A stretch of 64,000 nucleotides of DNA from Escherichia coli (lineage in GTDB: Bacteria > Pseudomonadota > Gammaproteobacteria > Enterobacterales > Enterobacteriaceae), in NCBI RefSeq assembly GCF_011045215.1, contig NZ_CP049201.1, one strand, 5' to 3'. Below, piece after piece: positions 1 to 64,000 of this stretch. The translations under genes were made by a program, and so were the position numbers. The number at the start of each line of letters is the position of its first letter. Position 1 is the first letter of the stretch. The notes below the pieces were generated by a model that was not told the origin of the DNA, searched no databases, and worked only from the letters and a program-made list of their open reading frames with translations.

Positions 1-229
1 GGCCGGGGTTTTCCGCTTTATTGACTACCAGCGCTTGCTGGAAGGGGAAGTGGGTTACACCTCAAACGAACCCGTTATGCTGTGTCTGATGTCGGCTATC
101 GAAACAGGGGTCATTTTCCTGATTAATGATGGTATTGACCGTGGTCTGTGGGATTTGCAGAACAAAGCAGAACGGCAGAATGACATTCTGGTGAAATACC
201 GCCATATGTCGGTTCCACCGGAATCCTGA
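1..229 (+). CDS. csgG: Curli secretion channel lipoprotein CsgG, C-terminal end (partial, runs off window start)
   Basis: Open frame to stop at 227-229; C-terminal peptide ...NDILVKYRHMSVPPES matches the CsgG C-terminus as recalled; convergent with ycdZ as in K-12 synteny. Confidence 0.8.
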   Translation, partial: AGVFRFIDYQRLLEGEVGYTSNEPVMLCLMSAIETGVIFLINDGIDRGLWDLQNKAERQNDILVKYRHMSVPPES

Positions 230-230
230 C

Positions 231-306
231 AGATAAAAAAGCCGGAATTATCATCCGGCATTTTACTGCTTAAGCGAAAGCGTGAGTGCCCCTCACGCTT
301 TATTTT
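231..306. terminator. Bidirectional rho-independent terminator region between convergent csgG and ycdZ
   Basis: Hairpin gccgga-N7-tccggc (241..259) flanked by A-run and T-run; second hairpin cgtgag/ctcacg (281..297) followed by tttattttt. Confidence 0.6.
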
Positions 307-784
307 TGATTTCCTGCTCACGGTGCGCCGTCTTTGCACTACGCGCCGCCAGCCACAGGCCGCTGTTTTTCATTGCGTAACCAAATATCAGCCCAAGCGC
401 CAGCGAAGGTAACACCAGTTTCCAGTCACCCTGCCCGGCAAACGTCGCGCATGCGCCTATAAACGTCCCCGGAACAAATGAAAGCAGCAGCTGTTTGGCC
501 TGAATACACATCAGAAACGCGACAATACCGGTTATGACATAACCGAGAATTTCCAAATGTGGCGTCAGTGCACTACCGTAAATAATGACCATCGCCCACA
601 CCACGCCACTAAGCAGGGTTGCAGCGGAGATCGCCAGCCCTTTCAGCCCACCTTGCGGGCAGGCAAAGTAGGCCGTACAGCCCAGGAAGCCCGCCCAGCT
701 TAGTAAGCCCAGGGAAACAGCCACCCATCCCCAGATACCGGAGAGAATGCCTGTTGTGATTGCAATAGAGAGAAGTATGTTCAT
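293..784 (-). CDS. ycdZ: Inner membrane protein YcdZ (DUF1097)
   Basis: 163-aa hydrophobic multi-TM product from internal ATG (MNILLSIAITTG...); position next to ycdY/ycdX matches K-12 synteny. Confidence 0.85.
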   Translation of the reverse strand: MNILLSIAITTGILSGIWGWVAVSLGLLSWAGFLGCTAYFACPQGGLKGLAISAATLLSGVVWAMVIIYGSALTPHLEILGYVITGIVAFLMCIQAKQLLLSFVPGTFIGACATFAGQGDWKLVLPSLALGLIFGYAMKNSGLWLAARSAKTAHREQEIKNKA

Positions 785-885
785 GCCGCGCATGATAGCA
801 GAAAACGCGGCCATGAATGAGATCGAGCACACATTTTATGCAACAACAAATTATCTGTTGCAGTTATGAGTGACGATGATCACAT

Positions 886-1440
886 TTACTCTTCAGAATC
901 TTCTTCCAGCTCGTCCCACATTGCACTAATGGCATCACGGGTTAGCGGTGCCATGGTGCGCCAGAAAGGCGTGGTTGCATGGGCCTCCACTTTGCCGAGG
1001 AACGCACCACACCAGGGTAACAGATACTCACTGAACAGTGTTTCCAGTGCTTCGCTCTCATCTTCCGTTGACTGATCTTCCAGCCAGGAAGCCGCAAGCA
1101 GCAATGTGCCGATGTGATCGGCTGGCGTATCCGCCAGTGGCATCCCTCGTTCGGAAAGAAAAGCGCGCACTTCCGCTTCCGTTGCGTCCTCAACCCATGC
1201 GCTACGATATGGCGGCACGGCACATTCATCGCCGATAAACAACGCATTGTAATCGGCAGAGACTTGCGCCATATCACAGCTTTTCTGTAAACGCGTCAGT
1301 AACTCATCCTGCTCCAGTGGCCAGTTCGCAGCCAGTTTCCCCTCACGAATCAGGGTAAACAGCGGCACCAGTAAAGGATCTTGCGGTTGGCGGTAATAGA
1401 GCGAACCCAGCACACGACAGAGGATAGAAAACTCGTTCAT
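886..1440 (-). CDS. ycdY: YcdY, TorD-like redox enzyme maturation chaperone (partner of YcdX)
   Basis: 184-aa ORF MNEFSILCRVLGSLYYRQPQDPLL...; immediately downstream of ycdX. Confidence 0.85.
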   Translation of the reverse strand: MNEFSILCRVLGSLYYRQPQDPLLVPLFTLIREGKLAANWPLEQDELLTRLQKSCDMAQVSADYNALFIGDECAVPPYRSAWVEDATEAEVRAFLSERGMPLADTPADHIGTLLLAASWLEDQSTEDESEALETLFSEYLLPWCGAFLGKVEAHATTPFWRTMAPLTRDAISAMWDELEEDSEE

Positions 1441-1463
1441 TAATATATTTCCATTACTAGTAA

Positions 1464-2201
1464 TTAAAGGTCTGCAAATTCCGCAATCGGTGCCATACCG
1501 CGAGATTCAAGGAAGTTCAGTAAGCGGCGCGGCGAAACATTCAAAATGCGCTCTGGCGGAAAATCTACCGCGTCGAGGATTTTAAGACACTCTTCAAATT
1601 CCCCCATGGTAAACGCGGTGTGAGAATCCGAGCCTAATGCCACCCAACCTCCAGCATCACGTACCGCTGCGGCTACCGCACGACAGTTGTCTTCACTGCC
1701 CTTACGTGAGTGTAAAAATGAAGAATTATTGATTTCCAGCGCCACCTGATGTTTCGCGGCTGCTTCAGCAACGGCTTTCACATCTATTTCATATTTGGGA
1801 TTTCCGGGATGGCTTATTATATGCACATTGCCGCTGGCGATAGTGGCGATCATCGCTTGTGTATTGGTCGCTTTGTCATGTGGTGCAAAAACCGGCTCAT
1901 GAAAACCGGCAATAATCAGATCCAGCGAGTCAAACATTTTACCGCTGCAATCAATTTCACCATCAACATTTTTAATGTTAGCTTCGATGCCGCGCAGGAT
2001 CCCTACCCCATCAACCACTCGCGGCCAGATACGCATGTTAATGAAGTGCCAGTGATGCGGAGCATCTTCCATATCCGGGCCATGATCGGTGATCGCAAAA
2101 AGTTTAATGCCCTTTTGTTTGGCCTGGGCAATGTAATCACTCAATGTGCTATATGCATGTGTGCTGGCAACGGTATGCATATGAAGGTCGACGGGATACA
2201 T
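1464..2201 (-). CDS. ycdX: YcdX, PHP-family zinc phosphatase
   Basis: 245-aa ORF with PHP-domain metal-binding histidines ([18 protein letters not shown]... ITDHGP). Confidence 0.9.
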
Positions 2202-2255
2202 AACTCTCTCCTGTATTCAATTCCCGCCAAGGATAGCAGGAATCCTGATGCTTTA

Positions 2256-3233
<978 letters not shown>

Positions 3234-3427
3234 TTATCGTTATGATCTACAAAGACCACCAGCATAACAAATCCGTGGTCGGTGGCAAAAAAAGCAGATT
3301 TCGCTTATTAAAACCACATATTGATTGAAGTTTGAATAAACGCGCGATTTTTTAAAAAAGTTTGTTGACCTCAGGTCATGATTTCCCTAAATTAGCGCCC
3401 GTTCCAGCAAGACAGGAACGACAATTT

Positions 3428-3515
3428 GGTGAGGTGTCCGAGTGGCTGAAGGAGCACGCCTGGAAAGTGTGTATACGGCAACGTATCGGGGGTTCGAATC
3501 CCCCCCTCACCGCCA
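3428..3515 (+). tRNA. serX: tRNA-Ser (anticodon GGA), serX
   Basis: 88-nt sequence GGTGAGGTGTCCGAGTGGCTGAAGGAGCACGCCTGGAAAGTGTGTATACGGCAACGTATCGGGGGTTCGAATCCCCCCCTCACCGCCA with long variable arm and CCA end; K-12 synteny between ghrA and ycdU. Confidence 0.95.
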
Positions 3516-3521
3516 GATTAT

Positions 3522-3556
3522 AAGCGCATGTTATTGTTTAACATGCGCTTTTTTAT
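3522..3556 (+). terminator. Rho-independent terminator downstream of serX (island-supplied sequence)
   Basis: Inverted repeat aagcgcatgtt / aacatgcgctt followed by T-run. Confidence 0.6.
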
Positions 3557-3664
3557 TTTCCCTTTCAGACAGTATGCCATCGGGTATGCCATCTGAAACC
3601 GGTTTATATGCCCCGCGATCATATCTTATCGGACAATTTCCGATCTTTGAGCATACTGGCAAAG

Positions 3665-4507
3665 CTATACTGCCAGCATATCAGGATAGTGTTTTGCGAT
3701 AATATCATTCAGTCTGTCAACCAGTTCTGGTTTTCTGAACGTGATATGCGCGGAGCCCTTCTTAAAGTATCTGATGCTGAACATCTCATCTTCATAGCTC
3801 TCTTTACCCTGAACAGACTGAATGTGATCATCCAGACGAAGGGTGATGTTTCCCCGGTTGTCGGGGATTGGTTTACCGCTGAACAGGTGCAACATTCTTT
3901 CCAGATCGGCGAGTCGATCTGCCTGTTGCCCGGTGATAAGGTGAAATCCCCACCGGTCCCACCTCACCAGGTTGTTGACGATAATTTTACTGCCAAATTT
4001 GCAGGGGCAATTGGTTTTGTAATTCCAGTTCAATCCTCTGAAGACGTTGATCACCCCTCGCTCAAACACCTCATCCTTATTCTGGTGCAGTTGTTCAAAT
4101 GTGCTCAGAATGTTCGCTTCGCTGATTTCCGGAAAATTATCGTACTCCAGTGACCGGTACCATGTATCACGGGCCTGCGTATCCATTAATGACAGCATCC
4201 CGGAACGTTGCATCAGGTCACGCCAGATTTCGCGATCAAGATTCCGGGTAATGGCTTTCATTGCTGTTTCGGGTTTCTCCATCAGCCAGCAACCGCAGCG
4301 AAAATCCTGTTTCATGGCCCAGTCCGGGGCAGTTTTACCTCCGATGCTTTCCGTCAGCACCGAGATTTCAGCCAGTTGTCGGATAAGTGTGTCGATTTGC
4401 AACAGTGTACTCTTTCGTACAGCCAGAATGTGGCGAATGCTGGTTGAGCAGATAACGTCCGTATGCCCGTTGACCACTTCCGGACGGGAGATTGTGATAT
4501 CTGACAT
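3665..4507 (-). CDS. Hypothetical protein, first island gene next to tRNA (possibly DUF4942-like)
   Basis: 280-aa ORF; occupies the position after the cbtA/yeeW block typical of CP4-like islands; family assignment from memory only. Confidence 0.5.
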   Translation of the reverse strand: MSDITISRPEVVNGHTDVICSTSIRHILAVRKSTLLQIDTLIRQLAEISVLTESIGGKTAPDWAMKQDFRCGCWLMEKPETAMKAITRNLDREIWRDLMQRSGMLSLMDTQARDTWYRSLEYDNFPEISEANILSTFEQLHQNKDEVFERGVINVFRGLNWNYKTNCPCKFGSKIIVNNLVRWDRWGFHLITGQQADRLADLERMLHLFSGKPIPDNRGNITLRLDDHIQSVQGKESYEDEMFSIRYFKKGSAHITFRKPELVDRLNDIIAKHYPDMLAV

Positions 4508-4591
4508 AATCGATATTCCTTTTTGCAGATAAATGAAAACGCCAGCCCTGTTCAGGCTGGCGTCAGAGGAATGAAGTCTGGTGAGTGAGCT

Positions 4592-4789
4592 TCACCGGTT
4601 CTGGTGCAGAAGCTGCAGATGACGCAGGGTACGGACATCCTCCCGGGCCTGTTCGATACAGGGCAACAGTGCTGCTGAATCCGTTTTATCCTCATCGTTG
4701 TCAAAGATAATTCCCGATCCGCAGTCGATATTGTCCTGCAGCCACGCAATCAGAATATCCAGCGCTGTTTCCGTGGTTAATGATTTCAT
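4592..4789 (-). CDS. Small hypothetical protein (65 aa from MKSLTTETALD...)
   Basis: Short ORF between DUF gene and yeeW-like gene, same strand. Confidence 0.4.
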   Translation of the reverse strand: MKSLTTETALDILIAWLQDNIDCGSGIIFDNDEDKTDSAALLPCIEQAREDVRTLRHLQLLHQNR

Positions 4790-4800
4790 GTTGTTTCTGG

Positions 4801-5289
4801 TTACCAGTCGAAAGTGGGTAAACCCGGCAGGCATTCAGCGCTGGCATCCAGATGAATGAGACTGACGCCATAACGTCGGGTAAGTGTGACAACCAGACGA
4901 CGGAACGTTTTTGACAGGCCCAGGCGCTTAAGCCGCAGAACCGGGTATGACCACGCATCGGTACGTAACAGATATCCGCTACCTGTGAAATGAATCCATT
5001 CTGATTCGCCGGTGTCATTCGTCTGATGTGACAGCGAGTACAGCCAGGCGTTGTCCTTTTCCGTGATATGTGCGGTACTGCAGCGTATGCCGGTAAGGGC
5101 AGCAAATGGTGGCGTGCAGTCTGCTGAGGTCCGGTCAGATTCATCAACAACACGAAGGGAGTAGCCGTTATCGCAGACCATGTTAATCAGTTCAGCGAGC
5201 TCAATACCATCAACGTCAACGACAATGCGCCCCATGTTCAGTGCCTGCACGTTAATGCTGTCGGCTTCCAGCGTCAGGGCCAGTTTCAT
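4801..5289 (-). CDS. YeeW-like protein (gene downstream of cbtA in CP4-44-type modules)
   Basis: 162-aa ORF overlapping the cbtA stop by 4 nt; position-based assignment. Confidence 0.55.
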   Translation of the reverse strand: MKLALTLEADSINVQALNMGRIVVDVDGIELAELINMVCDNGYSLRVVDESDRTSADCTPPFAALTGIRCSTAHITEKDNAWLYSLSHQTNDTGESEWIHFTGSGYLLRTDAWSYPVLRLKRLGLSKTFRRLVVTLTRRYGVSLIHLDASAECLPGLPTFDW

Positions 5290-5663
5290 TGTTTCGCCCC
5301 CGGATGTTTACCCAGGGTAATGTTATTTACCGTTCTGTAGTTGTCGCGTGTCATCAGGCCGGTTGCCCGGCGTGCCCGGAGGATATCAATACTGTTTATT
5401 AACTGAGAACGGGTACAGGCGCTGAATCCCGGCTGGTCGGTACGCACCAGTGCGTATTTTTCAACGAGAAAGTTCACCGCATTGCACAGTGAAATGCCTG
5501 CCTCAATATGCTGCTCAATCACACGTTCATCAGCGAACGGTGTGTCATTCAGTGTGAGACCGTAATGCTGGTCCAGCAGTCGGGTGAGCAGTGTCTGCCA
5601 GATGGTGACGGGAGACGGGCAGCGCGATGCCTCCCGTACGTGTGTGTCAGGTAATGTTTTCAT
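5286..5663 (-). CDS. cbtA: CbtA/YeeV-family toxin (cytoskeleton-inhibiting type IV TA toxin)
   Basis: Product from MKTLPDTHVREASRCPSPVTIWQTLLTRLLDQHYGLTLNDTPFADER... strongly resembles YeeV/YkfI/YpjF; directly downstream of cbeA. Confidence 0.85.
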   Translation of the reverse strand: MKTLPDTHVREASRCPSPVTIWQTLLTRLLDQHYGLTLNDTPFADERVIEQHIEAGISLCNAVNFLVEKYALVRTDQPGFSACTRSQLINSIDILRARRATGLMTRDNYRTVNNITLGKHPGAKQ

Positions 5664-5709
5664 CTTAAGTTCTCTGTAACTGGTAGTGCTAAAGGTGAGA
5701 TATTCGGGG

Positions 5710-6084
5710 TTATGAGGTGGTTGCGGGTGCCAGTGTCGAATAAACAGCCATATAAACGTAACCACAGCTGCCGAGGGTGTCGGCTTCGCAGGTCAGCCCT
5801 CTGGCATACAGCGTGACGGTATGCTGATGGCGGGGATTCAGTTCACCGCTGGTGAGCATGAGTTCCAGTTGTTTCATCAGCAGCGGAAAGGCCTGGTCCA
5901 GATGGTACGCATCCGCGTCGCTGAACCGGCCTCTGATACCGGCGCGGTCTGCAAGGTAATGCAACCGGTTACCCTCCTGCACCAGACGTGCTCCGAAACA
6001 AGGTGTCACGGTACAGGGCAGTCCCCACCAGGGGCGGCCGCGATTGTCGTCGGGATGAGTTGTCTCATGGAGTGTGTCTGACAC
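5710..6084 (-). CDS. cbeA: CbeA/YeeU-family antitoxin
   Basis: 124-aa ORF MSDTL...RPWWGLPCTVTPCFGARLVQEGNRLHYLADRAGIRG... matches YeeU/YafW/YfjZ family. Confidence 0.85.
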   Translation of the reverse strand: MSDTLHETTHPDDNRGRPWWGLPCTVTPCFGARLVQEGNRLHYLADRAGIRGRFSDADAYHLDQAFPLLMKQLELMLTSGELNPRHQHTVTLYARGLTCEADTLGSCGYVYMAVYSTLAPATTS

Positions 6085-6158
6085 AATAAAATCCTCACAA
6101 AAAATCAGTTAAGAATGGTCCGGTGGCAGCGATAATTCTGCTCATCATTTCTCCTGAC

Positions 6159-6380
6159 TCAGTTCAGAGTGACGCTCATCAGCCGGACATACGGGCCAAA
6201 ACTGTCCTTACGGCGTTCTGCAAACACGGCCAGCACACCGGGAATATCCTGCACTTCACGACCGGTATACGCCTCAGCACTGCCGTGCCAGCGGTATTTG
6301 CCGGTACAGAACGGAAAAAGACGGGATGCAGGATGTTGTTGGTGAATACGCATGGCTTCACCACGGGTGATAATTTTCAT
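6159..6380 (-). CDS. yeeT: YeeT-like DUF987 protein
   Basis: 73-aa ORF MKIITRGEAMRIHQQHPASRLFPFCTGKYRWHGSAEAYTGREVQD... near-identical to recalled YeeT. Confidence 0.85.
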   Translation of the reverse strand: MKIITRGEAMRIHQQHPASRLFPFCTGKYRWHGSAEAYTGREVQDIPGVLAVFAERRKDSFGPYVRLMSVTLN

Positions 6381-6448
6381 GGTGGGATACCTCTGAAGAC
6401 AGAAGATAAAAGTGAAAACAGGTGTGATGTGGTTGTGACGGTGACGGG

Positions 6449-6940
6449 TTAAAGCAGACCGTGTTCCGCAAAGGAGAAAACCTGGTTGCCTCCGACTATC
6501 AGATGGTCCGGCACCCGGATGTCCACCAGGGCCAGCGCCTGTACCAGACGTTCGGTGATAAGCCGGTCTGCCTTACTGGGTGTGACTTCACCGGACGGAT
6601 GATTGTGTGCCAGCACCACGGCTGCGGCATTGTGATACAGGGCGCGTTTAATCACTTCCCGGGGATGGACTTCCGTGCGGTTGATAGTGCCGGTGAAGAG
6701 GGTTTCACCGGCAATCAGCTGATTCTGGTTATTCAGATACAGCACCCGGAATTCTTCACGCTCCAGTCCCGCCATGTTCAGAATCAGCCATTCCCGTGCC
6801 GCATGCGTGGAGGTGAAGGCCACGCCGGGTTCATGAAGATGGCGGTCCAGGGTTTTCAGGGCCCGCTGAATGAGACTGCGCTCGCCGGGCGTCATCTCTC
6901 CGGGCAGAAAGGAAAGCTGTTGCATTGCCCCTGCCTCCAT
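6449..6940 (-). CDS. RadC-like JAB-domain protein (YeeS/YfjY/YkfG family)
   Basis: HNHPSG JAB/MPN metalloprotease-like motif; true start possibly the internal ATG 15 nt downstream (MQQLSFLPGEM...). Confidence 0.85.
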   Translation of the reverse strand: MEAGAMQQLSFLPGEMTPGERSLIQRALKTLDRHLHEPGVAFTSTHAAREWLILNMAGLEREEFRVLYLNNQNQLIAGETLFTGTINRTEVHPREVIKRALYHNAAAVVLAHNHPSGEVTPSKADRLITERLVQALALVDIRVPDHLIVGGNQVFSFAEHGLL

Positions 6941-7426
6941 TCAGTCGATGATGCGCATAATGGCGCTGCATTCCGGATGTTGCAGGGCGTAATCCCGCAA
7001 CCGATAATAATGGACCGTCATGGCATAACACTCCGTACGACAGGCATGATGACTGTACGTCATCAGACAGGCGGCAATGCCGGCGGCTTCCGGACTCATT
7101 TCAGCGCGGTTACCGTTCATGGCATTGAACAGTACCCATGTTTCGTCATCATCGTCATCCGGTTCGGGTGCCATAAATGCCCCGCCGTTGTTCAGGGTGT
7201 ACAGATTCCAGATACCACCGCAGTAGTCTTCGCACAGACGGTCCATCCAGCCGAAGACACGGGGTTCCAGGGTCACCCACTGTGGAATGAGGCCAAAGTG
7301 CTGCGGCCAGAAGCTGATGCGCTGTTCATCAGGGACGGGAGTGGCAACCAACTGAGACTGGTTATTCCCTGATGCAGTAGTTACGGAAACAGAAGGTGTG
7401 GTGGAGCTATGCGAAAAGGTTGTCAT
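6941..7426 (-). CDS. Antirestriction protein (KlcA/ArdB-like; YfjX/YafX family)
   Basis: 161-aa ORF with acidic DDDDDE patch; family placement between DUF932 and radC-like genes. Confidence 0.75.
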   Translation of the reverse strand: MTTFSHSSTTPSVSVTTASGNNQSQLVATPVPDEQRISFWPQHFGLIPQWVTLEPRVFGWMDRLCEDYCGGIWNLYTLNNGGAFMAPEPDDDDDETWVLFNAMNGNRAEMSPEAAGIAACLMTYSHHACRTECYAMTVHYYRLRDYALQHPECSAIMRIID

Positions 7427-7517
7427 GAGATGATTCCTTATAAAAAGTAAATGAATGGAAGAATGCCTGGGGATTGGTACAGACGTGAGTCAGGGCTGCA
7501 CTTTCAGGGAAACAGCA

Positions 7518-8336
7518 TTAGCGCATGCTCTCCAGCAGCGTTTCTGCCATCACCCACAATGCGCGATTGAGCTTAATGTCCGTGTCGATGCTGTGAATGG
7601 CACGGGTGTGGATACGTTTTCCTTTAGCGCTGCGACCGGAAATTCCGCCTTTCAGCATATTCTCCTGAATGGTCTGATAAGCACTCCACAGGTCCTTACC
7701 GTAATCCTCCCTGCGTCGTGGTGTCAGAATGTCGGCGGTGGTGACGGGCTGATGTTCGTCACCATAACGGTAAGTCAGTGCCGCCTGTGCCAGCGCCTGG
7801 TGTGCCGGTGGCGGCAGAATCAGCGACTGCATGGCATCACGCTTTTCCTCAATCCGGTCAAAAACGCCCACCACTTCGTAAGCCCCTTCAATAACTTTCT
7901 CCACCACGTCTCCCCGGTGCGGAACACGCACCTCTCCCAGAGACTGACCGCAGACGCACCCGTTCTGACAAACGAATCTGAAGTAACCCGGCAGCATCTG
8001 GTAGCTGGAGGTACCGTCATGGGAATTGAGCAGGATGATTTCCGGGACATGCTGTCCGTTTATCTCTCCGGCCCGCCGCAGACGCAGCATGTGTTTGGTA
8101 TACCCCCGGCGGCCCGGGTCACGTACGCGGGTCTGGCAGGCGAAGAAGGGCTGAAAGCCCTCCCGCTGCAGACTTTCCAGCACGGTGATGGTGGGGATAT
8201 ACGTATAGCGTTCACTGCGGGAGGTATGCCGGTCTTCCCCAAAAATACCGGGTACATAGTGCATCAGCTCTTCATGTGTCAGCGGACGGTCACGGCGTAT
8301 CTGGTTCGCATAACCAAAACGACTTGCTAATCGCAT
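7518..8336 (-). CDS. DUF932-family protein (YfjQ-like)
   Basis: 272-aa ORF; conserved island-module gene upstream of the antirestriction gene. Confidence 0.7.
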   Translation of the reverse strand: MRLASRFGYANQIRRDRPLTHEELMHYVPGIFGEDRHTSRSERYTYIPTITVLESLQREGFQPFFACQTRVRDPGRRGYTKHMLRLRRAGEINGQHVPEIILLNSHDGTSSYQMLPGYFRFVCQNGCVCGQSLGEVRVPHRGDVVEKVIEGAYEVVGVFDRIEEKRDAMQSLILPPPAHQALAQAALTYRYGDEHQPVTTADILTPRRREDYGKDLWSAYQTIQENMLKGGISGRSAKGKRIHTRAIHSIDTDIKLNRALWVMAETLLESMR

Positions 8337-8610
8337 GATCTGCTCCTTATGAATGATTAAGCGGTATAAATGAAAAAGCCGCAGCTCCCGGAGAAGACGC
8401 GGCCTGATGGATGATGTTTATTGTCTGAGGTACCCTTCACGGGCGGGCCACGCATTAAGCTGTTATGACAGCAACCGCCTGCCCGTATGAGAAAGATCCT
8501 TCAGCCAGGACATACTCTGTGTAACCCGGCATATCTGTTTTCTCCTGATAAATAAAAAGCCTCTGCCACGCGTTGTGACAGAGGCTGAAGCATGAAACTG
8601 ACTTCAGGGA

Positions 8611-9066
8611 TCAGTTAACGTTTTTTCCGGAAACGGTAATTAGCAGTGGATGGTAGTCCTGGGGATCGAAAACCGATAACGGCAGACTGACACGATGGCC
8701 GTTACTTTCTTCAGTTGCTTTAATGATTTCGGTTGTGGCGACATTTTCCACGCACTCCGTTTCCAGAAATGCGTCTGTGGTTCGCGTGGCATCACTGTCA
8801 CCAAAGGCTTCCGTTTCCATTTTTCTGGTCACCAGCCTCTGACCATATTTGTCTTTGAGTTGCAGAGTGATGGTGAGGGGGCCAAATCCTTCTCCGTTTC
8901 CGCCATTATCCAGCCGGAACTGGTAAGCACAAATATTTCCCGGGAGCCATATCGTATCTGTATTGCGTATACTGATGTAACGTTGATCCTGTGCCCGGAG
9001 TGGGGCAGACCACGTTAACCCCAGAATGACGCCGGTAATAATGCAGGTTTTGAACAGGTGAATCAT
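8611..9066 (-). CDS. Hypothetical secreted protein (signal peptide)
   Basis: 151-aa ORF with N-terminal hydrophobic signal MIHLFKTCIITGVILGLTWSAPLRA; strong GGAG-type RBS region upstream. Confidence 0.55.
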   Translation of the reverse strand: MIHLFKTCIITGVILGLTWSAPLRAQDQRYISIRNTDTIWLPGNICAYQFRLDNGGNGEGFGPLTITLQLKDKYGQRLVTRKMETEAFGDSDATRTTDAFLETECVENVATTEIIKATEESNGHRVSLPLSVFDPQDYHPLLITVSGKNVN

Positions 9067-9141
9067 GGTATTTACCTCTCTGAGTCATGACGATGACACT
9101 GACAAATCAGGTGATAAAACGTAAAAGGTGCAGAATACTCG

Positions 9142-11664
9142 TTATGCCGGTAACTCCGGGGGTAATGCTTCTTCCAGCCGGTTAACCATATTGCCGAGAT
9201 GGGATGCATCATATTCCATGACGGGGCGTTGCCTGATGATACTGACCACCAGTGGTTTGATTAACATATTGGTCGCGGCCCGTTGTTGTATACCGGCGGC
9301 GAAAATGATCTCCAGAGCATTCTGATCGATAACACGGGCCAGATTCGCGTTCAGATTTTCTGTTTCATGTCCGGTCAGCAGGAAACTGCCGGCAAGCCAT
9401 GTCACCTGTTCCTGAATCATTGCCAGAATTTTGACGCGATCTTCTTCAACCAGCGCTCCGGCAATTTTTCCTGATACAGCGGAGGCAATCATTCCCCCCA
9501 GAACACCGCCAACCACACGCCCTGTCAGTGCACCAAATGGTCCCAGTGGACTGAACAGTATCCCGCCCGCCACTGACCCGACAGCTCCACCTGCCACACC
9601 GGAAGATGCCACGGCAAGATTCCTGATGAACTGCGTACCGGAGATCCGTCCCCGCAACATTTTGATCATGTCAGGGCCGGTTGTGACAGCTACCAGTGCC
9701 AGAGATGTCACCAGCGTACCCTTCATCACTTTGTTCAGGGCACTGATATTTCCTGCACCGGTCCCCTTCTGAAGAGCCAGTCGGACAGTCGGGCTGGCAG
9801 TCGAAAAATCAATGTGCTTCAGCATACCCTGAACAACACTGAGCCGGTGGAGTTGCTGGGTTGTGACGTAGACAGCCAGTGTGCGGGTGAAGGTTTTTCC
9901 TGCCTGGACAGCAGCTGTCTGCAGAGCAGCATCGCGATCGCCGGTGCTGAGCCAGAAGACCGATGCCGTCAGGGCAAAACTGATCCCTCCGGCCGCCAGA
10001 CTGACAACCGAACCCTCGGCAATATCATAAGTGACCGATTCGATGGTCCCGAACCGGGTGATATTACGGGCCTGAGTATAAGTCAGATGTCCCCGACGAA
10101 TCAGCCGGGACGCTTCTGCGGGATCGATTACACCGGGTACTTTACCTTCGCGGATCTTATTCCTCATGGTTTCAACAGCGCCGGCATACTGATCACGGGG
10201 GACTTCCAGTTGCATGGGGCCATTATTTCCCATGTAACGATACTGTCCGTTTTGTCCGTCGAATGCCGCACCGACGCTACGGGCTGCAGTTGAACAATAT
10301 TTCGTCTGGATTTCTGTTCCGCTGACCAGTCTGTCTGCTCCATTTCTGGCATTATTATCACCGAGGATCCGTGCGTTTTTCAGACGGATTCTGTCGACAA
10401 TATGGTTTCCCCGTTCAGCGGCAAACCCATGTCCCTGCCCTCCGGAAGCAAACATTTTCTCATTTGTACTCCAGGTTTCCGGCAGTTTCATGAGAATCAG
10501 ACCATTCGCCGTTGCATCGGAAATAAAACTGTTGTAGGGGCGTTCATAAATTTCCTGACACAGTGTTTCTGTTTCGCGACAAAGAGAGGAGCAGTACCAT
10601 TCCGGATCCGGCTTATGATTTTCCGGGGCATGATGTACTTCTGTCAGCCCGCAGGAGGCACAGACACGAAGCTCATCCACGTGATGGAATGATACAAAAC
10701 GGCGACCTTCTGAAAAGGGATACCAGTCACCGCCGTCCAGGCAACGATCGAGAAAATCGTCATTCGCTTCCGGTGATAAATTCAGGCGGTTCCGGAAGAG
10801 TGTTTTCAGTTCATCAGGTGTGAATGACAGGTTCTCTTTCAACTGTTCGTTAAACCCTGCCATGTTTCTTTCATACCAGGCATTGTTCAGTAACCAGTTT
10901 CCGTCTGCCAGTTCAAATTCCCTCAGCTCTCCCCGGGAAATCCGTTGAGAAATAAGCGTCAGCCAGATGCGCTCCGTCAGTGAGTCAGGAAGGCTGTAAT
11001 CGTTTTGCAAACTGGTCAGCCACGATTTACTGTTGAGCACCGGTTGTTCTTCCAGTGTCTGGCTGATGGCACAGGTCAGTTTTTTCAGCGCCTGGATTTG
11101 GCTGGCCGCCCATAGCAGCGTCACTAATGCAGCCAGCCAGTACAACAACCCGCCCCACCACATCAGTGACGGTGAAATATCGTACTGTAACGCGATCAAT
11201 GGTGCGCATGCAGAACAAGCCATAAGGAAAAAGGCAGTATAAAAACAGCAGTAATATCCGTTAATTTCCTTGCTGATATCTTCTGGTGTGATCCCGTTCT
11301 GCTGAATGTTTTTGATCTGCAGGGGAACAGCCAGCAGACCACCGGCGAGAGCGGTGGTCAGAATAAATTTCACGGAGTCAAAGGTGTGAGACTCCAGCGC
11401 AATATGTTTACCATCAAGTCCCCACATGAAGCTGATGATCATTCCGGCAATCGTCAGAAATACGCCTGCCAGCCAGCGAATATGGAACAACCGGGTTATG
11501 CGTTCGGTGATATAGCCAGCCAGTAAGGCCGGGCCGAACAGACACAGCAATATGAGCCCTGCCAGCGCAGAAGCCGTGCTGATTAATGCTCTGAACAAAA
11601 GGCGAAGAATGGCAAATCCTGCGATCAGCAGGATCAGCGCGCCGACTATCTGTAACATAGTCAC
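9142..11664 (-). CDS. Large inner-membrane protein (YeeR-like by position), 840 aa
   Basis: N-terminal ~200 aa with multiple hydrophobic helices, central cysteine-containing soluble region, C-terminal glycine-rich hydrophobic segment; immediately downstream of the Ag43 gene. Confidence 0.6.
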   Translation of the reverse strand: MTMLQIVGALILLIAGFAILRLLFRALISTASALAGLILLCLFGPALLAGYITERITRLFHIRWLAGVFLTIAGMIISFMWGLDGKHIALESHTFDSVKFILTTALAGGLLAVPLQIKNIQQNGITPEDISKEINGYYCCFYTAFFLMACSACAPLIALQYDISPSLMWWGGLLYWLAALVTLLWAASQIQALKKLTCAISQTLEEQPVLNSKSWLTSLQNDYSLPDSLTERIWLTLISQRISRGELREFELADGNWLLNNAWYERNMAGFNEQLKENLSFTPDELKTLFRNRLNLSPEANDDFLDRCLDGGDWYPFSEGRRFVSFHHVDELRVCASCGLTEVHHAPENHKPDPEWYCSSLCRETETLCQEIYERPYNSFISDATANGLILMKLPETWSTNEKMFASGGQGHGFAAERGNHIVDRIRLKNARILGDNNARNGADRLVSGTEIQTKYCSTAARSVGAAFDGQNGQYRYMGNNGPMQLEVPRDQYAGAVETMRNKIREGKVPGVIDPAEASRLIRRGHLTYTQARNITRFGTIESVTYDIAEGSVVSLAAGGISFALTASVFWLSTGDRDAALQTAAVQAGKTFTRTLAVYVTTQQLHRLSVVQGMLKHIDFSTASPTVRLALQKGTGAGNISALNKVMKGTLVTSLALVAVTTGPDMIKMLRGRISGTQFIRNLAVASSGVAGGAVGSVAGGILFSPLGPFGALTGRVVGGVLGGMIASAVSGKIAGALVEEDRVKILAMIQEQVTWLAGSFLLTGHETENLNANLARVIDQNALEIIFAAGIQQRAATNMLIKPLVVSIIRQRPVMEYDASHLGNMVNRLEEALPPELPA

Positions 11665-11778
11665 TCCGTGATGAATATCATGTTATTGTTAATGCCAGCG
11701 AATGTGGCGTTGAATATCCGTTGCGCCGGTCCGGGTCCCGATCATGATGACCGGGACCACAGAGAGGCGATGGTTCTG

Positions 11779-14628
11779 TCAGAAGGTCACATTCAGCGTG
11801 GCCTGACCGTTATAGCCTTCGGCGCTGTTGCCGCTGACACTGTGGGCATAACCGGCCTGAACGCCCAGGGTGATATTTTCCCGGACACGGGCTTCCAGTC
11901 CGGCCTGCAGGTCCAGTGACGTGCCATTCCGGGACGGTGAAAACGTCATGTTACTGCCGGCGGCGGCTGTACCCATGCTCATGTCACCCCGGGAGCTGAA
12001 AGTGCGGATAACAGAAGGCTGTACCCACCAGTTCACCGGCAGTTCACTCACACGGTGTTTTGCACTGTCGCGCAGAGTGTCACGGGATGAGGTGCCTTCG
12101 CCAAAAGTCATATCGTTGTGGCTGCCCAGACGGAAGCCGGCACGCACATGTTGTGCACTGCCATGCCCGAACTTCACATAACCGGCGTTATCCTGGCCGT
12201 CATCCAGGGAGAGCCCCTGCCAGGTGTACTGCAGTTGTGGCTCCAGCATCAGGTTGTCAGTGATACTGAAGGGCAGACCGGTTTCCAGTGAGCCCAGCCA
12301 GCCCCAGCCCCGGGCGCGGAAGTCGTTATTGTCCGATGACGCTTTCATGCTGTGGCGGGTTCCCTGGGCCACAATGTCAGCCCACAGGCCGGAGGACGTG
12401 TGTACCAGATTCAGGTATCCGCCCAGGCTGCCGGCATCATCCCGGACCGTGCCGGCACGGGAGCCGTCATCATCCTTAACATCAACGGAAGAATGGCCAG
12501 CAGCACCATACACTCCTGTCGTCAGTGACATACCGGCAACCTCTGTTCTCAGCAGGTCACCCTCCAGACGGACGAGGCCATAGCTGCCGCTGCTTTCCGG
12601 CGTGGCCCCACGGGCAATACCACCGTTGTTATCGTGCCCGAGATGACCGCCCTGAATGCTGAGACGGACGCTGTTATTTTCACCGCTTACACCGGTCTGA
12701 TGGCTGCGGGAACCTGCCAGAATCCGGTCATAGTCCATTGCCTGTGTCAGCATGGAGGCATACAGGGGGACTTCAGCACGATAAGCATTTTCACTGCGCA
12801 GGTACCAGTCTTCATCGCTGTCACGGTTCAGGGTGTAGTTAAAGGCGCCGGCCTGAAGCGGGCGACTCAGGGCAAACGCACCTTCTTCTGTGGTAGCACC
12901 ATTCTGTGCATCCACAACCCGGATACCCTGTCCGGAGGTTGCCACCCCGAGGTTACTGTTTCCGACATTTGTAAACGCAAGCCAGGTTTTGCCGGTTGCC
13001 TGACCACCATTAATCACCAGCTGGTCAGAGGCATTACTGCCATCAAGGCTGACACGCATATTGATGGTGCCGCCCTGGCCGGTGAGGTTCGTGGTGGTTA
13101 GTTTATGGAACGTTACCGGGGAGTTACTTTTTGCAACAGCACGGCTCAGCGCGGCATCCGGTGTCGTCTGATTATCAAAGTGAATCTCTCCTGCGTTAAT
13201 AATATCGCCGGTACTGACCACATCACCATTCAGTACCATACTGGCGCCTTTACTGAGCTGTGTTCTGCCACTCAGACTTCCCCCGGCAGCCAGCGTCAGT
13301 GTTCCACGATGTCCGACAGTGGTGTTGCTGGCCAGTCCTCCGGCATTAACCGTAAAGCTGCCGCCATTTTCCAGCAGCAGGCCGCTGGCCTGACCGGATA
13401 TGCCATCAATACTGAACTTACCGCTGGCATTGGTCCCCTCAACAGTGGCACCACTGTCTGCAATCAGGGCACCACCGGATGTCATGGTGACATCTGTTGC
13501 CTTACCACCGGCAGACACTGCCAGGGTACCGCCGTCATCCACCAGTGTTTTCCAGGCTGAATGGCCCTCCAGTACATCCAGGCGACCGCCGGACTCCAGA
13601 ACAACGCCGTCAGCCTTACCGTTTTCCACTGTGAAATTCCCCAGGCGGTTTGTGCCGGTGACAGTTGCAGCAGTACTGGTAACCAGTGCACCGCCCGTGT
13701 TCTGGGTGACTGCAGTGGCTTCCCCGCCGGCATGTACCCTCAGTTCACCGTTCTGATTTATGGTGGTGTTACCGGCAGCGCCACCGGCCTTAACAACCTG
13801 CCAGCCCCCCTCGTTAATTACCGTGTTCAGCGCCAGTCCGTCCTTGTGCACATACTGGTAACCGCCATTCAGTGTGGTATTCAGGGCCCTTCCGTGTACC
13901 GACTGGTCACCACCTGCGTAAATGAGAGTGTCACGGGCTATCCCGGAAGATAAGATAATCTGCCGTCCATTTTTGTTGATGGTGGTGGATTCTGCTGTTC
14001 CCTGGACCTTCTGACCCGTGTACGAGTTGTCAGAATCCGGGCCGCCTTCTGCGCCGGTGTTGATGATGGTTCCTGTTGCCAGCCCGCCACTTTTAACGCT
14101 CTGGTAACCGTCGCGGTTGATAATTGTACCGGTGGCAACCCCGCCCTCATGAACCCACTGCTCGCCTCTGTTATTCAGCGTGGTGTTCACCGCCAGCCCG
14201 TTCAGGCTCTGTCCCCCGCCGTCACGAATAACCGTATCACTGGCTGTTCCCCCCTCCAGCACGACCTGACGACCATTTGTGGTGACAGTGGTGTTTCCGG
14301 CTATCCCGCCATTCTGTATCCATTGCCCACCGGTGTTTTCTTCACTGTCCGGCCCCAGTTCCAGCCCGGTACTGATGGTCATTCCGTTGGCCGTACCGAG
14401 GACAATCTGGTTGTCATGATTTGTCAGTGTTCCGCCGCTCATGGTTTCTCCCGCCTGTACAACCGTGTCAGCAGCCAGTGCCGGGACTGACGTGACAGCA
14501 GCAAGAGACAGCGCAACCGCCACACCGGTGCGTTTTCCCCGTGAGCGGGCCAGTTCGGAGGCCACCACCAGGGTGCCCGTAATGTGATTCCATACCAGCC
14601 TGTAGCTGGTGTTCAGATGTCGTTTCAT
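11779..14628 (-). CDS. flu: Antigen 43 / Cah-type self-associating autotransporter adhesin (949 aa)
   Basis: Extended signal peptide MKRHLNTSYRLVWNHITGTLVVASELARS..., repetitive passenger, C-terminal beta-barrel ending ...GYNGQATLNVTF; length equals the recalled Cah variant. Confidence 0.9.
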   Translation of the reverse strand: MKRHLNTSYRLVWNHITGTLVVASELARSRGKRTGVAVALSLAAVTSVPALAADTVVQAGETMSGGTLTNHDNQIVLGTANGMTISTGLELGPDSEENTGGQWIQNGGIAGNTTVTTNGRQVVLEGGTASDTVIRDGGGQSLNGLAVNTTLNNRGEQWVHEGGVATGTIINRDGYQSVKSGGLATGTIINTGAEGGPDSDNSYTGQKVQGTAESTTINKNGRQIILSSGIARDTLIYAGGDQSVHGRALNTTLNGGYQYVHKDGLALNTVINEGGWQVVKAGGAAGNTTINQNGELRVHAGGEATAVTQNTGGALVTSTAATVTGTNRLGNFTVENGKADGVVLESGGRLDVLEGHSAWKTLVDDGGTLAVSAGGKATDVTMTSGGALIADSGATVEGTNASGKFSIDGISGQASGLLLENGGSFTVNAGGLASNTTVGHRGTLTLAAGGSLSGRTQLSKGASMVLNGDVVSTGDIINAGEIHFDNQTTPDAALSRAVAKSNSPVTFHKLTTTNLTGQGGTINMRVSLDGSNASDQLVINGGQATGKTWLAFTNVGNSNLGVATSGQGIRVVDAQNGATTEEGAFALSRPLQAGAFNYTLNRDSDEDWYLRSENAYRAEVPLYASMLTQAMDYDRILAGSRSHQTGVSGENNSVRLSIQGGHLGHDNNGGIARGATPESSGSYGLVRLEGDLLRTEVAGMSLTTGVYGAAGHSSVDVKDDDGSRAGTVRDDAGSLGGYLNLVHTSSGLWADIVAQGTRHSMKASSDNNDFRARGWGWLGSLETGLPFSITDNLMLEPQLQYTWQGLSLDDGQDNAGYVKFGHGSAQHVRAGFRLGSHNDMTFGEGTSSRDTLRDSAKHRVSELPVNWWVQPSVIRTFSSRGDMSMGTAAAGSNMTFSPSRNGTSLDLQAGLEARVRENITLGVQAGYAHSVSGNSAEGYNGQATLNVTF

Positions 14629-14845
14629 CAGCTTTTCCTTACAGAGGGTGAATAAAAAAGCCGGTACCCACAAATGTGGATACCGGCAGGTACAAAACAG
14701 CATGGTCAGATAAAGTGGTTTTTCCCGGACATAAATGCTTCCCCTCTCTCATCCGCCAGAGAAGTATCAGTCCGTTGTGTGCAATTCCGTTCTGCATGAT
14801 GAAGAGATTCAGCTGCCTTTTCGCAGGCCATTAACCACTACAAAC

Positions 14846-14881
14846 GATCGATACTAACGATCGATACCTGTTTTATCGATC
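14846..14881 (-). promoter_or_regulatory. Three clustered GATC sites: agn43-type Dam/OxyR phase-variation switch
   Basis: aaacGATCGATactaacGATCGATacctgttttatcGATCGtttta about 220 bp upstream of the flu start; GATC at 14846, 14859, 14878. Confidence 0.75.
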
Positions 14882-14999
14882 GTTTTATTCTATTGATAGC
14901 AGGGCAGTCACGCAAGAGAAACAGGAGGGTATGAGGGGTTTGTATCATGTTTTCAGTTGGTTAACGCAATGTAATCAGGCATTTCCCCTGGCAGAGTGT

Positions 15000-15872
15000 T
15001 CAGAAGAAAATCCAGTTCCATACCGCACGGGCAACAGAGACCACCGTGTCACGAACAGCGCGCAGGGCCGTACGGACAACAGAGGCAACACAGACGCTCT
15101 CCGCTGTGTCAAATATCCGGTCCACCGCACCGGTAAACTGTTCACGGGCCTGAGAGCGGACAGATTCCGTGCGCAGCTCGTCCTGCAGTCGGGTCATCAG
15201 GGGACTGGCGGCATGGTCGGGAAGCGCTGTCATGAGCGCACTGACCAGCGTATCCAGTTCCCAGCCGGTGCGGGCCGATACGGCCACAACCGGATGTGCG
15301 GGCCGGAACAGACGGAATACCGCCTCCGTTTTTTCGCGAATGTTCCGTGCCTGTGCGGGAGAGGGCTGAATGCCGGCCATATCCCATTCATGGCAGGGCT
15401 CCGTTTTGTCGGCCTGCGTCACCACAAACAGCACCTGCTGATGTCCCCGGTGCAGGATGTGTCGCCAGAAATACTCATCCACAGACAAGGCACGGTCATC
15501 GGCTTTAATCAGCCACAGTACCAGGTCCAGTTCAGGCAGAATGTCACGGTACAGGGCTTCATACTCTGCATCCCTGTCCCGACTCTCGCCCACCCCGGGC
15601 AGGTCAGTAATAACCATGCTGTGACCGTGGCCACTCAGACGGAAGCGCCGCACTTCCCGGGTGCCGGCGTGAACATCACTGACCGGTGTGACCTCTCCCT
15701 GAAACAGGGCATTACAGAGTGAGGATTTACCGGCCCCGCTTTTCCCCATAATGCCAATCACGGGTTCGTGACTGGTGAGTTTGCGCAGATGTTCCAGGAT
15801 GTGACGGGAAAGTGAGTAAGGCAGGGAGGAGAGCGGTTTTTCAATTGCCTCAATGGCATCAGACGGATTCAT
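15000..15872 (-). CDS. YeeP/YkfA-family GTPase
   Basis: P-loop GIMGKSGAGKSS and G-domain motifs; 290 aa from MNPSDAIEAIEK...; upstream of the Ag43 gene as in CP4-44. Confidence 0.8.
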   Translation of the reverse strand: MNPSDAIEAIEKPLSSLPYSLSRHILEHLRKLTSHEPVIGIMGKSGAGKSSLCNALFQGEVTPVSDVHAGTREVRRFRLSGHGHSMVITDLPGVGESRDRDAEYEALYRDILPELDLVLWLIKADDRALSVDEYFWRHILHRGHQQVLFVVTQADKTEPCHEWDMAGIQPSPAQARNIREKTEAVFRLFRPAHPVVAVSARTGWELDTLVSALMTALPDHAASPLMTRLQDELRTESVRSQAREQFTGAVDRIFDTAESVCVASVVRTALRAVRDTVVSVARAVWNWIFF

Positions 15873-16087
15873 ACATGTATTCCCGGTGAAAAAAGACAAA
15901 ACCCCGCGCACCGGAAAAGTGGCGGGGGACTCACGGAGATAATATCTGCCTAAAATTATTTGGAATGCAGGTATATGCAGCTAATTTGTATCGGCTCATT
16001 AGTACAGAACTAAACCTCATCTGACAGTCCGCTCTGTGCCAAGAGCGGACTTTGCAAAATGGGGGTTATTTCAATCAAAACGTAACG

Positions 16088-17032
16088 TCACAACCAGCCG
16101 ACGCTCTCTCGCCATTTATAATTAGTAACTTTATCATTTTCGCTTATTTTTTTAGATATAGAGCGCGGCTCTCTTCCTAGATACTCAGATATTTCTATCG
16201 GGGACAAATCAAAATCGACAAGCATGACTCTAAGTTTTTCCATTTCCTTTAAAGTCCAAGGCTTGCCATAATTTTCATAAAGAGATACCTTATGCTCCCT
16301 GATAGTTCGCTTTCTCTGAGTTTCACTTTCCCTCTGAAAAATCTCGCTTTTAAATTGTGAACGGAACTCTTTACAGAAGTTGTTATCAGTTTTTTTGTTA
16401 TATAGATTGCTAAAAATAAGCTGGGATGCCGGGTCTAAATCAGGTGTGTTAATAATGAAAACTTTGACCTTTTCCATATAGGGATATTCAATTTTACCCA
16501 ATATGCTTAATTGCTTTATATTAAAAAAACCTCTCAAATCAAAAGATTTAATGAGCTTTGATTGGATTACACTTTCAATCCTGCTTGCATTTGAATAACA
16601 GTACTTTGCCATTGGAAGGGCCCATACTACCAGTTGAGGAATATATTTTTCTAATGCAATGCTCTGCCAATCAGTATCAAAGGTTTGGCTTTTTGCTAGC
16701 ATGTTTTTCGGCAAATCAGAATACATTGTGGTAGATGCCCATATCTTATAATCATTCGCCAAGGCTTGATAGTATTTTGTGTGGTTATGAATTTTATAAG
16801 CTGACATGAAGCGATAAACGTCTTCGTCGTGACCAGCGTCGTAAATTGTTCGATTTCCTCTAAGATAACCGTCGTAATGTTCGGTTATCCTTCTACCTAC
16901 ATTACAACTTACCCCAACGTAAACCACACGACTGAAAAGTCCTTTATGGACAATAAGATAAACTCCGCTACAGCCAGATTTCCTGGCCTCTGATAGAGAA
17001 CCTAAAAATCTCCATTCCATAATTAAATCCAT
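16088..17032 (-). CDS. GIY-YIG nuclease-domain protein, AT-rich, otherwise uncharacterised
   Basis: N-terminal GVYLIVHKGLFSRVVYVGVSCNVGRRITEHY resembles the GIY-YIG catalytic motif; low GC and Asn/Lys/Ile-rich; start uncertain (ATG at 17032 or 17020). Confidence 0.55.
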   Translation of the reverse strand: MDLIMEWRFLGSLSEARKSGCSGVYLIVHKGLFSRVVYVGVSCNVGRRITEHYDGYLRGNRTIYDAGHDEDVYRFMSAYKIHNHTKYYQALANDYKIWASTTMYSDLPKNMLAKSQTFDTDWQSIALEKYIPQLVVWALPMAKYCYSNASRIESVIQSKLIKSFDLRGFFNIKQLSILGKIEYPYMEKVKVFIINTPDLDPASQLIFSNLYNKKTDNNFCKEFRSQFKSEIFQRESETQRKRTIREHKVSLYENYGKPWTLKEMEKLRVMLVDFDLSPIEISEYLGREPRSISKKISENDKVTNYKWRESVGWL

Positions 17033-17494
17033 AATTATTGCTACTGTTTTTGTTTATCATTATTTTCGTGAAACTTCAACAATTTTATCCAAAAGCTAAG
17101 GGCAAAGACTTATATAATTATACTTGTCATCGTTAGCGATTATATAGAGTAGTGGCGCTGACCTGCTCCCTGGTGATTCACACAGAATGCTGTTAGTAAT
17201 GTCCGTTCCTCGCTCAAAGCAGACCATTCGCTCAGTTAACGCATCAGTGTCGTGCTAAAAGTAGACGTGGTTAACAACAATGTGAGTTAATCAACGGAGA
17301 GCAGGTCAACTCTAACCTGTATCAAAAAAACAAATGTGTCACAAAGATGCCGCATGCCTTAATTTGAGTATAATTGAGACGGAAGTAGACGGTTTATGGC
17401 TAAATATTGTTGATATATAGCTATTTGAAGAGTTGTAGCGCAAGTGTATAGCCCAAACTAATAACGCTACGCCCCTTACCTTTGACGCGTCTTA

Positions 17495-17803
17495 TCAAAG
17501 AGCGGCGATGATGCACAGCCCGCACGAGGCAATATTCGCACAAGAATCAGGTTCAGAAATAACCTGATCTGGCATGGTGGGGAGAGTATCACTGAGCAGG
17601 CTTTCGGTAAAATGCGGCGGGATGAGGTCGGCGTGGGTTGCAGCAGTACAATGTCGCCCGCAGAGGGTAAGCCACAGCGCGGGATCCTCGGTTTCTATCA
17701 GGGATTCGACGAAGTGGGCGCAGTTGTCGACCAAGGCGGTGAAATCCATAGTGACATTATAAGGAAACGAACAATAGATCGAGTAAATCGCAGTCAGGGA
17801 CAA
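17495..17803 (-). CDS. Hypothetical ORF (weak)
   Basis: 102-aa ORF in intergenic space; no recognisable motif. Confidence 0.2.
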   Translation of the reverse strand: MSLTAIYSIYCSFPYNVTMDFTALVDNCAHFVESLIETEDPALWLTLCGRHCTAATHADLIPPHFTESLLSDTLPTMPDQVISEPDSCANIASCGLCIIAAL

Positions 17804-18024
17804 GGATTGTAGTCATAGAGAAGTCTCCTGTAACGGTTTTCAGGAAGCTAATCCCGACGCCTGATTTTGCAGGCGCGGAAGGAGAAGATACTGCGGCCAT
17901 TAATCCGCCACAAGGCATTTACGTGCATAAATCGCGCAGTCAAATCCGACTCCCACTGTAGTTCTTGAACCTGATACCACATTTAGCTAATTTAGCTAAC
18001 TTATCTATTATACCAGTGGTTGCC

Positions 18025-18270
18025 ATGAATATGAATGAAGACGAGATTTATCGCCATATCCGGCAGGCACTTTCCAGTGCGCCTCGTAACCAGTACACCG
18101 TCGAGCTGCACCTGCAAATGATTAAATATGCCGACAAACTGGAACACATTACGGCAAAAGCCTTTTGCGAAGGCACTGGTCTGAACCAGAGCCTCGGTAC
18201 CGAATTCAGCAAAATGCGTAACTTAACCCATCGGTTAAAGGCCGCCGGTCTGAATACCGATCTGCTGTAA
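18025..18270 (+). CDS. Small hypothetical protein upstream of hsdM (81 aa from MNMNEDEIYRHIRQ...)
   Basis: Co-oriented ORF ending 40 nt before hsdM; function unknown. Confidence 0.4.
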   Translation: MNMNEDEIYRHIRQALSSAPRNQYTVELHLQMIKYADKLEHITAKAFCEGTGLNQSLGTEFSKMRNLTHRLKAAGLNTDLL

Positions 18271-18309
18271 CCGACTTACGGCACATTATCGCGCAAAACG
18301 AGATATTTA

Positions 18310-20748
18310 ATGGCTATCAAAAAAACCGAACTCTATTCTTCCCTGTGGGCAAGCTGCGACGAACTGCGTGGCGGGATGGACGCCAGCCAGTACAAAGACT
18401 ATGTACTGACCCTGCTGTTTATGAAGTACGTTTCCGATAAGTATAAAGGCGATCCTTACGGGATGATCGTGATACCCAAAGGAGCCAGCTTTGACGATAT
18501 GGTTGCGCTGAAAAATGACAAAGAGATCGGCGACAAAATCAACAAAATCATCCACAAGCTGGCGGAAGAGAACGGCCTGAAGGGCGTCATCGACGAAGCC
18601 GACTTTAACGACGAAGATAAGCTCGGCAAAGGCAAGGAAATGATTGACCGCCTGAGCAAGCTTGTCGGTATCTTTGAAGGGTTAAATCTCTCCAGCAACC
18701 GGGCCGAAGGCGACGATCTGCTGGGCGATGCCTATGAATATCTGATGCGTCACTTCGCAACCGAATCCGGTAAGAGTAAAGGGCAGTTTTACACTCCAGC
18801 GGAGGTGTCACGTATTCTGGCGAAGGTGATTGGTATTACTCCCGATACTCCGCAAGATGCAACGGTTTATGACCCAACCTGTGGCTCTGGTTCGCTGCTG
18901 TTGAAAGTGAATGATGAAGCCCGGCGCGGACTGTCGATTTTCGGCCAGGAGATGGATAACGCTACCAGTGCGCTGGCGCGGATGAACATGATTCTGCATA
19001 ACAATGCCACCGCGAAAATCTGGCAGGGCAATACGCTGAGCGATCCGCAGTGGAAAGAGGCGAACGGCAAACTGAAAGCCTTCGATTTTGCCGTGGCGAA
19101 CCCGCCTTTTTCCAATAAAAACTGGACCAACGGGCTGACGCCGAAAAAAGATCCGTTTGAACGCTTCGGCTGGGGTATTCCGCCGGAAAAAAACGGCGAT
19201 TATGCTTTTTTGTTGCATATCATTAAAAGCCTGAAAAGTACCGGCAAAGGCGCGGTGATCCTGCCCCACGGCGTACTGTTTCGCGGTAACGCCGAAGCGA
19301 ATATCCGTGAAAATCTAATCAAGCAGGGCTATATCAAAGGCGTTATTGGTTTGCCAGCCAACCTGTTTTACGGCACCGGCATCCCGGCGTGCATCATTGT
19401 GATTGATAAAGAGCACGCCCACAGCCGCAAAGGCATTTTTATGATCGACGCCAGCCGGGGCTTTATCAAAGATGGCAACAAGAACCGCCTGCGTAGCCGA
19501 GATATTCACCGCATTGTGGACGTGTTCAACCATCAGCGAACGGTACCTGGCTACAGCCGGATGGTGCCCTCCAGCGAGATCGCCGGAAATGATTACAACC
19601 TGAATATTCCTCGCTATATCGAGAGCGGCGAGCCGGAAGATTTACACGATCTGACCGCGCACTTACAGGGCGGTATTCCGGCACGCGATGTGGATGCTTT
19701 GCAAGATTACTGGCGGGTATTCCCTGCCCTGCGCAACGTGCTGTTTGCTGACGACCGTCCCGGTTACTGTCGGGCGCAGGTGAACGCGCAACAGGTGAAA
19801 CCGACCATTCTGGCGCATCAGGAGTTTAAGGATTTTGCCACCCGCAGCCTGCTACCGTTTAAAGCGTGGGTGAAAGAGGCAAGTCTGGAAGAGATTCGCA
19901 AAGGTGATAAACCCAAAGCGCTAATCCACGATATCAGCGAAATGCTATTGGCGCAGTACGCCAACAGTGAGTTGCTGAACAAATACAGCGTGTACCAGAT
20001 CCTGATGGATTACTGGACTGATGTCATGCAAGACGATGTGTATGCGATTATGCAGGATGGCTGGCAAGCCGCCGCGCAAATCCGCGAGCTTCAGCCGGTG
20101 AAAGGCAAAGATGGCAAAAACATCTGGAAAGAAACGCACGATTTCGAGTTTACCAAACGGCGCTACAAGGCCGATGTGCTGCCCCGTTCGCTGGTGGAAA
20201 TTCGCTGTTTCCCGGAACTGCTGGATGCGCTGAACCGCGCGCAGGAGCGCAGTGAAGAAGCCAGTCGTCAGCTAGTGGAATTCATCGAGGAGCAGGCAGG
20301 TGAAGAGGATCTGCTGGCCGAGGCGAAGAACGATAAAGATAAGGTGACGCAAAAGCTGGTGAATGCCCGTCTAGCACAGTTAAAGAAAACCACTGCCGGC
20401 CCAGATGAGCTGGCAGTGCTGAACCGCTGCCTGGCGCTAATTAAGGCCGAAGCCAGTGCGAAAAAAGCGCTGAAAGCCGCACAAGAAGCGCTGGATCGGG
20501 CGGTGTTTAAACATTATCCCACGCTGGATGAAGCAGCGATTAAAACGCTGGTAGTGCAGGATAAGTGGCTGGCAACGTTGCAGGCAGGGATCAAGGCGGA
20601 GATTGAGCGTATTACCCAGCAACTGGCGTCGCGCGTAAAGGAGCTGGAAGAGCGTTATGCTGAACCGTTGCTAGCGCTTGAAGCCTCCGTTGAGGCGTTG
20701 AGCGAGAAAGTGGCCGGGCATTTGCGGGCGATGGGGCTGGAGTGGTGA
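18310..20748 (+). CDS. hsdM: Type I restriction-modification methyltransferase subunit HsdM (long form, 812 aa)
   Basis: AdoMet motif DPTCGSGSLL and catalytic NPPF; long coiled-coil C-terminal extension; stop overlaps hsdS start. Confidence 0.9.
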   Translation: MAIKKTELYSSLWASCDELRGGMDASQYKDYVLTLLFMKYVSDKYKGDPYGMIVIPKGASFDDMVALKNDKEIGDKINKIIHKLAEENGLKGVIDEADFNDEDKLGKGKEMIDRLSKLVGIFEGLNLSSNRAEGDDLLGDAYEYLMRHFATESGKSKGQFYTPAEVSRILAKVIGITPDTPQDATVYDPTCGSGSLLLKVNDEARRGLSIFGQEMDNATSALARMNMILHNNATAKIWQGNTLSDPQWKEANGKLKAFDFAVANPPFSNKNWTNGLTPKKDPFERFGWGIPPEKNGDYAFLLHIIKSLKSTGKGAVILPHGVLFRGNAEANIRENLIKQGYIKGVIGLPANLFYGTGIPACIIVIDKEHAHSRKGIFMIDASRGFIKDGNKNRLRSRDIHRIVDVFNHQRTVPGYSRMVPSSEIAGNDYNLNIPRYIESGEPEDLHDLTAHLQGGIPARDVDALQDYWRVFPALRNVLFADDRPGYCRAQVNAQQVKPTILAHQEFKDFATRSLLPFKAWVKEASLEEIRKGDKPKALIHDISEMLLAQYANSELLNKYSVYQILMDYWTDVMQDDVYAIMQDGWQAAAQIRELQPVKGKDGKNIWKETHDFEFTKRRYKADVLPRSLVEIRCFPELLDALNRAQERSEEASRQLVEFIEEQAGEEDLLAEAKNDKDKVTQKLVNARLAQLKKTTAGPDELAVLNRCLALIKAEASAKKALKAAQEALDRAVFKHYPTLDEAAIKTLVVQDKWLATLQAGIKAEIERITQQLASRVKELEERYAEPLLALEASVEALSEKVAGHLRAMGLEW

Positions 20749-22088
20749 TGGTGGATTTAATGGTGAATGAGCAACGGTCGAGTACGGCGGGGAAAGATGT
20801 GCCTGCGGGGTATAAACTGACTGAGGTGGGCGTGATTCCTGAGGATTGGGATTGCGTACCATTTGGTAATCTGTTTAAAACAAACACAAAGAAAAAAAAA
20901 GTCAGCGATTATGAGCTAGTTTCATTTATTGGGATGCAGGATGTTAGTGAAGATGCACAATTAAAAAATAATACTCAACTTCCTTTTAAAGAAGTTAAAA
21001 GTGGTTTTACTTACTTTGAAAAAGGGGATGTTTTATTAGCTAAAATAACCCCTTGTTTTGAAAATGGAAAAGGATGTCATACCGCTGATTTACCTACTAA
21101 TGTAGGTTTTGGGAGTACGGAATTTCATGTATTAAGGGAAAATGAAGACTCCGATTCTCGCTTCATCTATTTTTGGACAACTGATAAAAAATTCAGAGCA
21201 TCACTGGAATCTGAAATGGTGGGAAGTGCGGGACACCGTCGTGTGCCGCTAGTTGCTATAGAAAAATATTTGATTCCATGTCCCCCAAATTTGCAAGAGC
21301 AAAGTGCTATTGCTGATTCATTATCTGATATTAATAATTTTATTCTAGCTCTAGAAAAGCTTATCGTTAAAAAACAAGCCATTAAAACCGCTACTATGCA
21401 GCAACTACTGACGGGTAAAACCCGTTTGCCACAGTTTGCGTTACGCAAAGATGGCTCTGCTAAGGGATATAAAAAGAGCGAGTTGGGGGCGATTCCTGAA
21501 GATTGGGTAGTCACAAGCATTGGACAATTTACTGACTGCTGTGCTGGTGGAACTCCGAGTACTAAAATTTCAGCATATTGGGGAGGAACTCATCCTTGGA
21601 TGAGTTCCGGCGAATTACACTTAAAACAAGTGTATGCTGTAGCCGATTATATAACCGACGAAGGGCTTGTTAACTCCAGTACAAAGTATGTGCCTAAAAA
21701 TTCTGTATTAGTCGGATTGGCAGGACAAGGAAAGACTCGAGGGACTGTAGCAATTAATCGCATTGAATTATGTACTAATCAGTCTATTGCTGCGATTTTC
21801 CCCAGCAAACATCATTCCACAGAATTCCTGTTCTATAACCTCGACAGTCGTTATGAGGAACTGAGAAGTTTATCTACTGGTGATGGGGGGCGTGGTGGGT
21901 TGAATCTTACTATTATCAGGAAATTACATCTTGCATTTCCGCCAAAAGAAGAACAAGCCGCCATCGCCGCCATCCTCTCCGATATGGACAAGGAAATCCA
22001 GATCCTGCAACAGCGTCTGGACAAAACCCGCCAGCTTAAGCAAGGGATGATGCAGGAACTGTTAACCGGGAAAATCCGCTTAATATAG
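20748..22088 (+). CDS. hsdS: Type I R-M specificity subunit HsdS
   Basis: Two target-recognition-domain architecture with conserved central and C-terminal repeats (LLTGKTRLP / LLTGKIRL); ATG overlaps hsdM TGA (ATGA). Confidence 0.85.
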   Translation: MVDLMVNEQRSSTAGKDVPAGYKLTEVGVIPEDWDCVPFGNLFKTNTKKKKVSDYELVSFIGMQDVSEDAQLKNNTQLPFKEVKSGFTYFEKGDVLLAKITPCFENGKGCHTADLPTNVGFGSTEFHVLRENEDSDSRFIYFWTTDKKFRASLESEMVGSAGHRRVPLVAIEKYLIPCPPNLQEQSAIADSLSDINNFILALEKLIVKKQAIKTATMQQLLTGKTRLPQFALRKDGSAKGYKKSELGAIPEDWVVTSIGQFTDCCAGGTPSTKISAYWGGTHPWMSSGELHLKQVYAVADYITDEGLVNSSTKYVPKNSVLVGLAGQGKTRGTVAINRIELCTNQSIAAIFPSKHHSTEFLFYNLDSRYEELRSLSTGDGGRGGLNLTIIRKLHLAFPPKEEQAAIAAILSDMDKEIQILQQRLDKTRQLKQGMMQELLTGKIRLI

Positions 22089-22100
22089 AAGGGAAAGCAC

Positions 22101-22757
22101 ATGGCTTATGATTACAGCGCCAGCCTCAACCCGCAAAAAGCTCTGATCTGGCGTATCGTCCATCGGGACAATATCCCGTGGATTCTGGATAACGGGCTGC
22201 ACTGCGGCAACAGTCTGGTGCAGGCGGAAAACTGGATCAATATCGGCAACCCGGAGCTGATCGGCAAGCGTGCCGGGCATCCGGTACCTGTCGGAACGGG
22301 CGGGACACTGCATGACTATGTGCCGTTTTATTTTACCCCCTTCTCGCCAATGCTGATGAACATCCACAGCGGGCGCGGCGGCATTAAGCAACGCCCCAAT
22401 GAGGAGATCGTTATTCTGGTCAGCAACTTGCGGAACGTGGCAGCACACGACGTGCCCTTCGTGTTTACCGACAGCCATGCTTACTATAACTGGACCAACT
22501 ACTACACCAGTCTGAATAGTCTGGACCAGATCGACTGGCCCATTTTGCAGGCACGGGACTTTCGCCGCGATCCAGACGATCCGGCTAAATTTGAACGCTA
22601 TCAGGCAGAGGCGCTAATCTGGCAACACTGCCCGATCTCTCTGCTGGATGGGATAATTTGTTACAGCGAAGAGGTCAGGTTACAATTAGAGCAATGGCTG
22701 TTTCAGCGTAATCTAACAATGTCCGTTCACACACGGGCTGGATGGTACTTCTCATGA
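22101..22757 (+). CDS. darT: DarT-like DNA ADP-ribosyltransferase toxin (DUF4433)
   Basis: 218-aa ORF immediately followed by a macrodomain gene with overlapping stop/start; family call from recalled DUF4433 features. Confidence 0.7.
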
Positions 22758-23821
22758 TCACATATACACAAGGCAATTTACTGGACGCACCGGTGGAAGC
22801 TCTGGTGAATACGGTTAATACCGTCGGTGTCATGGGGAAAGGCATCGCGTTGATGTTTAAAGAGCGCTTCCCCGAAAATATGAAAGTCTATGCCCTCGCT
22901 TGCAAACAAAAGCAGGTGATCACCGGCAAAATGTTCATTACCGAAACCGGGGAACTGATGGGACCGCGCTGGATTGTTAATTTTCCGACCAAACAGCACT
23001 GGCGCGCTGATTCCCGCATGGAGTGGATTGAAGATGGCTTGCAGGACTTACGCCGCTTTTTGATTGAAGAGAACGTGCAGTCCATCGCCATTCCACCACT
23101 GGGCGCAGGCAACGGTGGTTTGAACTGGCCGGACGTTCGGGCGCAGATTGAATCTGCCCTTGGCGACCTTCAGGACGTTGATATCCTGATTTACCAACCG
23201 ACTGAAAAATACCAGAACGTTGCCAAAAGCACTGGCGTAAAAAAGCTCACTCCCGCCAGAGCCGCCATCGCTGAACTGGTGCGTCGCTACTGGGTATTGG
23301 GGATGGAGTGCAGCCTACTGGAAATCCAGAAACTGGCCTGGCTGTTACAACGCGCCATTGAGCAGCATCAACAGGACGATATCCTCAAACTGCGGTTTGA
23401 AGCTCACTATTATGGCCCCTATGCGCCCAATCTGAACCATCTGCTTAATGCGCTGGACGGCACCTATCTAAAAGCCGAGAAACGCATCCCGGACAGCCAA
23501 CCGCTGGATGTGATCTGGTTTAACGATCAAAAAAAAGAACACGTTAATGCGTATCTGAACAACGAAGCCAGAGAGTGGCTACCTGCGCTGGAGCAGGTCA
23601 GCCAGTTAATTGACGGCTTTGAATCGCCGTTTGGTCTGGAGTTGCTGGCAACCGTAGACTGGTTGCTGAGCCGTGGCGAATGTCAACCAACGCTGGATTC
23701 CGTTAAGGAAGGACTGCACCAGTGGCCTGCGGGCGAACGCTGGGCCAGCCGTAAGTTGAGGCTGTTTGATAATAATAATCTGCAATTTGCCATTAACCGC
23801 GTAATGGAGTTCCATTGCTGA
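22754..23821 (+). CDS. darG: DarG-like macrodomain antitoxin
   Basis: N-terminal macrodomain signature ([36 protein letters not shown]) plus C-terminal extension; ATG overlaps darT TGA; alternative in-frame ATG at 22742. Confidence 0.75.
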
Positions 23822-23839
23822 GGGTTTAAGGAGCGCCTT

Positions 23840-26800
23840 TTGAGTACCGTGGGCCAGCGCGAACGCGCCACACAGCAGCGTCTGATTCAGTTTTTTGTTG
23901 AAGATTTAGGATACCGCCATCTGAGTCACCGCACCGGGTACACCGGGAACAGCAACATCGACACTAATATACTGAGCGCGTGGCTAAAACGGCGCGGCGT
24001 TAATGATACGTTGATCACCCGGGCGTTGCGGCAACTGGATTCCGCCGCCGCCCTGGGCGAAGGCAAAAAACTCTATTACGCCAATAAAGAGGTCTATCGC
24101 CTGCTGCGTTACGGCGTGAAAGACAAAGAAGGTGCAGGCGAGCAGAACCAAACCGTGTGGCTGATTGACTGGGCCAACCCACAAGCCAATGATTTCGCCA
24201 TCGCCGATGAGGTGACGGTCAAAGGCGAGTACTGCAAGCGCCCGGATCTGGTGCTGTACGTTAACGGCATTGCGCTGGGCGTGATTGAACTTAAGCGTTC
24301 GTCAGTGCACGTCAGCGAAGGTATCCGGCAGAATCTCGATAATCAAAAGAAAACCTTTATCCGCGATTTCTTCACCACTATGCAGTTAGTGATGGCAGGC
24401 AACGATACGCAGGGCCTGCGCTACGGCACCATCGAAACCCCGGAAAAATACTATCTGGAGTGGAAAGAAGATAATCCAGGCGACTATACACATAAACTCG
24501 ACTTTCATTTAAGTCGTCTGTGTAGCAAATCCAGGCTGTTGGATATCGTCCATAATTACATTGTCTTTGATGTCGGGGTGAAAAAACTCTGCCGCCATAA
24601 TCAGTTCTTCGGCGTCGAGGCGGCTAAGCAACATATTGCCCGTCGTGAAGGCGGTATTATCTGGCACACACAGGGATCGGGTAAAAGCCTGACGATGGTC
24701 TGGCTGGCGAAGTGGATCCGTGAAAATGTGCCAAACTCCCGCGTGTTGATTGTGACTGACCGCACCGAACTGGATGAACAGATCGAAAGCGTGTTTATGG
24801 GCGTGAATGAAGATATTTATCGCACCTCCAGCGGCAACGATCTTATCGCAACGCTCAATCATCCTAACCCGTGGCTTATTTGCTCGCTGGTGCATAAATT
24901 TGGTTGTCGCAGCGAAGCTGAAGACAATGCGGCTACCGACGCCTTTATCACCGAATTACAGCAGTCCCTGACGAAAACATTCCGCGCCAAAGGCGATCTG
25001 TTTGTTTTTGTGGACGAGTGCCACCGCACACAATCCGGCAAGCTGCATAACGCCATGACTGCCATTCTGCCGGACGCCCTGTTTATCGGTTTTACCGGCA
25101 CACCGCTGATGAAGAAAGATAAGAAGAAGTCGGTTGAGGTGTTCGGCCCTTATATCCATACCTATAAATTTGATGAAGCGGTGGCCGACGGTGTGGTGCT
25201 GGATCTGCGCTACGAGGCGCGCGATATTGACCAGTATCTGACATCAGAGAAAAAGGTCGATGACTGGTTTGAAGCCAAGACTCGCGGTTTGTCGAATTTA
25301 GCCAGGACCCAGCTTAAGCAAAAGTGGGGATCAATGCAGAAGCTGCTCTCCAGCAAGTCGCGGCTGGAGCAGATCGTTAACGACATTTTGCTGGATATGG
25401 ATACCCGTCCACGCCTGATGGACGGGCGCGGCAACGCCATGCTGGTATGCAGCAGTATCTATCAAGCCTGCAAGGTTTACGAGATGTTCAGCCAGACCGA
25501 GCTGGCAGGAAAAGTAGCGATTGTGACCAGCTATCGCCCCGATGCCGCCAGCATCAAAGGCGAAGAAACGGGCGAAGGGTTAACGGAGAAACTCTCTAAA
25601 CACGCCACCTATCGTAAAATGTTGGCTGACTATTTTGAACAAAGTGAAGAGAAGGCCGCCGCACGCATTACCGAGTTCGAGCGGGAAGTGAAACAACGTT
25701 TTATTGAAGAGCCGGGGCAAATGCGCCTGCTTATCGTGGTGGACAAGCTGTTGACTGGCTTTGACGCGCCGTCCGCCACCTATCTCTACATTGATAAAAC
25801 CATGACCGACCATACGCTGTTTCAGGCGATTTGTCGGGTGAACCGGCTGGACGGTGAGGATAAAGAGTATGGCTATATTATCGATTATAAAGATCTGTTC
25901 CGTTCGCTGGATAAAGCGATTACCGATTACACCACGGGCGCGTTTGATGATTACGATCGGGACGATGTGGCCGGGTTGCTGAAAGACAGGCTGGAGCAGG
26001 CGCAACTGGATCTCGACAGCGCGCTGGAGATGGTTCGCAGCTTATGTGAGCCCGTCAAAACCCCGCGCAGCCTGCAGGACTATCAGCACTATTTTTGCGG
26101 TAAATCAGGAGAGAATCAGACTTCGTTAAACGAAAAAGAGGCGCTGCGCCTGACATTTTACCAGTGCGTCGCCCGTCTGCTACGCGCTTATGCCAGCATC
26201 GCCAATGAAATGCCGGAAGCAGGCTACACTGCCGAAGAGGTAGAGAGCATTCGCGCCGAAGTCGCTGAATTCGAAAAACTGCGCTATGAGATTAAGCTGA
26301 CCAGCGGCGATCTTCTGGATATGAAGCGCTTTGAACCCGCTATGCGTCATTTACTGGATATGTATGTTCGCGCCGATGGTAGCGAAGTGCTGATGGATTT
26401 TGAAGAGTTAAGTCTGATTGAACTGATTGTCGAGAAAGGCTTGGCGGCGACCGTCGCCCTGCCGGATGATATCCGTAATAATCAGGATGCGATGGCGGAA
26501 ACCATCGAAAACAACGTGCGCAAAACCATCGTGGATGAAAACCCGGTTAACCCAAAATACTATGGACGCATGTCGCAGCTGCTGGATGAACTGATTACCC
26601 TTCGCCGACAAAATGCGCTCAATTATCAGCAGTATCTGGAACGTATCCGCGATTTGTGTAAACAGGTCATCCGCCCGGAGCAAACCGCCGGAGCGTGCTA
26701 CCCTGCCACCATGGATACACAAGCAAAGCGCGCCTTCTATGACAACTTCGGCCACGACGAGGTACTGGCGACCCGCATAGATACGACAATTCGCTATACC

Positions 26801-26935
26801 AAAAGGGCAGAGTGGATTGGCGATCGTTTTAAAGAACGGGAAATTGCCAACGCATTACGTGAAGAGACCGCCAGCTATAATATTGATATTGATGAGGTGA
26901 TAGCGCTTGCCCGTCAGCAGAAGGAATATCACTGA
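23840..26935 (+). CDS. hsdR: Type I restriction endonuclease subunit HsdR (1031 aa)
   Basis: SF2 helicase motifs (HTQGSGKSLTM Walker A, VFVDECHR DEAH-box); TTG start 7 nt after AAGGAG. Confidence 0.9.
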   Translation: MSTVGQRERATQQRLIQFFVEDLGYRHLSHRTGYTGNSNIDTNILSAWLKRRGVNDTLITRALRQLDSAAALGEGKKLYYANKEVYRLLRYGVKDKEGAGEQNQTVWLIDWANPQANDFAIADEVTVKGEYCKRPDLVLYVNGIALGVIELKRSSVHVSEGIRQNLDNQKKTFIRDFFTTMQLVMAGNDTQGLRYGTIETPEKYYLEWKEDNPGDYTHKLDFHLSRLCSKSRLLDIVHNYIVFDVGVKKLCRHNQFFGVEAAKQHIARREGGIIWHTQGSGKSLTMVWLAKWIRENVPNSRVLIVTDRTELDEQIESVFMGVNEDIYRTSSGNDLIATLNHPNPWLICSLVHKFGCRSEAEDNAATDAFITELQQSLTKTFRAKGDLFVFVDECHRTQSGKLHNAMTAILPDALFIGFTGTPLMKKDKKKSVEVFGPYIHTYKFDEAVADGVVLDLRYEARDIDQYLTSEKKVDDWFEAKTRGLSNLARTQLKQKWGSMQKLLSSKSRLEQIVNDILLDMDTRPRLMDGRGNAMLVCSSIYQACKVYEMFSQTELAGKVAIVTSYRPDAASIKGEETGEGLTEKLSKHATYRKMLADYFEQSEEKAAARITEFEREVKQRFIEEPGQMRLLIVVDKLLTGFDAPSATYLYIDKTMTDHTLFQAICRVNRLDGEDKEYGYIIDYKDLFRSLDKAITDYTTGAFDDYDRDDVAGLLKDRLEQAQLDLDSALEMVRSLCEPVKTPRSLQDYQHYFCGKSGENQTSLNEKEALRLTFYQCVARLLRAYASIANEMPEAGYTAEEVESIRAEVAEFEKLRYEIKLTSGDLLDMKRFEPAMRHLLDMYVRADGSEVLMDFEELSLIELIVEKGLAATVALPDDIRNNQDAMAETIENNVRKTIVDENPVNPKYYGRMSQLLDELITLRRQNALNYQQYLERIRDLCKQVIRPEQTAGACYPATMDTQAKRAFYDNFGHDEVLATRIDTTIRYTKRAEWIGDRFKEREIANALREETASYNIDIDEVIALARQQKEYH

Positions 26936-27651
26936 TGCCAATCATGCAAATAGGCTCGTTACACTTGCTGGTCAACCGTAAGGCGATTAAGAATCTGCAT
27001 ATCAGCGTGCTGCCGCCTGATGGCAAAGTCCGCGTTTCAGCGCCGGAACATATGACGGAGACGGCGATTCGTATGGCGGTTGCTTCACGCTTTCGCTGGA
27101 TCAGAAAACAGCAGCAGGATTTCGCCAGACAGCCTCGTCAATCAGAGAGGGAAATGGTCAGCGGAGAGTGCCACTATCTTTGGGGCCGAAGATATCGCCT
27201 ACTTGTGATTGAGCGTCACGGGCGTCACGAAGTAAAAGTTGCGGGAAATAATAAGCTCCAGCTTTATGTTCAACCGGGAACCCGTGATGAAAATAAGGCA
27301 TTGGCGTTAAGTGAATTTTATCGACATGAACTAAAACAGCAGGTGGCTAAGCTTCTACCTGAATGGCAAGACCGAATCGGTGTTCCCCTAACATTCTGGG
27401 GCATCAAAAAGATGAAAACCTTTTGGGGCACCTGTAACACTACAACAAAACGAATCTGGCTCAATCTGGAGCTAATTAAGAAGCCGCCGGAGTGTCTGGA
27501 GTATATTCTGGTGCATGAACTGGTTCATCTTCTGGAACGTCACCATAATGCTCGCTTCCGGTTGCATATGGATCGGTTTATTCCTGACTGGCGTGAGCGT
27601 CGGGATTTGTTAAATAATATGCCGTTAGCGTTTGAGGCATGGGAGTATTGA
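26935..27651 (+). CDS. M48/DUF45 (YgjP-like) zinc metallopeptidase-fold protein
   Basis: HEXXH motif (HELVHLLERHH); ATG overlaps hsdR stop. Confidence 0.75.
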   Translation: MPIMQIGSLHLLVNRKAIKNLHISVLPPDGKVRVSAPEHMTETAIRMAVASRFRWIRKQQQDFARQPRQSEREMVSGECHYLWGRRYRLLVIERHGRHEVKVAGNNKLQLYVQPGTRDENKALALSEFYRHELKQQVAKLLPEWQDRIGVPLTFWGIKKMKTFWGTCNTTTKRIWLNLELIKKPPECLEYILVHELVHLLERHHNARFRLHMDRFIPDWRERRDLLNNMPLAFEAWEY

Positions 27652-27907
27652 TTGAGCCTGTAACTGTTTTTTGTCCATAAATTAACCTTCATTTGATGCT
27701 GGATAGAACATATCAAAATCAGACAATTACACAAATCTATGTACAGGCTCAACTCCTGCCATGGAACGTAGTACTCACCAATAAGTAAGCATCAATACGG
27801 CGCTCCGTTAACGCTTACTAGCATGGTTATCTCCTTAAAAAATTGAGGCGACAACTATGCTGACACAGGGGGTTACTCACCGATCTCCTTCACGGTAATA
27901 CGCAGTT

Positions 27908-28024
27908 CTTCAGAACCCGCCTCCGATACCAGCCTGGCGGTCGCCCCGGCGCAAGCAAAATAAATCGACCATTGTCAGACTGCGATCGTTCGGATGCCCC
28001 GCCACCGACGCATCAGTATGAGTT
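27908..28024. repeat. Direct repeat copy A (~117 bp), partner at 36875..37003
   Basis: cttcagaacccgcctccgataccagcctggcg...gcaagcaaaataaatc.accattgtcagactgcgatc shared with copy B at ~88% identity by eye. Confidence 0.7.
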
Positions 28025-28258
28025 AACCGAAACGATACAAAATTGCCTGAGAATCATTACGCTGGCTGATGGAAGGCACACCAAAAGCCTCTGCACAGAA
28101 CGATGTTCGGCAACAACAGAAACATGATTGCGTTCATGGCAATAGTCATTCGTACCGTTACAGGCGGTATTGATTTATTACAGACAAGCGGTACATATAT
28201 GTACCGCTTGGTTAAGTAAAAAAACAGATATGAACGCTATTATGTTCATTCTACTTTA

Positions 28259-28816
28259 TTAAAAGCGATAACCCACGCCAATATTGAATCCATTAATGGA
28301 ATAATTATCGCCAAGTTTTGCTCTGGTTCCTTCATATCCGGCATTAATTGTAATATTACTTGTCGGATTGATCATTACCCCGGCAGCATAAGCAAAAGAT
28401 GTGGATTTTTTCGAAATATTTTCTCTGGCGAAATAACCATCAACGTTTGTCCATGCTGTTTTACCATCAGCTTTAACATGCGCCACGCCGCCAGCCGCAT
28501 ACAGTGACATATAATCGTTAATGCGCCATACGGGGCCGGTCAGTAAGGAATAATATTTTGCATCAACCTGGTTTTTAATTGAATCGCCATATGAATGATA
28601 TTCCTGATTACCATCCCCTTTCATCCAGGAGAAACTGCCCATAATACTGACCGGGGAGTCCCATTCATACCTGTACTGCAGGTTTACCCCTCTAATATTC
28701 TTGAAGTTCTGAATTTTACTCTGTGCATAACCGACAGAAAACGAATGGTTGTCAGCCAGCACGGAACCGCTTGCCACTGATAATATGATGGCTGAAAGAA
28801 CTGACAGTTTTTTCAT
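28259..28816 (-). CDS. Ail/Lom/OmpX-family outer-membrane beta-barrel protein
   Basis: Signal peptide MKKLSVLSAIILSVASGSVLA, alternating amphipathic strands, C-terminal ...NIGVGYRF aromatic terminus. Confidence 0.8.
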   Translation of the reverse strand: MKKLSVLSAIILSVASGSVLADNHSFSVGYAQSKIQNFKNIRGVNLQYRYEWDSPVSIMGSFSWMKGDGNQEYHSYGDSIKNQVDAKYYSLLTGPVWRINDYMSLYAAGGVAHVKADGKTAWTNVDGYFARENISKKSTSFAYAAGVMINPTSNITINAGYEGTRAKLGDNYSINGFNIGVGYRF

Positions 28817-29081
28817 TTTATTATCTCCATTGTTAATGAGAGTTATTTGATGAAATAATGATGCTAATATTTCTATCTGATGTCAATCACTCTGAGGGTG
28901 GTTGATACGTCAGAGGAACAACAGCTACATTAATATGCTATTTCAACCGGTTATCAGCATTAATTACAGCATACTTGTTCTGAATATCTCCGCATTCACG
29001 ATCAGCTTTACGACAGACAGTCATTTCTCTGTCAAAAGCATGTACCTCGTCGTAGCTGAGGTAGTTATTCTCAACAACATT

Positions 29082-29315
29082 TCAGAACCCCTTAACTTTC
29101 ATGATATGCAACAAACCAATACCCAAGCCTAAGATCCCCCCCCCATACACACTCATTTTTAACAGTCTAGAAAACTGAAAAACTTCAAATGATATTGGGG
29201 CATTCAAATAAAAATACATAAATATCTTCAGAAGAAGATAAAAAATCGAACCGACTATAAACAAACCAAATATGCATACAGTCATTAATAAGACAACAAT
29301 AAGAAGGTTCTTCAT
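29082..29315 (-). CDS. Orphan CdiI-like immunity protein (77 aa, two predicted TM helices)
   Basis: Small hydrophobic ORF overlapping the stop of the orphan cdiA-CT by 4 nt. Confidence 0.6.
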
Positions 29316-30343
29316 TTCCCAGCCTCCATTGCATCTTTCTTTTTCTGGATAATGGAGCTTCCAAACTCAGATGATAAACTACCACCCGCATTACCCACAG
29401 CACCAGGGATCTTACTCGGTACCATTTCTTTAGATAGACCTAACTGCCCTTTAACTTCAGTATATTTTAGTAGAGTCGGATCGAATTTAGGATTCCAGCC
29501 ACCGGTTATCCATTTACCGATTGTATTTGCAGCAGGCTTGACCACATAATTGCCAACCCCATATCCAAACCCGGCCCCCGCTCCATTTGTAATCGCCCCA
29601 GTAAGAGGATCATCTCCGTTTATGGCGTTGGTTAATGCTCCACCTGCCGCATTCCAGGCTATTGTCCCTTTCCAGCCCTGCCCCATGGTGATTACATTGA
29701 CCCATCCTGCAATGATTGCATTTTCAGGATCAACTGAACTATCTACCATGTAACCAATTCCTGCATTTGCACCTGTGCCAAGAGCCCACATGGCCTGAGC
29801 ACCGCCAGGTAAGAGAGCTACACTACCAGTGGCCAACGCTCCGGCATACGCTTTATTGACTGCTTCTCCTCGCTTACAGGCTTCACCGCCTGGGGCATCG
29901 TTACAGGAAAGTACATCTGCGCCATGCGTCTGAGCAGCTTTGCTCTGCTCGGACTCTGTGCCACCAACCAAGTTATTCTCAGCAATGTTCTTCCCAACAC
30001 CAGCCCCTGCAGCCGCGCCAGCCACATCGCCACTGGCAATGCCGCCAGCCATACCCGCTGACAGCGTTGCCAGCGTGCTTATCGTCTGCTTCTGCTCTTC
30101 ACTGAGGTCTGACTGTTTCACGCCCGGATACAGCATTCCGATCGCTCTGGCTGCCAGCTCTCCCGTTGCTGCGCCTGCTGCACCAGCAGCAACATTATTA
30201 CTCTGCATTGCCGCTACTGCACCGCCCAGAATGGCGTGAGCAATGGCCTTTACTGCCGGGTCTTTTTCTGTTGATTTCAGCAGGTATGCCAGTTCCGGAG
30301 CCGAAGCTCCCGCCAGTACTGCACCAACGTCACCACCTGCCAG
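29312..30343 (-). pseudogene. Orphan cdiA-CT fragment (pretoxin/VENN-like region plus glycine-rich C-terminal toxin domain), 5'-truncated
   Basis: Translation upstream of the annotated ATG continues as ...[53 protein letters not shown]..., homologous to the CdiA 37491..46565 pretoxin region ([13 protein letters not shown]...VENN); preceded by an in-frame stop at 30344. Confidence 0.75.
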
Positions 30344-31048
30344 CTATGGCTGGAGATGGTGGATGTTACCGATAATCAAGAAGCCTTAGATATAAGGCAA
30401 TGTTTTATCTTTCTTTCATACGAAAACCAGTGCTGCCATACTAGCCCTTTTCCTGTGACATCTAAGCGAGCTCATGTTTATCGGGAAGGGTGTTAGATCA
30501 TTGTTAATCATACACAGGTAATTATGCAGCGGTTATGCATAACTTCATTTCGAGCGTGTGATAACGCCAACACAATCACCAGAATTATAAAATAAAATCA
30601 CAAAACCTGAGAACATGTCACATTTTATCACATTAATAATTTTTCTTTATGATTTCATAACTATTTACAGCCTTTTATTAAGCCAAAAAAAGTTAAATTG
30701 CAATTATTGCATAATTATTCGCGCTACAGTTTTTTTACTTTTAAAATCATATAATATATAATCACCTTAAAACAGCAAACTCCACAAAATAATAACAAAT
30801 AGAAATATTTCCACCCAAATAATGATTATCTATTCATGAGCTGACATTATGAAATTAATCATTATTTGATGCAAATAACACAAATTAAAACAAACACCTT
30901 AATATCCATTCTTGTGTGAATCTCATCACAATAATGTTTATTTTACCGCCTAGTATGAACCACGAAATCAATTGAACTTAGCCGCCATGAAATTAAATAC
31001 ACAACATGGCGCATACCTTTTTATTCTGAAAAAATTAAAGGAATAATT

Positions 31049-32269
31049 ATGGAAAAGCATTACGTCGGTTCTGAAATTGGTCAATTGCGTAGTGTTATGC
31101 TGCACCGCCCAAATTTAAGTCTGAAACGTTTGACACCATCGAATTGTCAGGAACTGCTTTTCGATGATGTACTCTCGGTTGAACGGGCAGGTGAAGAGCA
31201 TGACATCTTCGCAAATACGCTGCGCGATCAGGGGGTGGAAGTCCTGCTGTTAACAGACCTCCTGACACAAACCCTTGATATTAAAGAAGCGAAAACCTGG
31301 CTACTGGAGACGCAAATTTCTGACTACCGCCTCGGACCTACCTTTGCGGGCGATGTGCGCAGCTGGCTGGCGGACATGCCGCACCGTGAACTGGCGCGAA
31401 GATTAAGCGGCGGATTAACTTACGGTGAAATTCCGGCTGCCATTAACAATATGGTGGTGGATACCCACACGTCTAATGACTTTATTATGAAGCCGCTACC
31501 GAATCATTTATTTACCCGCGATACCTCCTGCTGGATTTATAACGGTGTTTCTATTAACCCGATGGCCAAACCAGCCCGTCAACGTGAAACCAATAACCTC
31601 CGGGCAATATATCGCTGGCACCCGGCATTTGCCGACGGCGATTTTATTAAGTATTTCGGCGACGAAAATATTTATTACGACCACGCCACTTTGGAAGGTG
31701 GCGACGTATTAGTGATTGGTCGTGGGGCGGTATTGATCGGCATGTCTGAACGCACAACACCGCAGGGCGTGGAGTTCCTCGCCAACAGCCTGTTCAAACA
31801 TCGTCAGGCCGAGCGAGTGATCGCCGTTGAGCTGCCAAAACACCGCTCCTGTATGCACCTTGACACCGTCATGACCCACATCGACGTTGACACTTTCTCC
31901 GTTTACCCGGAAGTGGTGCGCAAAGACGCCCAGTGCTGGACGCTCACTTCGAACGGACGCGATGGCCTACAACGGACCCAGGAAACCGACCTGTTGCACG
32001 CCATCGAGAAAGCACTCGGTATTGACCAGGTACGCTTGATCACCACCGGCGGCGACGCCTTTGAAGCCGAACGTGAGCAGTGGAACGACGCCAATAACGT
32101 TCTGACCATCCGCCCCGGTGTGGTGATTGGTTACGAGCGCAACGTCTGGACTAACGAGAAATACGACAAAGCCGGCATCACCGTGCTGCCCATCCCGGGG
32201 GACGAATTGGGACGAGGCCGCGGCGGCGCACGCTGCATGAGCTGTCCGCTTGAACGCGACGGAATTTAA
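31049..32269 (+). CDS. arcA: Arginine deiminase
   Basis: 406-aa [31 protein letters not shown]... typical ADI N-terminus; RBS aaaggaataattATG. Confidence 0.9.
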
Positions 32270-32279
32270 AGGAGCCATC

Positions 32280-33191
32280 ATGGAACGAAAACCCACTTTG
32301 GTTGTGGCGTTGGGCGGCAACGCATTATTGAAGCGCGGCGAACCACTGGAAGCAGAAATCCAGCGCCAGAACATTGAGTTGGCCGCCCGTACCATCGCCG
32401 GGCTCACGGTGAATTGGCGCGTGGTGTTGGTTCACGGCAACGGTCCACAGATCGGGCTGCTGGCGCTGCAGAACAGCGCCTACGACAAAGTAACCCCTTA
32501 TCCACTGGACGTTCTTGGCGCCGAAAGCCAGGGGATGATCGGCTACATGCTCCAGCAGGCGCTGAAAAACAGCCTGCCACAGCGTGAGGTGAGCGTCCTG
32601 CTTACTCAGGTGGAAGTGGACGCTACTGACCCGGCGTTCAGCAACCCGACCAAATATATCGGACCGGTGTACAACGAAGACCTGGCAAAAACACTGGCAG
32701 CAGAAAAAGGTTGGGGGTTTAAGGCCGACGGCAGCTACTTCCGTCGCGTGGTGCCATCTCCACAGCCGAAACGCATTGTCGAGAGCGATGCTATTACGGC
32801 ACTGATCCAGCGCGACCATCTTGTTATCTGCAACGGCGGCGGTGGTGTGCCAGTTGTGGAAAAGGCTAACGGCTATCGCGGAATTGAGGCGGTGATCGAC
32901 AAAGACCTCTCTGCTGCCCTGCTGGCATACCAGATAGGGGCCGACGCACTACTGATTCTCACTGATGCCGACGCGGTTTACCTCGATTGGGGCAAACCGA
33001 CCCAGCGTCCGCTAGCGCAGGTGACGCCAGAACTGCTCAGAGGCATGCAGTTTGACACCGGATCGATGGGGCCGAAAGTGGCCGCCTGCTGCAAGTTTGT
33101 TGAAGCTTGCAACGGTATTGCCGGGATCGGCGCTCTGGTCGACGGGGCTGAGATTTTGGCGGGCAAGAAAGGCACATTGATTCGTAACTGA
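32280..33191 (+). CDS. arcC: Carbamate kinase
   Basis: MERKPTLVVALGGNALLKRGE... carbamate kinase N-terminal motif; six-frame ORF extends 10 codons upstream. Confidence 0.9.
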   Translation: MERKPTLVVALGGNALLKRGEPLEAEIQRQNIELAARTIAGLTVNWRVVLVHGNGPQIGLLALQNSAYDKVTPYPLDVLGAESQGMIGYMLQQALKNSLPQREVSVLLTQVEVDATDPAFSNPTKYIGPVYNEDLAKTLAAEKGWGFKADGSYFRRVVPSPQPKRIVESDAITALIQRDHLVICNGGGGVPVVEKANGYRGIEAVIDKDLSAALLAYQIGADALLILTDADAVYLDWGKPTQRPLAQVTPELLRGMQFDTGSMGPKVAACCKFVEACNGIAGIGALVDGAEILAGKKGTLIRN

Positions 33192-33275
33192 ATCCCCCTT
33201 CACCTAACCCTCTCCTCAAAGGGGAGATGGCAGAGTGAGGGCATCAGACAGTTAAAATTTAAAAAGGATTTCCTA

Positions 33276-34280
33276 ATGACCATCAATTTGAAAAAACGCA
33301 ACTTCCTTAAACTGCTGGACTACACCCCGGCAGAGATCCAGTACCTGATCGATCTCGCGATCAAACTGAAAGCGGCCAAAAAAGCCGGACGAGAAAAACA
33401 GACCTTGGTTGGCAAAAACATTGCCCTGATTTTTGAAAAAACCTCCACCCGTACCCGCTGTGCTTTCGAAGTGGCTGCGTTCGACCAGGGGGCGCAGGTG
33501 ACCTACCTCGGCCCAGGCGGATCGCAAATCGGCCATAAAGAGTCAATGAAAGACACCGCCCGTGTGCTGGGCCGTATGTATGACGGCATCGAATACCGTG
33601 GTTACGGTCAGGCCATCGTTGAGGAGTTGGGCAAATACGCGGGCGTACCGGTGTGGAACGGTCTGACCGACGAATTTCACCCAACCCAAATCCTCGCAGA
33701 TTTGATGACCATGCTGGAACATTCCCCGGGCAAAAAACTGTCGGAACTGAGCTTTGCCTACCTTGGCGACGCACGCAACAACATGGGTAACTCCCTGATG
33801 GTGGGGGCTGCCAAAATGGGGATGGATATCCGTCTTGTAGCCCCAAAATCCTTCTGGCCGGATGTGGTGCTTGTTGAACAGTGCCGTTCCATCGCGGAAG
33901 AGACGGGCGCACGTATCACCCTGACCGATGACGTGGAAGAAGGCGTGTGGGGAACGGATTTCCTCTACACCGATGTTTGGGTCTCCATGGGTGAACCGAA
34001 AGAGGCGTGGACCGAACGCGTCAGCCTGATGAAGCCTTATCAAATCAACGCTGACGTGATGAACGCCACCGGCAACCCGAACGTCAAGTTCATGCACTGC
34101 CTGCCAGCCTTCCACAATGAGCACACCAAAGTGGGCCGAGAAATTGAGATGGCATACGGCCTGAAGGGACTGGAGGTGACGGAAGAGGTCTTCGAATCCC
34201 CTAACTCTATCGTCTTTGATGAAGCAGAAAACCGCATGCATACCATTAAAGCGGTCATGGTGGCGACACTCGGCGACTAA
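33276..34280 (+). CDS. arcB: Ornithine carbamoyltransferase (catabolic)
   Basis: STRTR carbamoyl-phosphate binding motif and HCLP motif. Confidence 0.9.
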
Positions 34281-34327
34281 TCACCACCCGGTGCGTCGTA
34301 GGGTGCACCGGGTCTCAGGAGAACATC

Positions 34328-35731
34328 ATGGGTAAGTTCAAATTTCCCTCCGCATATACCATTCTCTTTTTTCTGATTGCCATCGTTGCCGTCCTGACGT
34401 GGATCATTCCAGCCGGGCAGTATCACATGGCAATGAACGAAGCTCTCGGCAAGGAGGTTCCTGTTGCCGGCACCTATGCACACGTAGAGGCCAATCCGCA
34501 GGGACTGATTTCAGTGCTGATGGCCCCAATTGCCGGGTTGTATGATCCAGACTCCGGTCAGGCTAGGGCGATAGACGTTGCGCTGTTTATTCTGATCATC
34601 GGAGGATTCCTCGGGATCGTCACCAAAACCGGGGCCATTGACGCCGGAATCGAGCGCGTCACCACCCGACTACGTGGTCGCGAAGAGTGGATGATCCCGA
34701 TCCTTATGGCGCTGTTTGCTGCTGGCGGTACAATTTACGGCATGGCCGAAGAATCCCTGCCGTTTTATACCCTGCTGGTGCCGGTGATGTTGGCAGCACG
34801 CTTCGACCCTGTGGTAGCCGCCTCCACCGTGCTGCTCGGCGCCGGGATCGGCACGCTCGGTTCCACCATTAACCCTTTCGCGACGGTGATCGCCGCCAAT
34901 GCAGCCGGGATCCCCTTCACCAACGGTATCACCTTGCGTGTGGTGGTGCTTGTCATCGGCTGGATAATCTGCGTGACATGGGTGATGCGCTATGCCCGGA
35001 AAGTTCGCAAGGAGCCGTCTCTCTCCATTATTGCGGATAAACAAGAGGAGAACCTCGCCCACTTCCTCGGCAATAAAAGCGAACAGGCTCTGGAGTTCAC
35101 CCCGGTACGCAAAATTATTCTGGTGATTTTCGCCCTTACCTTCGCGGTCATGATCTACGGCGTGGCGGTGCTGGGTTGGTGGATGGCGGAGATCTCAACG
35201 GTATTTCTGGCCAGCGCAATTATCATCGGCCTGATCGCCCGCATGAGCGAAGAGGAACTGACCTCTACCTTTATCAACGGCGCGCGAGATTTGCTGGGCG
35301 TTGCACTGATTATCGGTATCGCGCGCGGTATCGTAGTGATCATGGATAAAGGTATGATTACCCATACTATTTTGCACTACGCCGAGGGAATGGTTACTGG
35401 ATTATCGACAGTAGCATTCATCAACGTGATGTATTGGCTGGAAGTGGTGCTGTCGTTTCTTGTGCCTTCTTCGTCCGGTCTGGCCGTTCTGACGATGCCG
35501 ATCATGGCACCTCTTGCCGACTTCGCTAACGTCAACCGCGACCTGGTAGTTACGGCTTACCAGTCTGCGTCCGGTATCGTTAACCTGATCACTCCCACCT
35601 CTGCCGTTGTGATGGGCGGACTGGCTATCGCCCACGTGCCTTACGTGCGATATCTGAAATGGGTTGCGCCGCTGCTTGGGATATTAACAGTGGTAATTAT
35701 GGTGGCATTAAGTCTGGGGGCATTGTTGTAA
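34328..35731 (+). CDS. YfcC-family membrane transporter (putative arginine/ornithine antiporter of the ADI operon)
   Basis: 467-aa polytopic membrane protein, co-directional and immediately downstream of arcB. Confidence 0.7.
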   Translation: MGKFKFPSAYTILFFLIAIVAVLTWIIPAGQYHMAMNEALGKEVPVAGTYAHVEANPQGLISVLMAPIAGLYDPDSGQARAIDVALFILIIGGFLGIVTKTGAIDAGIERVTTRLRGREEWMIPILMALFAAGGTIYGMAEESLPFYTLLVPVMLAARFDPVVAASTVLLGAGIGTLGSTINPFATVIAANAAGIPFTNGITLRVVVLVIGWIICVTWVMRYARKVRKEPSLSIIADKQEENLAHFLGNKSEQALEFTPVRKIILVIFALTFAVMIYGVAVLGWWMAEISTVFLASAIIIGLIARMSEEELTSTFINGARDLLGVALIIGIARGIVVIMDKGMITHTILHYAEGMVTGLSTVAFINVMYWLEVVLSFLVPSSSGLAVLTMPIMAPLADFANVNRDLVVTAYQSASGIVNLITPTSAVVMGGLAIAHVPYVRYLKWVAPLLGILTVVIMVALSLGALL

Positions 35732-35811
35732 TTTGCCGGATGGCGCTGCCCCTATCCGGTCTACGGAATGGTGTGGTGTCACCGGTTATTTCGAGAACTG
35801 AATATAGGATT

Positions 35812-36291
35812 ATGATGGATTACGAAGATTTCTCTCCCAAAGAGCAACTACAGCTAACGGTCTGCCAACGTCTGATTGCAGAAAAGAGCTATTTTTCCCA
35901 AGAGGAGCTCCGCCGCGACTTACAGGAGCGTGGTTTTGAGACAATCAGCCAGTCCACCGTTTCTCGTCTGCTCAAGTTGTTAGGTGTCATAAAAATTCGA
36001 AATGCCAAAGGGCTAAAAGTCTATTCGCAGAATCCACAGTTGCGTCCGGCTCCTGATGCCGCGCGCACTGTGTCCGAAATGGTGGTGAGCGTTGAGCACA
36101 ATAGAGAATTTATCCTTATCCATACCGTTGCTGGATATGGCCGCGCAGTGGCACGTGTCCTTGATTATCACCAGTTGCCAGAAATTTTAGGCGTGGTGGC
36201 CGGAAGCAGTATCGTCTGGGTCGCTCCTCGGATGGTGAAGCGTGTCGCTCTGGTGCATAAGCAAATTAATTATTTACTAAGAACGTATTAA
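35812..36291 (+). CDS. argR: ArgR-family arginine-responsive repressor
   Basis: 159 aa from MMDYEDFSPKEQLQLTVCQRLIAEKSYFSQEELRRDLQERGFETISQSTVSRLLK... winged-helix N-terminus plus C-terminal oligomerisation domain. Confidence 0.8.
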   Translation: MMDYEDFSPKEQLQLTVCQRLIAEKSYFSQEELRRDLQERGFETISQSTVSRLLKLLGVIKIRNAKGLKVYSQNPQLRPAPDAARTVSEMVVSVEHNREFILIHTVAGYGRAVARVLDYHQLPEILGVVAGSSIVWVAPRMVKRVALVHKQINYLLRTY

Positions 36292-36538
36292 TATTCACAA
36301 ATGCCCGCTTGTATTGACTAATACATACATTAAATCGCTTCATTCGCAAAGCGAGTTTCCTATAATGCCTGATAATGTGCCAGGAGGGAGCATAGTCAAG
36401 CGTGTACGATATAACGTCTCACCGCGTCTGAAATCAGACACTGGCTTGGTGTTTTATTCCCGTTGCTTAATCTATTCCTTGGGTCCCTCATTTGAGGGGC
36501 TTTTTTTGCTCGGCATCAGGAGATAAACATGAATCCGT

Positions 36539-36688
36539 TTTATCAAAAAATAAATGCCCCTAGCCGCGAAGTGCTGGAGCTCGTTCTAAAAATCGCAGCA
36601 AAAATTGAAAACCATTCCTCAACCATCGCGGCGTTCGTATGCGCCGCCAATGATGCGCCCGAAAACGCGTCAATATGAGTTCGCCGGA
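36539..36688 (+). CDS. Small ORF (49 aa, MNPFYQKINAPSREVLELVLKIAAKIENHSS...) with strong RBS; speculative
   Basis: aggagataaacATG; its 3' end is the sequence that is repeated at 36946..37016 and 27975..28024. Confidence 0.25.
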
Positions 36689-36874
36689 ATATTACTCTGC
36701 TGTCGGGAGTTGAACGCCTGACGACAGGAAATGAGCCAGGCCAGCCACCACGCGGGCTGACAGCGAATCAGAACCTGAGTCAGCCCGGAGCCATTCCCGG
36801 GGCTGCACTTCATCACCTGCCACCAGTACCCGTGTCAGTACTTCGCGACCTGACGCAATTATCCGACTCAGTCC

Positions 36875-37003
36875 TTCAGAACCCGCCTCCGATACCAGCC
36901 TGGCGCTCGCCCCTGCGCAAGCAAAATAAATCAACCATTGTCAGACTGCGATCATTCGTATGCACCGCCGATGACGCGCCCGAAAACGCGTCAATATGAG
37001 TTC
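36875..37003. repeat. Direct repeat copy B, partner at 27908..28024; embedded in a block of sub-repeats (36655..37040)
   Basis: Same sequence as copy A; cgcccgaaaacgcgtcaatatgagttcgccggaatattac occurs at 36655 and 36975, with tatgagttcgccggaatattac again at 37021. Confidence 0.7.
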
Positions 37004-37064
37004 GCCGGAATATTACTCAATATGAGTTCGCCGGAATATTACGCCTAGCTGGGGGTTTTCTGTG

Positions 37065-37095
37065 CACAAAAAAATCCCGGCATAATGGCCGGGAT
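37065..37095 (-). terminator. Rho-independent terminator after cdiI (end of cdiBCAI operon)
   Basis: Hairpin atcccggc-ataatg-gccgggat preceded on plus strand by A-run (T-run on the transcribed minus strand). Confidence 0.6.
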
Positions 37096-37110
37096 TTGCG
37101 AGCTTTCCCA

Positions 37111-37485
37111 CTATTTCTTGATTCCTAAACGGAACATATCAGTTGGGAATAAAGGTTGTATTATCACTTCATCATTAAAAATGAATAATTTGGGCGATAA
37201 AGCTGTTACGTCATAGATATTTTCAGCGATTAATCTTAGATTTGACCTAAAAACTGGAATACTTGCATCATCTACAAAGACAAACATGTCATCGTTTTTT
37301 ACAGAGTTTGCACACAATAGCTCATCAAAACTCTCATAATCAGAATGCCAGATCTCTGACCAAGTAACACTTCCTTTCGCGAGAGGGTACTTATTTAAAA
37401 TGCCCAGAGCCTCCTGCTGAGCCAGCCCCTCTACTATATTAAAATCAGCACTCAGTGCTTCCCGACACTCATCAAATAAAGTCAT
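37111..37485 (-). CDS. cdiI: CdiI immunity protein cognate to the CdiA C-terminal toxin
   Basis: 124-aa ORF starting 6 nt after the cdiA stop; AT-rich relative to cdiA. Confidence 0.7.
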   Translation of the reverse strand: MTLFDECREALSADFNIVEGLAQQEALGILNKYPLAKGSVTWSEIWHSDYESFDELLCANSVKNDDMFVFVDDASIPVFRSNLRLIAENIYDVTALSPKLFIFNDEVIIQPLFPTDMFRLGIKK

Positions 37486-37490
37486 TTGCT

Positions 37491-40400
37491 CTACCTGTTT
37501 AGCTGTTTCAATATTGTTTCAAAAGACTTTTCATTGCCTTCAAAAGGTATGACTTGCTTCACCGCTTTTCCAGGGCCTTTACCCTGCGAGTAATCCCATA
37601 TATTGATGTGTGTGCCTTTTTCAGGATCATAATCAACACGCCAACCAACTTTTCCGTCGCTGGATTGCCGCCCTATGACTTTCCCATTACCAGCGCTGAC
37701 TTCCAAACGTCCGATAACTGGCTTAGAGTCCGCTCCTAAATTACCTACAAGATCCAATGCCTTGTTTCGAGCAGTTTCCCAGTTTTTCTCTGGCTTGAGG
37801 ATTTGTTCAATTTTAGGCTGGGAATTCCCTTTAACCTTACTAATTCCCCCAAATGCTGACGCCGCAGCGCTCGCGACTATTCCCGCCTGAACTTCATCCA
37901 AACCGTATTCTTCTTGGAGTGCTTCCGAGACTTTGTTGGTCGCGACAACCCCTTCAGCCTGCATTTGCTGCGCAAAAGTCGCCGTCAGATCGTAGACCAT
38001 TTTGATCGGGATATCTTCACCCAGAGCACGATCTATTGCCTGCTTCACCGCCAGACTGTCAGTCAGTACATCACCGTATTTCTGCTGGCAGGTTGCCGGG
38101 CTGGCTGCACAGTCACTGATCAGTTGCTTTTGCTGTGCCGTACTCAACTCTTCGTACTTTTTGATAATACCGCCGCAGTCACCGCCTTTCGCCTGACAGG
38201 ACTTCATTTCAGCGGACCAAGCATCTATCTGCTTACTGCTCAGATAGTTATTCTCAACAGTTGTCTTACCTGACTGTGCGCCGGCTACCGCTGAAGCCCC
38301 CGAGTCTCCCACCAGACCACCGGCCAGGCCGGCAGCAACCGTTGCCAGTGTCGAGACCGTCTGCTTCTCTGTCTCGCTCAGTTCACTCACCGGCTTACCG
38401 TACATCTGTGTGGCTATCATTCCCACCACCTCGCCGGTGGCTGCACCTGCAGCACCGGCAAGGGCATTCTTACCCTGTGCCAGAGACAGGGCGGCATTCA
38501 CTACTGCATGAGCTGCCACACGCCCCGCACCGTCCGGGGTGGTCTGTTTGATAATTTCAGCAATATACGGCGCTGCACCACCTGCCAGGGCTGCACTCAG
38601 ATTACCGCCGGCCAGTCCCTGTACCGCTGCCGTTGCGGCCTGTATCGCCTGCTGGTATTTGCCTCCCGTTCCAAAACCGGAGGCTGCCATACCGTTATTG
38701 TAGGCCCGCTGTGCCACATCCTGTTCCGTGTACGGTTTTCCTGCTGCCTCAAGCTCTGCGCGGGCCTGATTCAGTGCTGCCGGGTCCCGCTTCGCTTTCT
38801 CACCGGCTATCTGTCCTTCCGTTCTGGCAATATCTGCCACCTGGTTACCAATCTCACCAATGAGTTGCGCCTGCTGCAACCGCTGCTGCTCTTTTTCCCT
38901 GTCAAAGATGGGGGACAGCGTCTGGTTTGCATGCGCAACGTCACGGTTCAGGTCTGCCACATCCTGTTTCTGGCTCTGTGTATCCCGGATAGTGATATTC
39001 CCGGCAGACACAGCCGACTGCGTGGTACTGTCCGCATGGCCTTCATGATTTGCACCGACCAGCAGATTGTTTGCCATGTTCCCCAGGAAATTTCCGGCAA
39101 CACTGCCACCGGTACTGAGCCCTGCACTCTGATGTTCCGTTTTAAAGTCAGCCCGGTTTTCAGTGTCACTGAAGCCCAGTGTGCCGGTATCCAGCCTGTT
39201 TTTATCTGCCGTTGCCGTGGACGCAATCACCGCACCGTTCAGTTGCGTATGCTGTCCGGTGGTGACATCAAACCCGCCCCTGCCGGCAAAAATCCCCGTC
39301 TGCTCCTGTACACTGTCGTAGTTACTGTGCATTTTATCCCGGCTGAGGTTCACACTCGCCGAACCGCTCATGGACCCGAAAGTGAAGCTGCCTCCGGCGC
39401 TGGCATTCTGCTGCTTACTGTCATAACGGTCACTGTCCTGCTCACTGGTCAGTGTCAGATGACGACCGGCATCCACTTTCACCGTTTCACCGCCAGCCTG
39501 CGCGCCGGTAAGCGTGGTGTCCCGCCCGCTGATAATGGTCAGCCGGTTTCCCGCATCCACCGTGGTTTCTGTATGGGTGGTACCGTTGCCTTTTTCACTG
39601 CCCTTACCCTGGTTTGCGCTGGCTGACAGACTGAAACCAGGCCCTCCGGGCCCCACACCGATACCGACACCCACGCTGCCACCACTGGATGTGTTCTTTC
39701 CTTCCAGCTTTGACGTGTTTTCTGCTGATACCAGATTCACGTCACGGTTTGCCTGCAGCAGAACGTTGTTCCCGGCCTTTATCTGACCGCCCTGTATCGT
39801 CAGGTCACCATCCACGCCCTTCACGCCGGAGCCGGTGGCCTGAATACTGAGGTTATTACCTGCGGTCAGTGTACTGCCCTTCGCCACCGTCTGCTCTGAC
39901 TGCTGTTCTGATTTCGAAGACTGGCTGCCGTAAGAGAGGCTGATACCCACGGTATTGTTATTCTCTTTCTGGTTGCCCTGTGCTTCTGCCAGTCGTCCGG
40001 CCTGCACGGCCTGAGCCCCCGAGAGCGCGGCCTTCACCCCCTGCAGGGCTTCAAGCCGGCTGTTTCCGGCAGATTTCGCCGCCTGTACGGTCTCCACCGT
40101 CGTGTTCAGGGCGCTGCCCGCTGTGCCGGACAGGGCAAGCGTCAGACCGGAGGTTTTCTGCTCCACCGTATGTGTCTGCACATGCCGGTCAGTGGCGGCG
40201 GTAATGCTGACCTCCTTACCACTGAGTGCCATGTCCCTGCCGGCAATCAGGTCAGAGCCGTTGACGGTCAACCGGTTACCTGCCTGAAGGGAAACATCAC
40301 CGTGAACACTCCCCACCGTGCTGCCTTTCTGCGTGGTGTCTGTTGCGGTGTCCGTGACCTTCAGACTCTGGCTGCCCACGCTGAATCCCACACCTCCGGA

Positions 40401-43400
40401 GCTCATCAGTCCGGATTTTTTCTCCTGTTTCAGGTGTGTTTCACGGTTGCTTTCTGTCAGCGTTCCGATACTCAGGTTATTTCCGGCAGCCAGGGAGACA
40501 CGGTTATCCCCGGCCACACTGCTGCCCGTGACGTTCAGATTATGTCCGGCACCGATACTGACCGTATCCCCGTTCAGTTCACTGCCCGTCATGGTCCGGC
40601 GGTCAGTGACATCATGCGTGGTAGTGGTGGTTTTCGATAACATCCCGCTGTTGCCGGTCACTTTATGGTATTCATCCAGCGAGCGGGTATTCTGTGCACC
40701 GGTCAGCGTCACGTCATGACCCGCCATCAGGGCCAGGCCTTTCTGAGCTGACAGCGATGCCGCCTGTGACGTCATATCCCGTCCGGCGGTCAGCGTGACA
40801 TCACCGTTACCGGCAAGTGTGCTGCCCGTATTCTGTGTGACGCCCTGCGACAGACGATTATTTTTATCCCAGGTAATATTGTCCTGCGCGGATGTGGTCA
40901 CCGTGGAAAGCGTCATATCCCTGCCGGCACTGAGTTGTGTCAGGCTGTCCTTACCCTGATTCACCACCGTTGCCGCCGTCAGATTCATATCCCGTCCGGC
41001 CTGCAGCACCAGTCTTCCCTGGTCGTTCTGCACATACACGCCGGCCACACTGTCGATACTGGTACGTTCAAAATGGTTCTGCCCGGCGTCGCGCTGTGCC
41101 GTACGGGTGGTGGTGGTCAGACTGATATCCCGTCCGGCCATCGCCAGCAGGCTGTCCGTGGCCTGCAGCAGCCCGCCGGTACTGTTAATATCCGTCCGGG
41201 CCGTCAGGCTGACATTTGCTCCCTGAATGGTGCCGGCCTGGTTGTGAATGTTTTCTGCACTGAGCTGCACGGCCTGCTTCCCGGCCAGTTTACCGCTGTT
41301 AAACAGGTCACCATCCAGCTTCATCACCATGTCCCTGCCGGCAATCAGCGCACCGGCACTGTTCACATCACCGGGTTTTACACGGGCATACACCTGAGGT
41401 ACCTGAACCGTCTGCGTGCTGCCGTCCGGCAGTGTCACCGTGGTGTTAACCAGCCAGACAATATCACCGGTCAGTAACGCCATCTGCTCAGCAGTCAGCG
41501 CCACACCTGGTGTCAGGTTGTATTGCTTACCAAATGCAATACCCGCATCCATTAACGCCTTAAACTGCTCTTCATCATTACTGTATCCGTCCAGGTACCG
41601 TTGCCCGGTCAGAGCGACAACCTGCTCACGAATCAGACGCTGTTCGTAAAAACCATCCCCCAGGCGTTTGAGCATGTTATCCCCGTTCTGAGAAAACGCC
41701 TTCTGCATGTAATCACTGCCCAGCCACGTCTTCTGGTTCGTAAAACGCGGGTCCGTTTCAACCAGATATGGCACATTCACTGCCGGATTTGTTTTAAACA
41801 GGCTGCTGTCCGGCAGACGGGTATCCGGCCCGGCAACATGGATACTGCCCTGAGGTGCGCTGACTTCAAACTGCTGCCCCGGCAACAGAATGACCGGTTC
41901 ACCGGCTGACACCACCGGGCGAAGCGGTATCCGGTCAGTAACGGCTACTGTCGCATCCACATTTCCGGTCAGTCCTGTCTGTACATCCGTTCCCTGTGGC
42001 TTCAGGGGAGAAAGCGTGACCTGGCTGCCCTGAACCTGTCCGTGGCTGGTGAGCTCTCCCGGCTTCAGCGTGATGGTCTGAATGACGGGGGGCGGCTCGT
42101 AAGGGGAAATTCTTTCCCCCTGCCTGTCATTTTTATTTTTTCTTTTTATCCGGTAATAATATGTGGATGTCCCTTTATCAGTAACATGGCGCTCTCCGCT
42201 GACACTGACGTTTTCCACATCACCGGCCTGCATATCCAGCAGACCACCTGCAACCACCTGGCTCTTGTCATTAAGCAGTTTGTCTGCCACAACCGTCATG
42301 CCGGCACCGGACAGTATTTTCCCCGGGTCGGAGTCTTTTACCCGGGTTTCCTCCACGGTACGGGTGTATTCATATTTTGTGAACCGGTCGTTGTTATGTC
42401 CGGTATCATCCGGCGTGTTCAGGTTCAGCAGTCCATCAGAGGAGTTGTTATCAATGAACACCCCCTCATCTTTTGCATTCCAGCGGACATCTGACCCGCG
42501 ATGCTGATACTCAGTCACCTTTTCCGTGGAGACCACCACGCGCTCCGTGGTGAAATGGTCATTGACGTTATTGATTTGCCCGGCACTCAGTGTCAGGGAA
42601 CCGGCGGCTTCAATCGTGGCACTGTGATTATTCAGTACACCGGCTTTCCCCGTGGCGGCGCCATTCGCATCCAGCATGCCACCGATATGCATATCACCTG
42701 CACTGTAAATCAGGCTGTGCGTCCGGTTATTCAGGGTCTGTACCCCCAGGTCCACACGCTCACGTCCGGCCAGCGTCGCCGCCACGCCATTTTCATCCAG
42801 ATTATTAAATGTGGCAGCGCTGACACCAACAGCATCGCCGTAGATTCGCCCGGTACCGGAATTCGTCAGGGTGTTCGCCTGAAGATGCGTATATTTCCCG
42901 TCAATCAGCCCACGGTTCAGCAGTGTGTCCGTCACGTTAAGCCAGGTCTGCCCGGCACTGATTTCACCTTTCTCTGTGTTTTCAAGGCGGATGCTGTTCA
43001 GGTCAAGCCGGCTGCCTGCCAGCAGGCTGCCGGTATTAGAGACATCGCCATTAACGGAAAGCGTAAGGTTTCCGTTTGCAATGGTCTGACCACTGTTACT
43101 GAACGCTGTGTTACTTTTCAGCGTTATATCGCCCGGCGAAAGCAGTTTCCCGTCACCACCAAGCTGACCGACATCCACAGAGACTGACTGCCCGGCCTTA
43201 ACCACGCCGTCACGGTTCGAAAACGCCAGCTGACGGCCACTGACAGACAATGTCGCGCCGGAAGAGAGCACGCCATCATTATTACTGAGCGTCCTGTCTG
43301 CCATAACCGTAAGCGCCCTGTCTGCCAGAATACTGCCCTCCTGGTTATCAAGGTCCTGCGTCGTGATGTGTATTGTCTGCGCTTCCAGCCCCTGGCCGGT

Positions 43401-46400
43401 ATTCTGCGTGTGGCGATTGATAAACTGCAGGGCGTTCAGCGTAATGGCAGAACCACTGCGAATCAGACCAGAGACGTTGTCCACAACGCCCCGTACACTG
43501 TCGAACAGAATGTCGCCCACAGACTGTATCTGTCCGTGGCTGTTCTGCAGGCCTCCCGTATGCAGACGGAGTTCACCTTCACTGACCAGCCGGCCACCCT
43601 CACGGTTATCCAGCGAGGTGGTGCTCAGGTCAGCTGTCGTTTTCGCCCCCACGGTCCCGCCCCGGTTATCCATTGCTCCGGTACTGACAGTCAGTTCCTG
43701 CAGGCTGTTCAGCGTACCCCCTCTGTTATCCAGCGTCCGGCCTGCGCTATTAATGCTGATGCCTTTCCCCTGAATAAGACCGGACTGATTGTTCAGCGCC
43801 AGACTGTTCCGGCCGGGCAGACCGGTCGCCACAATCTGACCATTCGCCACCACCTGACCGGATGTATTGTTAACCACGCCTGCAGTCAGGGACAGCGCAT
43901 CTCCCGACAAAAGCACACCGGCAGTGCTGTCCAGTGTGCCGGCATTCAGCGTCATCGGGCCCTGACTGATAACCCCGCCCCGGTCACCACTGTTACGGTT
44001 GCTCAGTGTGTCAGCACGGAGATTCAGTGTGGCACCGCTCTGTATCAGACCACCTGCATCATTGCTGATATCCGTCGAGGAAAGGGTCAGTGACTGCTGT
44101 GCCACCAGTCTGCCGCCCTGATTATCAGAGCGGGTGACATCCAGCCTGCTGTTACCGTTGCTGACCACCGTCCCCTGCTGATTTTCCAGCACATTCAGGT
44201 GCGCATTCAGGTCCCCGCCGGCGGCAAGCGTCCCTTCCTGATTACTGACATCGCCACCACTCAGCAACATATCCGTCCCGGCCTTCAGTGCGCCTTTCTG
44301 GTTCATCAGCGTACCTGACGATATCTGTAATGACGCCTGACTCCCCAGCACGCCCTGACGGTTATCGAGCGTTCCGGCGTTCAGGGTCATATCCTTCTGA
44401 CCCGCCATAAATCCCTGCTGGTTATTCAGCATACCGGCCCGTACTGTCAGGGTACCGGCGCTGCTGATACCACCCCGTGTTTTCGTGTTCCGGTTACTGA
44501 GAACCCCGTCCTGTACATCCAGCGTCATGTCACTGCCGGACTGAATCAGACCATCATCAGAGACCAGTTCGCTGCCTGACACAGACAGCGTTTTCTGTGA
44601 AAGCAGTCTGCCGGACGTATTATCCAGCGCACCATCCAGCGTCACGGACAGCCCGTCAGACACCACCGTACCCTGGTGGTTATTCAGACTCCCTGCCGAA
44701 ATATCCAGCCTGCCGGCGGACTCCATTCGTCCCTCAGTATTGCTGACAGCCTGCTGTGTTTTTATCCTGCCCGTTCCGGCAGCAGCTGAAATCAGTCCGT
44801 TGTCGTTATTCAGTGCCTGTGTATTAATCAGGATGTCACGGCTGGCAATCAGACTTCCCTGCTGGTTATCCACGGCGCCGGTTGTCCTCACCTGCAGACT
44901 ACCTGACTGCGCCGCCTGCACTTTCCCCCTGCGATTATCAAGGCTCAGTGCATCCAGGCGCACCGCGCCATTTGCCGCAAGCAGCCCTTCCCGGTTATCC
45001 ACACCTCCCGGCAGGTTCAGTGAAAAATCCCCTGTTCCCGTCTGAATCAGTTTACCCCTGTGGTTTGACAGGCTCTGTGCTGATATCTGCAGTGTGTCGG
45101 CATTTATCGTGCCGTCATTATTGCTGAACTGCCCGGCAGTCCGGGCGGAAAGCGTACCGGCACTCAGTTGCGCATTTTGCGTGAACAGATTTCCGCTGCC
45201 TGCATCCAGCTCAGTATGTTGTCCCTGTATCCGGCTGTTGCTTAAATCCAGCCCCTGCCCCTTCAGTTGCATGTCCCCACCGGACAGAACCTGTCCGTGT
45301 GCCGCCAGTTCGCCGGTGGTACTGACAGTCAGGTTGCCCGCTGCCGCCAGACGTCCGTCATCTTTCACCCCGGCGGCCAGCAGACTCCGCTCACCGCCGG
45401 TCAGACGCGCTGTCTGAATCCGGGTGTTGCGACGTGATGCCACAGAGCCTGTATGGGTGAATACACCATCACTCTGTATCTGCGTATCCTGCCCCGCATA
45501 AACAGAACCACTGTTATGCAGCTCCCGGGTTGTCACCAGATGCACATCCGTTTTCGCACTGATACTGCCACTGTTTTCAATTCGTCCGTCAGCCGTCAGG
45601 GTAACCGCCCCTGCCTGCGCACCAATATGACCGGCGTTACGAACACCCACCCCCGTTTCCGTACCGACAAGGCGAATTTTTCCGGCATACATTCCACCAA
45701 GGCTGGACACATCCAGCGCCACCTGTGGCTGCGAAGAGGCATCAGCGGCTTTTTTCTCAGTCTGCCCGTGTGCAATATCCACATTGTTACGTCCGGTGGT
45801 CACTTTCAGGTCCTGCGCCCAGATACCCGCATTAATCTTCACAGACCGGGCAATGATATCGGTATAATCCGTGCGCGAGGCATCCATCCCTTTGCCCGTA
45901 ATCTGAATCTCACCACGTTCAACACTGAATCCGGTCAGACTGCCGTTTTTCATCTGAGGCTGCCCCGTGGTCAGCGTGGCCCGGTTCGCATTAATAAAAC
46001 CGCACCCGTCGCAACTGATGCCGGCCGGGTTCGCAATCACCACCTGCGCCTTTTTCCCGGCAACCTCAACAAAACCGTTCAACTGGCTGGGATTGCGACT
46101 GTTCACTTCATTAAGAATGATTCGGGCCTCTCCCTTCGCCAGCCACGGGTTACCGGCAACCATGCCGCCCAGTTGGGTCTGCACATTTTTATGCGAGTTA
46201 TTCAGAATGACACCCTGATGACTGACATCAAACTGACTGTAAGTATTGTGCGATACCCCACCTGCAGAAGGTGTCTGGATATTGACCTGAGGAATGCCGC
46301 TGGCTGTCTGCGTAATCGTGGGCTGCTGATGCCCCGGTGCGCCATGGTCTGCGACAATGCCTGCAGCACTGACAGAATGCACCATCCCCGAGGCCAGCCA

Positions 46401-46565
46401 CAGGGAGAATGCAAGCGATGTGACACGGCAGATACGTTGCCTGCGTGGATATCCTGTACGGGAGGAGGGTGATGCACCGGCGCGACCGGAACGGGCAATA
46501 TCTGCCACCACCATCAGCATTCCCCGGGCTTTGTTAAAAATAATGCGGTAACAATTTTTGTTCAT
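37491..46565 (-). CDS. cdiA: CdiA contact-dependent growth inhibition exoprotein (two-partner secretion TpsA), 3024 aa; CT toxin 37494..38246 after VENN at 38247..38258
   Basis: Extended signal peptide MNKNCYRIIFNKARGMLMVVADIA, TPS domain, long hemagglutinin-type repeats, VENN motif (TTVENNYLSSKQ) 251 codons before the stop. Confidence 0.9.
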   Translation of the reverse strand: MNKNCYRIIFNKARGMLMVVADIARSGRAGASPSSRTGYPRRQRICRVTSLAFSLWLASGMVHSVSAAGIVADHGAPGHQQPTITQTASGIPQVNIQTPSAGGVSHNTYSQFDVSHQGVILNNSHKNVQTQLGGMVAGNPWLAKGEARIILNEVNSRNPSQLNGFVEVAGKKAQVVIANPAGISCDGCGFINANRATLTTGQPQMKNGSLTGFSVERGEIQITGKGMDASRTDYTDIIARSVKINAGIWAQDLKVTTGRNNVDIAHGQTEKKAADASSQPQVALDVSSLGGMYAGKIRLVGTETGVGVRNAGHIGAQAGAVTLTADGRIENSGSISAKTDVHLVTTRELHNSGSVYAGQDTQIQSDGVFTHTGSVASRRNTRIQTARLTGGERSLLAAGVKDDGRLAAAGNLTVSTTGELAAHGQVLSGGDMQLKGQGLDLSNSRIQGQHTELDAGSGNLFTQNAQLSAGTLSARTAGQFSNNDGTINADTLQISAQSLSNHRGKLIQTGTGDFSLNLPGGVDNREGLLAANGAVRLDALSLDNRRGKVQAAQSGSLQVRTTGAVDNQQGSLIASRDILINTQALNNDNGLISAAAGTGRIKTQQAVSNTEGRMESAGRLDISAGSLNNHQGTVVSDGLSVTLDGALDNTSGRLLSQKTLSVSGSELVSDDGLIQSGSDMTLDVQDGVLSNRNTKTRGGISSAGTLTVRAGMLNNQQGFMAGQKDMTLNAGTLDNRQGVLGSQASLQISSGTLMNQKGALKAGTDMLLSGGDVSNQEGTLAAGGDLNAHLNVLENQQGTVVSNGNSRLDVTRSDNQGGRLVAQQSLTLSSTDISNDAGGLIQSGATLNLRADTLSNRNSGDRGGVISQGPMTLNAGTLDSTAGVLLSGDALSLTAGVVNNTSGQVVANGQIVATGLPGRNSLALNNQSGLIQGKGISINSAGRTLDNRGGTLNSLQELTVSTGAMDNRGGTVGAKTTADLSTTSLDNREGGRLVSEGELRLHTGGLQNSHGQIQSVGDILFDSVRGVVDNVSGLIRSGSAITLNALQFINRHTQNTGQGLEAQTIHITTQDLDNQEGSILADRALTVMADRTLSNNDGVLSSGATLSVSGRQLAFSNRDGVVKAGQSVSVDVGQLGGDGKLLSPGDITLKSNTAFSNSGQTIANGNLTLSVNGDVSNTGSLLAGSRLDLNSIRLENTEKGEISAGQTWLNVTDTLLNRGLIDGKYTHLQANTLTNSGTGRIYGDAVGVSAATFNNLDENGVAATLAGRERVDLGVQTLNNRTHSLIYSAGDMHIGGMLDANGAATGKAGVLNNHSATIEAAGSLTLSAGQINNVNDHFTTERVVVSTEKVTEYQHRGSDVRWNAKDEGVFIDNNSSDGLLNLNTPDDTGHNNDRFTKYEYTRTVEETRVKDSDPGKILSGAGMTVVADKLLNDKSQVVAGGLLDMQAGDVENVSVSGERHVTDKGTSTYYYRIKRKNKNDRQGERISPYEPPPVIQTITLKPGELTSHGQVQGSQVTLSPLKPQGTDVQTGLTGNVDATVAVTDRIPLRPVVSAGEPVILLPGQQFEVSAPQGSIHVAGPDTRLPDSSLFKTNPAVNVPYLVETDPRFTNQKTWLGSDYMQKAFSQNGDNMLKRLGDGFYEQRLIREQVVALTGQRYLDGYSNDEEQFKALMDAGIAFGKQYNLTPGVALTAEQMALLTGDIVWLVNTTVTLPDGSTQTVQVPQVYARVKPGDVNSAGALIAGRDMVMKLDGDLFNSGKLAGKQAVQLSAENIHNQAGTIQGANVSLTARTDINSTGGLLQATDSLLAMAGRDISLTTTTRTAQRDAGQNHFERTSIDSVAGVYVQNDQGRLVLQAGRDMNLTAATVVNQGKDSLTQLSAGRDMTLSTVTTSAQDNITWDKNNRLSQGVTQNTGSTLAGNGDVTLTAGRDMTSQAASLSAQKGLALMAGHDVTLTGAQNTRSLDEYHKVTGNSGMLSKTTTTTHDVTDRRTMTGSELNGDTVSIGAGHNLNVTGSSVAGDNRVSLAAGNNLSIGTLTESNRETHLKQEKKSGLMSSGGVGFSVGSQSLKVTDTATDTTQKGSTVGSVHGDVSLQAGNRLTVNGSDLIAGRDMALSGKEVSITAATDRHVQTHTVEQKTSGLTLALSGTAGSALNTTVETVQAAKSAGNSRLEALQGVKAALSGAQAVQAGRLAEAQGNQKENNNTVGISLSYGSQSSKSEQQSEQTVAKGSTLTAGNNLSIQATGSGVKGVDGDLTIQGGQIKAGNNVLLQANRDVNLVSAENTSKLEGKNTSSGGSVGVGIGVGPGGPGFSLSASANQGKGSEKGNGTTHTETTVDAGNRLTIISGRDTTLTGAQAGGETVKVDAGRHLTLTSEQDSDRYDSKQQNASAGGSFTFGSMSGSASVNLSRDKMHSNYDSVQEQTGIFAGRGGFDVTTGQHTQLNGAVIASTATADKNRLDTGTLGFSDTENRADFKTEHQSAGLSTGGSVAGNFLGNMANNLLVGANHEGHADSTTQSAVSAGNITIRDTQSQKQDVADLNRDVAHANQTLSPIFDREKEQQRLQQAQLIGEIGNQVADIARTEGQIAGEKAKRDPAALNQARAELEAAGKPYTEQDVAQRAYNNGMAASGFGTGGKYQQAIQAATAAVQGLAGGNLSAALAGGAAPYIAEIIKQTTPDGAGRVAAHAVVNAALSLAQGKNALAGAAGAATGEVVGMIATQMYGKPVSELSETEKQTVSTLATVAAGLAGGLVGDSGASAVAGAQSGKTTVENNYLSSKQIDAWSAEMKSCQAKGGDCGGIIKKYEELSTAQQKQLISDCAASPATCQQKYGDVLTDSLAVKQAIDRALGEDIPIKMVYDLTATFAQQMQAEGVVATNKVSEALQEEYGLDEVQAGIVASAAASAFGGISKVKGNSQPKIEQILKPEKNWETARNKALDLVGNLGADSKPVIGRLEVSAGNGKVIGRQSSDGKVGWRVDYDPEKGTHINIWDYSQGKGPGKAVKQVIPFEGNEKSFETILKQLNR

Positions 46566-46580
46566 TCTGATAAACCTGAC

Positions 46581-47108
46581 TTATCTCTCCGGCACATCCA
46601 CAGCAAGCGGGTGCTGCACACGCCACTGGCGCGCCTCTTCACGACTGACCTGTGCACCCCGGAAATTCATCACCCGCAACCCGGTCTGCTGCCCACGGTG
46701 GTACAGCGAACGCCAGCACAGACGGGGAAAAATATCCTGCCGGACAAGACGACTCATATCCGGGGTATGTCCAAAAGGGGCAATCCAGTCACAGACCCAC
46801 ATCCGGTCGCCGCTGTTCCAGTCCGACTGAGGCATGAGAATTGCCGGCTGCGTAAGATAACGCGCCTCTGCCTCCGGGCTGAGCCAGGCCTGGCTCATGA
46901 AGAAAACCGGTCGCCCCTGCTCTGTTGCCACCACATACTGTCGGTGCTTAATCACCGGCAGCAGCAGGTCCGGCAGGGTATGCAGTGGCGCATCACGATG
47001 CAGGGGGGAGTGCATCCACAACCAGACGGCCGCCCCCAGGACTTCCGCCTCATTGACCGGCTCACCGGAATACAGGGGACTCAGAACGTCATATTTCCCG
47101 TTACGCAT
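46581..47108 (-). CDS. cdiC: CdiC, HlyC/RtxC-family toxin-activating lysine acyltransferase
   Basis: 175-aa ORF between the TpsB and TpsA genes; size and position typical of RTX-activating acyltransferases. Confidence 0.7.
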   Translation of the reverse strand: MRNGKYDVLSPLYSGEPVNEAEVLGAAVWLWMHSPLHRDAPLHTLPDLLLPVIKHRQYVVATEQGRPVFFMSQAWLSPEAEARYLTQPAILMPQSDWNSGDRMWVCDWIAPFGHTPDMSRLVRQDIFPRLCWRSLYHRGQQTGLRVMNFRGAQVSREEARQWRVQHPLAVDVPER

Positions 47109-47117
47109 GAAACTTTC

Positions 47118-48857
47118 TCAGAAATCCCGGAACAGATTAAAACCGGCTGTCACATCACTCGTCATAAAACCCGCCGGCTTTGAAAACGGACGACCGATGA
47201 AAACGTCATAATCCGTACTGAACAGTTGCCCCCTCAGCCCCACAACACCACCAGCCAGATGACGTCCCACCAGGTATTCACTGCCGGCTCCCCCCACCTC
47301 GCCGTAATCCATTCCCAGATATAACTCCTGCTCCGGCAGTGGCGTACGCCAGGCCAGGTCGTTGCGGATATACCAGCCGTTACTGGCATTCAGCGTTCGC
47401 TCCCCGTCAAAACCACGAACCGTCCAGCGGTTACCGATGGCAAACTGTTCCTGTGGGGTCAGCGGGGTATTGCTCAGCTGGCGCTGATACCGGAAGGAAT
47501 AACTGAAGGGCTGCCCTGCAAGGGTAAAGGGCAGATTAAAGGATGCATTCAACTGCAGGATCTTACTGAGCGCCGTTGCCTCACCGAACGTTTCTTCCGG
47601 CGCCGGCTGTGCACCAAACCAGCGGGTTCCCCGTTGCCAGCTGACACCAGCATCCAGTGTGGCCTGAGAAATATAATGACGGTGCTGCAGCCCAAGTCGC
47701 CAGGCCGCTGTCTGCCGGCGCTGCACCTGGATTTCCGTATCATTAATGTAGTTACGCGACCTGCGGGCCTGAACATCGTAGGTCAGCACCGTTTTCTGCG
47801 TCCCGTTACGGTGCAGTACCCGGCTCAGCTGCATACCCAGATTCTGACTCTCGCCACTGTACTGGTAATCCTCAACCGCACCAGCTACCGTCTGATGGTA
47901 ATCGTAATCACTGGCGGTGACGGAAAACTGCCAGTAGCCGAAAGGCACAGAGTAATGGGCCGTGTAGTTTTTACTGCCCTTACCCCCGTAATGTGGAAAA
48001 TTACGGGTGGCAGAAACATACAGCAGGTCACTCAGGGAAAAAGGATTATCCAGAGAAAATGTTATACCACCGAGATAACGCCCTGTGCTGCGGGTACCTG
48101 AATCATCAAGCGAAAACCCCAGTCGCCAGTATTTGTCCTGTTTGCGGGTAATAAGAATGTCACTTTCCCCTGGCTGCTCACCGGGTACAATTTCCATATC
48201 AGCCTGCACACCCGGCAGTCGTTGCATATTCTCCAGCCCCTGCTCAATGTCCCGTAAATCCAGCAGAGAACCTTCGTGTGCCGGGAATGAGGAATACAAC
48301 TGAATATAGTCATCACTGTCCGGTGTCAGACGCACATGTCGCACAACACCGGGAATAACAACCAGCCGGAGGATACCGCTTTTTAAATCCTGCGAAGGTG
48401 CCAGAACACGGGTGGTGACATAACCATGATCGACCAGACGGTTCTGCAATGTACTCATCAGCAGATTAATTCCTTTCGCCCCCAGGCAATGCCCGACCGC
48501 CCCGTTGGCGATTTTTTGTAAAGGCAGCCAGTGTGGTAACGCATCAGCCCCCTCCAGTTCCGTCTGTTTAATCTGAAAACAGGGCGTTTCAACAGGAAAA
48601 TTAATCTTACGGGCAAAAGAGCCAGGTGCAGAAAGGCGAACATCAGGGGCTGAAGGCGTCAGTTGTTGCTCAAGGGCTTCCTGACGCTGCTGCTGAATGA
48701 TAAATGCATTATCTCCGCTACGCCGGACATCCGCGGCCTGAAGAGATAAAGGCGATAATAAAACAGACATCAGTGTCAGTGACAGCAAGGACGGACAGCG
48801 CCGGAATACGCTTTGTTCCTCAGCCCTCTCGTTCCTGCAACATAATTTTCCAGTCAA
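47118..48857 (-). CDS. cdiB: CdiB, TpsB/FhaC-family outer-membrane transporter
   Basis: 579-aa ORF with signal peptide ([12 protein letters not shown]), POTRA-like region and C-terminal beta-barrel ending in F; true start may be an internal ATG ~87 nt downstream. Confidence 0.85.
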
Positions 48858-49448
48858 ACGAAAAACCTTTTATTCATGTCATACCAACAATCACCAGCCT
48901 CCTGACGATACCTCCCACCATGTTTTGCGATGGTACGCTACCGCCCTTCCGGTATTTACCCGCATCAACCGGTACCAGAATGTTGAGTAATAAATTTGTC
49001 AACTCTGAATTGGTTTAATTTTGATCATTATAGAATGAAGATCTGAAAATTCTCAATATTGCAGACATATCGATCGATATGTAGTTATCACGTAGTTATT
49101 TATTCCAACTAATATCGCAAAAGCAGCATATTGCAAAACTTATAACCACGGAGAACAAAAAACGACAGAAAATTATTCCGTAAGATGCTTCAAATACAGC
49201 CAGTCAACACTGAAAAAAGTGATTTTTGATTAAAATCATTGAAGTTTATGCAGTACAGAATCTGAGCGGTTCTCAGCGAAAGTCAGAAGAAAGGGAGGTG
49301 AGGTAAAAGGCAGAAATCAGAGTGACAGGAATGCACAAAAAGCAAAAAAAAATCAACAAAACAATAAATTAACATACCCCGAAAAAGCATCCGCAACGTA
49401 CCGGGTAATAACAACAATATCGTGTAAAACAACATTGTTCCGGAAGTT

Positions 49449-49640
49449 ATGTCTGAAGATATCCCGTTACCCAAAGTCGGTCAGCGATACAGAGACGATC
49501 ATGGTGCGCTTGTCACCGTAACCAGTGTTGAGGAAACCCGGGTGGTATTTATGCGGGACGGCTATCCACATCCCTGTATGCGGCCAATGTACAACTTTCC
49601 AGGAAAATTCAAACCCGAACCCCGGGAAGAAACAGAATAA
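49449..49640 (+). CDS. Small hypothetical protein (63 aa)
   Basis: ORF only. Confidence 0.3.
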   Translation: MSEDIPLPKVGQRYRDDHGALVTVTSVEETRVVFMRDGYPHPCMRPMYNFPGKFKPEPREETE

Positions 49641-49692
49641 AACGAAATTCCTGCCGGCAATCACACTGCCTGATGGCAGCATAATCCACTTT

Positions 49693-49926
49693 TTAATTCT
49701 CATCCCCGAAGACAAGCCCAGAAAACCACTCCGGGTGTTCACTGTATGCCGTGTTCAGCGCATCCCAGGAAACGTTTATATAAAAGCTGTCCTGCAATCT
49801 GCGGGTAACAACTTCTGCCAGGCGATTCCGGTTATCCGCCAGTCCGGCATAACCTCTCTCTGCCAGCCACTCATTCAGTTCATGTTCCAGAGACAGATTG
49901 ATAATATCGTAATCGGACCTTGCCAT
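49693..49926 (-). CDS. Small hypothetical protein (77 aa)
   Basis: ORF only. Confidence 0.3.
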   Translation of the reverse strand: MARSDYDIINLSLEHELNEWLAERGYAGLADNRNRLAEVVTRRLQDSFYINVSWDALNTAYSEHPEWFSGLVFGDEN

Positions 49927-50012
49927 TCCCGTTTCCTTAGCACATGTTTTCAGGCACGGGTAAAAGTATAAAGAATGTCATACTGCTGCCAGAGCCCCCC
50001 CTGATGGTCGTA

Positions 50013-50636
50013 TCAGAGATGGTATGCCGGCACTTTGCGGGTTGTTCCCGTCAGGTTATCGTGCACCTCCACATTCGTTGTCACTACCGGCATTCCGCTC
50101 TGTCTTAATCTCAGGACATCAGCCGCAATACGCTGACTGCCAGACCAGAACAGCCCGTCCAGTGCGGTCACCAGTAAACCTGCTTCCAGCGCATACTTCA
50201 GCCGTTCACGGGACGCTTTCACTTCCCGGGCAACCTGCTGATATGGCAATGATGTGTTTTCATTCCCAACCACGCGACGAATACGGTGAGACAGATGATA
50301 CCGGAATGTATCCGGCACACCCGAAAGGCTGGCCTTCAGGCTGTACACGCAGCCAAACCGTTTATCGTTGAACACCACATTTTTCTGGCTGATGCCCCAT
50401 TCTTCACGCAGCGCGGCAATCAGTTGTGGTGTCCGGGTAAGCAGCAAGCGAAAAGGCAGCTCAAAACTGGTGACGTAATCCACATTCAGCAGTGCAATAC
50501 GCAGCCGTTCTTCTGGCCCGGCCCCTGTCTGCCGGCACTCATCCAGAACATCCTGCCACTGCCGACGAAGACGTGGAGATTCATTCAGTTCTGTAAAACA
50601 GTATTTATTCACCAGATAATCAATTCGTGTACGCAT
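50013..50636 (-). CDS. Hypothetical island protein (207 aa)
   Basis: ORF with reasonable coding potential; no motif recognised. Confidence 0.5.
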   Translation of the reverse strand: MRTRIDYLVNKYCFTELNESPRLRRQWQDVLDECRQTGAGPEERLRIALLNVDYVTSFELPFRLLLTRTPQLIAALREEWGISQKNVVFNDKRFGCVYSLKASLSGVPDTFRYHLSHRIRRVVGNENTSLPYQQVAREVKASRERLKYALEAGLLVTALDGLFWSGSQRIAADVLRLRQSGMPVVTTNVEVHDNLTGTTRKVPAYHL

Positions 50637-50895
50637 AATATAGATTCAGGAAACAATAAAAGCTGAATAAGCCCATATTTCATTGGGAAAACTGCAGTGT
50701 CAATACCAAAATGTTGCTCAAATCGTAGTAGAAGTATGGGATGTAGCGTTCAGGGTATTAAGAAACTTTTAGTTGACTACGATTGGTAAAATACATTAAT
50801 TTTTATTGCGGTTGCGTTTAATAGACTGCGGAGCGTGTTAACGCTCTAAATAAAAGTACTTAAGATGGCATAAATGTTACAAGACCAGGATAATT

Positions 50896-51291
50896 ATGGC
50901 TGAATTTACTGTAAGATCGAAGGATGAACTCGAAAAAGCTCAAAACAGCAGAGCTGAAATTATAATTATTGAAGGAGAGTTAGCAAATAAAATTAAAAAA
51001 GCAAAGGCTGTAACAAAAGTAAGTGGTGTTGTTATTGCTGCCATGATCGCAACTTGTGCTACTATTCCACTCACTGGTGGAGGTTCTGTTTTAGCTGTTA
51101 GTTCTTTAGCTGCATTATCCGGACTTGATATCGCTGTTATTATTGCTGCAGCATCCATTGGTATTGCTCTGGTTATTACTGTTTTCCGCGATTACGAAGA
51201 AATTGAATTTAGCAATGGAAAGATGATATTAAAGTTAAAACGTAAAAAAACTGAGTCTACAACTGACAAAAATGAGAAAAAGCAGAAGTGA
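50896..51291 (+). CDS. Small membrane protein with glycine-zipper-like hydrophobic core and lysine-rich tail (131 aa)
   Basis: Strong RBS region (ccaggataattATG); AT-rich. Confidence 0.5.
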   Translation: MAEFTVRSKDELEKAQNSRAEIIIIEGELANKIKKAKAVTKVSGVVIAAMIATCATIPLTGGGSVLAVSSLAALSGLDIAVIIAAASIGIALVITVFRDYEEIEFSNGKMILKLKRKKTESTTDKNEKKQK

Positions 51292-51598
51292 AAGGTCTGT
51301 GCATCGGAATATGAACATATTTTAGTAATATTTTAATAAATCGTAAAGCCTCTATATTCAGAACCACGAAATAGAGGTGTTTTAAACTGCAACTGTTATC
51401 TCAATTTTTATCGAGGCGCCATTAAAACAAATACCCCGTTCTGCTGTTTTCTGATTATGCCATGAGATTAAAAACACTAATTTTTGATTGAATTGTATAT
51501 ATACATTGTAATACAAGATTTAAATACATATTTCTTCTTTTTTATCTGTAATCTATTATTATCAATAATCACATGAACAATATCAGAGGCAACACATT

Positions 51599-52372
51599 AT
51601 GAATAAAGCTGAAGTTCTGGAAAAAGGTTATTGGATTGAAATCAGTATTGATGCATATGCACAAAAAGTTAAGGGTATATCACGAGATGACTACCCACCA
51701 TTACGTTGTATCTCATGCGAGAAACCTGTCCATGATAGCGGATTAGTCACTCCCAATCCTGATTATAGCCCCAGATTCTCTCATTCCGCTTCACCAGAAA
51801 ATAAAGAGTTCTGTCCCCTAAGCGCAAGATCTCAACGTTTTTCTGGTTTTTCAGGTAATGAACGCTCTGCTTCAGCAGAAATTGCAGTATCTCGCCGAAA
51901 TCAATTCATGCAATTTGATAACCTCTATCGGGCCTGGGTTGTTTGTAGAGCATTAAGGGGAGGTGAAGGGAAGCTTGATCAAAAATCATTCATTCGGATG
52001 GTCAGGATCGCGGATAGTTTTGGGATCTGGCATTATAGCTATATGCCTGACTGGGGAATCCCTCTTATGCTAATGTTAATGGATAACCACCCGACACCAA
52101 ATGGTAAATCAACTTTTTTCTATTCATTAAAAAAAGAACGTGTTCGAAAAGGTGTAAAATGGCAAGATCTAAATGTCAGACTTGAAGCACATTGGGTAAA
52201 TGGTGGTAACCGCATAGTTCCAAATAAAGATAAAAAAGCTTCATTCTTGCTCACCATTCCATTTGCTAAGTCTGTTATTGATGAAATACTGAGTAAAGAA
52301 AATCTGTCATGGTGCTCAAAAAACTCTCTACCAATATTGCATTCTTTTAGCATTAGAGCTTTAACCACTTAA
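51599..52372 (+). CDS. Hypothetical protein (257 aa), AT-rich
   Basis: ORF co-oriented with 50896..51291; no motif recognised. Confidence 0.5.
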   Translation: MNKAEVLEKGYWIEISIDAYAQKVKGISRDDYPPLRCISCEKPVHDSGLVTPNPDYSPRFSHSASPENKEFCPLSARSQRFSGFSGNERSASAEIAVSRRNQFMQFDNLYRAWVVCRALRGGEGKLDQKSFIRMVRIADSFGIWHYSYMPDWGIPLMLMLMDNHPTPNGKSTFFYSLKKERVRKGVKWQDLNVRLEAHWVNGGNRIVPNKDKKASFLLTIPFAKSVIDEILSKENLSWCSKNSLPILHSFSIRALTT

Positions 52373-52662
52373 TTGAGGAAGTAATGATACAAGCTACAGT
52401 ATTGGTGACGAATCTATAGACAAGGAGATAAAAACCAAATATCAGAATTATTTTTGATAGTGCTGGTAAAGAAGCGGTGTTTGATATCAGCATGTTTATC
52501 GGAAAAAAGCTTACCTGGAGCTTTGAAAAATTGCAAAGCAGGGCCTGACAATGAAGGCCCTAATACTGTACTAAATGTTAACTCAGTACCAAATCACAAG
52601 GAAAAGTATTTTTTCTGGTAAGATTCTATATACATAATAAATCACCTTATAGTTACAATAGG

Positions 52663-53166
52663 TCAAAAACCGCTGTAGCCAAAGTTACGCTGGCCTGATG
52701 CTTTAGTGTCGAGCTTCGTCAAATAATCCAGACGTACCAATAAGCGCTGGTACTGCTCAGGGAAATCAGGATCGTTAATATCCAGGATGTAACGCCCATT
52801 AGTAGGGAAATGAACTAATCCCTGGTGATCTTCCAGTTCCAACCCTAAGGCACTGTACCAGGCTCCGGTAATTAACCCTCTCAGGGTGTCAGAGCGCTCA
52901 TAGTCTCCCAGGTGGTAATAGGCGTCTTTGTTAAACAACAGGCAGACGTGATAATGACATTTAAAGGACTGCGTATATTCTTTCGCCCAGATAATACAAA
53001 CCGACGTTGCGTAGGTGCGTTTGCCTTGTTGTTTTTTACGGTGTTGATCTGCATTAATTTTCGCATTCAGCGAGTTACGGAAACGAGATATTTCTCCGGG
53101 GGTCAGGTTAGGAAAACAGGTAATGGTATCCCCGTTGTCAATCACAGGAGGGTAATGGAGATCCAC
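52663..53166 (-). CDS. YagK/YfjJ-family (inovirus Gp2-type) protein, short form
   Basis: CHYHVCLLFNKDAYYHLG resembles the conserved HYH-x-LF-x-x-DAY motif region of YfjJ-like proteins. Confidence 0.6.
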   Translation of the reverse strand: MDLHYPPVIDNGDTITCFPNLTPGEISRFRNSLNAKINADQHRKKQQGKRTYATSVCIIWAKEYTQSFKCHYHVCLLFNKDAYYHLGDYERSDTLRGLITGAWYSALGLELEDHQGLVHFPTNGRYILDINDPDFPEQYQRLLVRLDYLTKLDTKASGQRNFGYSGF

Positions 53167-53280
53167 CCGTATTGCTGTTATTCTGGAAGTATTTTTAATA
53201 TTCGTATTGATAGTTCTCAGAGATATATCACACTCTAGATATTTTAATTAAGTATCAGTTCGATATCGGCATATTGTACA

Positions 53281-53644
53281 CTACCTCTGGTAGATGATGA
53301 GATCAGATACAGGGATCAACTGACGGTGAGCGCAGTCCCCACATTTTATCCAGGGCTTACTGCATATTCCCAACAGCCATTCGTTAGCCAGGTAGACGAA
53401 TACCCTTTCCGCTGGTTTTGCTTTCCCATCGAAGGGCCCATACATCATCACGCCCGCGAAACAGTCGACAAAATAACGCAACTTTCTCATCCGTGGATAA
53501 TACGAAAACGCACTGCACAGGGCTCTGCGGTTTACGTCGCCATTCAATCCCATGAGCTTCAAGTAATGAGACCAGCCGGGTATTTTCTGCCCGCAGTACT
53601 GCTAGTTCATCGCTGTCAGATTTATAAACCATATGCGTTATCAC
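53281..53644 (-). pseudogene. Frameshifted 5' remnant of a larger gene
   Basis: Two overlapping minus-strand ORFs in different frames (53384..53644 and 53281..53562) that read like consecutive parts of one N-terminus; no continuation downstream. Confidence 0.4.
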
Positions 53645-53738
53645 TTGTACCTGTCTCCCGGCGGCACCACGACTGAAATTCGTGTGAAGGCAAATCCACG
53701 CGATAACTTACGATAGTTCGGACATAAGCCCCCATAAT

Positions 53739-54302
53739 TCAGTTATGTCGTGGTCGGCCGCGGTTACTTTTTTCGGGAAGCCTGCTACGCCCCAGAATAA
53801 TACCGTGTTCTTTCTGATCCTGTTTCGCCAGATAGCTAAGGGCGTAACGTAAGTCGTCTACCGCAGATTTATCACTATAGTGAATTACATGATCGATACG
53901 CACCGGGTATTTATCTTTAGCCCGGCACAGGTGAAAATAACCCTCCCCTTCCGTGATCCGCCTCCAGATATCTCCCAGTTGCCTGGATATCTGATAAGAG
54001 TTCTTGTGACGTTGTCCATCCAGATAGCCGATAAAATGAATATGAAGCCCTTTGTCTGGTGTATATTCCATTACCCAGTAATATCCCGCCAACATCGTCT
54101 GGGTTTCGCTAAGTAAGCGGTACATTTCCATACACATACTGTGCTTACAGGAAAGACCAAAACTGGGCGTGTCTTTCCTGTAAGCAAAATCAATTCTGAA
54201 AGGTAACAGTTTAGAAAAACGTTGAAACAGACCTTCCATGTGTTCATTCACATCTTTCAGAATCGCGAAATTCATTTCGTAATTGGGATTGGCATTATAC
54301 AT
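53739..54302 (-). CDS. YagK/YfjJ-family (inovirus Gp2-type) protein
   Basis: LPFRIDFAYRKD ... GLHIHFIGYLDG pattern as in YfjJ-like island proteins. Confidence 0.6.
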   Translation of the reverse strand: MYNANPNYEMNFAILKDVNEHMEGLFQRFSKLLPFRIDFAYRKDTPSFGLSCKHSMCMEMYRLLSETQTMLAGYYWVMEYTPDKGLHIHFIGYLDGQRHKNSYQISRQLGDIWRRITEGEGYFHLCRAKDKYPVRIDHVIHYSDKSAVDDLRYALSYLAKQDQKEHGIILGRSRLPEKSNRGRPRHN

Positions 54303-55240
54303 TTTATAGTCCTTACTTTATAAAACTGACAGGAAAGTGGAATTACATAAATACTGAGAGTACAGAAACGCCGTACCGCGGCATTAATAAAAGAGGTAAC
54401 CAGCAGCACAGACAACCTGATAAAACTGTTTCGTATTACCTCATTACAGTAATAGGGTAATGATTCAGAATACAGTAAGACTTTCTTAAACTGAGGACCA
54501 GAACGAATTACAATAAAAAACACACCTCATATAATTGAGTTTAAGAAAGCACCATTCAATTACTTACAGGATATAATCTGATCTTCACAAAAGTCAGTAC
54601 CGGGTAGCCACAGACAACATCGCTATTAATATTGCCGTACCATTAAGTAAAAACAGAGACTCTGCAGAGAGAGCCTACAGATATTTAACCTCACAATAAG
54701 AAGATTATTTCATACAGAAAATATTATATTTACCTATGCTTATAAACTGTAACGGAGCCATAACATACTCTAATAGTGTTCCGGTACGTAACCAGTGTTA
54801 AGTGCGTACAAGACAACATAACATAACAGATTTATGTTCCCAACATTACACCACATAATTCACCATACAGCTTCCCCCCATATGCTTCACTGCGTAGTGT
54901 ATGGAGATATATGTATTACACACATACAGAATACTTAGCATAGAGAGGAGTGACATTACGATAAAAGAGACAACATAACAGATCACATAACTCCCACTAA
55001 TAATACTAATTAACCTAAATTATTTATTGAACACGAAAACAATGAAGGCCCCACCTCACCTCAGACTAAAGCCGACAATATCCTGAGCAACACTCTATCC
55101 AATAGTAAATAGTGGTTACACCAGTTATATTTACTGACTGACCTGTACCAGAGTTTTCTAATACAACGCTGACATGGTAAAGACATTAGTCTCCTCCGCA
55201 AGTAGCAGAGGAGACTATATGTACTCAACGATTAAGTCGT

Positions 55241-56692
55241 TCAGAGGTCAAAGTTAGGTGCGACACACAACGTTTTTCCCTCAATAACCGGTACAACTCT
55301 GTTTTGTTCATACAGTAAATCCAGTAACCAGTTGATTTTATCCTTTTTCCGGAAACGGTTCGGGCCACGCTGTAAAATGTCATTTTTTTTCATACAGAGG
55401 ATCCCCTTCTCAATGCAATAGCTTTTTATCCAGTTGAAAAGTTCAAGCTCCTCTGGAATGAGTCGCACAGGTACGGTCAGGGCGGAGTTGTCAAAAGTTA
55501 ACGGATTAGACAACCGCACATACTCATTACCGTACCATATTGCTAATTCTCTCGCCATTTCTGCAGTGTAAGGGGAAATCTCCCCCTCTTCACCGCTCGA
55601 ATGGTAAATAAGTCCTGCCAGTCTTGCCATATACTCTGCATTTTTAGCAGCATATTCCCGGCAATGTCTTAAAGGCCCCAATCCCCCCAGCTTCGATTCC
55701 ACATCATTGTAATAATCCGTCCAGATTCTGGCAGCCTGAGGAGAAAAGTGAAGGCAACGTCGTTCACCACTCATCGCCAGACTTTCATCAATAAGCTCAT
55801 TGATCCTCTCTTCAAACAAATCCTGATACTGTGATGAATAATTATCTCCGGTTATTATCCTTGTCCCCTGCGTTGATGTTGGTTGACACATCAAAAACCT
55901 TGCATGATGTCCTGACGTTTTCACAAGTTCTTTTTTTCGCGTACAAAAACCTTTGTGGTAAACATCAGGCTGAATCATCACCGATATCGTCAGTCTTGGC
56001 TCCTTCAAATTAATTCCGGGAGATGATTTCCTGTCGATGAAAAGAGAACCTCCATCCCACAAAGTGTTAATAATTCCCAGTTTACTCATGGCCCGGCTGT
56101 CAAAAATTACCCCCCCTTCACTGGATACAAGAGCAAAAGAGCGATTGCTATCAGAGTAATATTTTAACATTCCCTCTATCGTTGTCTCATTAAAAATTGT
56201 TCGACGTATCTGCGGCGGAACAGGAGATTTATTCAGATGCGTTTCAAGCTCTGATTCTGTTGCCTTGTAATCTTTACCGGCACGAATCTCTTTATGAAAT
56301 TTTGATTCCAGCGCTTTTTGTTTTTGCTCCCATATTTCCTTTTCTGTACTGTAATTCTCAACCAGTTTCGCGTATTCTTCCGCCAGGGCTTCATCCCTGA
56401 GATAAAATGCTTTCATAAACACTTTATCCACGGTCGTTTTCCTTTCACCGGAATCAGCCAGAATCAGAGAGTAAAGATTAACAGGCCCATGTAAATTTCC
56501 AGGTCTGCACACGTCAATCTGATTCTGACAGGCAATTGAGATCGCTGTTAATGCGGATGTTGCCACCATAGCCAAAGGTGCCTGTGTATTTTTTTGAGTT
56601 TCAATTATTGCATTTCTCACCAGCGGTGGTAGTGCATATATCGGATAAGGATTTTCTGGTGCAAGTAAGCACATAAAAGCCTCTCTTTTCAT
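55241..56692 (-). CDS. DUF3987-family protein (YfjI-like), usual partner of AlpA in P4-type islands
   Basis: 483-aa ORF downstream of alpA; start codon uncertain. Confidence 0.65.
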   Translation of the reverse strand: MKREAFMCLLAPENPYPIYALPPLVRNAIIETQKNTQAPLAMVATSALTAISIACQNQIDVCRPGNLHGPVNLYSLILADSGERKTTVDKVFMKAFYLRDEALAEEYAKLVENYSTEKEIWEQKQKALESKFHKEIRAGKDYKATESELETHLNKSPVPPQIRRTIFNETTIEGMLKYYSDSNRSFALVSSEGGVIFDSRAMSKLGIINTLWDGGSLFIDRKSSPGINLKEPRLTISVMIQPDVYHKGFCTRKKELVKTSGHHARFLMCQPTSTQGTRIITGDNYSSQYQDLFEERINELIDESLAMSGERRCLHFSPQAARIWTDYYNDVESKLGGLGPLRHCREYAAKNAEYMARLAGLIYHSSGEEGEISPYTAEMARELAIWYGNEYVRLSNPLTFDNSALTVPVRLIPEELELFNWIKSYCIEKGILCMKKNDILQRGPNRFRKKDKINWLLDLLYEQNRVVPVIEGKTLCVAPNFDL

Positions 56693-56892
56693 TAATGGGT
56701 TAGTAAAATAGCAGCAACTCCCGCTACAATAGCGAAAATAGCTGCTATTCAGACCTGATGCTCTGAGAAATACTGAGCATTTGTAGATCTGATGTTTAAT
56801 AAACCGATAAGGTTAATTCAGTGCAGACTGTATTATTTACCACGAAATATCATTCATATTTCTCATTCTTAATACCTCCAGAAATTATTTCA

Positions 56893-57090
56893 CTAATACC
56901 TTTCCCCCGGTCTTTTCCCTTTCTCCAGAACCATAGTGTAAATATTAACGGCCCCACGTAAATTTCCGGGGCTGCATACGTCAACCTGATTCTGACAGGC
57001 AATTGACATCGCTGTTAATACTGACATTGCAACCAGAGTCAGAGGTACTTGTTTATTGTATTGAGCTTTAATTATTGCCTTCCCTATCAT
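56893..57090 (-). pseudogene. Duplicated 5' fragment of the DUF3987 gene
   Basis: 65-aa ORF ...LTLVAMSVLTAMSIACQNQVDVCSPGNLRGAVNIY... paralogous to residues ~35-80 of the 55241..56692 product. Confidence 0.6.
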
Positions 57091-57316
57091 TGATGGTCAC
57101 GTATATACTGAATACGGCATATCCGGTTTGATGTAAGACATAAATGCTTCCTTTTTCGTAATACGTTTCGGTTATAGCAGCAATTACCGCTACAATAGCG
57201 ACAATAGCTGCTCTTTCAACAATGAATGCTGGAAATTCTGTTTATCAATTAAACTTCTGGCTAAATTGTTCTTATGCTTCTTTTTCCTCCTGAGGTGATC
57301 ACGTGATGACAAAAAC

Positions 57317-57625
57317 TTATCTGCTCATGGTCATATCTGAAGAAAGCGTATGTCGCACTTCGTCATTAACACCTTTGACTGCTGATCTGGCAGGTACAGT
57401 ATGTAAAGTAAGCCATTCGTCAATAGCTGATGAACGCCAGCCCACAGAACCACTACCAAGACGTACCGGCCTGGGGAAGGTTGCATCGTAGTATTTCGAT
57501 AACGGATTCATTTTTTCGTAAATTGTCGAACGAGATATACCTAACAATTGGCTCAGTTCAGGCATCCGTAAGATGCGTGAAGGAGTCCAGCAGTATCCGG
57601 ATTGATCTGGCATTTTATCCCCCAT
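57317..57625 (-). CDS. alpA: AlpA-family phage-type transcriptional regulator (excisionase-like)
   Basis: LRMPELSQLLGISRSTIYEKMNPLSKYYDATFPRPVRLGSGSVGWRSSAIDEWL matches the AlpA HTH core; start uncertain (ORF extends to 57697). Confidence 0.75.
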   Translation of the reverse strand: MGDKMPDQSGYCWTPSRILRMPELSQLLGISRSTIYEKMNPLSKYYDATFPRPVRLGSGSVGWRSSAIDEWLTLHTVPARSAVKGVNDEVRHTLSSDMTMSR

Positions 57626-57836
57626 AGTGTGGTGAACTGTCGTTACAGTTTGTATTCCCCGGGTAAATTTGTCTGCGTAAAAAAATGGGCTGAGCAAAAA
57701 GACAATAAATAATTAAAAATCAATACGATAGAAAACAACAGCATTATTGTTATTTTACTTTCTCCTTATCACTGTCGATTCTCATTATCATTCATTGGTA
57801 AAAAAACAGCAAAAGAGGCCCTGGTAATGACTCCAG

Positions 57837-58229
57837 TCAGTAGTACAGTGTTTTCGATAAATGAACCAATGGCTTTTCGTGAATTTCCAGGGAGCGTGAA
57901 AAGCAAATCGTTTTCCGGGCTGGTCGTTTGATGTGAGTACGAAGTGTCAGATTGTTGCGCTCAATGCGCCGGGTAAATATCTTGCCGACAAGATGCTTAT
58001 CCTGTGGCATTTCTCTGGTATAACTGCTCCGGTTGTCTCTGGTTATCATGCCTGTGGAGAATGGCTTCAGGAGTTCCGGCAACTCACGACATGTTTCATC
58101 AGTGCGAGGACCAAAAGTGTAAGCCAGCACACCTCCAGATTTGGTGTTATACGCATACCAGTGCCACTGCTGACGAGCTTTGTTTTCGACAAAACTCCAT
58201 TGTTCATCAAGTTCGCAGATAAGCGCCAC
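57837..58229 (-). mobile_element. IS1-family transposase (InsB-like) remnant, diverged and truncated
   Basis: ICELDEQW...YAY...RIERNNLTLR resembles the IS1 InsB core; no intact InsA or terminal repeats identified. Confidence 0.45.
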
Positions 58230-58725
58230 ATCGGCACTGACGTCTGGAGATGTGGTTACTTTGCGTGGTGAGCGTTTTATAAAGTGAGAATGACGGTGTT
58301 GATATCCACCTTCAGCGTTCTGGAGCTATCGCGAACCCGACTCCGTTATGAACCATTTCAACAATTTGCTCTTTGATGCCTGGTTTTCGGGTTTCGTAGA
58401 TGTAATTCAGTTGAAATACACACATTTGCAGGATTAGCACTGGAAACGCTCATGATCTGAGGTGCTGTGATCATAATGGTACACTTTATAGGAATTACAG
58501 CGGGGAGAATGTACTGTAACTGTTGCCATATGGTCTCCAGATACCAATAGAATATCACATTAATCTATCGTCAGAAGGCATCACCGGGGCCTTCTGACAT
58601 AATCTGTTAATACGTGTACTATTACCCTGTTCAGAAAATATTGATTCAAAAATGAAAACCAGTTAACAGAAAAGCAAAATGATATAATGTTAAAATTTTA
58701 TATAGTGCAATAAAAGGAGAATGTT

Positions 58726-60543
58726 ATGTATAATTTTATCACTATAATGTATGATGTCTTTTCATGTTTTGGTGTTCTGGCTAAAAACCAGAATACCCGT
58801 GACATCCGAAATATTAAAAATTTTTCCTCACATCAACATTCACTGGGCGACATGTTTGATGAATTAATAAACATTATTGATAAAGAACAAGTATTGAGTA
58901 CAGAACAACGAAAAGTTATATTTAGGAGATATGAAGATCTCTATGTTAAGCTAATGCACTATTCTGTTTTTACAGACAAAACACATCAAATAATAAAACA
59001 AAAATATTTTAATGACATTGTACCAATGATTCTCGCACTCGACATCAGGAACACATATCGCCCGGATAATGAGATGGCATTTTACTATCATATTCATTCT
59101 TTTCTCACTCAGATACCGGATAATGAGGATGATATATATCATGCTGCAAGGACATATCTGCGAAATTACATTAAGTTATGTTTATCCGGATACACACCAG
59201 CGAATGCGCATTTCAAAGATATCTTTGATGGCGTATATGAATTCATTCGTAATATTCGCAAAAACAGTACACCAGGAAAAACAAAACTTACCGCAACTAT
59301 CAACACATGCAAAGAAACCTGTAAACATCTGCTTTATTTAAGTAATGAAGACAAGGAAAAAATAATTTCTGACTTAGATAAAATTCAAGTTGCATGTTAT
59401 TATCTCACCATATTACTGGCTTTCGAAAGACGAACTTCATTAACAAGCGCCCTGGCAACTTTATATAAAATGCTGATAAGCGAAAGAGAAGTTTCAGAAT
59501 ATGAATGCCAGTTATTATATTTAACCAACCCAATAGATGTAATGAATATACTGAACAAACACATATATTACTTTCCTAATGAGAACTCACCATTTTATAC
59601 ACTGAAAATTGACAGTGCATTATCGTGGGAGGCCATTGACGCAATACGAGACTATAGTATTTCTGATATTTATCTTTATCCTGAACAAAAAACAATAAAT
59701 TGTGTCGTTGAGATTGAAAACATTGTCTTTGGCGGTTACATTTATACATTGAACAACGGCGTCACATTACAAAACATAGAAAACACTTTAAAAGATTCTT
59801 CATGCCATTATGTCTTAAATGGCTATACAGAATTTGTTAACTGTTTGATACAACTTACTTCAGGAAAGACTGAAAGTGTTCATCGCACCATCAATAAACT
59901 GAACTATGAGAAATTACCTTTTGGATTTATCATTGCCGCGTTTGCTATACTAAAGATAGCATTTAAAATAAAATTCAGTAAAAATCATGTAAATATCCGA
60001 GCATTATTAAATGACATCAATTATTTTATGACTTATCAGGGCGAGTCCATTAACCTTATTTCACTGGATCACGAATACCCAGAGTCCTGTCTTCAAAATG
60101 ACACAAACACATATTTATTAGGAAGAGTAATATTTCTGTATAACTCAATGATTTATAAGTTCATAAACTGTCAGGAACATGAAACCAATAACATTCACTC
60201 AGCTATGATAAATAACCTATTACAGGAAGTTGATATAGCCCTTGGTAAAATAAATAACATTATAGACAGCAGAAATATATCAACCCCCCATGAACTAGCA
60301 AATATTCTTACCCGCGAAAAAATACTTACAACACGGGAAAAAAAAGGAAACCTGATAAGCCTGTTTGATGGATTCACTTTATTCCATTGTGTTGGAATGA
60401 TAACCTTTCTTATCCATTATCTCAGAACACCTGAAGAAAAAGTTGAAAATATATTTATGTTATATGGTGCAGATAAAAACAATAAACTACGCAGAAGACT
60501 GATTTATGACGCACTAGGAATAATTCAGTCTCAGCAGGAGTGA
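58726..60543 (+). CDS. Large hypothetical protein (605 aa), very AT-rich, no recognised domain
   Basis: Long uninterrupted ORF with Asn/Ile/Tyr/Lys-rich composition; convergent with the integrase gene. Confidence 0.6.
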   Translation: MYNFITIMYDVFSCFGVLAKNQNTRDIRNIKNFSSHQHSLGDMFDELINIIDKEQVLSTEQRKVIFRRYEDLYVKLMHYSVFTDKTHQIIKQKYFNDIVPMILALDIRNTYRPDNEMAFYYHIHSFLTQIPDNEDDIYHAARTYLRNYIKLCLSGYTPANAHFKDIFDGVYEFIRNIRKNSTPGKTKLTATINTCKETCKHLLYLSNEDKEKIISDLDKIQVACYYLTILLAFERRTSLTSALATLYKMLISEREVSEYECQLLYLTNPIDVMNILNKHIYYFPNENSPFYTLKIDSALSWEAIDAIRDYSISDIYLYPEQKTINCVVEIENIVFGGYIYTLNNGVTLQNIENTLKDSSCHYVLNGYTEFVNCLIQLTSGKTESVHRTINKLNYEKLPFGFIIAAFAILKIAFKIKFSKNHVNIRALLNDINYFMTYQGESINLISLDHEYPESCLQNDTNTYLLGRVIFLYNSMIYKFINCQEHETNNIHSAMINNLLQEVDIALGKINNIIDSRNISTPHELANILTREKILTTREKKGNLISLFDGFTLFHCVGMITFLIHYLRTPEEKVENIFMLYGADKNNKLRRRLIYDALGIIQSQQE

Positions 60544-60564
60544 AACGTTAAAACAGGCAAATTG

Positions 60565-60610
60565 TTTTTTATAAACAGGAGATTGTTGAGTAATCCCCTG
60601 TTTATAAAAA
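60565..60610. terminator. Bidirectional terminator between the 605-aa gene and int
   Basis: Perfect inverted repeat tttataaacagg ... cctgtttataaa with 17-nt spacer flanked by T/A runs. Confidence 0.6.
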
Positions 60611-60730
60611 TACGCTTTCCTGACGATCTGATAATTATCAGCTCAATACATTTGACATAAAAGCGGTTCCTTAATTACTACTGCCACGATCACATATCAA
60701 ATCATGATCGTACAATATACATTTTCACTA

Positions 60731-61933
60731 TTATTTATTCACAATTTGAGACATCACATAATCCGCCCATGCCTGCATCATCGGTACACGCTGCTCCAGT
60801 AGATCAGTGCGATGATATGCCGCCTCAACCTTATTTTTCAGCGTATGAGCGAGCGCCCTTTCCGCCAGATCCCGCGAATACCCCTGTTCACTACACCAGT
60901 CCCTGAATGTTGAGCGAAAACCATGTGCCGTGGCAACTCGCCCCGGAATGTCACTGACGGCTTTCTTTTTACGCAGAAAACTTGTCAACACCATATCGGA
61001 AAGGATCTGCTGCTTTCTGGGTGAAGGGAACACCAGTTCATCATGCAGGCCACGTATATTTTCCAGAATGTAAATAGCCTGCCGGGATAAAGGAACACGA
61101 TGCTGTAGCCTAGCTTTCATTCTTTCTGCAGGTATAGTCCATACCCGCTTATGAAAATCAATTTCAGCCCAGCGCATTCCCCTGGCTTCGCCCGAGCGAG
61201 TTGCTGTAAGTATCACCATTAATAACAGTGCGCGGGTAACATTATAAGGTTCATCACTATACACACTGGTCGCCACAAAAAGCGGTAACTGCCTCCAGGG
61301 CATTGCGGGTTGGTGTTCATCACGTCCTCTTGTCTGCTGAGGAAGCAAATGGTCAACCACATCAACAGGATTTGCCACACAAAAACCGTGCGCCCATCCC
61401 CACTGCATAACAACATGAATGCGCTGTTTAACCCGGCTTGCCGTTTCTGACAAGGTTAACCAGACTGGACGCAATGTTTCTGCCACGTCCGCAGCCGTAA
61501 TCGAATCCAGCGTTTTTGCTCCCAGTTGAGGAAACGCGTAATTCTCAAGCGTCGATAACCACTGCCTTACATGCTTTGGATTTTCCCATCCAGGAGACAG
61601 TTCTGCATGTACACGCCTGGCTGCATCGGCAAATGTTGGGATAACGACTTTCTCAGATTCAGCCTTTTTAATCTCCAGAGGATCATCACCTGCAGCAAGT
61701 TGCTCTCGCATTATCCGGGCAGTACGTGCAGCTTCAGCAATACTGACCTCTGGGTAAGTTCCCAATCCAGCATTACGTCTTTTTTGTGTCACCGGACTTA
61801 CATAACGAAAAACCCATTTCCCCCGCCCCTTTACTGAAGAAGGATGAAGGGTCAGTCCGGTAATTCCCCCATGGGGCAATGGTTTGTCATCAGGTTTGAT
61901 ATGTCTTGCTTTCGTATCCGTCAATACTGCCAT
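60731..61933 (-). CDS. P4-type tyrosine integrase
   Basis: 400-aa ORF with catalytic R...HxxR...Y core (ATAHGFRSTFRDW; C-terminal tyrosine region) adjacent to the tRNA-3'-end repeat. Confidence 0.9.
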   Translation of the reverse strand: MAVLTDTKARHIKPDDKPLPHGGITGLTLHPSSVKGRGKWVFRYVSPVTQKRRNAGLGTYPEVSIAEAARTARIMREQLAAGDDPLEIKKAESEKVVIPTFADAARRVHAELSPGWENPKHVRQWLSTLENYAFPQLGAKTLDSITAADVAETLRPVWLTLSETASRVKQRIHVVMQWGWAHGFCVANPVDVVDHLLPQQTRGRDEHQPAMPWRQLPLFVATSVYSDEPYNVTRALLLMVILTATRSGEARGMRWAEIDFHKRVWTIPAERMKARLQHRVPLSRQAIYILENIRGLHDELVFPSPRKQQILSDMVLTSFLRKKKAVSDIPGRVATAHGFRSTFRDWCSEQGYSRDLAERALAHTLKNKVEAAYHRTDLLEQRVPMMQAWADYVMSQIVNK

Positions 61934-62090
61934 ACGCTAATTCCCGTCACTCTGGTATGCCATCCAGTATGCCATTAGTCTCTCGCTTCACTAAGAATAC
62001 ATTAGATAATATCGGACAACAAAAAGTGTAATACATTGTTTATAATGAAATTATATAACACCCCTGGATTAAGTCAGATTTATTTCAGGC

Positions 62091-62107
62091 GGTCCCCCTC
62101 ACCGCCA
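62091..62107. repeat. Direct repeat of the serX 3' end (island distal att site)
   Basis: ggtccccctcaccgcca; ccccctcaccgcca matches serX 3' end at 3502..3515. Confidence 0.8.
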
Positions 62108-62149
62108 TATTTAAATAAATATCCTCCGGCATAGCCGGAGGTTTTTCAA

Positions 62150-62870
62150 ATGCGCCTATAAGGCTCTCTTACCAGCCGCGCCCTAACAGGCGCACACGAT
62201 CTGACATTTGCATCCAACTTCGTTACTTACGGCCCGTAAACGGGCTGCCCGGATAGGGAATCGATAACTGCTCTCCCATTTCATCCTCTTCAAGCTGGTG
62301 CTTTATGTAATCCTGTATCTTCGCCGTGTTCTTACCCACCGTATCGACGTAGTACCCTCTGCACCAGAACTCCCTGTTCCTGTATTTGAATTTCAAATCC
62401 CCAAACTGCTCATAAAGCATCAGACTGCTTTTCCCTTTCAGATATCCCATAAAGCCGGATACGCTCATTTTGGGCGGGATCTCCACAAGCATATGGATAT
62501 GATCTGCACAGCATTCAGCTTCAAGAATCCGTACGCTTTTCCACTCACACAGCTTTCTCAAAATACTGCCTATTGCTCTACGCTTCTCTCTGTAGAACAC
62601 TTGTCTTCGGTATTTTGGCGCAAAAACTATGTGATATTTACAGTTCCATCGGGTGTGCGCTAAGCTCTTTTCGTTCCCCATTGGGACCCCCTTTTGATTT
62701 CTTGTTTGACACTTGCAGTTGCCAGACCGCAAGGTGTTTTAACAAATCAAAAGGGGTTTTAATAACTGGCTCAAAGCTGAAAGCTTTCCGGAACCCCCAG
62801 CCTAGCTGGGGGTTTTCTGTGCACAAGAAGAGCCCGTACGAAAGTACGGGCTTTTTTTTCGTATATTGCA
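62150..62870 (-). mobile_element. IS200-family insertion sequence (approximate ends)
   Basis: Contains a Y1 HUH transposase gene and a hairpin agcccgtac-gaaa-gtacgggct followed by T-run at 62831..62861; ends estimated from typical ~0.7 kb size. Confidence 0.7.
62223..62681 (-). CDS. tnpA: IS200 transposase TnpA (HUH Y1 family)
   Basis: MGNEKSLAHTRWNCKYHIVFAPKYRRQ...ADHIHMLVEIPP... near-identical to recalled IS200 TnpA. Confidence 0.9.
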   Translation of the reverse strand: MGNEKSLAHTRWNCKYHIVFAPKYRRQVFYREKRRAIGSILRKLCEWKSVRILEAECCADHIHMLVEIPPKMSVSGFMGYLKGKSSLMLYEQFGDLKFKYRNREFWCRGYYVDTVGKNTAKIQDYIKHQLEEDEMGEQLSIPYPGSPFTGRK

Positions 62871-63010
62871 CACACCGGGTGCCCCCGCCCACGTCTGTTA
62901 GGGCGAGGGGAAATCGTGCACATCAACTGTCTGATTGCTCAGTCAACAATCAAAATGCGCAAGAGAGTACAGAACATATATGCGCTATCTGGTCACTTCC
63001 TGTAACTTCC

Positions 63011-63997
63011 TCACTTATTAAAATGCCCCCAACGGAAATACATGTCACATGCCATCATAAAATCGTTATGCCAGAGGAACCGACAATGGAAAAAATAGTA
63101 AATTAAGCACGGTACATAGCAGAGTAAAAAATAGGCTTCAAACCAAATCCGCCATTCCACAAGCGTTGCCAATACCGACACCAGCGTAATCCACATCACT
63201 TCAATAACCAGCAATATGAATAACCGAAGCCAAAGCGGCTTGGCAAAAAAGGTCGACAACGCATTTTCACTGGAGAAAAACAGATCGATTTCCTGCAAAA
63301 AAAGCCTGCCCAGAAAAGCGTACCGCTTGGAGAAGCGCAGAAAAAACAGATTAATCGCCAACACTACGCCACAAAGAATGAGCAATGCAATTATCGATTT
63401 AAACGTTAACCACTGCCCCTCTGTCACAAAAGAGTTACTGTTACGCAACGGGCTGATAGTAAGCAGGTTAACAACCGTTGAGATACAAACCGAAAGCAGC
63501 ACATAGCGAGTCAGACTTTTATATTTTACTTTTTTCGCTACTGAAATAGCGACCTGCTTGACATAACTGGTGCGGATCATCCGAAACAACAGAAAGATGA
63601 CCAACGGCCCAAGTAACGAAATCAGGAACAGCGCATATAACGAGGGTAGAAGCTGGTATAGCCCCCAACTCATTGCACTCAACATGATTAACGACAGAAA
63701 TCCTGCCACCAGAGGTTGTGTAAGAAATAATTCTATTTTGTGGTTCTGCTTTTTCTTAAACCACGAAAAATCGATATTCTTCGTGACGCATTTATAAGCC
63801 CAGTACGCCTTGAGATCAAAAATAAAATTATACAGCACCAGGGCCAGAATCCCACTAACTACACCAATATCCTCTGATGGAAAAGTAAACCCTGCATTTT
63901 TCCAATAAAAGCCTATCAGAATAAGTCCAATAGCATAAATGTATATCAGATTTCGTTTATCCTGAAAGCGAATAAAAGTTAAATAATCAGGAATCAT
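63011..63997 (-). CDS. ycdU: Inner membrane protein YcdU
   Basis: 328-aa multi-TM ORF; K-12 neighbour of serX on the side opposite ghrA. Confidence 0.75.
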
Positions 63998-64000
63998 TTG

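Follow-up and report, generated by a model that had tools for sequence, protein, structure and literature searches.

The Reps of SaPIs bind through a C-terminal winged helix to hexanucleotide iterons, which lie beside rep in opposed orientations with at least two per side (PMC9371898). The origin (ori) of the Escherichia coli PICI EcCICFT073 has been validated by plasmid maintenance (PMC6092414). The only defined AlpA binding element (ABE), that of Pseudomonas aeruginosa, is GGGACGN5GGTA (PMC7969949). DUF3987 proteins were predicted earlier to be mobile-element helicases (PMC5862659). The iterons of EcCICFT073 are TCTACC hexamers at a 9-nt spacing, which occur as direct pairs or triplets as well as inverted sets. 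Phage P4 is a satellite of related make-up, with a P4-type integrase, an AlpA/Vis-type regulator and a primase-helicase, the alpha protein, which carries a C-terminal winged-helix origin-binding domain. Like the locus described here with its two palindromes, P4 has iterons at two separate sites (ori and crr), but these are kilobases apart and both required, the iterons are octamers (TGTTCACC) and the alpha protein is a D5-type helicase. The core origin site II of SV40 and the papillomavirus E1 site are perfect palindromes of two direct followed by two inverted repeats, on which the initiator-helicase assembles as a double hexamer. These differ in belonging to eukaryotic viral SF3 helicases with an origin-binding domain other than a winged helix, and in their pentamers at a 6-nt spacing and unrelated sequence. 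In the literature searched on yfjI, CP4-57, AlpA and DUF3987, neither the palindrome nor a YfjI origin was found described.

In the window, that is, the whole 64-kb stretch of E. coli DNA analysed, the genes of the region in question are all encoded on the minus strand. An AlpA-family helix-turn-helix (HTH) gene (alpA, 57317-57613; Pfam Phage_AlpA PF05930, E 4.8e-19), whose annotation in NC101 and ZYB62 is that of a helix-turn-helix regulator, is the upstream neighbour of a repeat that leads into yfjI (55241-56674; 477 aa; Pfam DUF3987, E 5e-84). The start codon of yfjI was set by a conserved ATG, a Shine-Dalgarno sequence and the PGAP annotation. The gene is intact and shares 98 % identity with a cluster of 5661 sequences. 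Between alpA and yfjI, CGCTACAATAGCG is present twice, at 56722-56734 and 57188-57200, and a search of the window that allowed one mismatch gave no further site (expected count 0.07; two or more occurrences in 0/100 shuffles). This result agrees with a previous sequence-only reading of this DNA, in which a 13-bp palindrome was placed in each of two copies of the region. The 13-mer is real, but it is only the core of a larger, imperfect palindrome of ~43 nt made up of GCTATT/AATAGC hexamers. Palindrome A (56707-56749; gene strand AATAGCAGCTATTTTCGCTATTG TAGCGGGAGTTGCTGCTATT) lies beside the intact gene and ends 33 nt before the yfjI ATG, and palindrome B (57173-57215; gene strand GAGCAGCTATTGTCGCTATTG TAGCGGTAATTGCTGCTAT) is proximal to alpA. 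The window hexamers read GCTATT-GCTATT / (T)GTAGC-A(G/A)TTGC, with the third and fourth degenerate in both copies (TGTAGC; AGTTGC/AATTGC), and the palindrome centre is 3 nt (CAA), compared to ATTAAT in K-12-type sites. Palindrome A is the only cluster of four GCTATT/AATAGC hexamers in the 64 kb. Folded as single-stranded DNA, palindrome A yields -12.0/-11.5 kcal/mol (z -5.6/-5.9) and palindrome B -11.5/-10.9 kcal/mol (z -4.3/-4.5). A separate palindrome of four repeats (54434-54462) belongs to the Gp2-like gene downstream of yfjI.

The palindromes belong to direct repeats on the minus strand (56421-56762 and 56898-57230) with a period of 465-467 bp, which share 253/345 identical positions (73 %) on local alignment. 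With an alignment score of 841, against a mean of 76 and a maximum of 117 for shuffled sequence, the proposal that the 5' end and upstream region of the DUF3987 gene are present twice is borne out, and the similarity is not one of short chance matches. A repeat search of the window resolved two blocks, 56458-56690 versus 56925-57157 (233 nt, 75 %, spacing 467) and 56676-56749 versus 57142-57215 (74 nt, 74 %, spacing 466). The period between the units is 465-477 bp, of which ~405 are homologous. Copy 1 comprises palindrome A and the 5'UTR and extends ~85 codons into the intact yfjI, while copy 2 comprises ~15 nt upstream of the palindrome, palindrome B, the 5'UTR and a yfjI 5' fragment with its ATG at 57141. 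The peptide quoted in the earlier reading (MSVLTAMSIACQNQVDVCSPGNL) was located in an ORF at 56893-57090 on the minus strand. The N-terminal fragment does recur upstream, but, in correction of that reading, as a pseudogene: codon 15 is a stop, and 10 nt are missing relative to the intact gene (translation MSYIKPDMPYSVYT*PSMIGK...), and it is a dead 5' fragment.

Within the repeat, conservation is highest in the palindrome. Between the two window copies, it is identical at 36/40 positions (90 %), compared to 18/32 (56 %) for the stretch between palindrome and ATG and 182/244 for the coding part. Likewise, among the fragment copies 36-38/40 palindrome positions are identical, against 80-88 % for the decaying coding part. 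This extra conservation is measured over 40 positions, which leaves some room for the view that the palindromes are inactive here, as inherited relics in a decaying island, with the repeat purely a scar. Also in keeping with this are an IS1 pseudogene adjoining alpA in this degraded serX/ycdU island, the pseudogene fragment in copy 2 and the degenerate third and fourth hexamers of both copies. The intact state of yfjI, its close identity to a large sequence cluster and the excess of palindrome identity over the adjacent 32 nt argue against it, as does the retention of the element across genera in which YfjI is down to 30-43 % identity, and we consider loss of function improbable.

The description of the repeat as tandem-like holds in part: it is direct, but not a clean tandem. 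Within the junction between the copies (56763-56897, minus strand), ~60 nt (~56780-56875) match neither copy, and a simple tandem duplication, with head-to-tail units and no foreign DNA between them, was rejected as these ~60 nt match neither yfjI nor the HTH gene. The ~22 nt of the junction proximal to copy 2 are still yfjI-like, which is clearest in locus L002, and no further likeness to yfjI follows. The ~60-nt part holds a Shine-Dalgarno sequence and a 9-codon mini-ORF (56837-56866; MRNMNDISW*), and the ~70 nt that lead up to palindrome A are similar to the 3' terminus of the other class of HTH gene (score 114 versus a shuffle maximum of 105; 0/1000). Derivation of the junction from the 3' flank of the window alpA was tried and discarded (score 86 versus a shuffle mean of 98). 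The junction sequence is found in 1337/5426 E. coli genomes. Among the 40 listed of 1,340 matching E. coli records it has no other genomic context, being in each case either adjacent to the fragment or within unannotated sequence of an island of this type.

The fragment stems from one old event common to diverged E. coli islands, since the fragment copies of the window and of loci L002, L003 and L005 cluster together, the intact copies cluster with those of the single-copy islands L004 and L006, and the duplicated arrangement is present in ~1024/5426 E. coli genomes. The duplication would be a structural scar, left either by a partial tandem duplication or by recombination between two diverged island copies. 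The duplicated stretch may have begun in the 3' end of the HTH gene upstream and reached approximately codon 90 of yfjI, which would place a second palindrome, and with it a 5' portion of yfjI now in decay, between alpA and the intact gene. In a database of 5.8 billion proteins, the only homologues retrieved for the fragment allele are 52-94 aa long, with no full-length parent among them, which is compatible with either recombination between alleles or in situ duplication. In the window lineage the alpA module may later have been exchanged, with the junction at the palindrome edge; likeness to the thrW-type islands stops at 57212, the edge of palindrome B.

The hexamer arrangement extends well beyond these islands. 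Among 112 distinct yfjI-family loci in Proteobacteria, opposed hexamer arrays were called in 87, compared to 2/112 after shuffling, with two to four hexamers per arm at a spacing of ~9 nt, in opposite orientations, flanking the yfjI-family genes. A generic scan for two direct followed by two inverted repeats returned 36 real and 2 shuffled matches. The thresholds for the array calls were calibrated on shuffles. The arrays are therefore associated with yfjI. Related loci contain perfect sets of two direct and two inverted repeats, and up to four plus four. A near-identical palindrome (TGCTATTTCyGCyATTAATAGCGGAATAGCA) is found in relatives, and the same element lies upstream of yfjI proteins of 30-43 % identity in K-12 CP4-57 and in at least 14 enterobacterial genera. 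In the Enterobacterales the site is 5' of yfjI, 33-70 nt ahead of the ATG, while the arrays of the relatives precede the ATG by 55-125 nt or follow the stop codon at 2-60 nt. Those immediately past the yfjI stop codon include loci L044, L056, L068, L082, L073 and L085, with the L056 array situated between convergent genes. In many beta-proteobacterial primase-helicase fusions the array also follows the stop codon, and a central spacer separates 3-4 iterons on one side from 3-4 on the other. In Pseudomonas, Shewanella, Undibacterium and Serratia arrays occur 200-370 nt upstream of an alpA gene (~1,250 nt in Shewanella). In a low-power pattern scan of IMG/VR, 4/7 GCTATT array matches adjoin yfjI and the other three are probably Ala-Ile coding coincidences; of the GCGATT arrays, the Variovorax type alone is real. 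Taken by sequence, the 43-bp array of the window suggests a compact enterobacterial form of an iteron site that accompanies yfjI-family helicase genes across Proteobacteria.

The AlphaFold2 model of YfjI (pLDDT 90.8) finds its best Foldseek PDB matches in MCM2-7, archaeal MCM and ComM. The C-terminal domain modelled alone (pLDDT 92.5) matches winged-helix folds at TM 0.6-0.7, with weak Foldseek E-values (0.018 or higher). The models portray YfjI as an MCM-like AAA+ helicase that carries a winged helix at its C-terminus (residues ~407-473), and the enterobacterial YfjI is without a primase domain. The predicted protein would thereby combine the hexameric-helicase-type ATPase and the C-terminal winged helix of an initiator. 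The winged-helix residue equivalent to Gln435 varies together with the hexamer: Gln occurs with T at hexamer base 3 in 57/61 loci, and Arg with G in 20/21. This rule holds in 80/86 loci and is broken in six, which include Lys with T (twice) and Gln with GCAAT (L032), and the remaining exceptions look like false array calls. Parsimony places ~17 changes of residue class at the Q435-aligned position on the tree, with many independent switches. By this co-variation, the iteron sequence appears to be specific to the cognate YfjI.

On balance, we favour the palindrome as a candidate YfjI binding site and a compact iteron origin in the style of SaPIs and PICIs, which was probably duplicated as a recombination scar. 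The C-terminal winged helix of YfjI would read the hexamers, Gln435 may contact the A:T pair at hexamer position 3, and the opposed hexamers could let two helicase rings load head-to-head. By analogy with the Rep-ori modules of SaPIs and PICIs, the site would be the replication origin of the excised island, where we infer both the binding of YfjI and the origin function. As in SaPI and other Gram-positive PICI origins, the window site consists of opposed hexanucleotide iterons, at least two per side (the third and fourth degenerate), directly adjoining the gene of a helicase with a winged helix, which is here predicted (PMC9371898). Beta-proteobacterial YfjI loci match that layout almost exactly. 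Differences are that the SaPI Reps are Rep1, Rep2 and PriRep5 and the helicase here is DUF3987/MCM-like, and that the candidate window site is a compact 43-bp palindrome 5' of the gene, with a 3-nt centre and no AT-rich core. The gene order int - alpA - replication gene - iterons is shared with EcCICFT073, the initiator of which is instead a D5_N/DUF5906/Pox_D5 (SF3-type) primase-helicase, with a different hexamer sequence and an ori that extends over ~230 bp with AT-rich stretches, 3' of the gene. A central AT-rich melting region is absent from the compact enterobacterial palindromes, the flanks of which are slightly and inconsistently AT-enriched, and the longer spacers of the beta-proteobacterial arrays are not AT-rich. 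K-12 CP4-57 is reportedly lost once AlpA has induced its excision, a hint that it replicates autonomously only weakly or not at all. A wider proposal, which we regard as tentative, is that the upstream palindrome is under selection as a second iteron site and works together with the one next to the gene, for example as a crr-like enhancer of initiation or through titration or handcuffing that limits replication of the excised island. In this proposal the GCTATT arrays and the Gln/Arg switch would represent the first origin and recognition code for DUF3987 helicases, including yfjI of K-12 CP4-57.

The enterobacterial position 5' of yfjI would also suit an autoregulatory or activator-dependent operator. 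The sequence-only reading had proposed a duplicated promoter/operator region answering to AlpA, in which AlpA binds the palindromes and switches on yfjI and the downstream genes. In EcCICFT073, AlpA does activate its own promoter as well as PICI genes, and excision and replication set in when it is overexpressed (PMC6092414). Furthermore, the palindrome of the Enterobacterales lies between alpA and yfjI, shortly before the ATG, and the arrays of Pseudomonas, Shewanella, Undibacterium and Serratia are upstream of an alpA gene. However, one palindrome accompanies two AlpA classes with different recognition helices, namely classical AlpA (K-12, L010, L015, L025) and the FPxRKSIGxKSCGW class (L008-L021), and in the loci compared the site does not track the AlpA variant encoded beside it. 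The hexamer instead co-varies with a YfjI residue, many arrays begin just past the yfjI stop codon, once between convergent genes, and several array loci are without a detectable alpA within 2.5 kb. No consistent sigma-70 promoter is present either, with none in K-12 and 6 matches in the window versus 4.7 expected. In the scan of the window, K-12 and L008, consensus matches reached 9/12 at best, not above shuffles, and were not conserved between copies or loci; the consensus was that of sigma-70, and activator-dependent promoters may lack a -35 element. The P. aeruginosa ABE is likewise a cis element tied to an AlpA-family protein, but it is unrelated in sequence, not palindromic and without a hexamer array (PMC7969949). 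Together, these observations make an AlpA operator unlikely.

Far less probable still is a role at the RNA level, in which the palindrome would fold into a hairpin within the alpA-yfjI transcript and serve as terminator/attenuator or 5'UTR regulator. Copy 1, which is followed by TATTTTAC, was flagged by the terminator scan, and the internal-loop positions of the window copies can give G.U pairs on the sense strand only. Copy 2 and the K-12-type sites, however, lack a U-tract, and as an intrinsic terminator only copy 1 gave a weak match (7 pairs, 3 GC), with none for copy 2, K-12 or L008; terminator matches in these scans did not exceed those in shuffles. In a comparison of 12 orthologous sites, the positions outside Watson-Crick pairing comprise 10 G.T, 7 A.C and 7 other, and this absence of strand bias speaks for a site in duplex DNA and against an RNA hairpin. 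The arms also carry 9-nt periodic direct repeats, for which a hairpin has no need, and some arrays have long central spacers or lie in non-transcribed convergent gaps. An Rfam scan of 52-64 kb returned no match on the repeat at the gathering score, the sole match on the palindrome being MIR7526 (24 bits versus a gathering score of 110; E 0.31). A nick site or origin for rolling-circle replication by the downstream inovirus-Gp2/YfjJ-like protein is equally remote: such origins are typically hairpins and a YfjJ/Gp2-like gene lies downstream of yfjI in most enterobacterial loci, but arrays occur in many loci without a YfjJ-like gene in the flanks, among them most of the beta-proteobacterial ones and L024, L041, L042 and L056. 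In addition, a separate palindrome accompanies the Gp2-like gene, and the co-variation is with YfjI. An integrase arm-site was rejected because the enterobacterial site is ~3 kb from attL.

The duplication alone is an ordinary scar. DUF3987/YfjI is, however, the replication gene of many integrase-AlpA islands and phage satellites, among them the islands of the CP4-57/CP4-6 type, which occur in approximately one quarter of E. coli genomes, the PICMIs and many proteobacterial elements. The locus also cautions that conserved palindromes near alpA are not always AlpA operators. Together with the correlation of one residue with one base, the hexamer array provides a testable prediction of where replication of these islands may start and of the specificity of initiator for origin, and therefore of incompatibility between co-resident islands.

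The sequence from alpA (57317-57613, minus strand; Pfam Phage_AlpA, E 4.8e-19) to yfjI (55241-56674, minus strand; Pfam DUF3987, E 5e-84) contains two copies of the yfjI 5' end and its upstream region. A repeat search matched 56458-56690 to 56925-57157 (75 %) and 56676-56749 to 57142-57215 (74 %), at spacings of 467 and 466 nt, respectively, while local alignment extended the repeat to 56421-56762 and 56898-57230 (73 % identity over 345 columns). The alignment score of 841, where shuffled sequences reached at most 117, confirms the duplication proposed in the sequence-only reading as more than short chance matches. The 13-bp palindrome CGCTACAATAGCG noted there lies exactly at 56722-56734 and 57188-57200, its only occurrences in 64 kb (expected count 0.07), but forms only the centre of a larger imperfect palindrome (56707-56749 and 57173-57215). 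Both strands of this larger palindrome fold well as single-stranded DNA (-10.9 to -12.0 kcal/mol; z -4.3 to -5.9). No other part of the repeat is as conserved: the copies share 36/40 positions here, compared with 18/32 over the adjacent 32 nt and 75 % across the coding part. The upstream copy is a pseudogene: translation from the ATG at 57141 gives MSYIKPDMPYSVYT, a stop at codon 15 and then PSMIGK..., and a 10-nt deletion lies close to the Walker-A-like SGERKT motif. For the intact gene, the conserved ATG at 56674 is the most likely start codon, given its GAGAGG Shine-Dalgarno sequence and agreement with the PGAP annotation.

The genes around the repeat are encoded on the minus strand, with a 605-aa ORF opposite, and are transcribed in the order P4-type integrase (60731-61933, minus), alpA, the repeat region, yfjI and two inovirus-Gp2/YagK-YfjJ-like genes (minus). 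The 605-aa ORF (58726-60543, plus; annotated as a hypothetical protein) is located with an IS1 pseudogene between the integrase gene and alpA and is conserved in this island type; neither it nor a 257-aa ORF (51599-52372, plus) has a Pfam match. By comparison with its close matches NC101 and ZYB62, the region forms the integrase-bearing end of the island, adjoining dgcT in the former and ycdU in the latter; the integrase gene is located at the ycdU-side end. The sole tRNA gene in the window, Ser-GGA (3428-3515; presumably serX), is ~57 kb away from it, and a strong Rfam match to STnc490 (146 bits; 62691-62814, minus) lies ~760 nt past it.

The arrangement of an HTH gene, the fragment and yfjI occurs in ~1024/5426 complete E. 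coli genomes, including diverged thrW-associated islands (78-86 % DNA identity), while the islands L004 and L006 have one copy only. A tree built from the ~345-nt units places every fragment copy in one group and every intact copy in another, together with the single-copy islands, which indicates a single old duplication that was inherited afterwards. Independent indels and stop codons are found among the fragment copies. The repeated unit begins ~70 nt upstream of the palindrome, inside the 3'-terminal part of the HTH gene of L004 type (score 114; highest shuffle score 105), and runs to around yfjI codon 90. The wording "tandem-like" holds, as ~60 junction nt gave no match when compared and the duplication is thus not cleanly tandem. 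The junction includes a nine-codon mini-ORF (MRNMNDISW-stop; 56837-56866, minus) with a conserved GGAGG Shine-Dalgarno sequence, both shared with the thrW-type islands L002 and L003. A search of a 5.8 billion-protein database gave no complete gene carrying the fragment-type N-terminus, and the repeat may therefore stem from either in-situ duplication or recombination between two diverged islands. Classical alpA has taken the place of the upstream HTH gene in the window, and homology to the thrW-type islands ends at 57212, the palindrome outer edge, which suggests that the palindrome is also a recombination or module boundary. The module with classical AlpA and that with the FPxRKSIGxKSCGW-type HTH of the thrW islands (L002/L003) meet the same downstream sequence precisely at this edge (57212-57216).

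A site homologous to the palindrome (TGCTATTTCyGCyATTAATAGCGGAATAGCA) precedes yfjI by 55-125 nt in K-12 CP4-57 and at least 14 enterobacterial genera, where YfjI is just 30-43 % identical to that of the window. The site comprises four GCTATT/AATAGC hexamers, two direct followed by two inverted, at 9-nt spacing. Its non-Watson-Crick positions (10 G.T, 7 A.C and 7 other) have no strand bias, which argues for a duplex DNA site rather than an RNA hairpin. The duplicated region had been read as a promoter/operator region, possibly AlpA-responsive; AlpA activates PICI genes and the 5' position is compatible with regulation, but the palindrome is found downstream of two different AlpA-family classes and a role as AlpA operator is not supported. 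Among 112 distinct yfjI-family loci, drawn from one genome per species and IMG/VR, hexamer arrays were called in 87, as compared to 2/112 shuffled controls. They lie upstream of alpA in Pseudomonas and Shewanella, between alpA and yfjI in Enterobacterales, very often start 2-60 nt past the yfjI stop codon, and in one locus (L056) occur between convergent genes. Beta-proteobacterial primase-helicase fusions have 3-4 direct and 3-4 inverted hexamers flanking a central spacer. In some Nitrosomonas loci (L076, 3914-3996; L077, 2937-3048), direct GCTAAT iterons reach into the final codons of the helicase gene, and these putative binding sites of the protein thereby partly set the sequence of its C-terminal tail (…ANANPASFAN…). 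Some enterobacterial yfjI loci without GCTATT arrays (L023, 2414-2450 and 3946-3985; L013/L014, ~2018-2104) have unrelated long perfect palindromes at equivalent positions (e.g. GTATCAGTTGTG…CACAACTGATAC), possibly alternative sites. A second four-repeat palindrome in the window (54434-54462; cATTACc-ctATTAC-tGTAAT-gagGTAATac, 8-nt spacing), conserved in L001, L002 and L004, lies ~130 nt upstream of an inovirus-Gp2/YagK-YfjJ-like gene (53739-54302, minus) and possibly serves as a binding site for the product of this gene.

YfjI is modelled with high confidence as an AAA+ protein (pLDDT 90.8; best PDB matches MCM2-7, archaeal MCM and ComM) with a disordered linker and a C-terminal helix-helix-helix-hairpin domain, which, folded alone (pLDDT 92.5), matches winged-helix DNA-binding domains (TM 0.6-0.7). 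The residue aligned with Gln435, two positions ahead of a near-invariant Gly-Pro, tracks hexamer base 3: Gln accompanies T (GCTATT, GCTAAT, GCTAC) in 57/61 loci and Arg accompanies G (GCGAC, GCGATT) in 20/21, with ~17 changes of residue class on the tree. This pairing agrees with the usual Gln-adenine and Arg-guanine contacts. This correlation is the main evidence that the YfjI winged helix would read the hexamers, and such predicted binding is considered more probable than an origin function.

That the YfjI iteron site is the replication origin of the island is considered reasonably probable. The Reps of SaPIs, helicases that load themselves, use a C-terminal winged helix to bind iterons of five or six nucleotides adjoining rep, with at least two per side in opposite orientation (PMC9371898), and the yfjI arrays follow the same iteron logic. 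In the E. coli PICI EcCICFT073, the ori, validated by experiment and located directly 3' of pri-rep (PMC6092414), likewise has hexamers (TCTACC; comparison locus L102, 12005-12240) at 9-nt spacing in both orientations. Its initiator, however, is a D5_N/DUF5906/Pox_D5 protein and not DUF3987, for which a helicase role had previously only been predicted (PMC5862659). Given its different helicase family (DUF3987), its compression to a single palindrome without an AT-rich centre and its position 5' of the gene, the enterobacterial yfjI site is placed outside the SaPI/PICI ori family. YfjI binding at the 5' site could also be autoregulatory. On the best explanation, a compact YfjI iteron site, probably the origin of the island, was copied in a single old event, leaving a pseudogene behind. 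The duplication itself is unremarkable. It led to a prediction about origin and specificity that is moderately interesting and can be tested directly.

Follow-up and report, generated by a model that had tools for sequence, protein, structure and literature searches.

A decayed, complete-length IS1-family element of the IS1N subgroup fixed at a single site in an Escherichia coli tRNA-Ser island

Results

The island and the genes around the element

The window analysed here, a 64-kb stretch of Escherichia coli DNA (64,000 nucleotides), is a serX-type island. Its tRNA-Ser(GGA) gene lies at 3428-3515, and a 14-nt exact repeat of the 3' end of that gene is found at 62094-62107, just past the integrase gene; the island between them is about 58.6 kb long. 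The integrase is of the P4 type and is encoded at 60731-61933 on the minus strand, at the end of the island that is far from the tRNA gene, with ycdU and IS200C next to it. The subject of this report is an insertion sequence (IS) that lies between alpA and an open reading frame (ORF) of 605 codons, as the initial annotation of this DNA had placed it. The alpA gene is on the minus strand and, with the start used by RefSeq, spans 57317..57613 (the alternative end is at 57697); its product belongs to the AlpA family (PF05930); the 605-aa ORF is on the plus strand at 58726..60543.

The 605-aa ORF is AT-rich (approximately 32% GC), adjoins the integrase gene and had no match in Pfam, NCBIfam, PADLOC or PHROGs. 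It was found beside the IS in all seven of the loci that we inspected (six RefSeq records and a diverged allele of the island, L011), and its upstream flank is present in approximately 1031 E. coli genomes. Its dN/dS of 0.19 against L011 suggests purifying selection. The ORF is a genuine gene that occupies the variable int-alpA slot of an island with defence cargo, and it deserves more attention than the IS itself. Between alpA and yfjI there is an ORF of 65 codons (56893-57090, minus strand) whose product is similar to the N-terminal part of the 483-aa YfjI/DUF3987 protein encoded next to it. In strains A4 and Esc24 its RefSeq name is 'DUF3987 domain-containing protein', and among the PHROGs it weakly matches a DNA helicase (E=1.6e-6). 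The ORF seems to have arisen by duplication of the 5' part of yfjI. The island cargo at about 36900-57800 matches O157:H7 and bovine strains and encodes a hemagglutinin-repeat protein and a type I Zorya system against phage, of which zorA, zorC and zorD appear by name. In a 25-kb stretch of cargo, any single genome matches at most 66%, and the island in the window is therefore a mosaic that is not fully represented among complete genomes.

Identity and ends of the element

The ORF listing gave a minus-strand ORF of 130 aa with a GTG start at 57837..58229. Its product matched the Pfam profile PF03400 (DDE_Tnp_IS1) with E=4.8e-56 and 189 bits (cutoff 24) over profile positions 1-124 of 131, and the NCBIfam profile NF033558 ('IS1 family transposase') with 125.8 bits (cutoff 100), the latter match being limited to profile positions 95-199 of 199, the C-terminal half only. 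These IS1 matches in Pfam and NCBIfam greatly exceed what chance would give and uphold the identification of the 130-aa product as the core of IS1 InsB. The initial annotation was wrong in holding that an upstream InsA frame is lacking: PF03811 (E=3e-11) and PF12759 (E=1.2e-10) both have matches upstream on that strand, in pieces spread over three frames, and with PF03400 all three of the IS1 domains in Pfam are matched within the element.

End-to-end alignment with intact 766-bp relatives and with IS1N identifies a whole, defective IS1-family element of 763 bp at 57823..58585 on the minus strand; the extent of 57837-58350 that had been assigned to it was too narrow. The references were elements from a Klebsiella plasmid, an Enterobacter plasmid and a Shigella plasmid, together with the PGAP-annotated IS1N. 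The alignment with intact IS1-family copies is collinear over the full element, from GGTGATGCC at 58585 (the left inverted repeat, IRL) through to GGAGTCATTACC at 57823 (the right inverted repeat, IRR), and the length of 763 bp compares with 766 bp in four intact relatives and 768 bp in IS1A. The features of IS1-family membership are present: a DDE domain, the zinc ribbon and helix-turn-helix (HTH) of insA (as homologous sequence, the gene itself being broken), terminal inverted repeats of about 23 bp and a length of about 0.77 kb.

A search for IS1 terminal inverted repeats around 57800..58600, as the initial annotation had proposed, found both of them. IRL (58563..58585, minus strand) reads GGTGATGCCTTCTGACGATAGAT on the minus strand and IRR (57823..57845, plus strand) reads GGTAATGACTCCAGTCAGTAGTA inward on the plus strand; they align with the IRL and the IRR, respectively, of all of the relatives. 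The first 8 nt of IRL are the same as those of the IS1A IRL (GGTGATGC) and the first 13 nt of IRR are identical to those of the IS1A IRR (GGTAATGACTCCA). Both ends begin GGT(A/G)ATG, as GGTGATGCC in the IRL that ends at 58585 and as GGTAATGACTCC in the IRR that starts at 57823, and they agree with each other at 14 of 23 positions. They form the sole pair of IS1-type inverted-repeat cores in the 64-kb window.

The element is bordered by two 8-mers that are probably imperfect copies of a target-site duplication, GGGGCCTT beside IRL (58586..58593) and GAGGCCCT beside IRR (57815..57822), both written as on the plus strand. They match at six of eight positions, and only 0.8% of the 8-mer pairs that lie 763 bp apart in the window match as well (p approximately 0.008). 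In two of the intact relatives the 8-bp duplication is perfect and lies in this same register (CACCATGA and CGGCAAAA). Since the presumed duplication is imperfect both here and in L011, where the flanking 8-mers match at five of eight positions, transposition into exactly this site is only a likely reading of the flanks. The longest inverted repeat of the neighbourhood pairs 57816-57843 with 58565-58592; it seems to run 7 nt into the flanks because the core of the duplication, GGCC, is palindromic.

The junction of IRL with its flank also carries a perfect 10-bp hairpin at 58570-58598 (GTCAGAAGGC, a 9-nt loop, then GCCTTCTGAC). There are about 11 such 10-bp hairpins in the 64 kb, compared with about 0.85 in shuffled sequences. 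IRL reads CTGAC here where the intact relatives read CAATC, and L011 is different again. Three adjacent substitutions would have made IRL complementary to its flank, in what looks like quasipalindrome-templated mutation.

Lesions in insA, the frameshift site and insB

Alignment against the intact relatives was used to map the lesions. Three-frame translation shows that insA is split over all three frames. The N-terminal fragment, with the zinc ribbon (58434..58529, minus strand), has its ATG at 58529 and runs for 31 codons to a TAA stop at 58434-58436; it lies in the ORF at 58434..58547 (minus strand) that gave the PF03811 match. The stop occupies insA codon 32, where the relatives have Lys or Arg codons, and the first Cys of the zinc ribbon is replaced by Ser. 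Both of these changes are common to all seven close E. coli copies and neither is found in L011. The C-terminal HTH fragment that matches PF12759 (58312..58440, minus strand) is in a different frame, displaced by a lineage-specific +2 insertion of 'TG' at about 58422-58423, and it is broken again by a 1-nt deletion at about 58339 that is private to the copy in the window.

IS1 requires the fusion protein InsAB', which is made through a low-frequency -1 frameshift between insA and insB, and an A-run motif is the slippery site that gives access to insB' in the -1 frame (10.1101/2024.03.01.582297; PMC4066793). By alignment, the former site of programmed -1 frameshifting (58274..58280, minus strand) reads ATAAAAC in the window; it is AAAAAAC in the O157-type copies, in L011 and in the intact relatives, the variable site being 58279. 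The A-run heptamer is not intact here and the insA/insB frame relation has been lost through indels. The slippery site was present ancestrally and has been lost in the window's copy, as is expected of a pseudogene of the IS1 family.

In the insB-derived ORF of 130 aa, the final 13 codons are garbled by three 1-nt deletions (at about 57878, 57851 and 57848). The Trp that follows the second catalytic Asp, conserved in the family, is lost: SDDWGS in the relatives has become RDNRSS. Given that IS1 needs the frameshift product InsAB', these lesions mean that the copy in the window can produce neither InsA nor InsAB' and so cannot make transposase. An intact transposase and several insertion sites in the population are traits of an active IS, and neither was found for this element.

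Distribution in E. coli and comparison with the diverged allele

In a megablast search, 1026 of 5426 complete E. coli genomes, about a fifth, had a copy at 95-99% identity that spans 80% or more of the element. It occupies a median of one place per genome among the carriers, and two at most. None of the 5426 genomes has an identical (100%) copy; the best match is 99.2%. The gene order is integrase, 605-aa gene, IS1 pseudogene, alpA-type regulator and yfjI in all seven inspected loci, and RefSeq carries the label "IS1 family transposase; frameshifted; internal stop" in each of the six records that we checked (95.7-99.2% identity). An empty site, sought as 120 nt of joined flanks, is not contiguous in any of the 5426 E. 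coli genomes. With no E. coli genome having the flanks minus the IS, the int/605-aa/alpA module behaves as one unit, and the IS is fixed in it.

L011 (GCA_001893635.1) is a more diverged allele of the island in which the junctions of the IS are the same. The InsB of this allele is 84% identical to that of the window, and the element with 60-nt flanks has 88.7% DNA identity. L011 keeps the zinc-ribbon Cys, does not have the TAA stop, and has lesions of its own: a frameshifting 13-bp deletion in insA and a D-to-E replacement of the second catalytic Asp. The only lesion that it has in common with the other copies is the -1 deletion at about 57878. The same junctions combined with mostly different lesions indicate a single insertion that was followed by independent decay.

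The rate of that decay is close to neutral. Over the insB core, dN/dS is 0.86 between the window and L011 and 0.65 between the O157-type copies and L011, values that are compatible with neutrality (p=1.0 and p=0.22, respectively), and an omega of 0.04 is rejected at approximately 1e-14; the intact relatives have a dN/dS of 0.02-0.04. Between the window and the O157-type copies dN/dS is 0.33, nominally below neutrality (p=0.033) and derived from only 12 substitutions. The divergence of the IS between the window and L011 (Jukes-Cantor distance 0.103) is inside the range of dS for the flanking genes, 0.06-0.33. For the window and O157-type lineages it is 0.035 against a flanking dS of 0.014, an excess of about 2.5-fold that is unpredicted by simple neutral decay on a shared genealogy and probably reflects mosaic recombination.

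Recombination among island alleles

In a sliding comparison against six island alleles, identity between the lineages is approximately 99% on either side of the IS and there is no step at the IS. A map of informative sites places mosaic breakpoints at about 56.6-56.7, 57.70-57.73, 58.09-58.13 (inside insB) and 58.9-59.2 kb (inside the 605-aa gene). Strain A4 is such a mosaic: its derived states are alternately those of the window lineage and those of the O157-type lineage, switching near 57.70-57.73, 58.09-58.13 and 58.9-59.2 kb, and the yfjI region shows yet another pattern. A patch of about 1 kb at 57589-58556, which takes in the 5' end and leader of alpA and the greater part of the IS, differs by 3-5% between the window and the O157-type lineage, compared with a flanking dS of 0.014; it is most simply a segment with a deeper coalescence. 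Since the breakpoints are scattered through the module, with one inside insB, recombination is pervasive and is not tied to the ends of the IS. The suggestion in the initial annotation that the insertion may mark a recombination boundary finds no support in these data, or in the finding that none of the 5426 E. coli genomes has the flanks without the IS. There is a step in GC content at the locus, from about 40% on the alpA side to 28-34% in the 605-aa gene, and it falls in the intergenic region between two divergent genes, a place in which a step of this kind is to be expected in any case.

Affiliation with the IS1N subgroup

The element is only 50% identical to IS1A in nucleotide sequence, and 41-44% identical in amino acid sequence over the InsB core (41% for the copy in the window). 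The initial annotation had called the product substantially diverged, and by this measure it is; most of that distance is a matter of subgroup identity, not of decay. With IS1N-type elements the DNA identity is 69-74%, and the amino acid identity in the InsB core is about 80%, rising to 85% between IS1N-type transposases and an ancestor of the fossil reconstructed by parsimony. Much of the apparent divergence from IS1 is there because the element belongs to an IS1N-like subgroup, with decay superimposed on it: dN from the window to the intact relatives is 0.11-0.15, compared with 0.04-0.07 among the intact relatives themselves. A nucleotide identity of approximately 95% is the range used for calling two copies the same IS. 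At 69-74% to the IS1N type, the element would count as a separate member of the family.

A live parent was sought in the plasmid collection, where the best non-self match is only 74% identical at the nucleotide level. Among 5.8 billion sequences there is no full-length protein at more than 80% identity, and every one of the database proteins at 91% identity or above is an InsB-only fragment of 98-154 aa. Our literature search found no published description of this particular fossil. One source names an O157-type copy a 'putative IS1nuxi transposase'. The reference copy from a Shigella flexneri plasmid (L004; NZ_CP034059.1, 193271-194027) has no pseudogene flag; in it Ala replaces the conserved Glu of RIERNN (giving IARNNRTLR) and there are other odd substitutions, so this copy may itself be inactive.

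Discussion

The element between alpA and the 605-aa gene is an ordinary, already-annotated pseudogene of the IS1 family. It had been taken for an old, decayed remnant of an insertion; it is indeed an old and decayed IS1-family transposase pseudogene, and the remnant reading falls because the element, at 763 bp, is of complete length. We explain the locus by one ancient insertion of an IS1N-subgroup element, followed by passive inheritance and near-neutral decay in the core of an E. coli tRNA-Ser island, and we put the probability of this explanation at about 90%. An IS of the IS1N subgroup would have transposed once into the intergenic region from which alpA and the 605-aa gene diverge, in an ancestor of the widespread tRNA-Ser (serX-type) island core, making an 8-bp target duplication as it did so. 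The transposase would then have been lost and the element carried passively with the island, decaying at a roughly neutral rate and independently in each island lineage; the original transposition and the order of the lesions are inferred. What is left would now be mechanistically inert, a molecular fossil with, presumably, no present function whatever.

A truncated remnant, in which only the InsB core is left after deletion of insA and of one end or both, and in which the stump marks a junction of island modules, might be suspected from the fact that the 130-aa insB ORF is the only open one and from the drop in GC content from about 40% to about 30% across the locus. Truncation is ruled out by the two InsA domains upstream of insB, by the presence of both inverted repeats and by the near-full length (763 bp, against 766 bp in the intact relatives); as a module junction the IS is at odds with divergence that shows no step there and with breakpoints that are scattered, one of them inside insB. 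The chance that this reading is correct is minimal. It is equally hard to credit that the 130-aa ORF has been domesticated, its InsB-only product being kept for a useful role in DNA binding or regulation. All copies examined have the ORF open (130-154 aa), gene callers predict products of 98-154 aa and dN/dS is 0.33 between the closest lineages; by an informal estimate, it is not improbable that the insB frame would stay open by chance at this divergence. In the deeper and better-powered comparison dN/dS is 0.65-0.86, and variable sites are distributed 9:5:7 over the codon positions. The second catalytic Asp has become Glu in L011 and the E. coli copies no longer have the family-conserved Trp, different indels have given the lineages different C-termini, and the ORF begins at an internal GTG with no evident expression signals of its own. 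We reject domestication on the dN/dS values and on the loss of catalytic and conserved residues.

The dead IS might instead have been exapted for regulation, insulating the divergent promoters of alpA and the 605-aa gene or supplying signals to them, by read-through from the IRL promoter toward alpA or through the hairpin at the junction of IRL. All genomes that have the module also have the IS, which is oriented toward alpA and lies 209 bp upstream of that gene and 140 bp upstream of the 605-aa gene, and the 10-bp hairpin over the junction of IRL with its flank is perfect. Yet the IS evolves faster than its flanks and has no conserved sub-block, and the hairpin is not found in L011. A promoter and terminator scan found four promoter-like sites against 4.5 expected from shuffled sequences, which is no enrichment, and the candidate promoters of both alpA and the 605-aa gene lie outside the IS. 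An Rfam scan of 56800-59000 at a permissive threshold returned two chance-level matches only (E=0.99). Fixation is explained equally well by the absence of a mechanism for precise excision, and we regard a regulatory role of this kind as very unlikely. Near-neutral decay of a single, passively inherited insertion remains our preferred explanation for the locus.

In itself the element matters little: it is an IS1-family pseudogene whose annotation is correct, and about one in five complete E. coli genomes has it. Its anatomy is corrected here: it is a complete fossil with both of its ends and not a stump without InsA. A near-neutral fossil at one site can be used as a phylogenetic marker, and it indicates that the integrase-proximal core of these tRNA-Ser islands comes from one ancestor and was later shuffled by homologous recombination. 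A more speculative proposal, which we consider possible and somewhat doubtful, is that the fossil is the only surviving trace of an IS1N-subgroup lineage that has no living copy in public data and that became fixed through a single insertion in the ancestor of the int/605-aa/alpA/yfjI core. If this were true, the 763-bp unconstrained segment would be a neutral marker for dating the island core and for mapping recombination among its alleles. In a bolder version of the same proposal, the fossil may persist since it rewired the divergent alpA/605-aa promoter region.

The nearest known systems are IS1N (the iso-IS1 'nu' of Shigella dysenteriae) and the 766-bp elements on Klebsiella pKP121-2 and Enterobacter bugandensis pEC105227L, which are in the same length class and have the same GGT(A/G)ATG termini. 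The layout of this group, the zinc ribbon and HTH of insA, then A6C, then insB, is also that of the element. Unlike those elements, the copy in the window has no functional transposase, owing to its stop, its frameshifts and the lost Cys and Trp, and it is a single fixed copy, not a dispersed multicopy element. Canonical IS1A (E. coli K-12, 768 bp) shares the Pfam and NCBIfam family, the architecture and the terminal 8-13 nt of each inverted repeat, although it belongs to a different subgroup. The pseudogenes annotated by RefSeq/PGAP in serX/serW-type islands, such as CIW80_RS22880 in Nissle 1917 and CDCO157_RS30975 in Xuzhou21, are the same element at the same locus and are 96-99% identical to it; compared with these copies, the one in the window alone has the 1-nt deletion at about 58339.

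Follow-up and report, generated by a model that had tools for sequence, protein, structure and literature searches.

An uncharacterised, rapidly diverging protein family encoded beside alpA in bacterial genomic islands

In SaPIs, Stl is encoded between int and the excision–replication operon (xis/pri/rep), from which it diverges. Its position is constant and its sequence differs to an extreme degree between related islands, a divergence driven by the recognition of helper-phage proteins. In Gram-negative PICIs, the helper-induced master activator is AlpA (PMC11773190), and in PIME1 both excision and replication require a luxR-family gene that is transcribed divergently from alpA (bioRxiv 10.64898/2026.01.12.698999). 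PICMI satellites of the Vibrionaceae carry iolg/icg genes of undescribed function between int and alpA; these belong to 13 unrelated families, one of which is needed for excision (PMC10803314). For YfjH, encoded in CP4-57, the sole functional hint comes from an overexpression screen that recovered it as a blocker of RcaT, the retron-Sen2 toxin (bioRxiv 10.1101/2020.06.22.160242). Here we compare with these systems a gene, termed X, that lies beside alpA in a 64,000-nucleotide (nt) stretch of Escherichia coli DNA (the window). A first-pass annotation had singled it out as candidate cargo of an integrase-proximal slot, possibly with an anti-phage role.

Gene X and its island

The window contains an island of the P4-type that the first-pass annotation had suggested, with an integrase matching this type and a tRNA target (tRNA-Ser, serX) whose 3′ end recurs as a 14-bp direct repeat, the att core (Table 1). 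The orthologue of the integrase in a related locus, L019, carries Arm-DNA-bind_3, Phage_int_M and Phage_integrase domains. Because the island is bounded by serX and by the repeat, the integrase lies at its tRNA-distal end. Convergent with int, as had been noted, is X, a long and intact reading frame that is indeed AT-rich: its GC content is 0.31–0.34 (32% overall), compared with 0.42–0.50 in int and the alpA/yfjI genes. GC at third codon positions is 0.30, and the encoded protein is rich in I, L, N, Y and K. The ribosome-binding site upstream of the ATG is a good one.

On the other flank of X, the IS1-family remnant that had been reported there is a degenerate element, annotated in Nissle 1917 as frameshifted with an internal stop. 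The spacer between X and int (187 bp) had been described as a clean bidirectional terminator. A strong hairpin does occur in it, but its sequence is rich in A and T, the U tract on either strand amounts to no more than UUUAU, and a terminator scan of the region did not call it. The earlier wording was thus too strong, and an atypical bidirectional terminator is plausible. An Rfam scan of 53000–64000 returned only the IS200-associated STnc490, with nothing in or near X.

Table 1 Features of the island in the window
Feature	Position	Strand	Remarks
tRNA-Ser(GGA), serX	3428–3515		Island boundary
Inovirus Gp2-type (YfjJ/YagK-like) protein, 187 aa	53739–54302	−	
yfjI-like DUF3987 protein, 483 aa	55241–56692	−	
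yfjI 5′ fragment, duplicated	56893–57090		
alpA, 98 aa	57317–57613	−	AlpA/excisionase-type HTH regulator; ancestral divergent partner of X
Remnant of the putative ancestral alpA–X regulatory region	57614–57692	+	Aligns with promoter region and start of X 5′ UTR of relatives
Degenerate IS1-family element between alpA and X	57836–58529	−	Nissle 1917 annotation mapped onto the window
AT-rich 196-bp region upstream of X	58530–58725	+	Inference
Shine–Dalgarno sequence of X, AAGGAG	58714–58719	+	6 nt 5′ of ATG; sequence reading
Gene X, 605-aa ORF	58726–60543	+	ATG start
AT-rich near-palindromic hairpin in the X/int convergent spacer	60554–60622		ΔG −26.1 kcal/mol, z −6.0
P4-type tyrosine integrase, 400 aa, convergent with X	60731–61933	−	
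attR core, 14-bp direct repeat of the tRNA-Ser 3′ end	62094–62107	+	Other copy at 3502–3515, inside serX

X is widespread. Of 5426 complete E. coli genomes, 1030 (about 19%) contain the same DNA, mostly at 99% identity or more, and the carriers include enterohaemorrhagic O157:H7 strains, the probiotic Nissle 1917 and the reference strain ATCC 25922; in every listed record the product is annotated as ‘hypothetical protein’. The full-length allele dominates, with 8897 member sequences in its 90%-identity cluster, partial entries included. Compared with the 94%-identical allele of L019, X has a dN/dS of 0.20 (dS 0.21) over 1611 nt; the same comparison between the window and L019 gives 0.22 for yfjI, 0.17 for the Gp2-like gene and 0.05 for int. 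Furthermore, two X peptides have been found by mass spectrometry in EDL933. X is therefore a real and functional gene that is expressed and under purifying selection. Minority alleles of 542–546 aa are truncated through a 1-nt deletion, and the copies in Xenorhabdus and Enterobacter are frameshifted. Most copies are intact, and neither lack of expression nor disruption in relatives, either of which would have spoken against the first-pass proposal, is what we find.

A protein family with a predicted all-α fold

No recognisable motif had been seen in X, and our searches agree. Pfam gave no match even at E ≤ 10, and none of 27 X homologues matched any Pfam-A family at E ≤ 0.001. The best NCBIfam match reached 14.8 bits (cut-off 259) and the best PHROGs match had an E value of 0.4, whereas PADLOC-DB v2.0.0 returned 0 families at E ≤ 1. 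Comparison with PDB sequences produced no meaningful match, and no similarity to any replication protein was found. Even when queried with a profile, a word-indexed homologue search retrieved only relatives of at least 91% identity, so that it took an exhaustive HMMER search, covering 1.84 billion cluster representatives, to recover the family. This search returned just 33 proteins at E ≤ 0.001, about 15 of them full length and 19–35% identical to X. They come from E. coli, Citrobacter, Klebsiella, Kluyvera, Edwardsiella, Morganella, Providencia, Xenorhabdus, Enterobacter and Aeromonas.

The family shares the motifs HxFAxxMY, NFSxHQxFF, FYKYEQLYN, FYxHIHxFL, NIR, LPxGYL...ALKIKL and NNxTIMRSIxxYN. 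The alignment contains neither an invariant acidic/histidine constellation nor invariant residues of catalytic type, and inspection by eye showed no conservation of HEPN-type Rx4-6H or other catalytic motifs. An effector domain could not be recognised either. Pfam analysis of X and its 27 homologues detected no DNA-binding domain in X itself. In an Aeromonas veronii lineage, X is extended at its N terminus by a segment similar to the N-terminal part of IS481 transposases (NCBIfam, E = 2.8e-12, sub-threshold). That match alone covers the extension; the 866-aa Aeromonas relative gave no match to Pfam. A 930-aa E. coli relative in AFDB is named ‘helix-turn-helix domain-containing protein’.

We modelled X with AlphaFold on an alignment of the 27 homologues. 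The resulting all-α model, of about 30 helices, is confident (pLDDT 83.6, pTM 0.83); from the single sequence, by contrast, the pLDDT was 37 and the model unusable. Foldseek comparison of the confident model with BFVD gave nothing at E ≤ 0.001, and there was no meaningful structural match in the PDB and no structural likeness to known defence proteins. The predicted fold is thus unlike any solved structure. In AFDB50, Foldseek found the X family alone, in entries that are ‘uncharacterized’ or automatically named, and these extend the family to Salmonella, Shigella, Hafnia, Pantoea, Leclercia, Aeromonas, Tolumonas and Burkholderia. Confident homology to a characterised family, which would have argued against a new function, was absent from both the sequence and the structure searches.

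Some fragments bear an automatic UniProt name that makes X an integral membrane protein, an assignment that we reject. The only hydrophobic stretch (residues 397–415, Kyte–Doolittle 2.0, motif LPxGYLxSAFxxIxLALKIKL) contains K, R, D, S and N in homologues, and residues 401–417 form a confidently modelled helix (block pLDDT about 95). As the hydrophobicity is not conserved and the stretch is a helix of an all-α model, we read X as cytoplasmic. The N terminus is not signal-peptide-like.

Fixed position beside alpA and rapid divergence

X is the divergent neighbour of alpA (PF05930) and the DUF3987 gene yfjI in 14 of 14 lineages, that of the E. coli window included. These lineages were found by searching with X and are therefore a circular sample for its presence. 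They are mutually less than 50% identical, range down to 19% identity (Aeromonas and metagenomes) and span Enterobacterales and Aeromonas. Contexts were recovered for P0024, P0025, P0026, P0027, P0030, P0034, P0035, P0037, P0051, P0052 and P0054; further contexts came from Providencia and Enterobacter loci, and from Xenorhabdus and Kluyvera loci in which X is close to P0025. A locus search with an X sub-alignment recovered 6 loci only. The gap between alpA and X is 25–250 bp in 13 of the 14 lineages, and a YagK/YfjJ_C inovirus-Gp2-type gene comes next after DUF3987 in most loci that reach that far. X was never seen outside the alpA context among those sampled. There were no matches in phages, and the only ‘plasmid’ matches were four non-mobilizable E. 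coli records, two of which exceed 1 Mb.

The window shows the same four-gene unit flipped relative to int, as in CP4-57. In the other arrangement, int points towards a cargo region that is followed by yfjJ, yfjI and alpA, all directed back towards int, and then by X, directed away from alpA into further cargo. Where the integrase is visible in such loci, it lies past the far end of the alpA operon, 2–7 kb from X. Recognisable defence cargo occupies the interval from int to yfjJ or follows X, and includes a CHAT protein, type I restriction–modification (R–M), Abi_alpha/Abi_C, SLATT/GAP1/DO-GTPase and trypsin-AAA. X stays with alpA through the inversion, which makes its proximity to int in the window incidental to the orientation of the module. 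The idea that X is variable integrase-proximal cargo is consequently not supported: very probably, X is not hotspot cargo but belongs to the island backbone as a partner of the alpA module.

The anti-phage role that had been suggested from the integrase-proximal slot has no specific support, given the alpA-only context, the blank PADLOC search and the lack of an effector domain. The main rival to the regulatory role proposed below is that X is an autonomous, single-gene protein of the abortive-infection type, acting against phages or other mobile elements from a constant site, comparable to rexAB, which adjoins cI in lambda. The GC content of X is 4–10 points below that of yfjI or alpA in nine of nine loci, as is seen more often in accessory or defence genes, and the islands are full of type I R–M, Abi_alpha/Abi_C, CHAT, SLATT/GAP1 and trypsin-AAA systems. 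Against this, X has no PADLOC match at E ≤ 1, no effector domain or catalytic motif and no fold likeness to defence proteins. Unlike typical, promiscuous defence genes, it was found in no phage, plasmid or non-alpA context sampled, and it is present in every lineage without alternating with other systems. We consider autonomous defence rather unlikely, and return below to two further points in its favour.

In ten aligned loci, the alpA–X intergenic region is conserved and contains a TTGCCA-type −35 element and a −10 element, followed by GTCCCCGTAAAAAAATGGAAACCAACCGGAG and then the ATG. In our own reading of this alignment, an inverted copy of the −35 element immediately precedes the −10 element, and the two copies pair in an operator-like manner. 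The ancestral X promoter would thus be σ70-like, with a conserved 5′ untranslated region (UTR). In the window, a remnant adjoining alpA covers the promoter region and the first ~20 nt of the UTR, and about 1 kb, including the IS1 remnant, separates it from X. An IS1-bearing insertion has therefore cut X off from its ancestral promoter, and present expression must come from the 196 bp upstream of the gene. This region has promoter-like sites at 58594–58622 and 58679–58706, and a remnant resembling the ancestral 5′ UTR, AAAAATGAAAACCAG, at about 58650–58668. At least 80% of a query spanning the IS1 junction is covered by 1033 records, that is, by nearly all E. coli copies, which makes the insertion older than the spread of the X allele.

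An insertion of this kind could mean that X in the E. coli lineage is a decaying, functionless relic of an immobilised island. Besides its separation from the ancestral promoter, the duplicated yfjI 5′ fragment, which points to local rearrangement, as well as the truncated alleles and the frameshifted Xenorhabdus and Enterobacter copies described above, would fit decay. The dominance of the full-length allele, the low dN/dS, the good ribosome-binding site and the peptides from EDL933 run counter to it, and we regard this possibility as largely refuted and extremely unlikely. Coupling to the alpA promoter region is not needed for X to function, given that the gene remains intact in around 1000 E. 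coli genomes in which the two are separated. The same persistence in ~19% of complete genomes is a further point in favour of autonomous defence.

In contrast to its position, the sequence of X is highly changeable. Loci L008 and L011 share 93% identity in AlpA, 91% in YfjI and 92% in DNA over 2.9 kb, whereas X is only 39% identical. Their DNA identity collapses 50–100 nt inside X and resumes past its stop codon at a 36-bp palindrome that is identical in the two loci. The intergenic region is conserved between them even though X is swapped. Similarly, L002 and L006 are 66% identical in YfjI, 78% in AlpA and 37% in X. Within the protein, conservation is highest at residues 1–150 and 376–575 and lowest at 250–375. 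X thus changes much faster than the genes on either side, whether by evolution or by swapping. A homologous, hypervariable and recombining occupant of a fixed slot is what characterises a conflict or specificity determinant. Swapping of X alleles between near-identical backbones is the second further point for autonomous defence, under which the divergence would mirror shifting specificity of phage recognition.

The palindrome also bears on whether X is an accessory replication or maintenance protein, for example an origin factor that would act with the Gp2-like initiator and DUF3987 at this site. A perfect palindrome (two CTGCTAC and two GTAGCAG units) directly 3′ of X is conserved in those loci of the other arrangement that have enough sequence, and X is strictly linked to the presumed replication module. 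However, a replication protein normally evolves in step with its partners and its origin, and L008 and L011 share the palindrome and a 91%-identical YfjI while X differs as described. A search of the window for a palindrome of the GCTAC type found none, yet X is kept there. As X also resembles no replication protein, a part in replication is very improbable.

Possible functions and comparison with known systems

Taken together, fixed position, swapped alleles and low GC mark X as a conflict interface, and X is probably part of the alpA control system or of its conflicts with phages. We tentatively propose that X acts on the AlpA module as a sensor or regulator; both its function and its mode of action are things that we infer. 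X is very probably a backbone component of a family of tRNA-integrating enterobacterial islands with the core operon alpA–DUF3987 (yfjI)–Gp2-like (yfjJ), ancestrally divergent from alpA across a regulatory region of ~25–250 bp. Its product, probably a cytoplasmic all-α protein of ~600 aa without known fold relatives, may serve as a gatekeeper of the element that senses or regulates AlpA-driven excision and replication. It could act through contacts with AlpA or replication proteins, through the shared promoter region, or both, and its rapid divergence would reflect an arms race with phages or plasmids that induce or exploit the island.

This proposal rests on the divergence of X and alpA over a shared promoter, on the exclusive association with alpA in the contexts sampled, on the combination of a constant position with a hypervariable sequence, and on the precedents of PIME1 luxR, PICI AlpA and SaPI Stl. 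Moreover, some X lineages have an N-terminal extension that is HTH-like or resembles a transposase N terminus, and the absence of an invariant catalytic constellation or effector domain fits an adaptor or regulator better than an enzyme. Several observations weigh against a gatekeeper. X has no detectable DNA-binding domain and is 2–3 times the size of typical element repressors, and its GC content, below that of alpA and yfjI in all nine loci, is commoner in accessory and defence genes. That the intergenic region stays when X is swapped argues against a sequence-specific repressor with allele-specific operators. X also persists in the E. coli lineage although uncoupled from the alpA promoter region, and in CP4-57 the slot is held by an unrelated protein.

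That protein is YfjH of K-12, and homology between it and X is ruled out (hhalign probability 0.1). The slot is consequently not exclusive to the X family. Among the YfjI proteins compared, that of the window is closest to YfjI of CP4-57 (42–44% identity, compared with 22–29% for other X-bearing modules). By analogy with YfjH, X might be a counter-defence or host-manipulation factor that shields the element or its helper from host immunity at activation or acquisition. Anti-defence proteins are usually small, whereas X has 600 aa, and because X and YfjH are unrelated the analogy is one of position only. The block of the retron-Sen2 toxin RcaT by YfjH (bioRxiv 10.1101/2020.06.22.160242) is consistent with such a role, as is the hypervariability of X, which fits a conflict interface. 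We judge counter-defence improbable.

A bolder form of the gatekeeper proposal, which we think doubtful, is that X founds a new class of all-α, fast-evolving sensors that detect an incoming phage or conjugative helper and trigger AlpA-driven activation or an abortive response. If true, X would supply the missing helper-sensing component of AlpA islands, without homology to Stl, LuxR or known immune sensors. It would do so for a large enterobacterial island family that includes the O157 tellurite/adherence island and Nissle GEI I. More generally, alpA is the master switch of PICI-like and P4-type islands, and X is its invariant partner in the lineages examined. The function of a gene that is translated, and carried by about one in five complete E. 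coli genomes, could explain how large pathogenicity and defence islands decide on excision and replication, or how they interfere with phages. X is also tractable, being one gene whose many natural alleles occur in backbones that are nearly identical.

Among described systems, the hotspots of P4-like satellites and PICIs resemble the present island in their P4-type integrase, tRNA integration, low-GC genes and richness in defence. Hotspot occupants, however, vary and recur in many contexts, whereas X is found in all 14 lineages and beside alpA only; the variable cargo of the other arrangement sits elsewhere, and no PADLOC model matches X. The PICMI iolg genes are small, co-directional with int and overlapping, in contrast to the 605-aa, int-convergent X, which is tied to alpA. 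YfjH, likewise uncharacterised, shares slot and arrangement with X: intA converges on yfjH, which diverges from alpA, yfjI and yfjJ. At 318 aa, it differs from X in size as well as in descent.

The luxR-family gene of PIME1 is, like X, a second gene at the regulatory region, divergent from alpA in int–alpA–rep elements of Enterobacterales. X differs from it in having neither a LuxR nor any other Pfam domain, and the PIME core comprises repA, trbJ/L and oriT, compared with DUF3987 and Gp2 here. The layout of the window, with X between int and the divergent alpA–yfjI–Gp2 operon, mirrors that of Stl. Divergence from the excision–replication operon over a short shared region, as in a master regulator, is seen in 13 lineages and is interrupted by IS1 in the window. 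X nonetheless has no sequence or fold similarity to Stl and no detectable HTH, is 2–3 times larger, and does not take the intergenic DNA along when it is swapped; it resembles Stl in position and variability. As a gatekeeper, X would have a role comparable to that of Stl in SaPIs or of the LuxR-type alpA partner in PIME1. X represents an uncharacterised protein family with an undescribed fold in a known kind of genetic position.

A conserved palindrome downstream of X

In related loci in which the module (X diverging from alpA, yfjI and the Gp2-like yfjJ) is inverted relative to int, a perfect palindrome of approximately 34–38 bp is conserved directly 3′ of X, the 605-aa orphan gene. Besides the five tabulated loci, it is found just past the stop of the X homologue in L003, L006, L007, L016, L022 and L025. 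Its consensus is CTGCTACAGCTGCTAC-NN-GTAGCAGCTGTAGCAG, so that each arm holds two copies of the 7-mer CTGCTAC. Differences between loci are symmetric, keeping the palindrome perfect, and no T-run consistent across the loci follows it. Instead of being just a terminator, the palindrome could serve the Gp2-like/DUF3987 module as an origin, an oriT or a site of protein binding. A search of the window allowing three mismatches did not find it.

Coordinates of features in the window and in related loci (L numbers) carrying X homologues
Feature	Location	Coordinates	Strand
Palindrome after X	L002	5677-5710	
Palindrome after X	L008	9925-9960	
Palindrome after X	L011	10019-10054	
Palindrome after X	L012	3148-3177	
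Palindrome after X	L014	11883-11912	
Extended X homologue P0052	L025 (Aeromonas veronii)	2467-5067	
Frameshifted X	L013 (Xenorhabdus sp. BG5)	9959-11754	
Frameshifted X	L017 (Enterobacter cloacae)	5868-7739	
Truncated X	L019 (E. coli)	8001-9629	
Opposite-orientation module with X′	L022-L024 (E. coli)	4639-9824	
783-aa AEP-primase/DEAD-helicase gene	L019/L021	500-2851	-
Cargo	Window	11782-14703	-
Cargo	Window	18310-27651	+
Cargo	Window	37494-48857	-
65-aa YfjI-like ORF	Window	56893-57090	-
serX tRNA	Window	3428-3515	
Integrase	Window	60731-61933	
attR core	Window	62094-62107	
IS200/IS605 tnpA	Window	62223-62732	-
STnc490 sRNA (IS200 5′ UTR)	Window	62691-62814	-

Variation in X

Full-length X is the dominant form. 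Because X is frameshifted in two genera and truncated in a subset of E. coli, in which a 1-nt deletion at nucleotide 1612 leaves a product of 542–546 aa, loss of X does occur. In some members of the family the N-terminus is extended by about 300 aa, as in P0052 and a 930-aa E. coli relative (AFDB A0A3L0W2L1) named 'helix-turn-helix domain-containing protein'. The extension of P0052 bears a weak likeness to IS481 transposases over their N-terminal part (E 2.8e-12, which falls below the cut-off), and such extensions may be DNA-binding modules that were domesticated and joined to the X domain. Other E. coli strains (L022–L024) have a different island at the same dgcT/ycdU flank beside serX, with the module oriented opposite to that of the window (int →, ← DUF3987, ← alpA, X′ →). 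X′ shares only 33% identity with the X of the window; a single species therefore harbours several X alleles that have diverged deeply from one another.

Rearrangement around alpA in the window

Next to alpA, the window still has the conserved alpA–X promoter region together with the first part of the X 5′ UTR (57614-57692), and a UTR-like piece resembling that part, AAAAATGAAAACCAG, lies about 60 nt upstream of X (58640-58725). The X 5′ UTR thus looks like the site of an insertion of about 1 kb bearing an IS1 remnant, possibly with a target duplication; X must therefore have gained a new promoter. Between the full yfjI gene and alpA lies a 65-aa ORF whose product repeats the N-terminal region of YfjI (…PLTLVAMSVLTAMSIACQNQVDVCSPGNLRGAVNIY…); it was left behind either by a second copy of yfjI or by past recombination.

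Cargo and ends of the island

Among the cargo in the window are an Ag43/Cah autotransporter, a type I restriction–modification system (hsdM, hsdR) and a 3,024-aa protein of the filamentous-haemagglutinin/CdiA type. The last of these is followed by a 579-aa ORF, which gave no family match and may encode the transporter for that protein. In the O157-type (SpLE1/TAI-like) version of the island, a 783-aa AEP-primase/DEAD-helicase gene, which may resemble the IS-excision enhancer (IEE), lies just past the Gp2-like gene.

An IS200/IS605 tnpA with STnc490 lies between dgcT (ycdT) and attR, just beyond the island edge. In the window, int sits beside attR at the tRNA-distal end, and the orientation of the tRNA-derived core relative to int is opposite to that in CP4-57, the cryptic prophage of E. 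coli K-12 (ssrA → intA →).

Follow-up and report, generated by a model that had tools for sequence, protein, structure and literature searches.

A probable pair of separate IS200 insertions at two terminators in Escherichia coli: one intact, one reduced to a 25-nt scar

We consider it very probable that the 64-kb stretch of Escherichia coli DNA analysed here (the window, i.e., the whole stretch at its full length of 64,000 nt) records two separate IS200 insertions, one of them intact at the edge of a genomic island and the other reduced to a scar behind the CDI immunity gene cdiI, where an IS66-family element cut it. All components of this arrangement are of known kinds, and both sites are explained by known transposon behaviour.

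The two sites share a 27-bp segment, gcctagctgggggttttctgtgcacaa, which a first-pass annotation made from the sequence alone had pointed out. The segment is indeed exact and present twice, although the positions given for it at that time (37044..37070 and 62803..62830) were wrong by 1-4 nt. It has exactly two copies in the 64-kb window, both on the plus strand (37043..37069 and 62800..62826), and no third copy was found there at up to three mismatches; 100 dinucleotide-preserving shuffles gave a chance expectation of 0 matches, and a local blast search with the whole element as query returned no other IS200 piece from the window. The 27-mer consists of IS200 nt 1-25 plus the invariant TT of the target, which stands before the element.

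An intact IS200C between attR and ycdU

The element at the island edge is a complete IS200C-type insertion sequence (Table 1). The earlier description of an "apparently intact IS200", lying between the att repeat (62094..62107) and ycdU (63011..63997, minus strand), holds in both respects: the transposase is a full-length Y1_Tnp, and the two subterminal hairpins are present, as is the STnc490 5'UTR; only its limits, previously given as 62150..62870, are replaced by 62114..62824. The transposase matches the Pfam Y1_Tnp profile with 130.7 bits (E 3.8e-38; profile positions 2-121 of 121) and is homologous to the solved structures 2EC2 (E 3.5e-23), 2F4F, 2VHG, 2A6M of IS608 and 2XM3 of ISDra2, with an HIH motif that aligns; the ORF list contains no second long, supported ORF within the element. 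Upstream of tnpA, the Rfam family RF01405 (STnc490) is matched over model positions 1-124 of 124 with 146.4 bits against a gathering score of 56 (E 6.3e-30). Both subterminal hairpins are far more stable than expected, the LE folding at -15.5 kcal/mol (z -3.75; none of 200 shuffles as good) and the RE at -15.7 kcal/mol (z -4.14), and the two ends of the element, GTGCACAG... and ...ATATTTATT, are not inverted repeats of each other. The sole Y1 gene, the subterminal hairpins, the lack of a target duplication and STnc490 place the element in the IS200 group of the IS200/IS605 family, and RefSeq copies that are 99% identical carry the label "IS200/IS605-like element IS200C family transposase".

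The limits of the element were derived from an unoccupied site and from the divergence of the flanks. E. coli O157:H7 Z1833 has the same integrase and ycdU with the site unoccupied, reading catatttaaa/gaagagc (slashes mark junctions throughout; in full, ...caccgccatatttaaa/gaagagctcgtacg...), and comparison of the empty with the filled site gives a 711-bp insert and no target duplication, with a 2-nt (aa) ambiguity. Across 34 independent sites, the RE is conserved through ...GGAGGATATTTATT and the flanks diverge beyond it; at the other end, 115 independent flanks (among the matches listed) put the LE limit at ...TT/GTGCACAG, the element starting with GTGCAC and TT always standing before it. 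Taken together, the 34 RE and 115 LE flanks settle the 2-nt ambiguity, and thus the element occupies 62114..62824 on the minus strand. Its left end is read here as (TT)GTGCACAGAAAACCCCCAGCTAGGC; empty sites alone leave the 2-nt ambiguity, and it is conservation, along with the analogy to IS608, that indicates that the TT probably belongs to the target and not to the element.

Table 1. Positions of the features discussed, in window coordinates, with the basis of each assignment
Feature	Position	Strand	Basis or remark
tRNA-Ser(GGA)	3428..3515		ARAGORN and alignment
Third IS66-family right-end fragment, 62 bp, truncating the start of a pyrB-like gene	36634..36695	+	repeat family D1, exact IRR match
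IS66-family right-end fragment, 321 bp, ending in a second, tandem 26-bp IRR (36991..37016)	36696..37016	+	repeat search
IS66-family IRR, terminal 26 bp, ...GAGTTCGCCGGAATATTAC	37017..37042	+	tip at 37042 abuts the stub
IS200 LE stub, IS nt 1-25	37043..37067	-	100% identical (25/25) to 62800..62824
cdiI intrinsic terminator, AAATCCCGGCCATTATGCCGGGA then T7 (minus strand)	37068..37097	-	sequence and fold
cdiI, CDI immunity gene	37111..37485	-	ORF list; RefSeq "CDI toxin immunity protein" in 115 genomes
cdiA	37491..46565		
Integrase ORF, just inside the island	60731..61933		
att repeat (attR) ccccctcaccgcca, serX-type island	62094..62107	+	equals the 3' end of tRNA-Ser(GGA)
IS200C-type insertion sequence, complete, 711 bp	62114..62824	-	LE at 62824, RE at 62114; empty site and flank divergence
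9-nt RE tail ATATTTATT, 3' of the RE hairpin	62114..62122	-	conserved in 34 sites
IS200 RE subterminal hairpin CCTCCGGC-TAT-GCCGGAGG	62123..62141	-	fold; conserved in 34 independent copies
tnpA, 152-aa Y1 (HUH) single-strand DNA transposase, ORF intact	62223..62681	-	ORF list, Pfam
tnpA 5'UTR / STnc490 (art200 region) structured RNA	62691..62814	-	Rfam RF01405
IS200 LE subterminal hairpin AACCCCCAGC-TAG-GCTGGGGGTT, IS nt 11-33	62792..62814	-	fold
Target of the intact IS200: hairpin GCCCGTAC-TTTC-GTACGGGC then TCTTCTT	62825..62859		read on the minus strand
ycdU	63011..63997	-	

The intact copy lies 6 bp beyond the att repeat, outside the island, and abuts an old tRNA terminator. Read on the plus strand, the target hairpin (62832..62851) is followed by T8 and represents the terminator that originally stood downstream of the att site of tRNA-Ser; it folds at -10.4 kcal/mol (z -4.84), its sequence is uninterrupted in O157:H7, and the junction of the LE with this hairpin occurs in 16 of 5,426 complete E. 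coli genomes. The corrected limits put a live IS200 between the island attR and the original tRNA terminator. From the homology of TnpA to the IS608 and ISDra2 transposases, the window IS200 is expected to move by single-strand peel-and-paste, i.e., IS200C would travel as single-stranded DNA, with TnpA binding the LE and RE hairpins and inserting the element 3' of a short target. The strand into which the intact copy inserted is the bottom one of the old tRNA-Ser terminator hairpin. IS200 has been reported to be nearly dormant (PMC4513863).

The stub behind cdiI and the IS66-family tip beside it

The second copy of the 27-mer had been placed just downstream of cdiI, and this is correct; it stands directly after the T-run of the cdiI terminator hairpin. 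The last TT of this terminator (37068..37069) is the IS200 target dinucleotide and completes the shared 27-mer; the stub is thus preceded by a target TT and a terminator hairpin, as are 115 genuine LE junctions (among the matches listed). The IS200 part of the 27-mer comprises the 10-nt tip of the element, the 5' arm of the LE hairpin, its 3-nt loop and 2 nt of the 3' arm. What is left of the LE hairpin at cdiI is therefore one arm, the loop and those 2 nt, and no RE accompanies them. Since it is without a TnpA-binding hairpin, without an RE and unable to fold, the stub is an immobile, non-functional scar for which no function is expected.

Related strains show the same junction with more IS200 attached. 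This cdiI is carried by 115 E. coli genomes, and the points at which these lose their match with the window fall into discrete classes. In MP1 and YD786 the cdiI terminator is unoccupied (in both strains, ...gatgcgcAAAAAAAtcccggc... and ...gatgatgcgcAAAAAAAtcccggcataatggccggga...), and the O157 strain 644-PT8 is likewise IS200-free at this place. 33F4 carries an IS200 that is nearly complete: it has lost ~105 bp internally, close to the RE, and contains a frameshift. Its LE joins the terminator at exactly the nucleotide of the stub. In STEC1585 an 86-bp LE remnant is cut by the IRR tip of ISEc23, an IS66-family element, and in C311 the 25-nt stub abuts a complete IS66-family element with tnpA, tnpB and tnpC. 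In the window and in two mip270 genomes the stub abuts IS66 fragments only. More than 30 genomes match the window from the first base of the stub into cdiI, and among 5,426 genomes the stub occurs with the tandem IRR in 2 and with a single IRR in 5. This graded series of junctions in sister strains indicates that the stub did not originate as an element of its own but is left over from an old IS200 insertion, which bears out the suggestion of a solo IS200 end: the 27-mer comprises the first 25 nt of the LE, counted from its tip, plus 2 target nt, and 33F4 and STEC1585 carry more of the IS200 at the identical junction. The RE-side flank in 33F4 differs from the unoccupied sites, hence rearrangement has affected the 33F4 copy too; none of the cdiI-junction classes shows the true filled site of the ancestor.

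On its other side, the stub ends where IS66-family sequence begins, the break falling in the loop region of the LE hairpin, after the loop and 2 nt. The 321-bp fragment is ~91-92% identical to the IS66-family right end of O157:H7 SpLE1 and of plasmids, and a "pyrBI operon leader peptide" is annotated upstream of the 62-bp fragment in RefSeq genomes. A complete copy on plasmid pZ1323CEC0009-2 has an IRL (GTAATGTTCCGGGG...), an IRR (...CCGGAATATTAC) and tnpA/tnpB/tnpC, and its ends read tcatcagc/GTAATGTTCCGGGGAACTCAT... and ...ATGAGTTCGCCGGAATATTAC/tcatcagc, with an 8-bp duplication, TCATCAGC. IS66 membership is apparent in the complete relative (locus L007) from an IRL and IRR alike at 22 of 26 positions, ends that begin with GTAA, the duplication TCATCAGC and the three genes. 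Given the matching ends and the duplication of the complete copy, the right end of an IS66-family element truly terminates at position 37042. For the sequence left of the stub, an origin as a group IIC intron or as the end of a MITE had also been considered; both were ruled out by the complete IS66-family copy with its IRL, IRR and 8-bp duplication. The IRL of the O157 SpLE1 copy, which is interrupted and rearranged, was not found at up to three mismatches. That the fragment ends at an exact IS66-family inverted-repeat tip had escaped the first-pass annotation.

The window contains IRR-side fragments only, with no IS66 IRL, no IS66 transposase genes and nothing of the remaining body of the cut IS200. 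A reciprocal junction of IS200 body with IS66 IRL, bearing the predicted 8-bp duplication, was sought in 5,426 E. coli genomes, none of which had a match extending over 80% or more of the query; moreover, the complete IS66 element of C311 has no flanking duplication. Hence a later IS66-associated deletion or recombination has to be inferred. We propose the following course. The older IS200, oriented like cdiI, would have inserted right behind the T-run of the cdiI terminator. An IS66-family element would then have transposed into the loop of the LE hairpin, which joined the tip of the IS66 right inverted repeat to IS200 nt 25. The later IS66-associated event presumably removed the remaining 686 bp of IS200 together with most of the IS66 element, and would have left behind IS200 nt 1-25, three IS66 right-end fragments and the untouched cdiI terminator. 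The same junction would also result from an adjacent deletion that IS66 mediated and that stopped at the IRR tip.

Three other origins of the stub were weighed against this course. The stub could have arisen by a spontaneous internal deletion or illegitimate recombination of IS200, with the adjoining IS66 sequence there by coincidence. Internal deletion of the IS200 at the cdiI site does occur, as the ~105 bp lost near the RE in 33F4 attest, and the region around the site is full of IS debris; yet the break falls, to the nucleotide, at the outer limit of an inverted repeat that is verified as IS66-family, a complete IS66 element stands at that very junction in C311, and in STEC1585 the same IS200 is cut at a different position by another IS66-family IRR tip, that of ISEc23. 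We therefore regard a coincidental deletion as improbable, and cutting by the IS66-family element remains the preferred reading.

Even less credit is due to the two readings in which the stub is an element in its own right. The first-pass annotation had offered, next to the solo end, a shared structured element, and the 27-mer might accordingly be a structured or regulatory element (part of a terminator, or an sRNA) common to IS200 and the 3' region of cdiI. Both copies do adjoin terminator hairpins, and the full LE hairpin is itself a terminator, but the 27-mer contains one hairpin arm only and folds alone at 0 kcal/mol, a value that 200 of 200 shuffles at least equal, and Rfam matched nothing at 37043..37069. 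Furthermore, related strains have contiguous IS200 at the cdiI junction, and at 115 other sites (among the matches listed) the sequence is always the start of an IS200, whole or cut by another IS. The proposed structured element thus finds hardly any room. The stub might instead be a mobilisable miniature IS200 (PATE- or MITE-like) brought to the cdiI terminator by TnpA acting in trans, and it does sit at a perfect IS200 target of hairpin and T-run, while in other genomes many terminators likewise have a solo LE tip beside them. However, the stub has neither an RE nor a complete LE hairpin, and TnpA binding in this family requires both, as established for IS608 and ISDra2; every recurrent solo tip elsewhere is explained by IS4 or IS4-derived elements in the hairpin loop, with the other half of the IS200 on the far side; and sister strains carry longer IS200 pieces at the same junction. 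A miniature element is accordingly scarcely credible, and we retain the reading of an older IS200 cut by an IS66-family element.

Intrinsic terminators as IS200 targets

That both IS200 sites of the window lie at terminators follows from the target of IS200, which inserts immediately 3' of a hairpin with TTNTT behind it. In the orientation of the element, the two LE flanks read gcccgtactttcgtacgggcTCTTCTT/GTGCAC and atcccggccattatgccgggaTTTTTTT/GTGCAC. We scanned for LE tips in one genome per species, which gave 32 loci, and in metagenome contigs, which gave at least 120 loci, and called a flank terminator-like when a hairpin of -8 kcal/mol or below ended at most 10 nt from the junction and at least 5 of the last 8 nt were T. 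All 32 distinct flanks of the genome scan were terminator-like, compared with 6.6% of random positions ending in TT, and so were 108 of the 115 distinct pooled flanks (among the matches listed), compared with 23% of T-rich control positions; the other 7 of the 115 (again among the matches listed) mostly have the hairpin but fewer T's. Over the 115 flanks (among the matches listed), the consensus at positions -5 to -1 is T(98%) T(92%) N T(100%) T(100%), and this TTNTT target has the same form as the right end of the element itself, TTATT. The target of IS200 here is a G+C-rich hairpin followed by TTNTT, in other words an intrinsic terminator. The location of the two sites at terminators as an outcome of IS200's own target choice had been missed by the first-pass annotation.

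Stem-loops resembling rho-independent terminators were reportedly noted next to IS1541 by Odaert and co-workers in 1998. In full-text literature searches, a hairpin-plus-TTNTT target was nowhere stated explicitly for IS200. A 2025 preprint (10.1101/2025.07.22.666184) describes a statistical association of terminator-like sequences with the upstream side of ISs, most marked for IS200/IS605, and a Yersinia IS1541 lies between pheL and pheA, just after an attenuator (PMC3082878). For IS608, a short guide 5' of each hairpin pairs with the cleavage site (Barabas et al., 2008). GAAAA precedes both IS200 hairpins; it is complementary to the T-rich cleavage sites, which by the IS608 rule makes it a plausible guide.

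Hairpin loops, related elements and what the sites are good for

IS200 ends are cut by other insertion sequences as well. In the metagenome and genome samples, recurrent LE tips are cut at the same hairpin loop by ends reading GTAATGCC..., and these ends are IS4. One such locus (L140) holds a 1,425-bp IS4 that is 100% identical to the IS4 of CFT073 and is flanked by an 11-bp duplication, cagctaggctg; an IS66-like MITE, considered as a source of the GTAATGCC... ends, was ruled out by this identity. The loop of the IS200 RE hairpin is also cut by IS4 ends, and in E. coli 2/0, AR_0067, M16807 and DA33137 the IS4 coordinates abut matches to the LE-body part of IS200. A Citrobacter contig has an IS50-like end at the same LE loop, and at another locus (L122) a 145-bp IS4-derived miniature element sits in an ordinary terminator hairpin, with a 12-bp duplication. 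Break points were detected without gaps, many apparent breaks being small indels, and only the recurrent class at nt 27 was interpreted.

The target of IS4 is pseudo-palindromic (AAA-N20-TTT, with an 11-13-bp duplication), and the recurrent IS4 cuts in IS200 loops fit such a target. It is tempting, if still rather doubtful, to take IS200 hairpin loops for preferred landing sites of other transposons (IS4, its miniature derivative, IS50-like and IS66-family elements), in which case the IS66 insertion in the window would have been targeted and not a matter of chance. Were this so, 25-27-nt IS200 tips beside terminators would form a predictable and widespread class of scars, produced by a nested chain from terminator to IS200 to IS4 or IS66, in which IS200 once appears again, after a terminator-like hairpin inside an IS4 end. 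The occurrence of IS4 in IS200 hairpin loops offers a second rule for spotting IS200 remnants in enterobacterial genomes.

In its make-up, the window element agrees with IS200/IS200C of Salmonella and E. coli and with its relative IS1541 of Yersinia in the length of ~710 bp, the single 152-aa Y1/HUH tnpA, the STnc490 5'UTR, the RE hairpin and the lack of inverted repeats and of target duplication, and nothing essential differs: the Salmonella IS200 is quoted at 707 bp versus 711 bp here, and the LE hairpin occupies nt 11-33 here versus nt 12-34 for the bidirectional LE terminator described for IS200 (PMC4513863). With IS608 and ISDra2 it has in common a homologous TnpA, subterminal hairpins, insertion 3' of a short target that abuts the LE, and a target resembling the RE cleavage site (here TTNTT versus TTATT). 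Those two elements differ in carrying tnpB, in their targets, TTAC or TTGAT, and in having no hairpin requirement, whereas the window IS200 has no tnpB and IS200 sites have a G+C-rich hairpin immediately 5' of the target. The sequence that cuts the stub has the right inverted repeat of the IS66 family, to which ISEc23 belongs, as does an unnamed relative in O157 SpLE1 and on F-type plasmids, but the window holds right-end fragments only (62, 321 and 26 bp), and the terminal 26 bp occur twice in tandem. IS4 (insG) resembles it in cutting the IS200 LE in the same hairpin loop and leaving a short tip by a terminator; unlike the IS66-family sequence, IS4 is absent from the stub of the window, and its duplications, of 11-12 bp, have the loop at their centre. 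The break at the IS66-family tip lies 1-2 nt from the IS4 position and would give an 8-bp duplication.

IS200, IS66-family elements and IS scars are textbook objects, and as a discovery the present findings carry little weight; their value is mainly for annotation, through the stub as a marker, the corrected limits of the intact element and the junction rule. The 25-nt stub marks an ancient IS200 insertion behind cdiBAI and is usable as a marker of the island lineage. The sequence of hairpin, TTNTT and then LE (108 of 115 flanks, among the matches listed) provides a compact rule for recognising IS200 junctions and remnants in enterobacterial genomes.

The IS200 target site and insertions in hairpin loops

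Among the matches listed for the one-genome-per-species scan and the metagenome contigs (L013-L164), a G+C-rich hairpin followed by TTNTT was located directly 5' of the IS200 left end (LE) in 108 of the 115 distinct flanks, compared with 23% for the same terminator-like feature at T-rich control positions. The hairpin and TTNTT preceding the LE constitute an intrinsic terminator, and IS200 is co-oriented with the terminated transcript. Moreover, the right end (RE) of the element, TTATT, has the same form as the target TTNTT, and GAAAA precedes both IS200 hairpins.

Hairpin loops were entered by IS4 (insG) and by a 145-bp IS4-derived miniature element, the targets being the LE and RE loops of IS200 and an ordinary terminator; the duplications at these insertions were 11-12 bp long, with the loop at their centre. 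The reverse nesting was found as well, with IS200 lying directly after a terminator-like hairpin within an IS4 end (L130, about 154..195). Additionally, the IS200 LE loop of a Citrobacter contig (L024) was cut by an IS50-like end.

Coordinates of features in the window and of IS4-type insertions at comparison loci
Feature	Coordinates	Remark
Genes encoding a type I restriction R subunit and an M48 peptidase	window 23840..27651	
ISEc23-like right inverted repeat (IRR)	window 27760..27819	border of additional segment
IS66-family end fragment	window 27900..28011	border of additional segment
pyrL-like leader peptide with attenuator hairpin, and pyrB-like gene start	window 36314..36634	
IS66-family IRR end, third copy	window 36670..36695	
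IS66-family IRR end, tandem duplicate	window 36991..37042	
IS102 RNA (RF00124) match	window 14647..14883 (-)	
IS4-type hairpin-loop cases	L140 75..1499; L122 7366..7510; L156	genomes: E. coli 2/0, AR_0067, M16807, DA33137

The cdiI terminator and its flanking DNA

In strain 33F4 (L002 2425..2445), the cdiI-adjacent IS200 has lost about 105 bp internally, close to its right end. The right-end flank of this copy (...ctgtttctgat) does not match that of the unoccupied MP1 and YD786 sites (L009 and L003; ...gatgatgcgc), and therefore the ancestral filled site at cdiI was not recovered from the comparison of 33F4 with these two strains. Part of the cdiI terminator hairpin has been lost from O157 644-PT8 (aaaaaaaatcccggcatttgcgag; L012 1485..1515); 45 bp upstream of this hairpin there is an IS66-family right end. 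The restriction and peptidase genes of that strain are only about 470 bp from cdiI, whereas the window contains about 9.4 kb of additional DNA between them (27650..37110 compared).

The additional segment includes arginine-catabolism-like genes and is bordered by IS66-family debris. A 62-bp end fragment of the IS66 family truncates the pyrB-like gene, which retains only its first ~35 codons (MNPFYQK...). In matching genomes, a 'pyrBI operon leader peptide' is annotated by RefSeq at the pyrL-like site. Genes for an ArgR-like protein and a YfcC-type transporter are located upstream of the leader and the pyrB-like gene. In the window, the outermost 26 bp of the IS66-family IRR occur as a tandem duplicate, with a third copy 321 bp upstream. 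Such right-end duplications, differing in length, recur in plasmid pCFSAN004179G (22 bp; L006 2248..2295) and in O157:H7 SpLE1 (about 150 bp; L005 237..412).

The tRNA-Ser(GGA) terminator and a putative further island element

Since the island integrated, the terminator-like hairpin that follows tRNA-Ser(GGA) is a different one, supplied by the island (gcgcatgttattgtttaacatgcgcttttttatttt; tRNA gene and hairpin within window 3428..3560), and the original terminator of the tRNA gene is now found at 62832..62859, beyond attR (62094..62107) and IS200. Elsewhere in the island, the Rfam match to IS102 RNA (74.4 bits) points to a putative element of the IS903/IS102 type.
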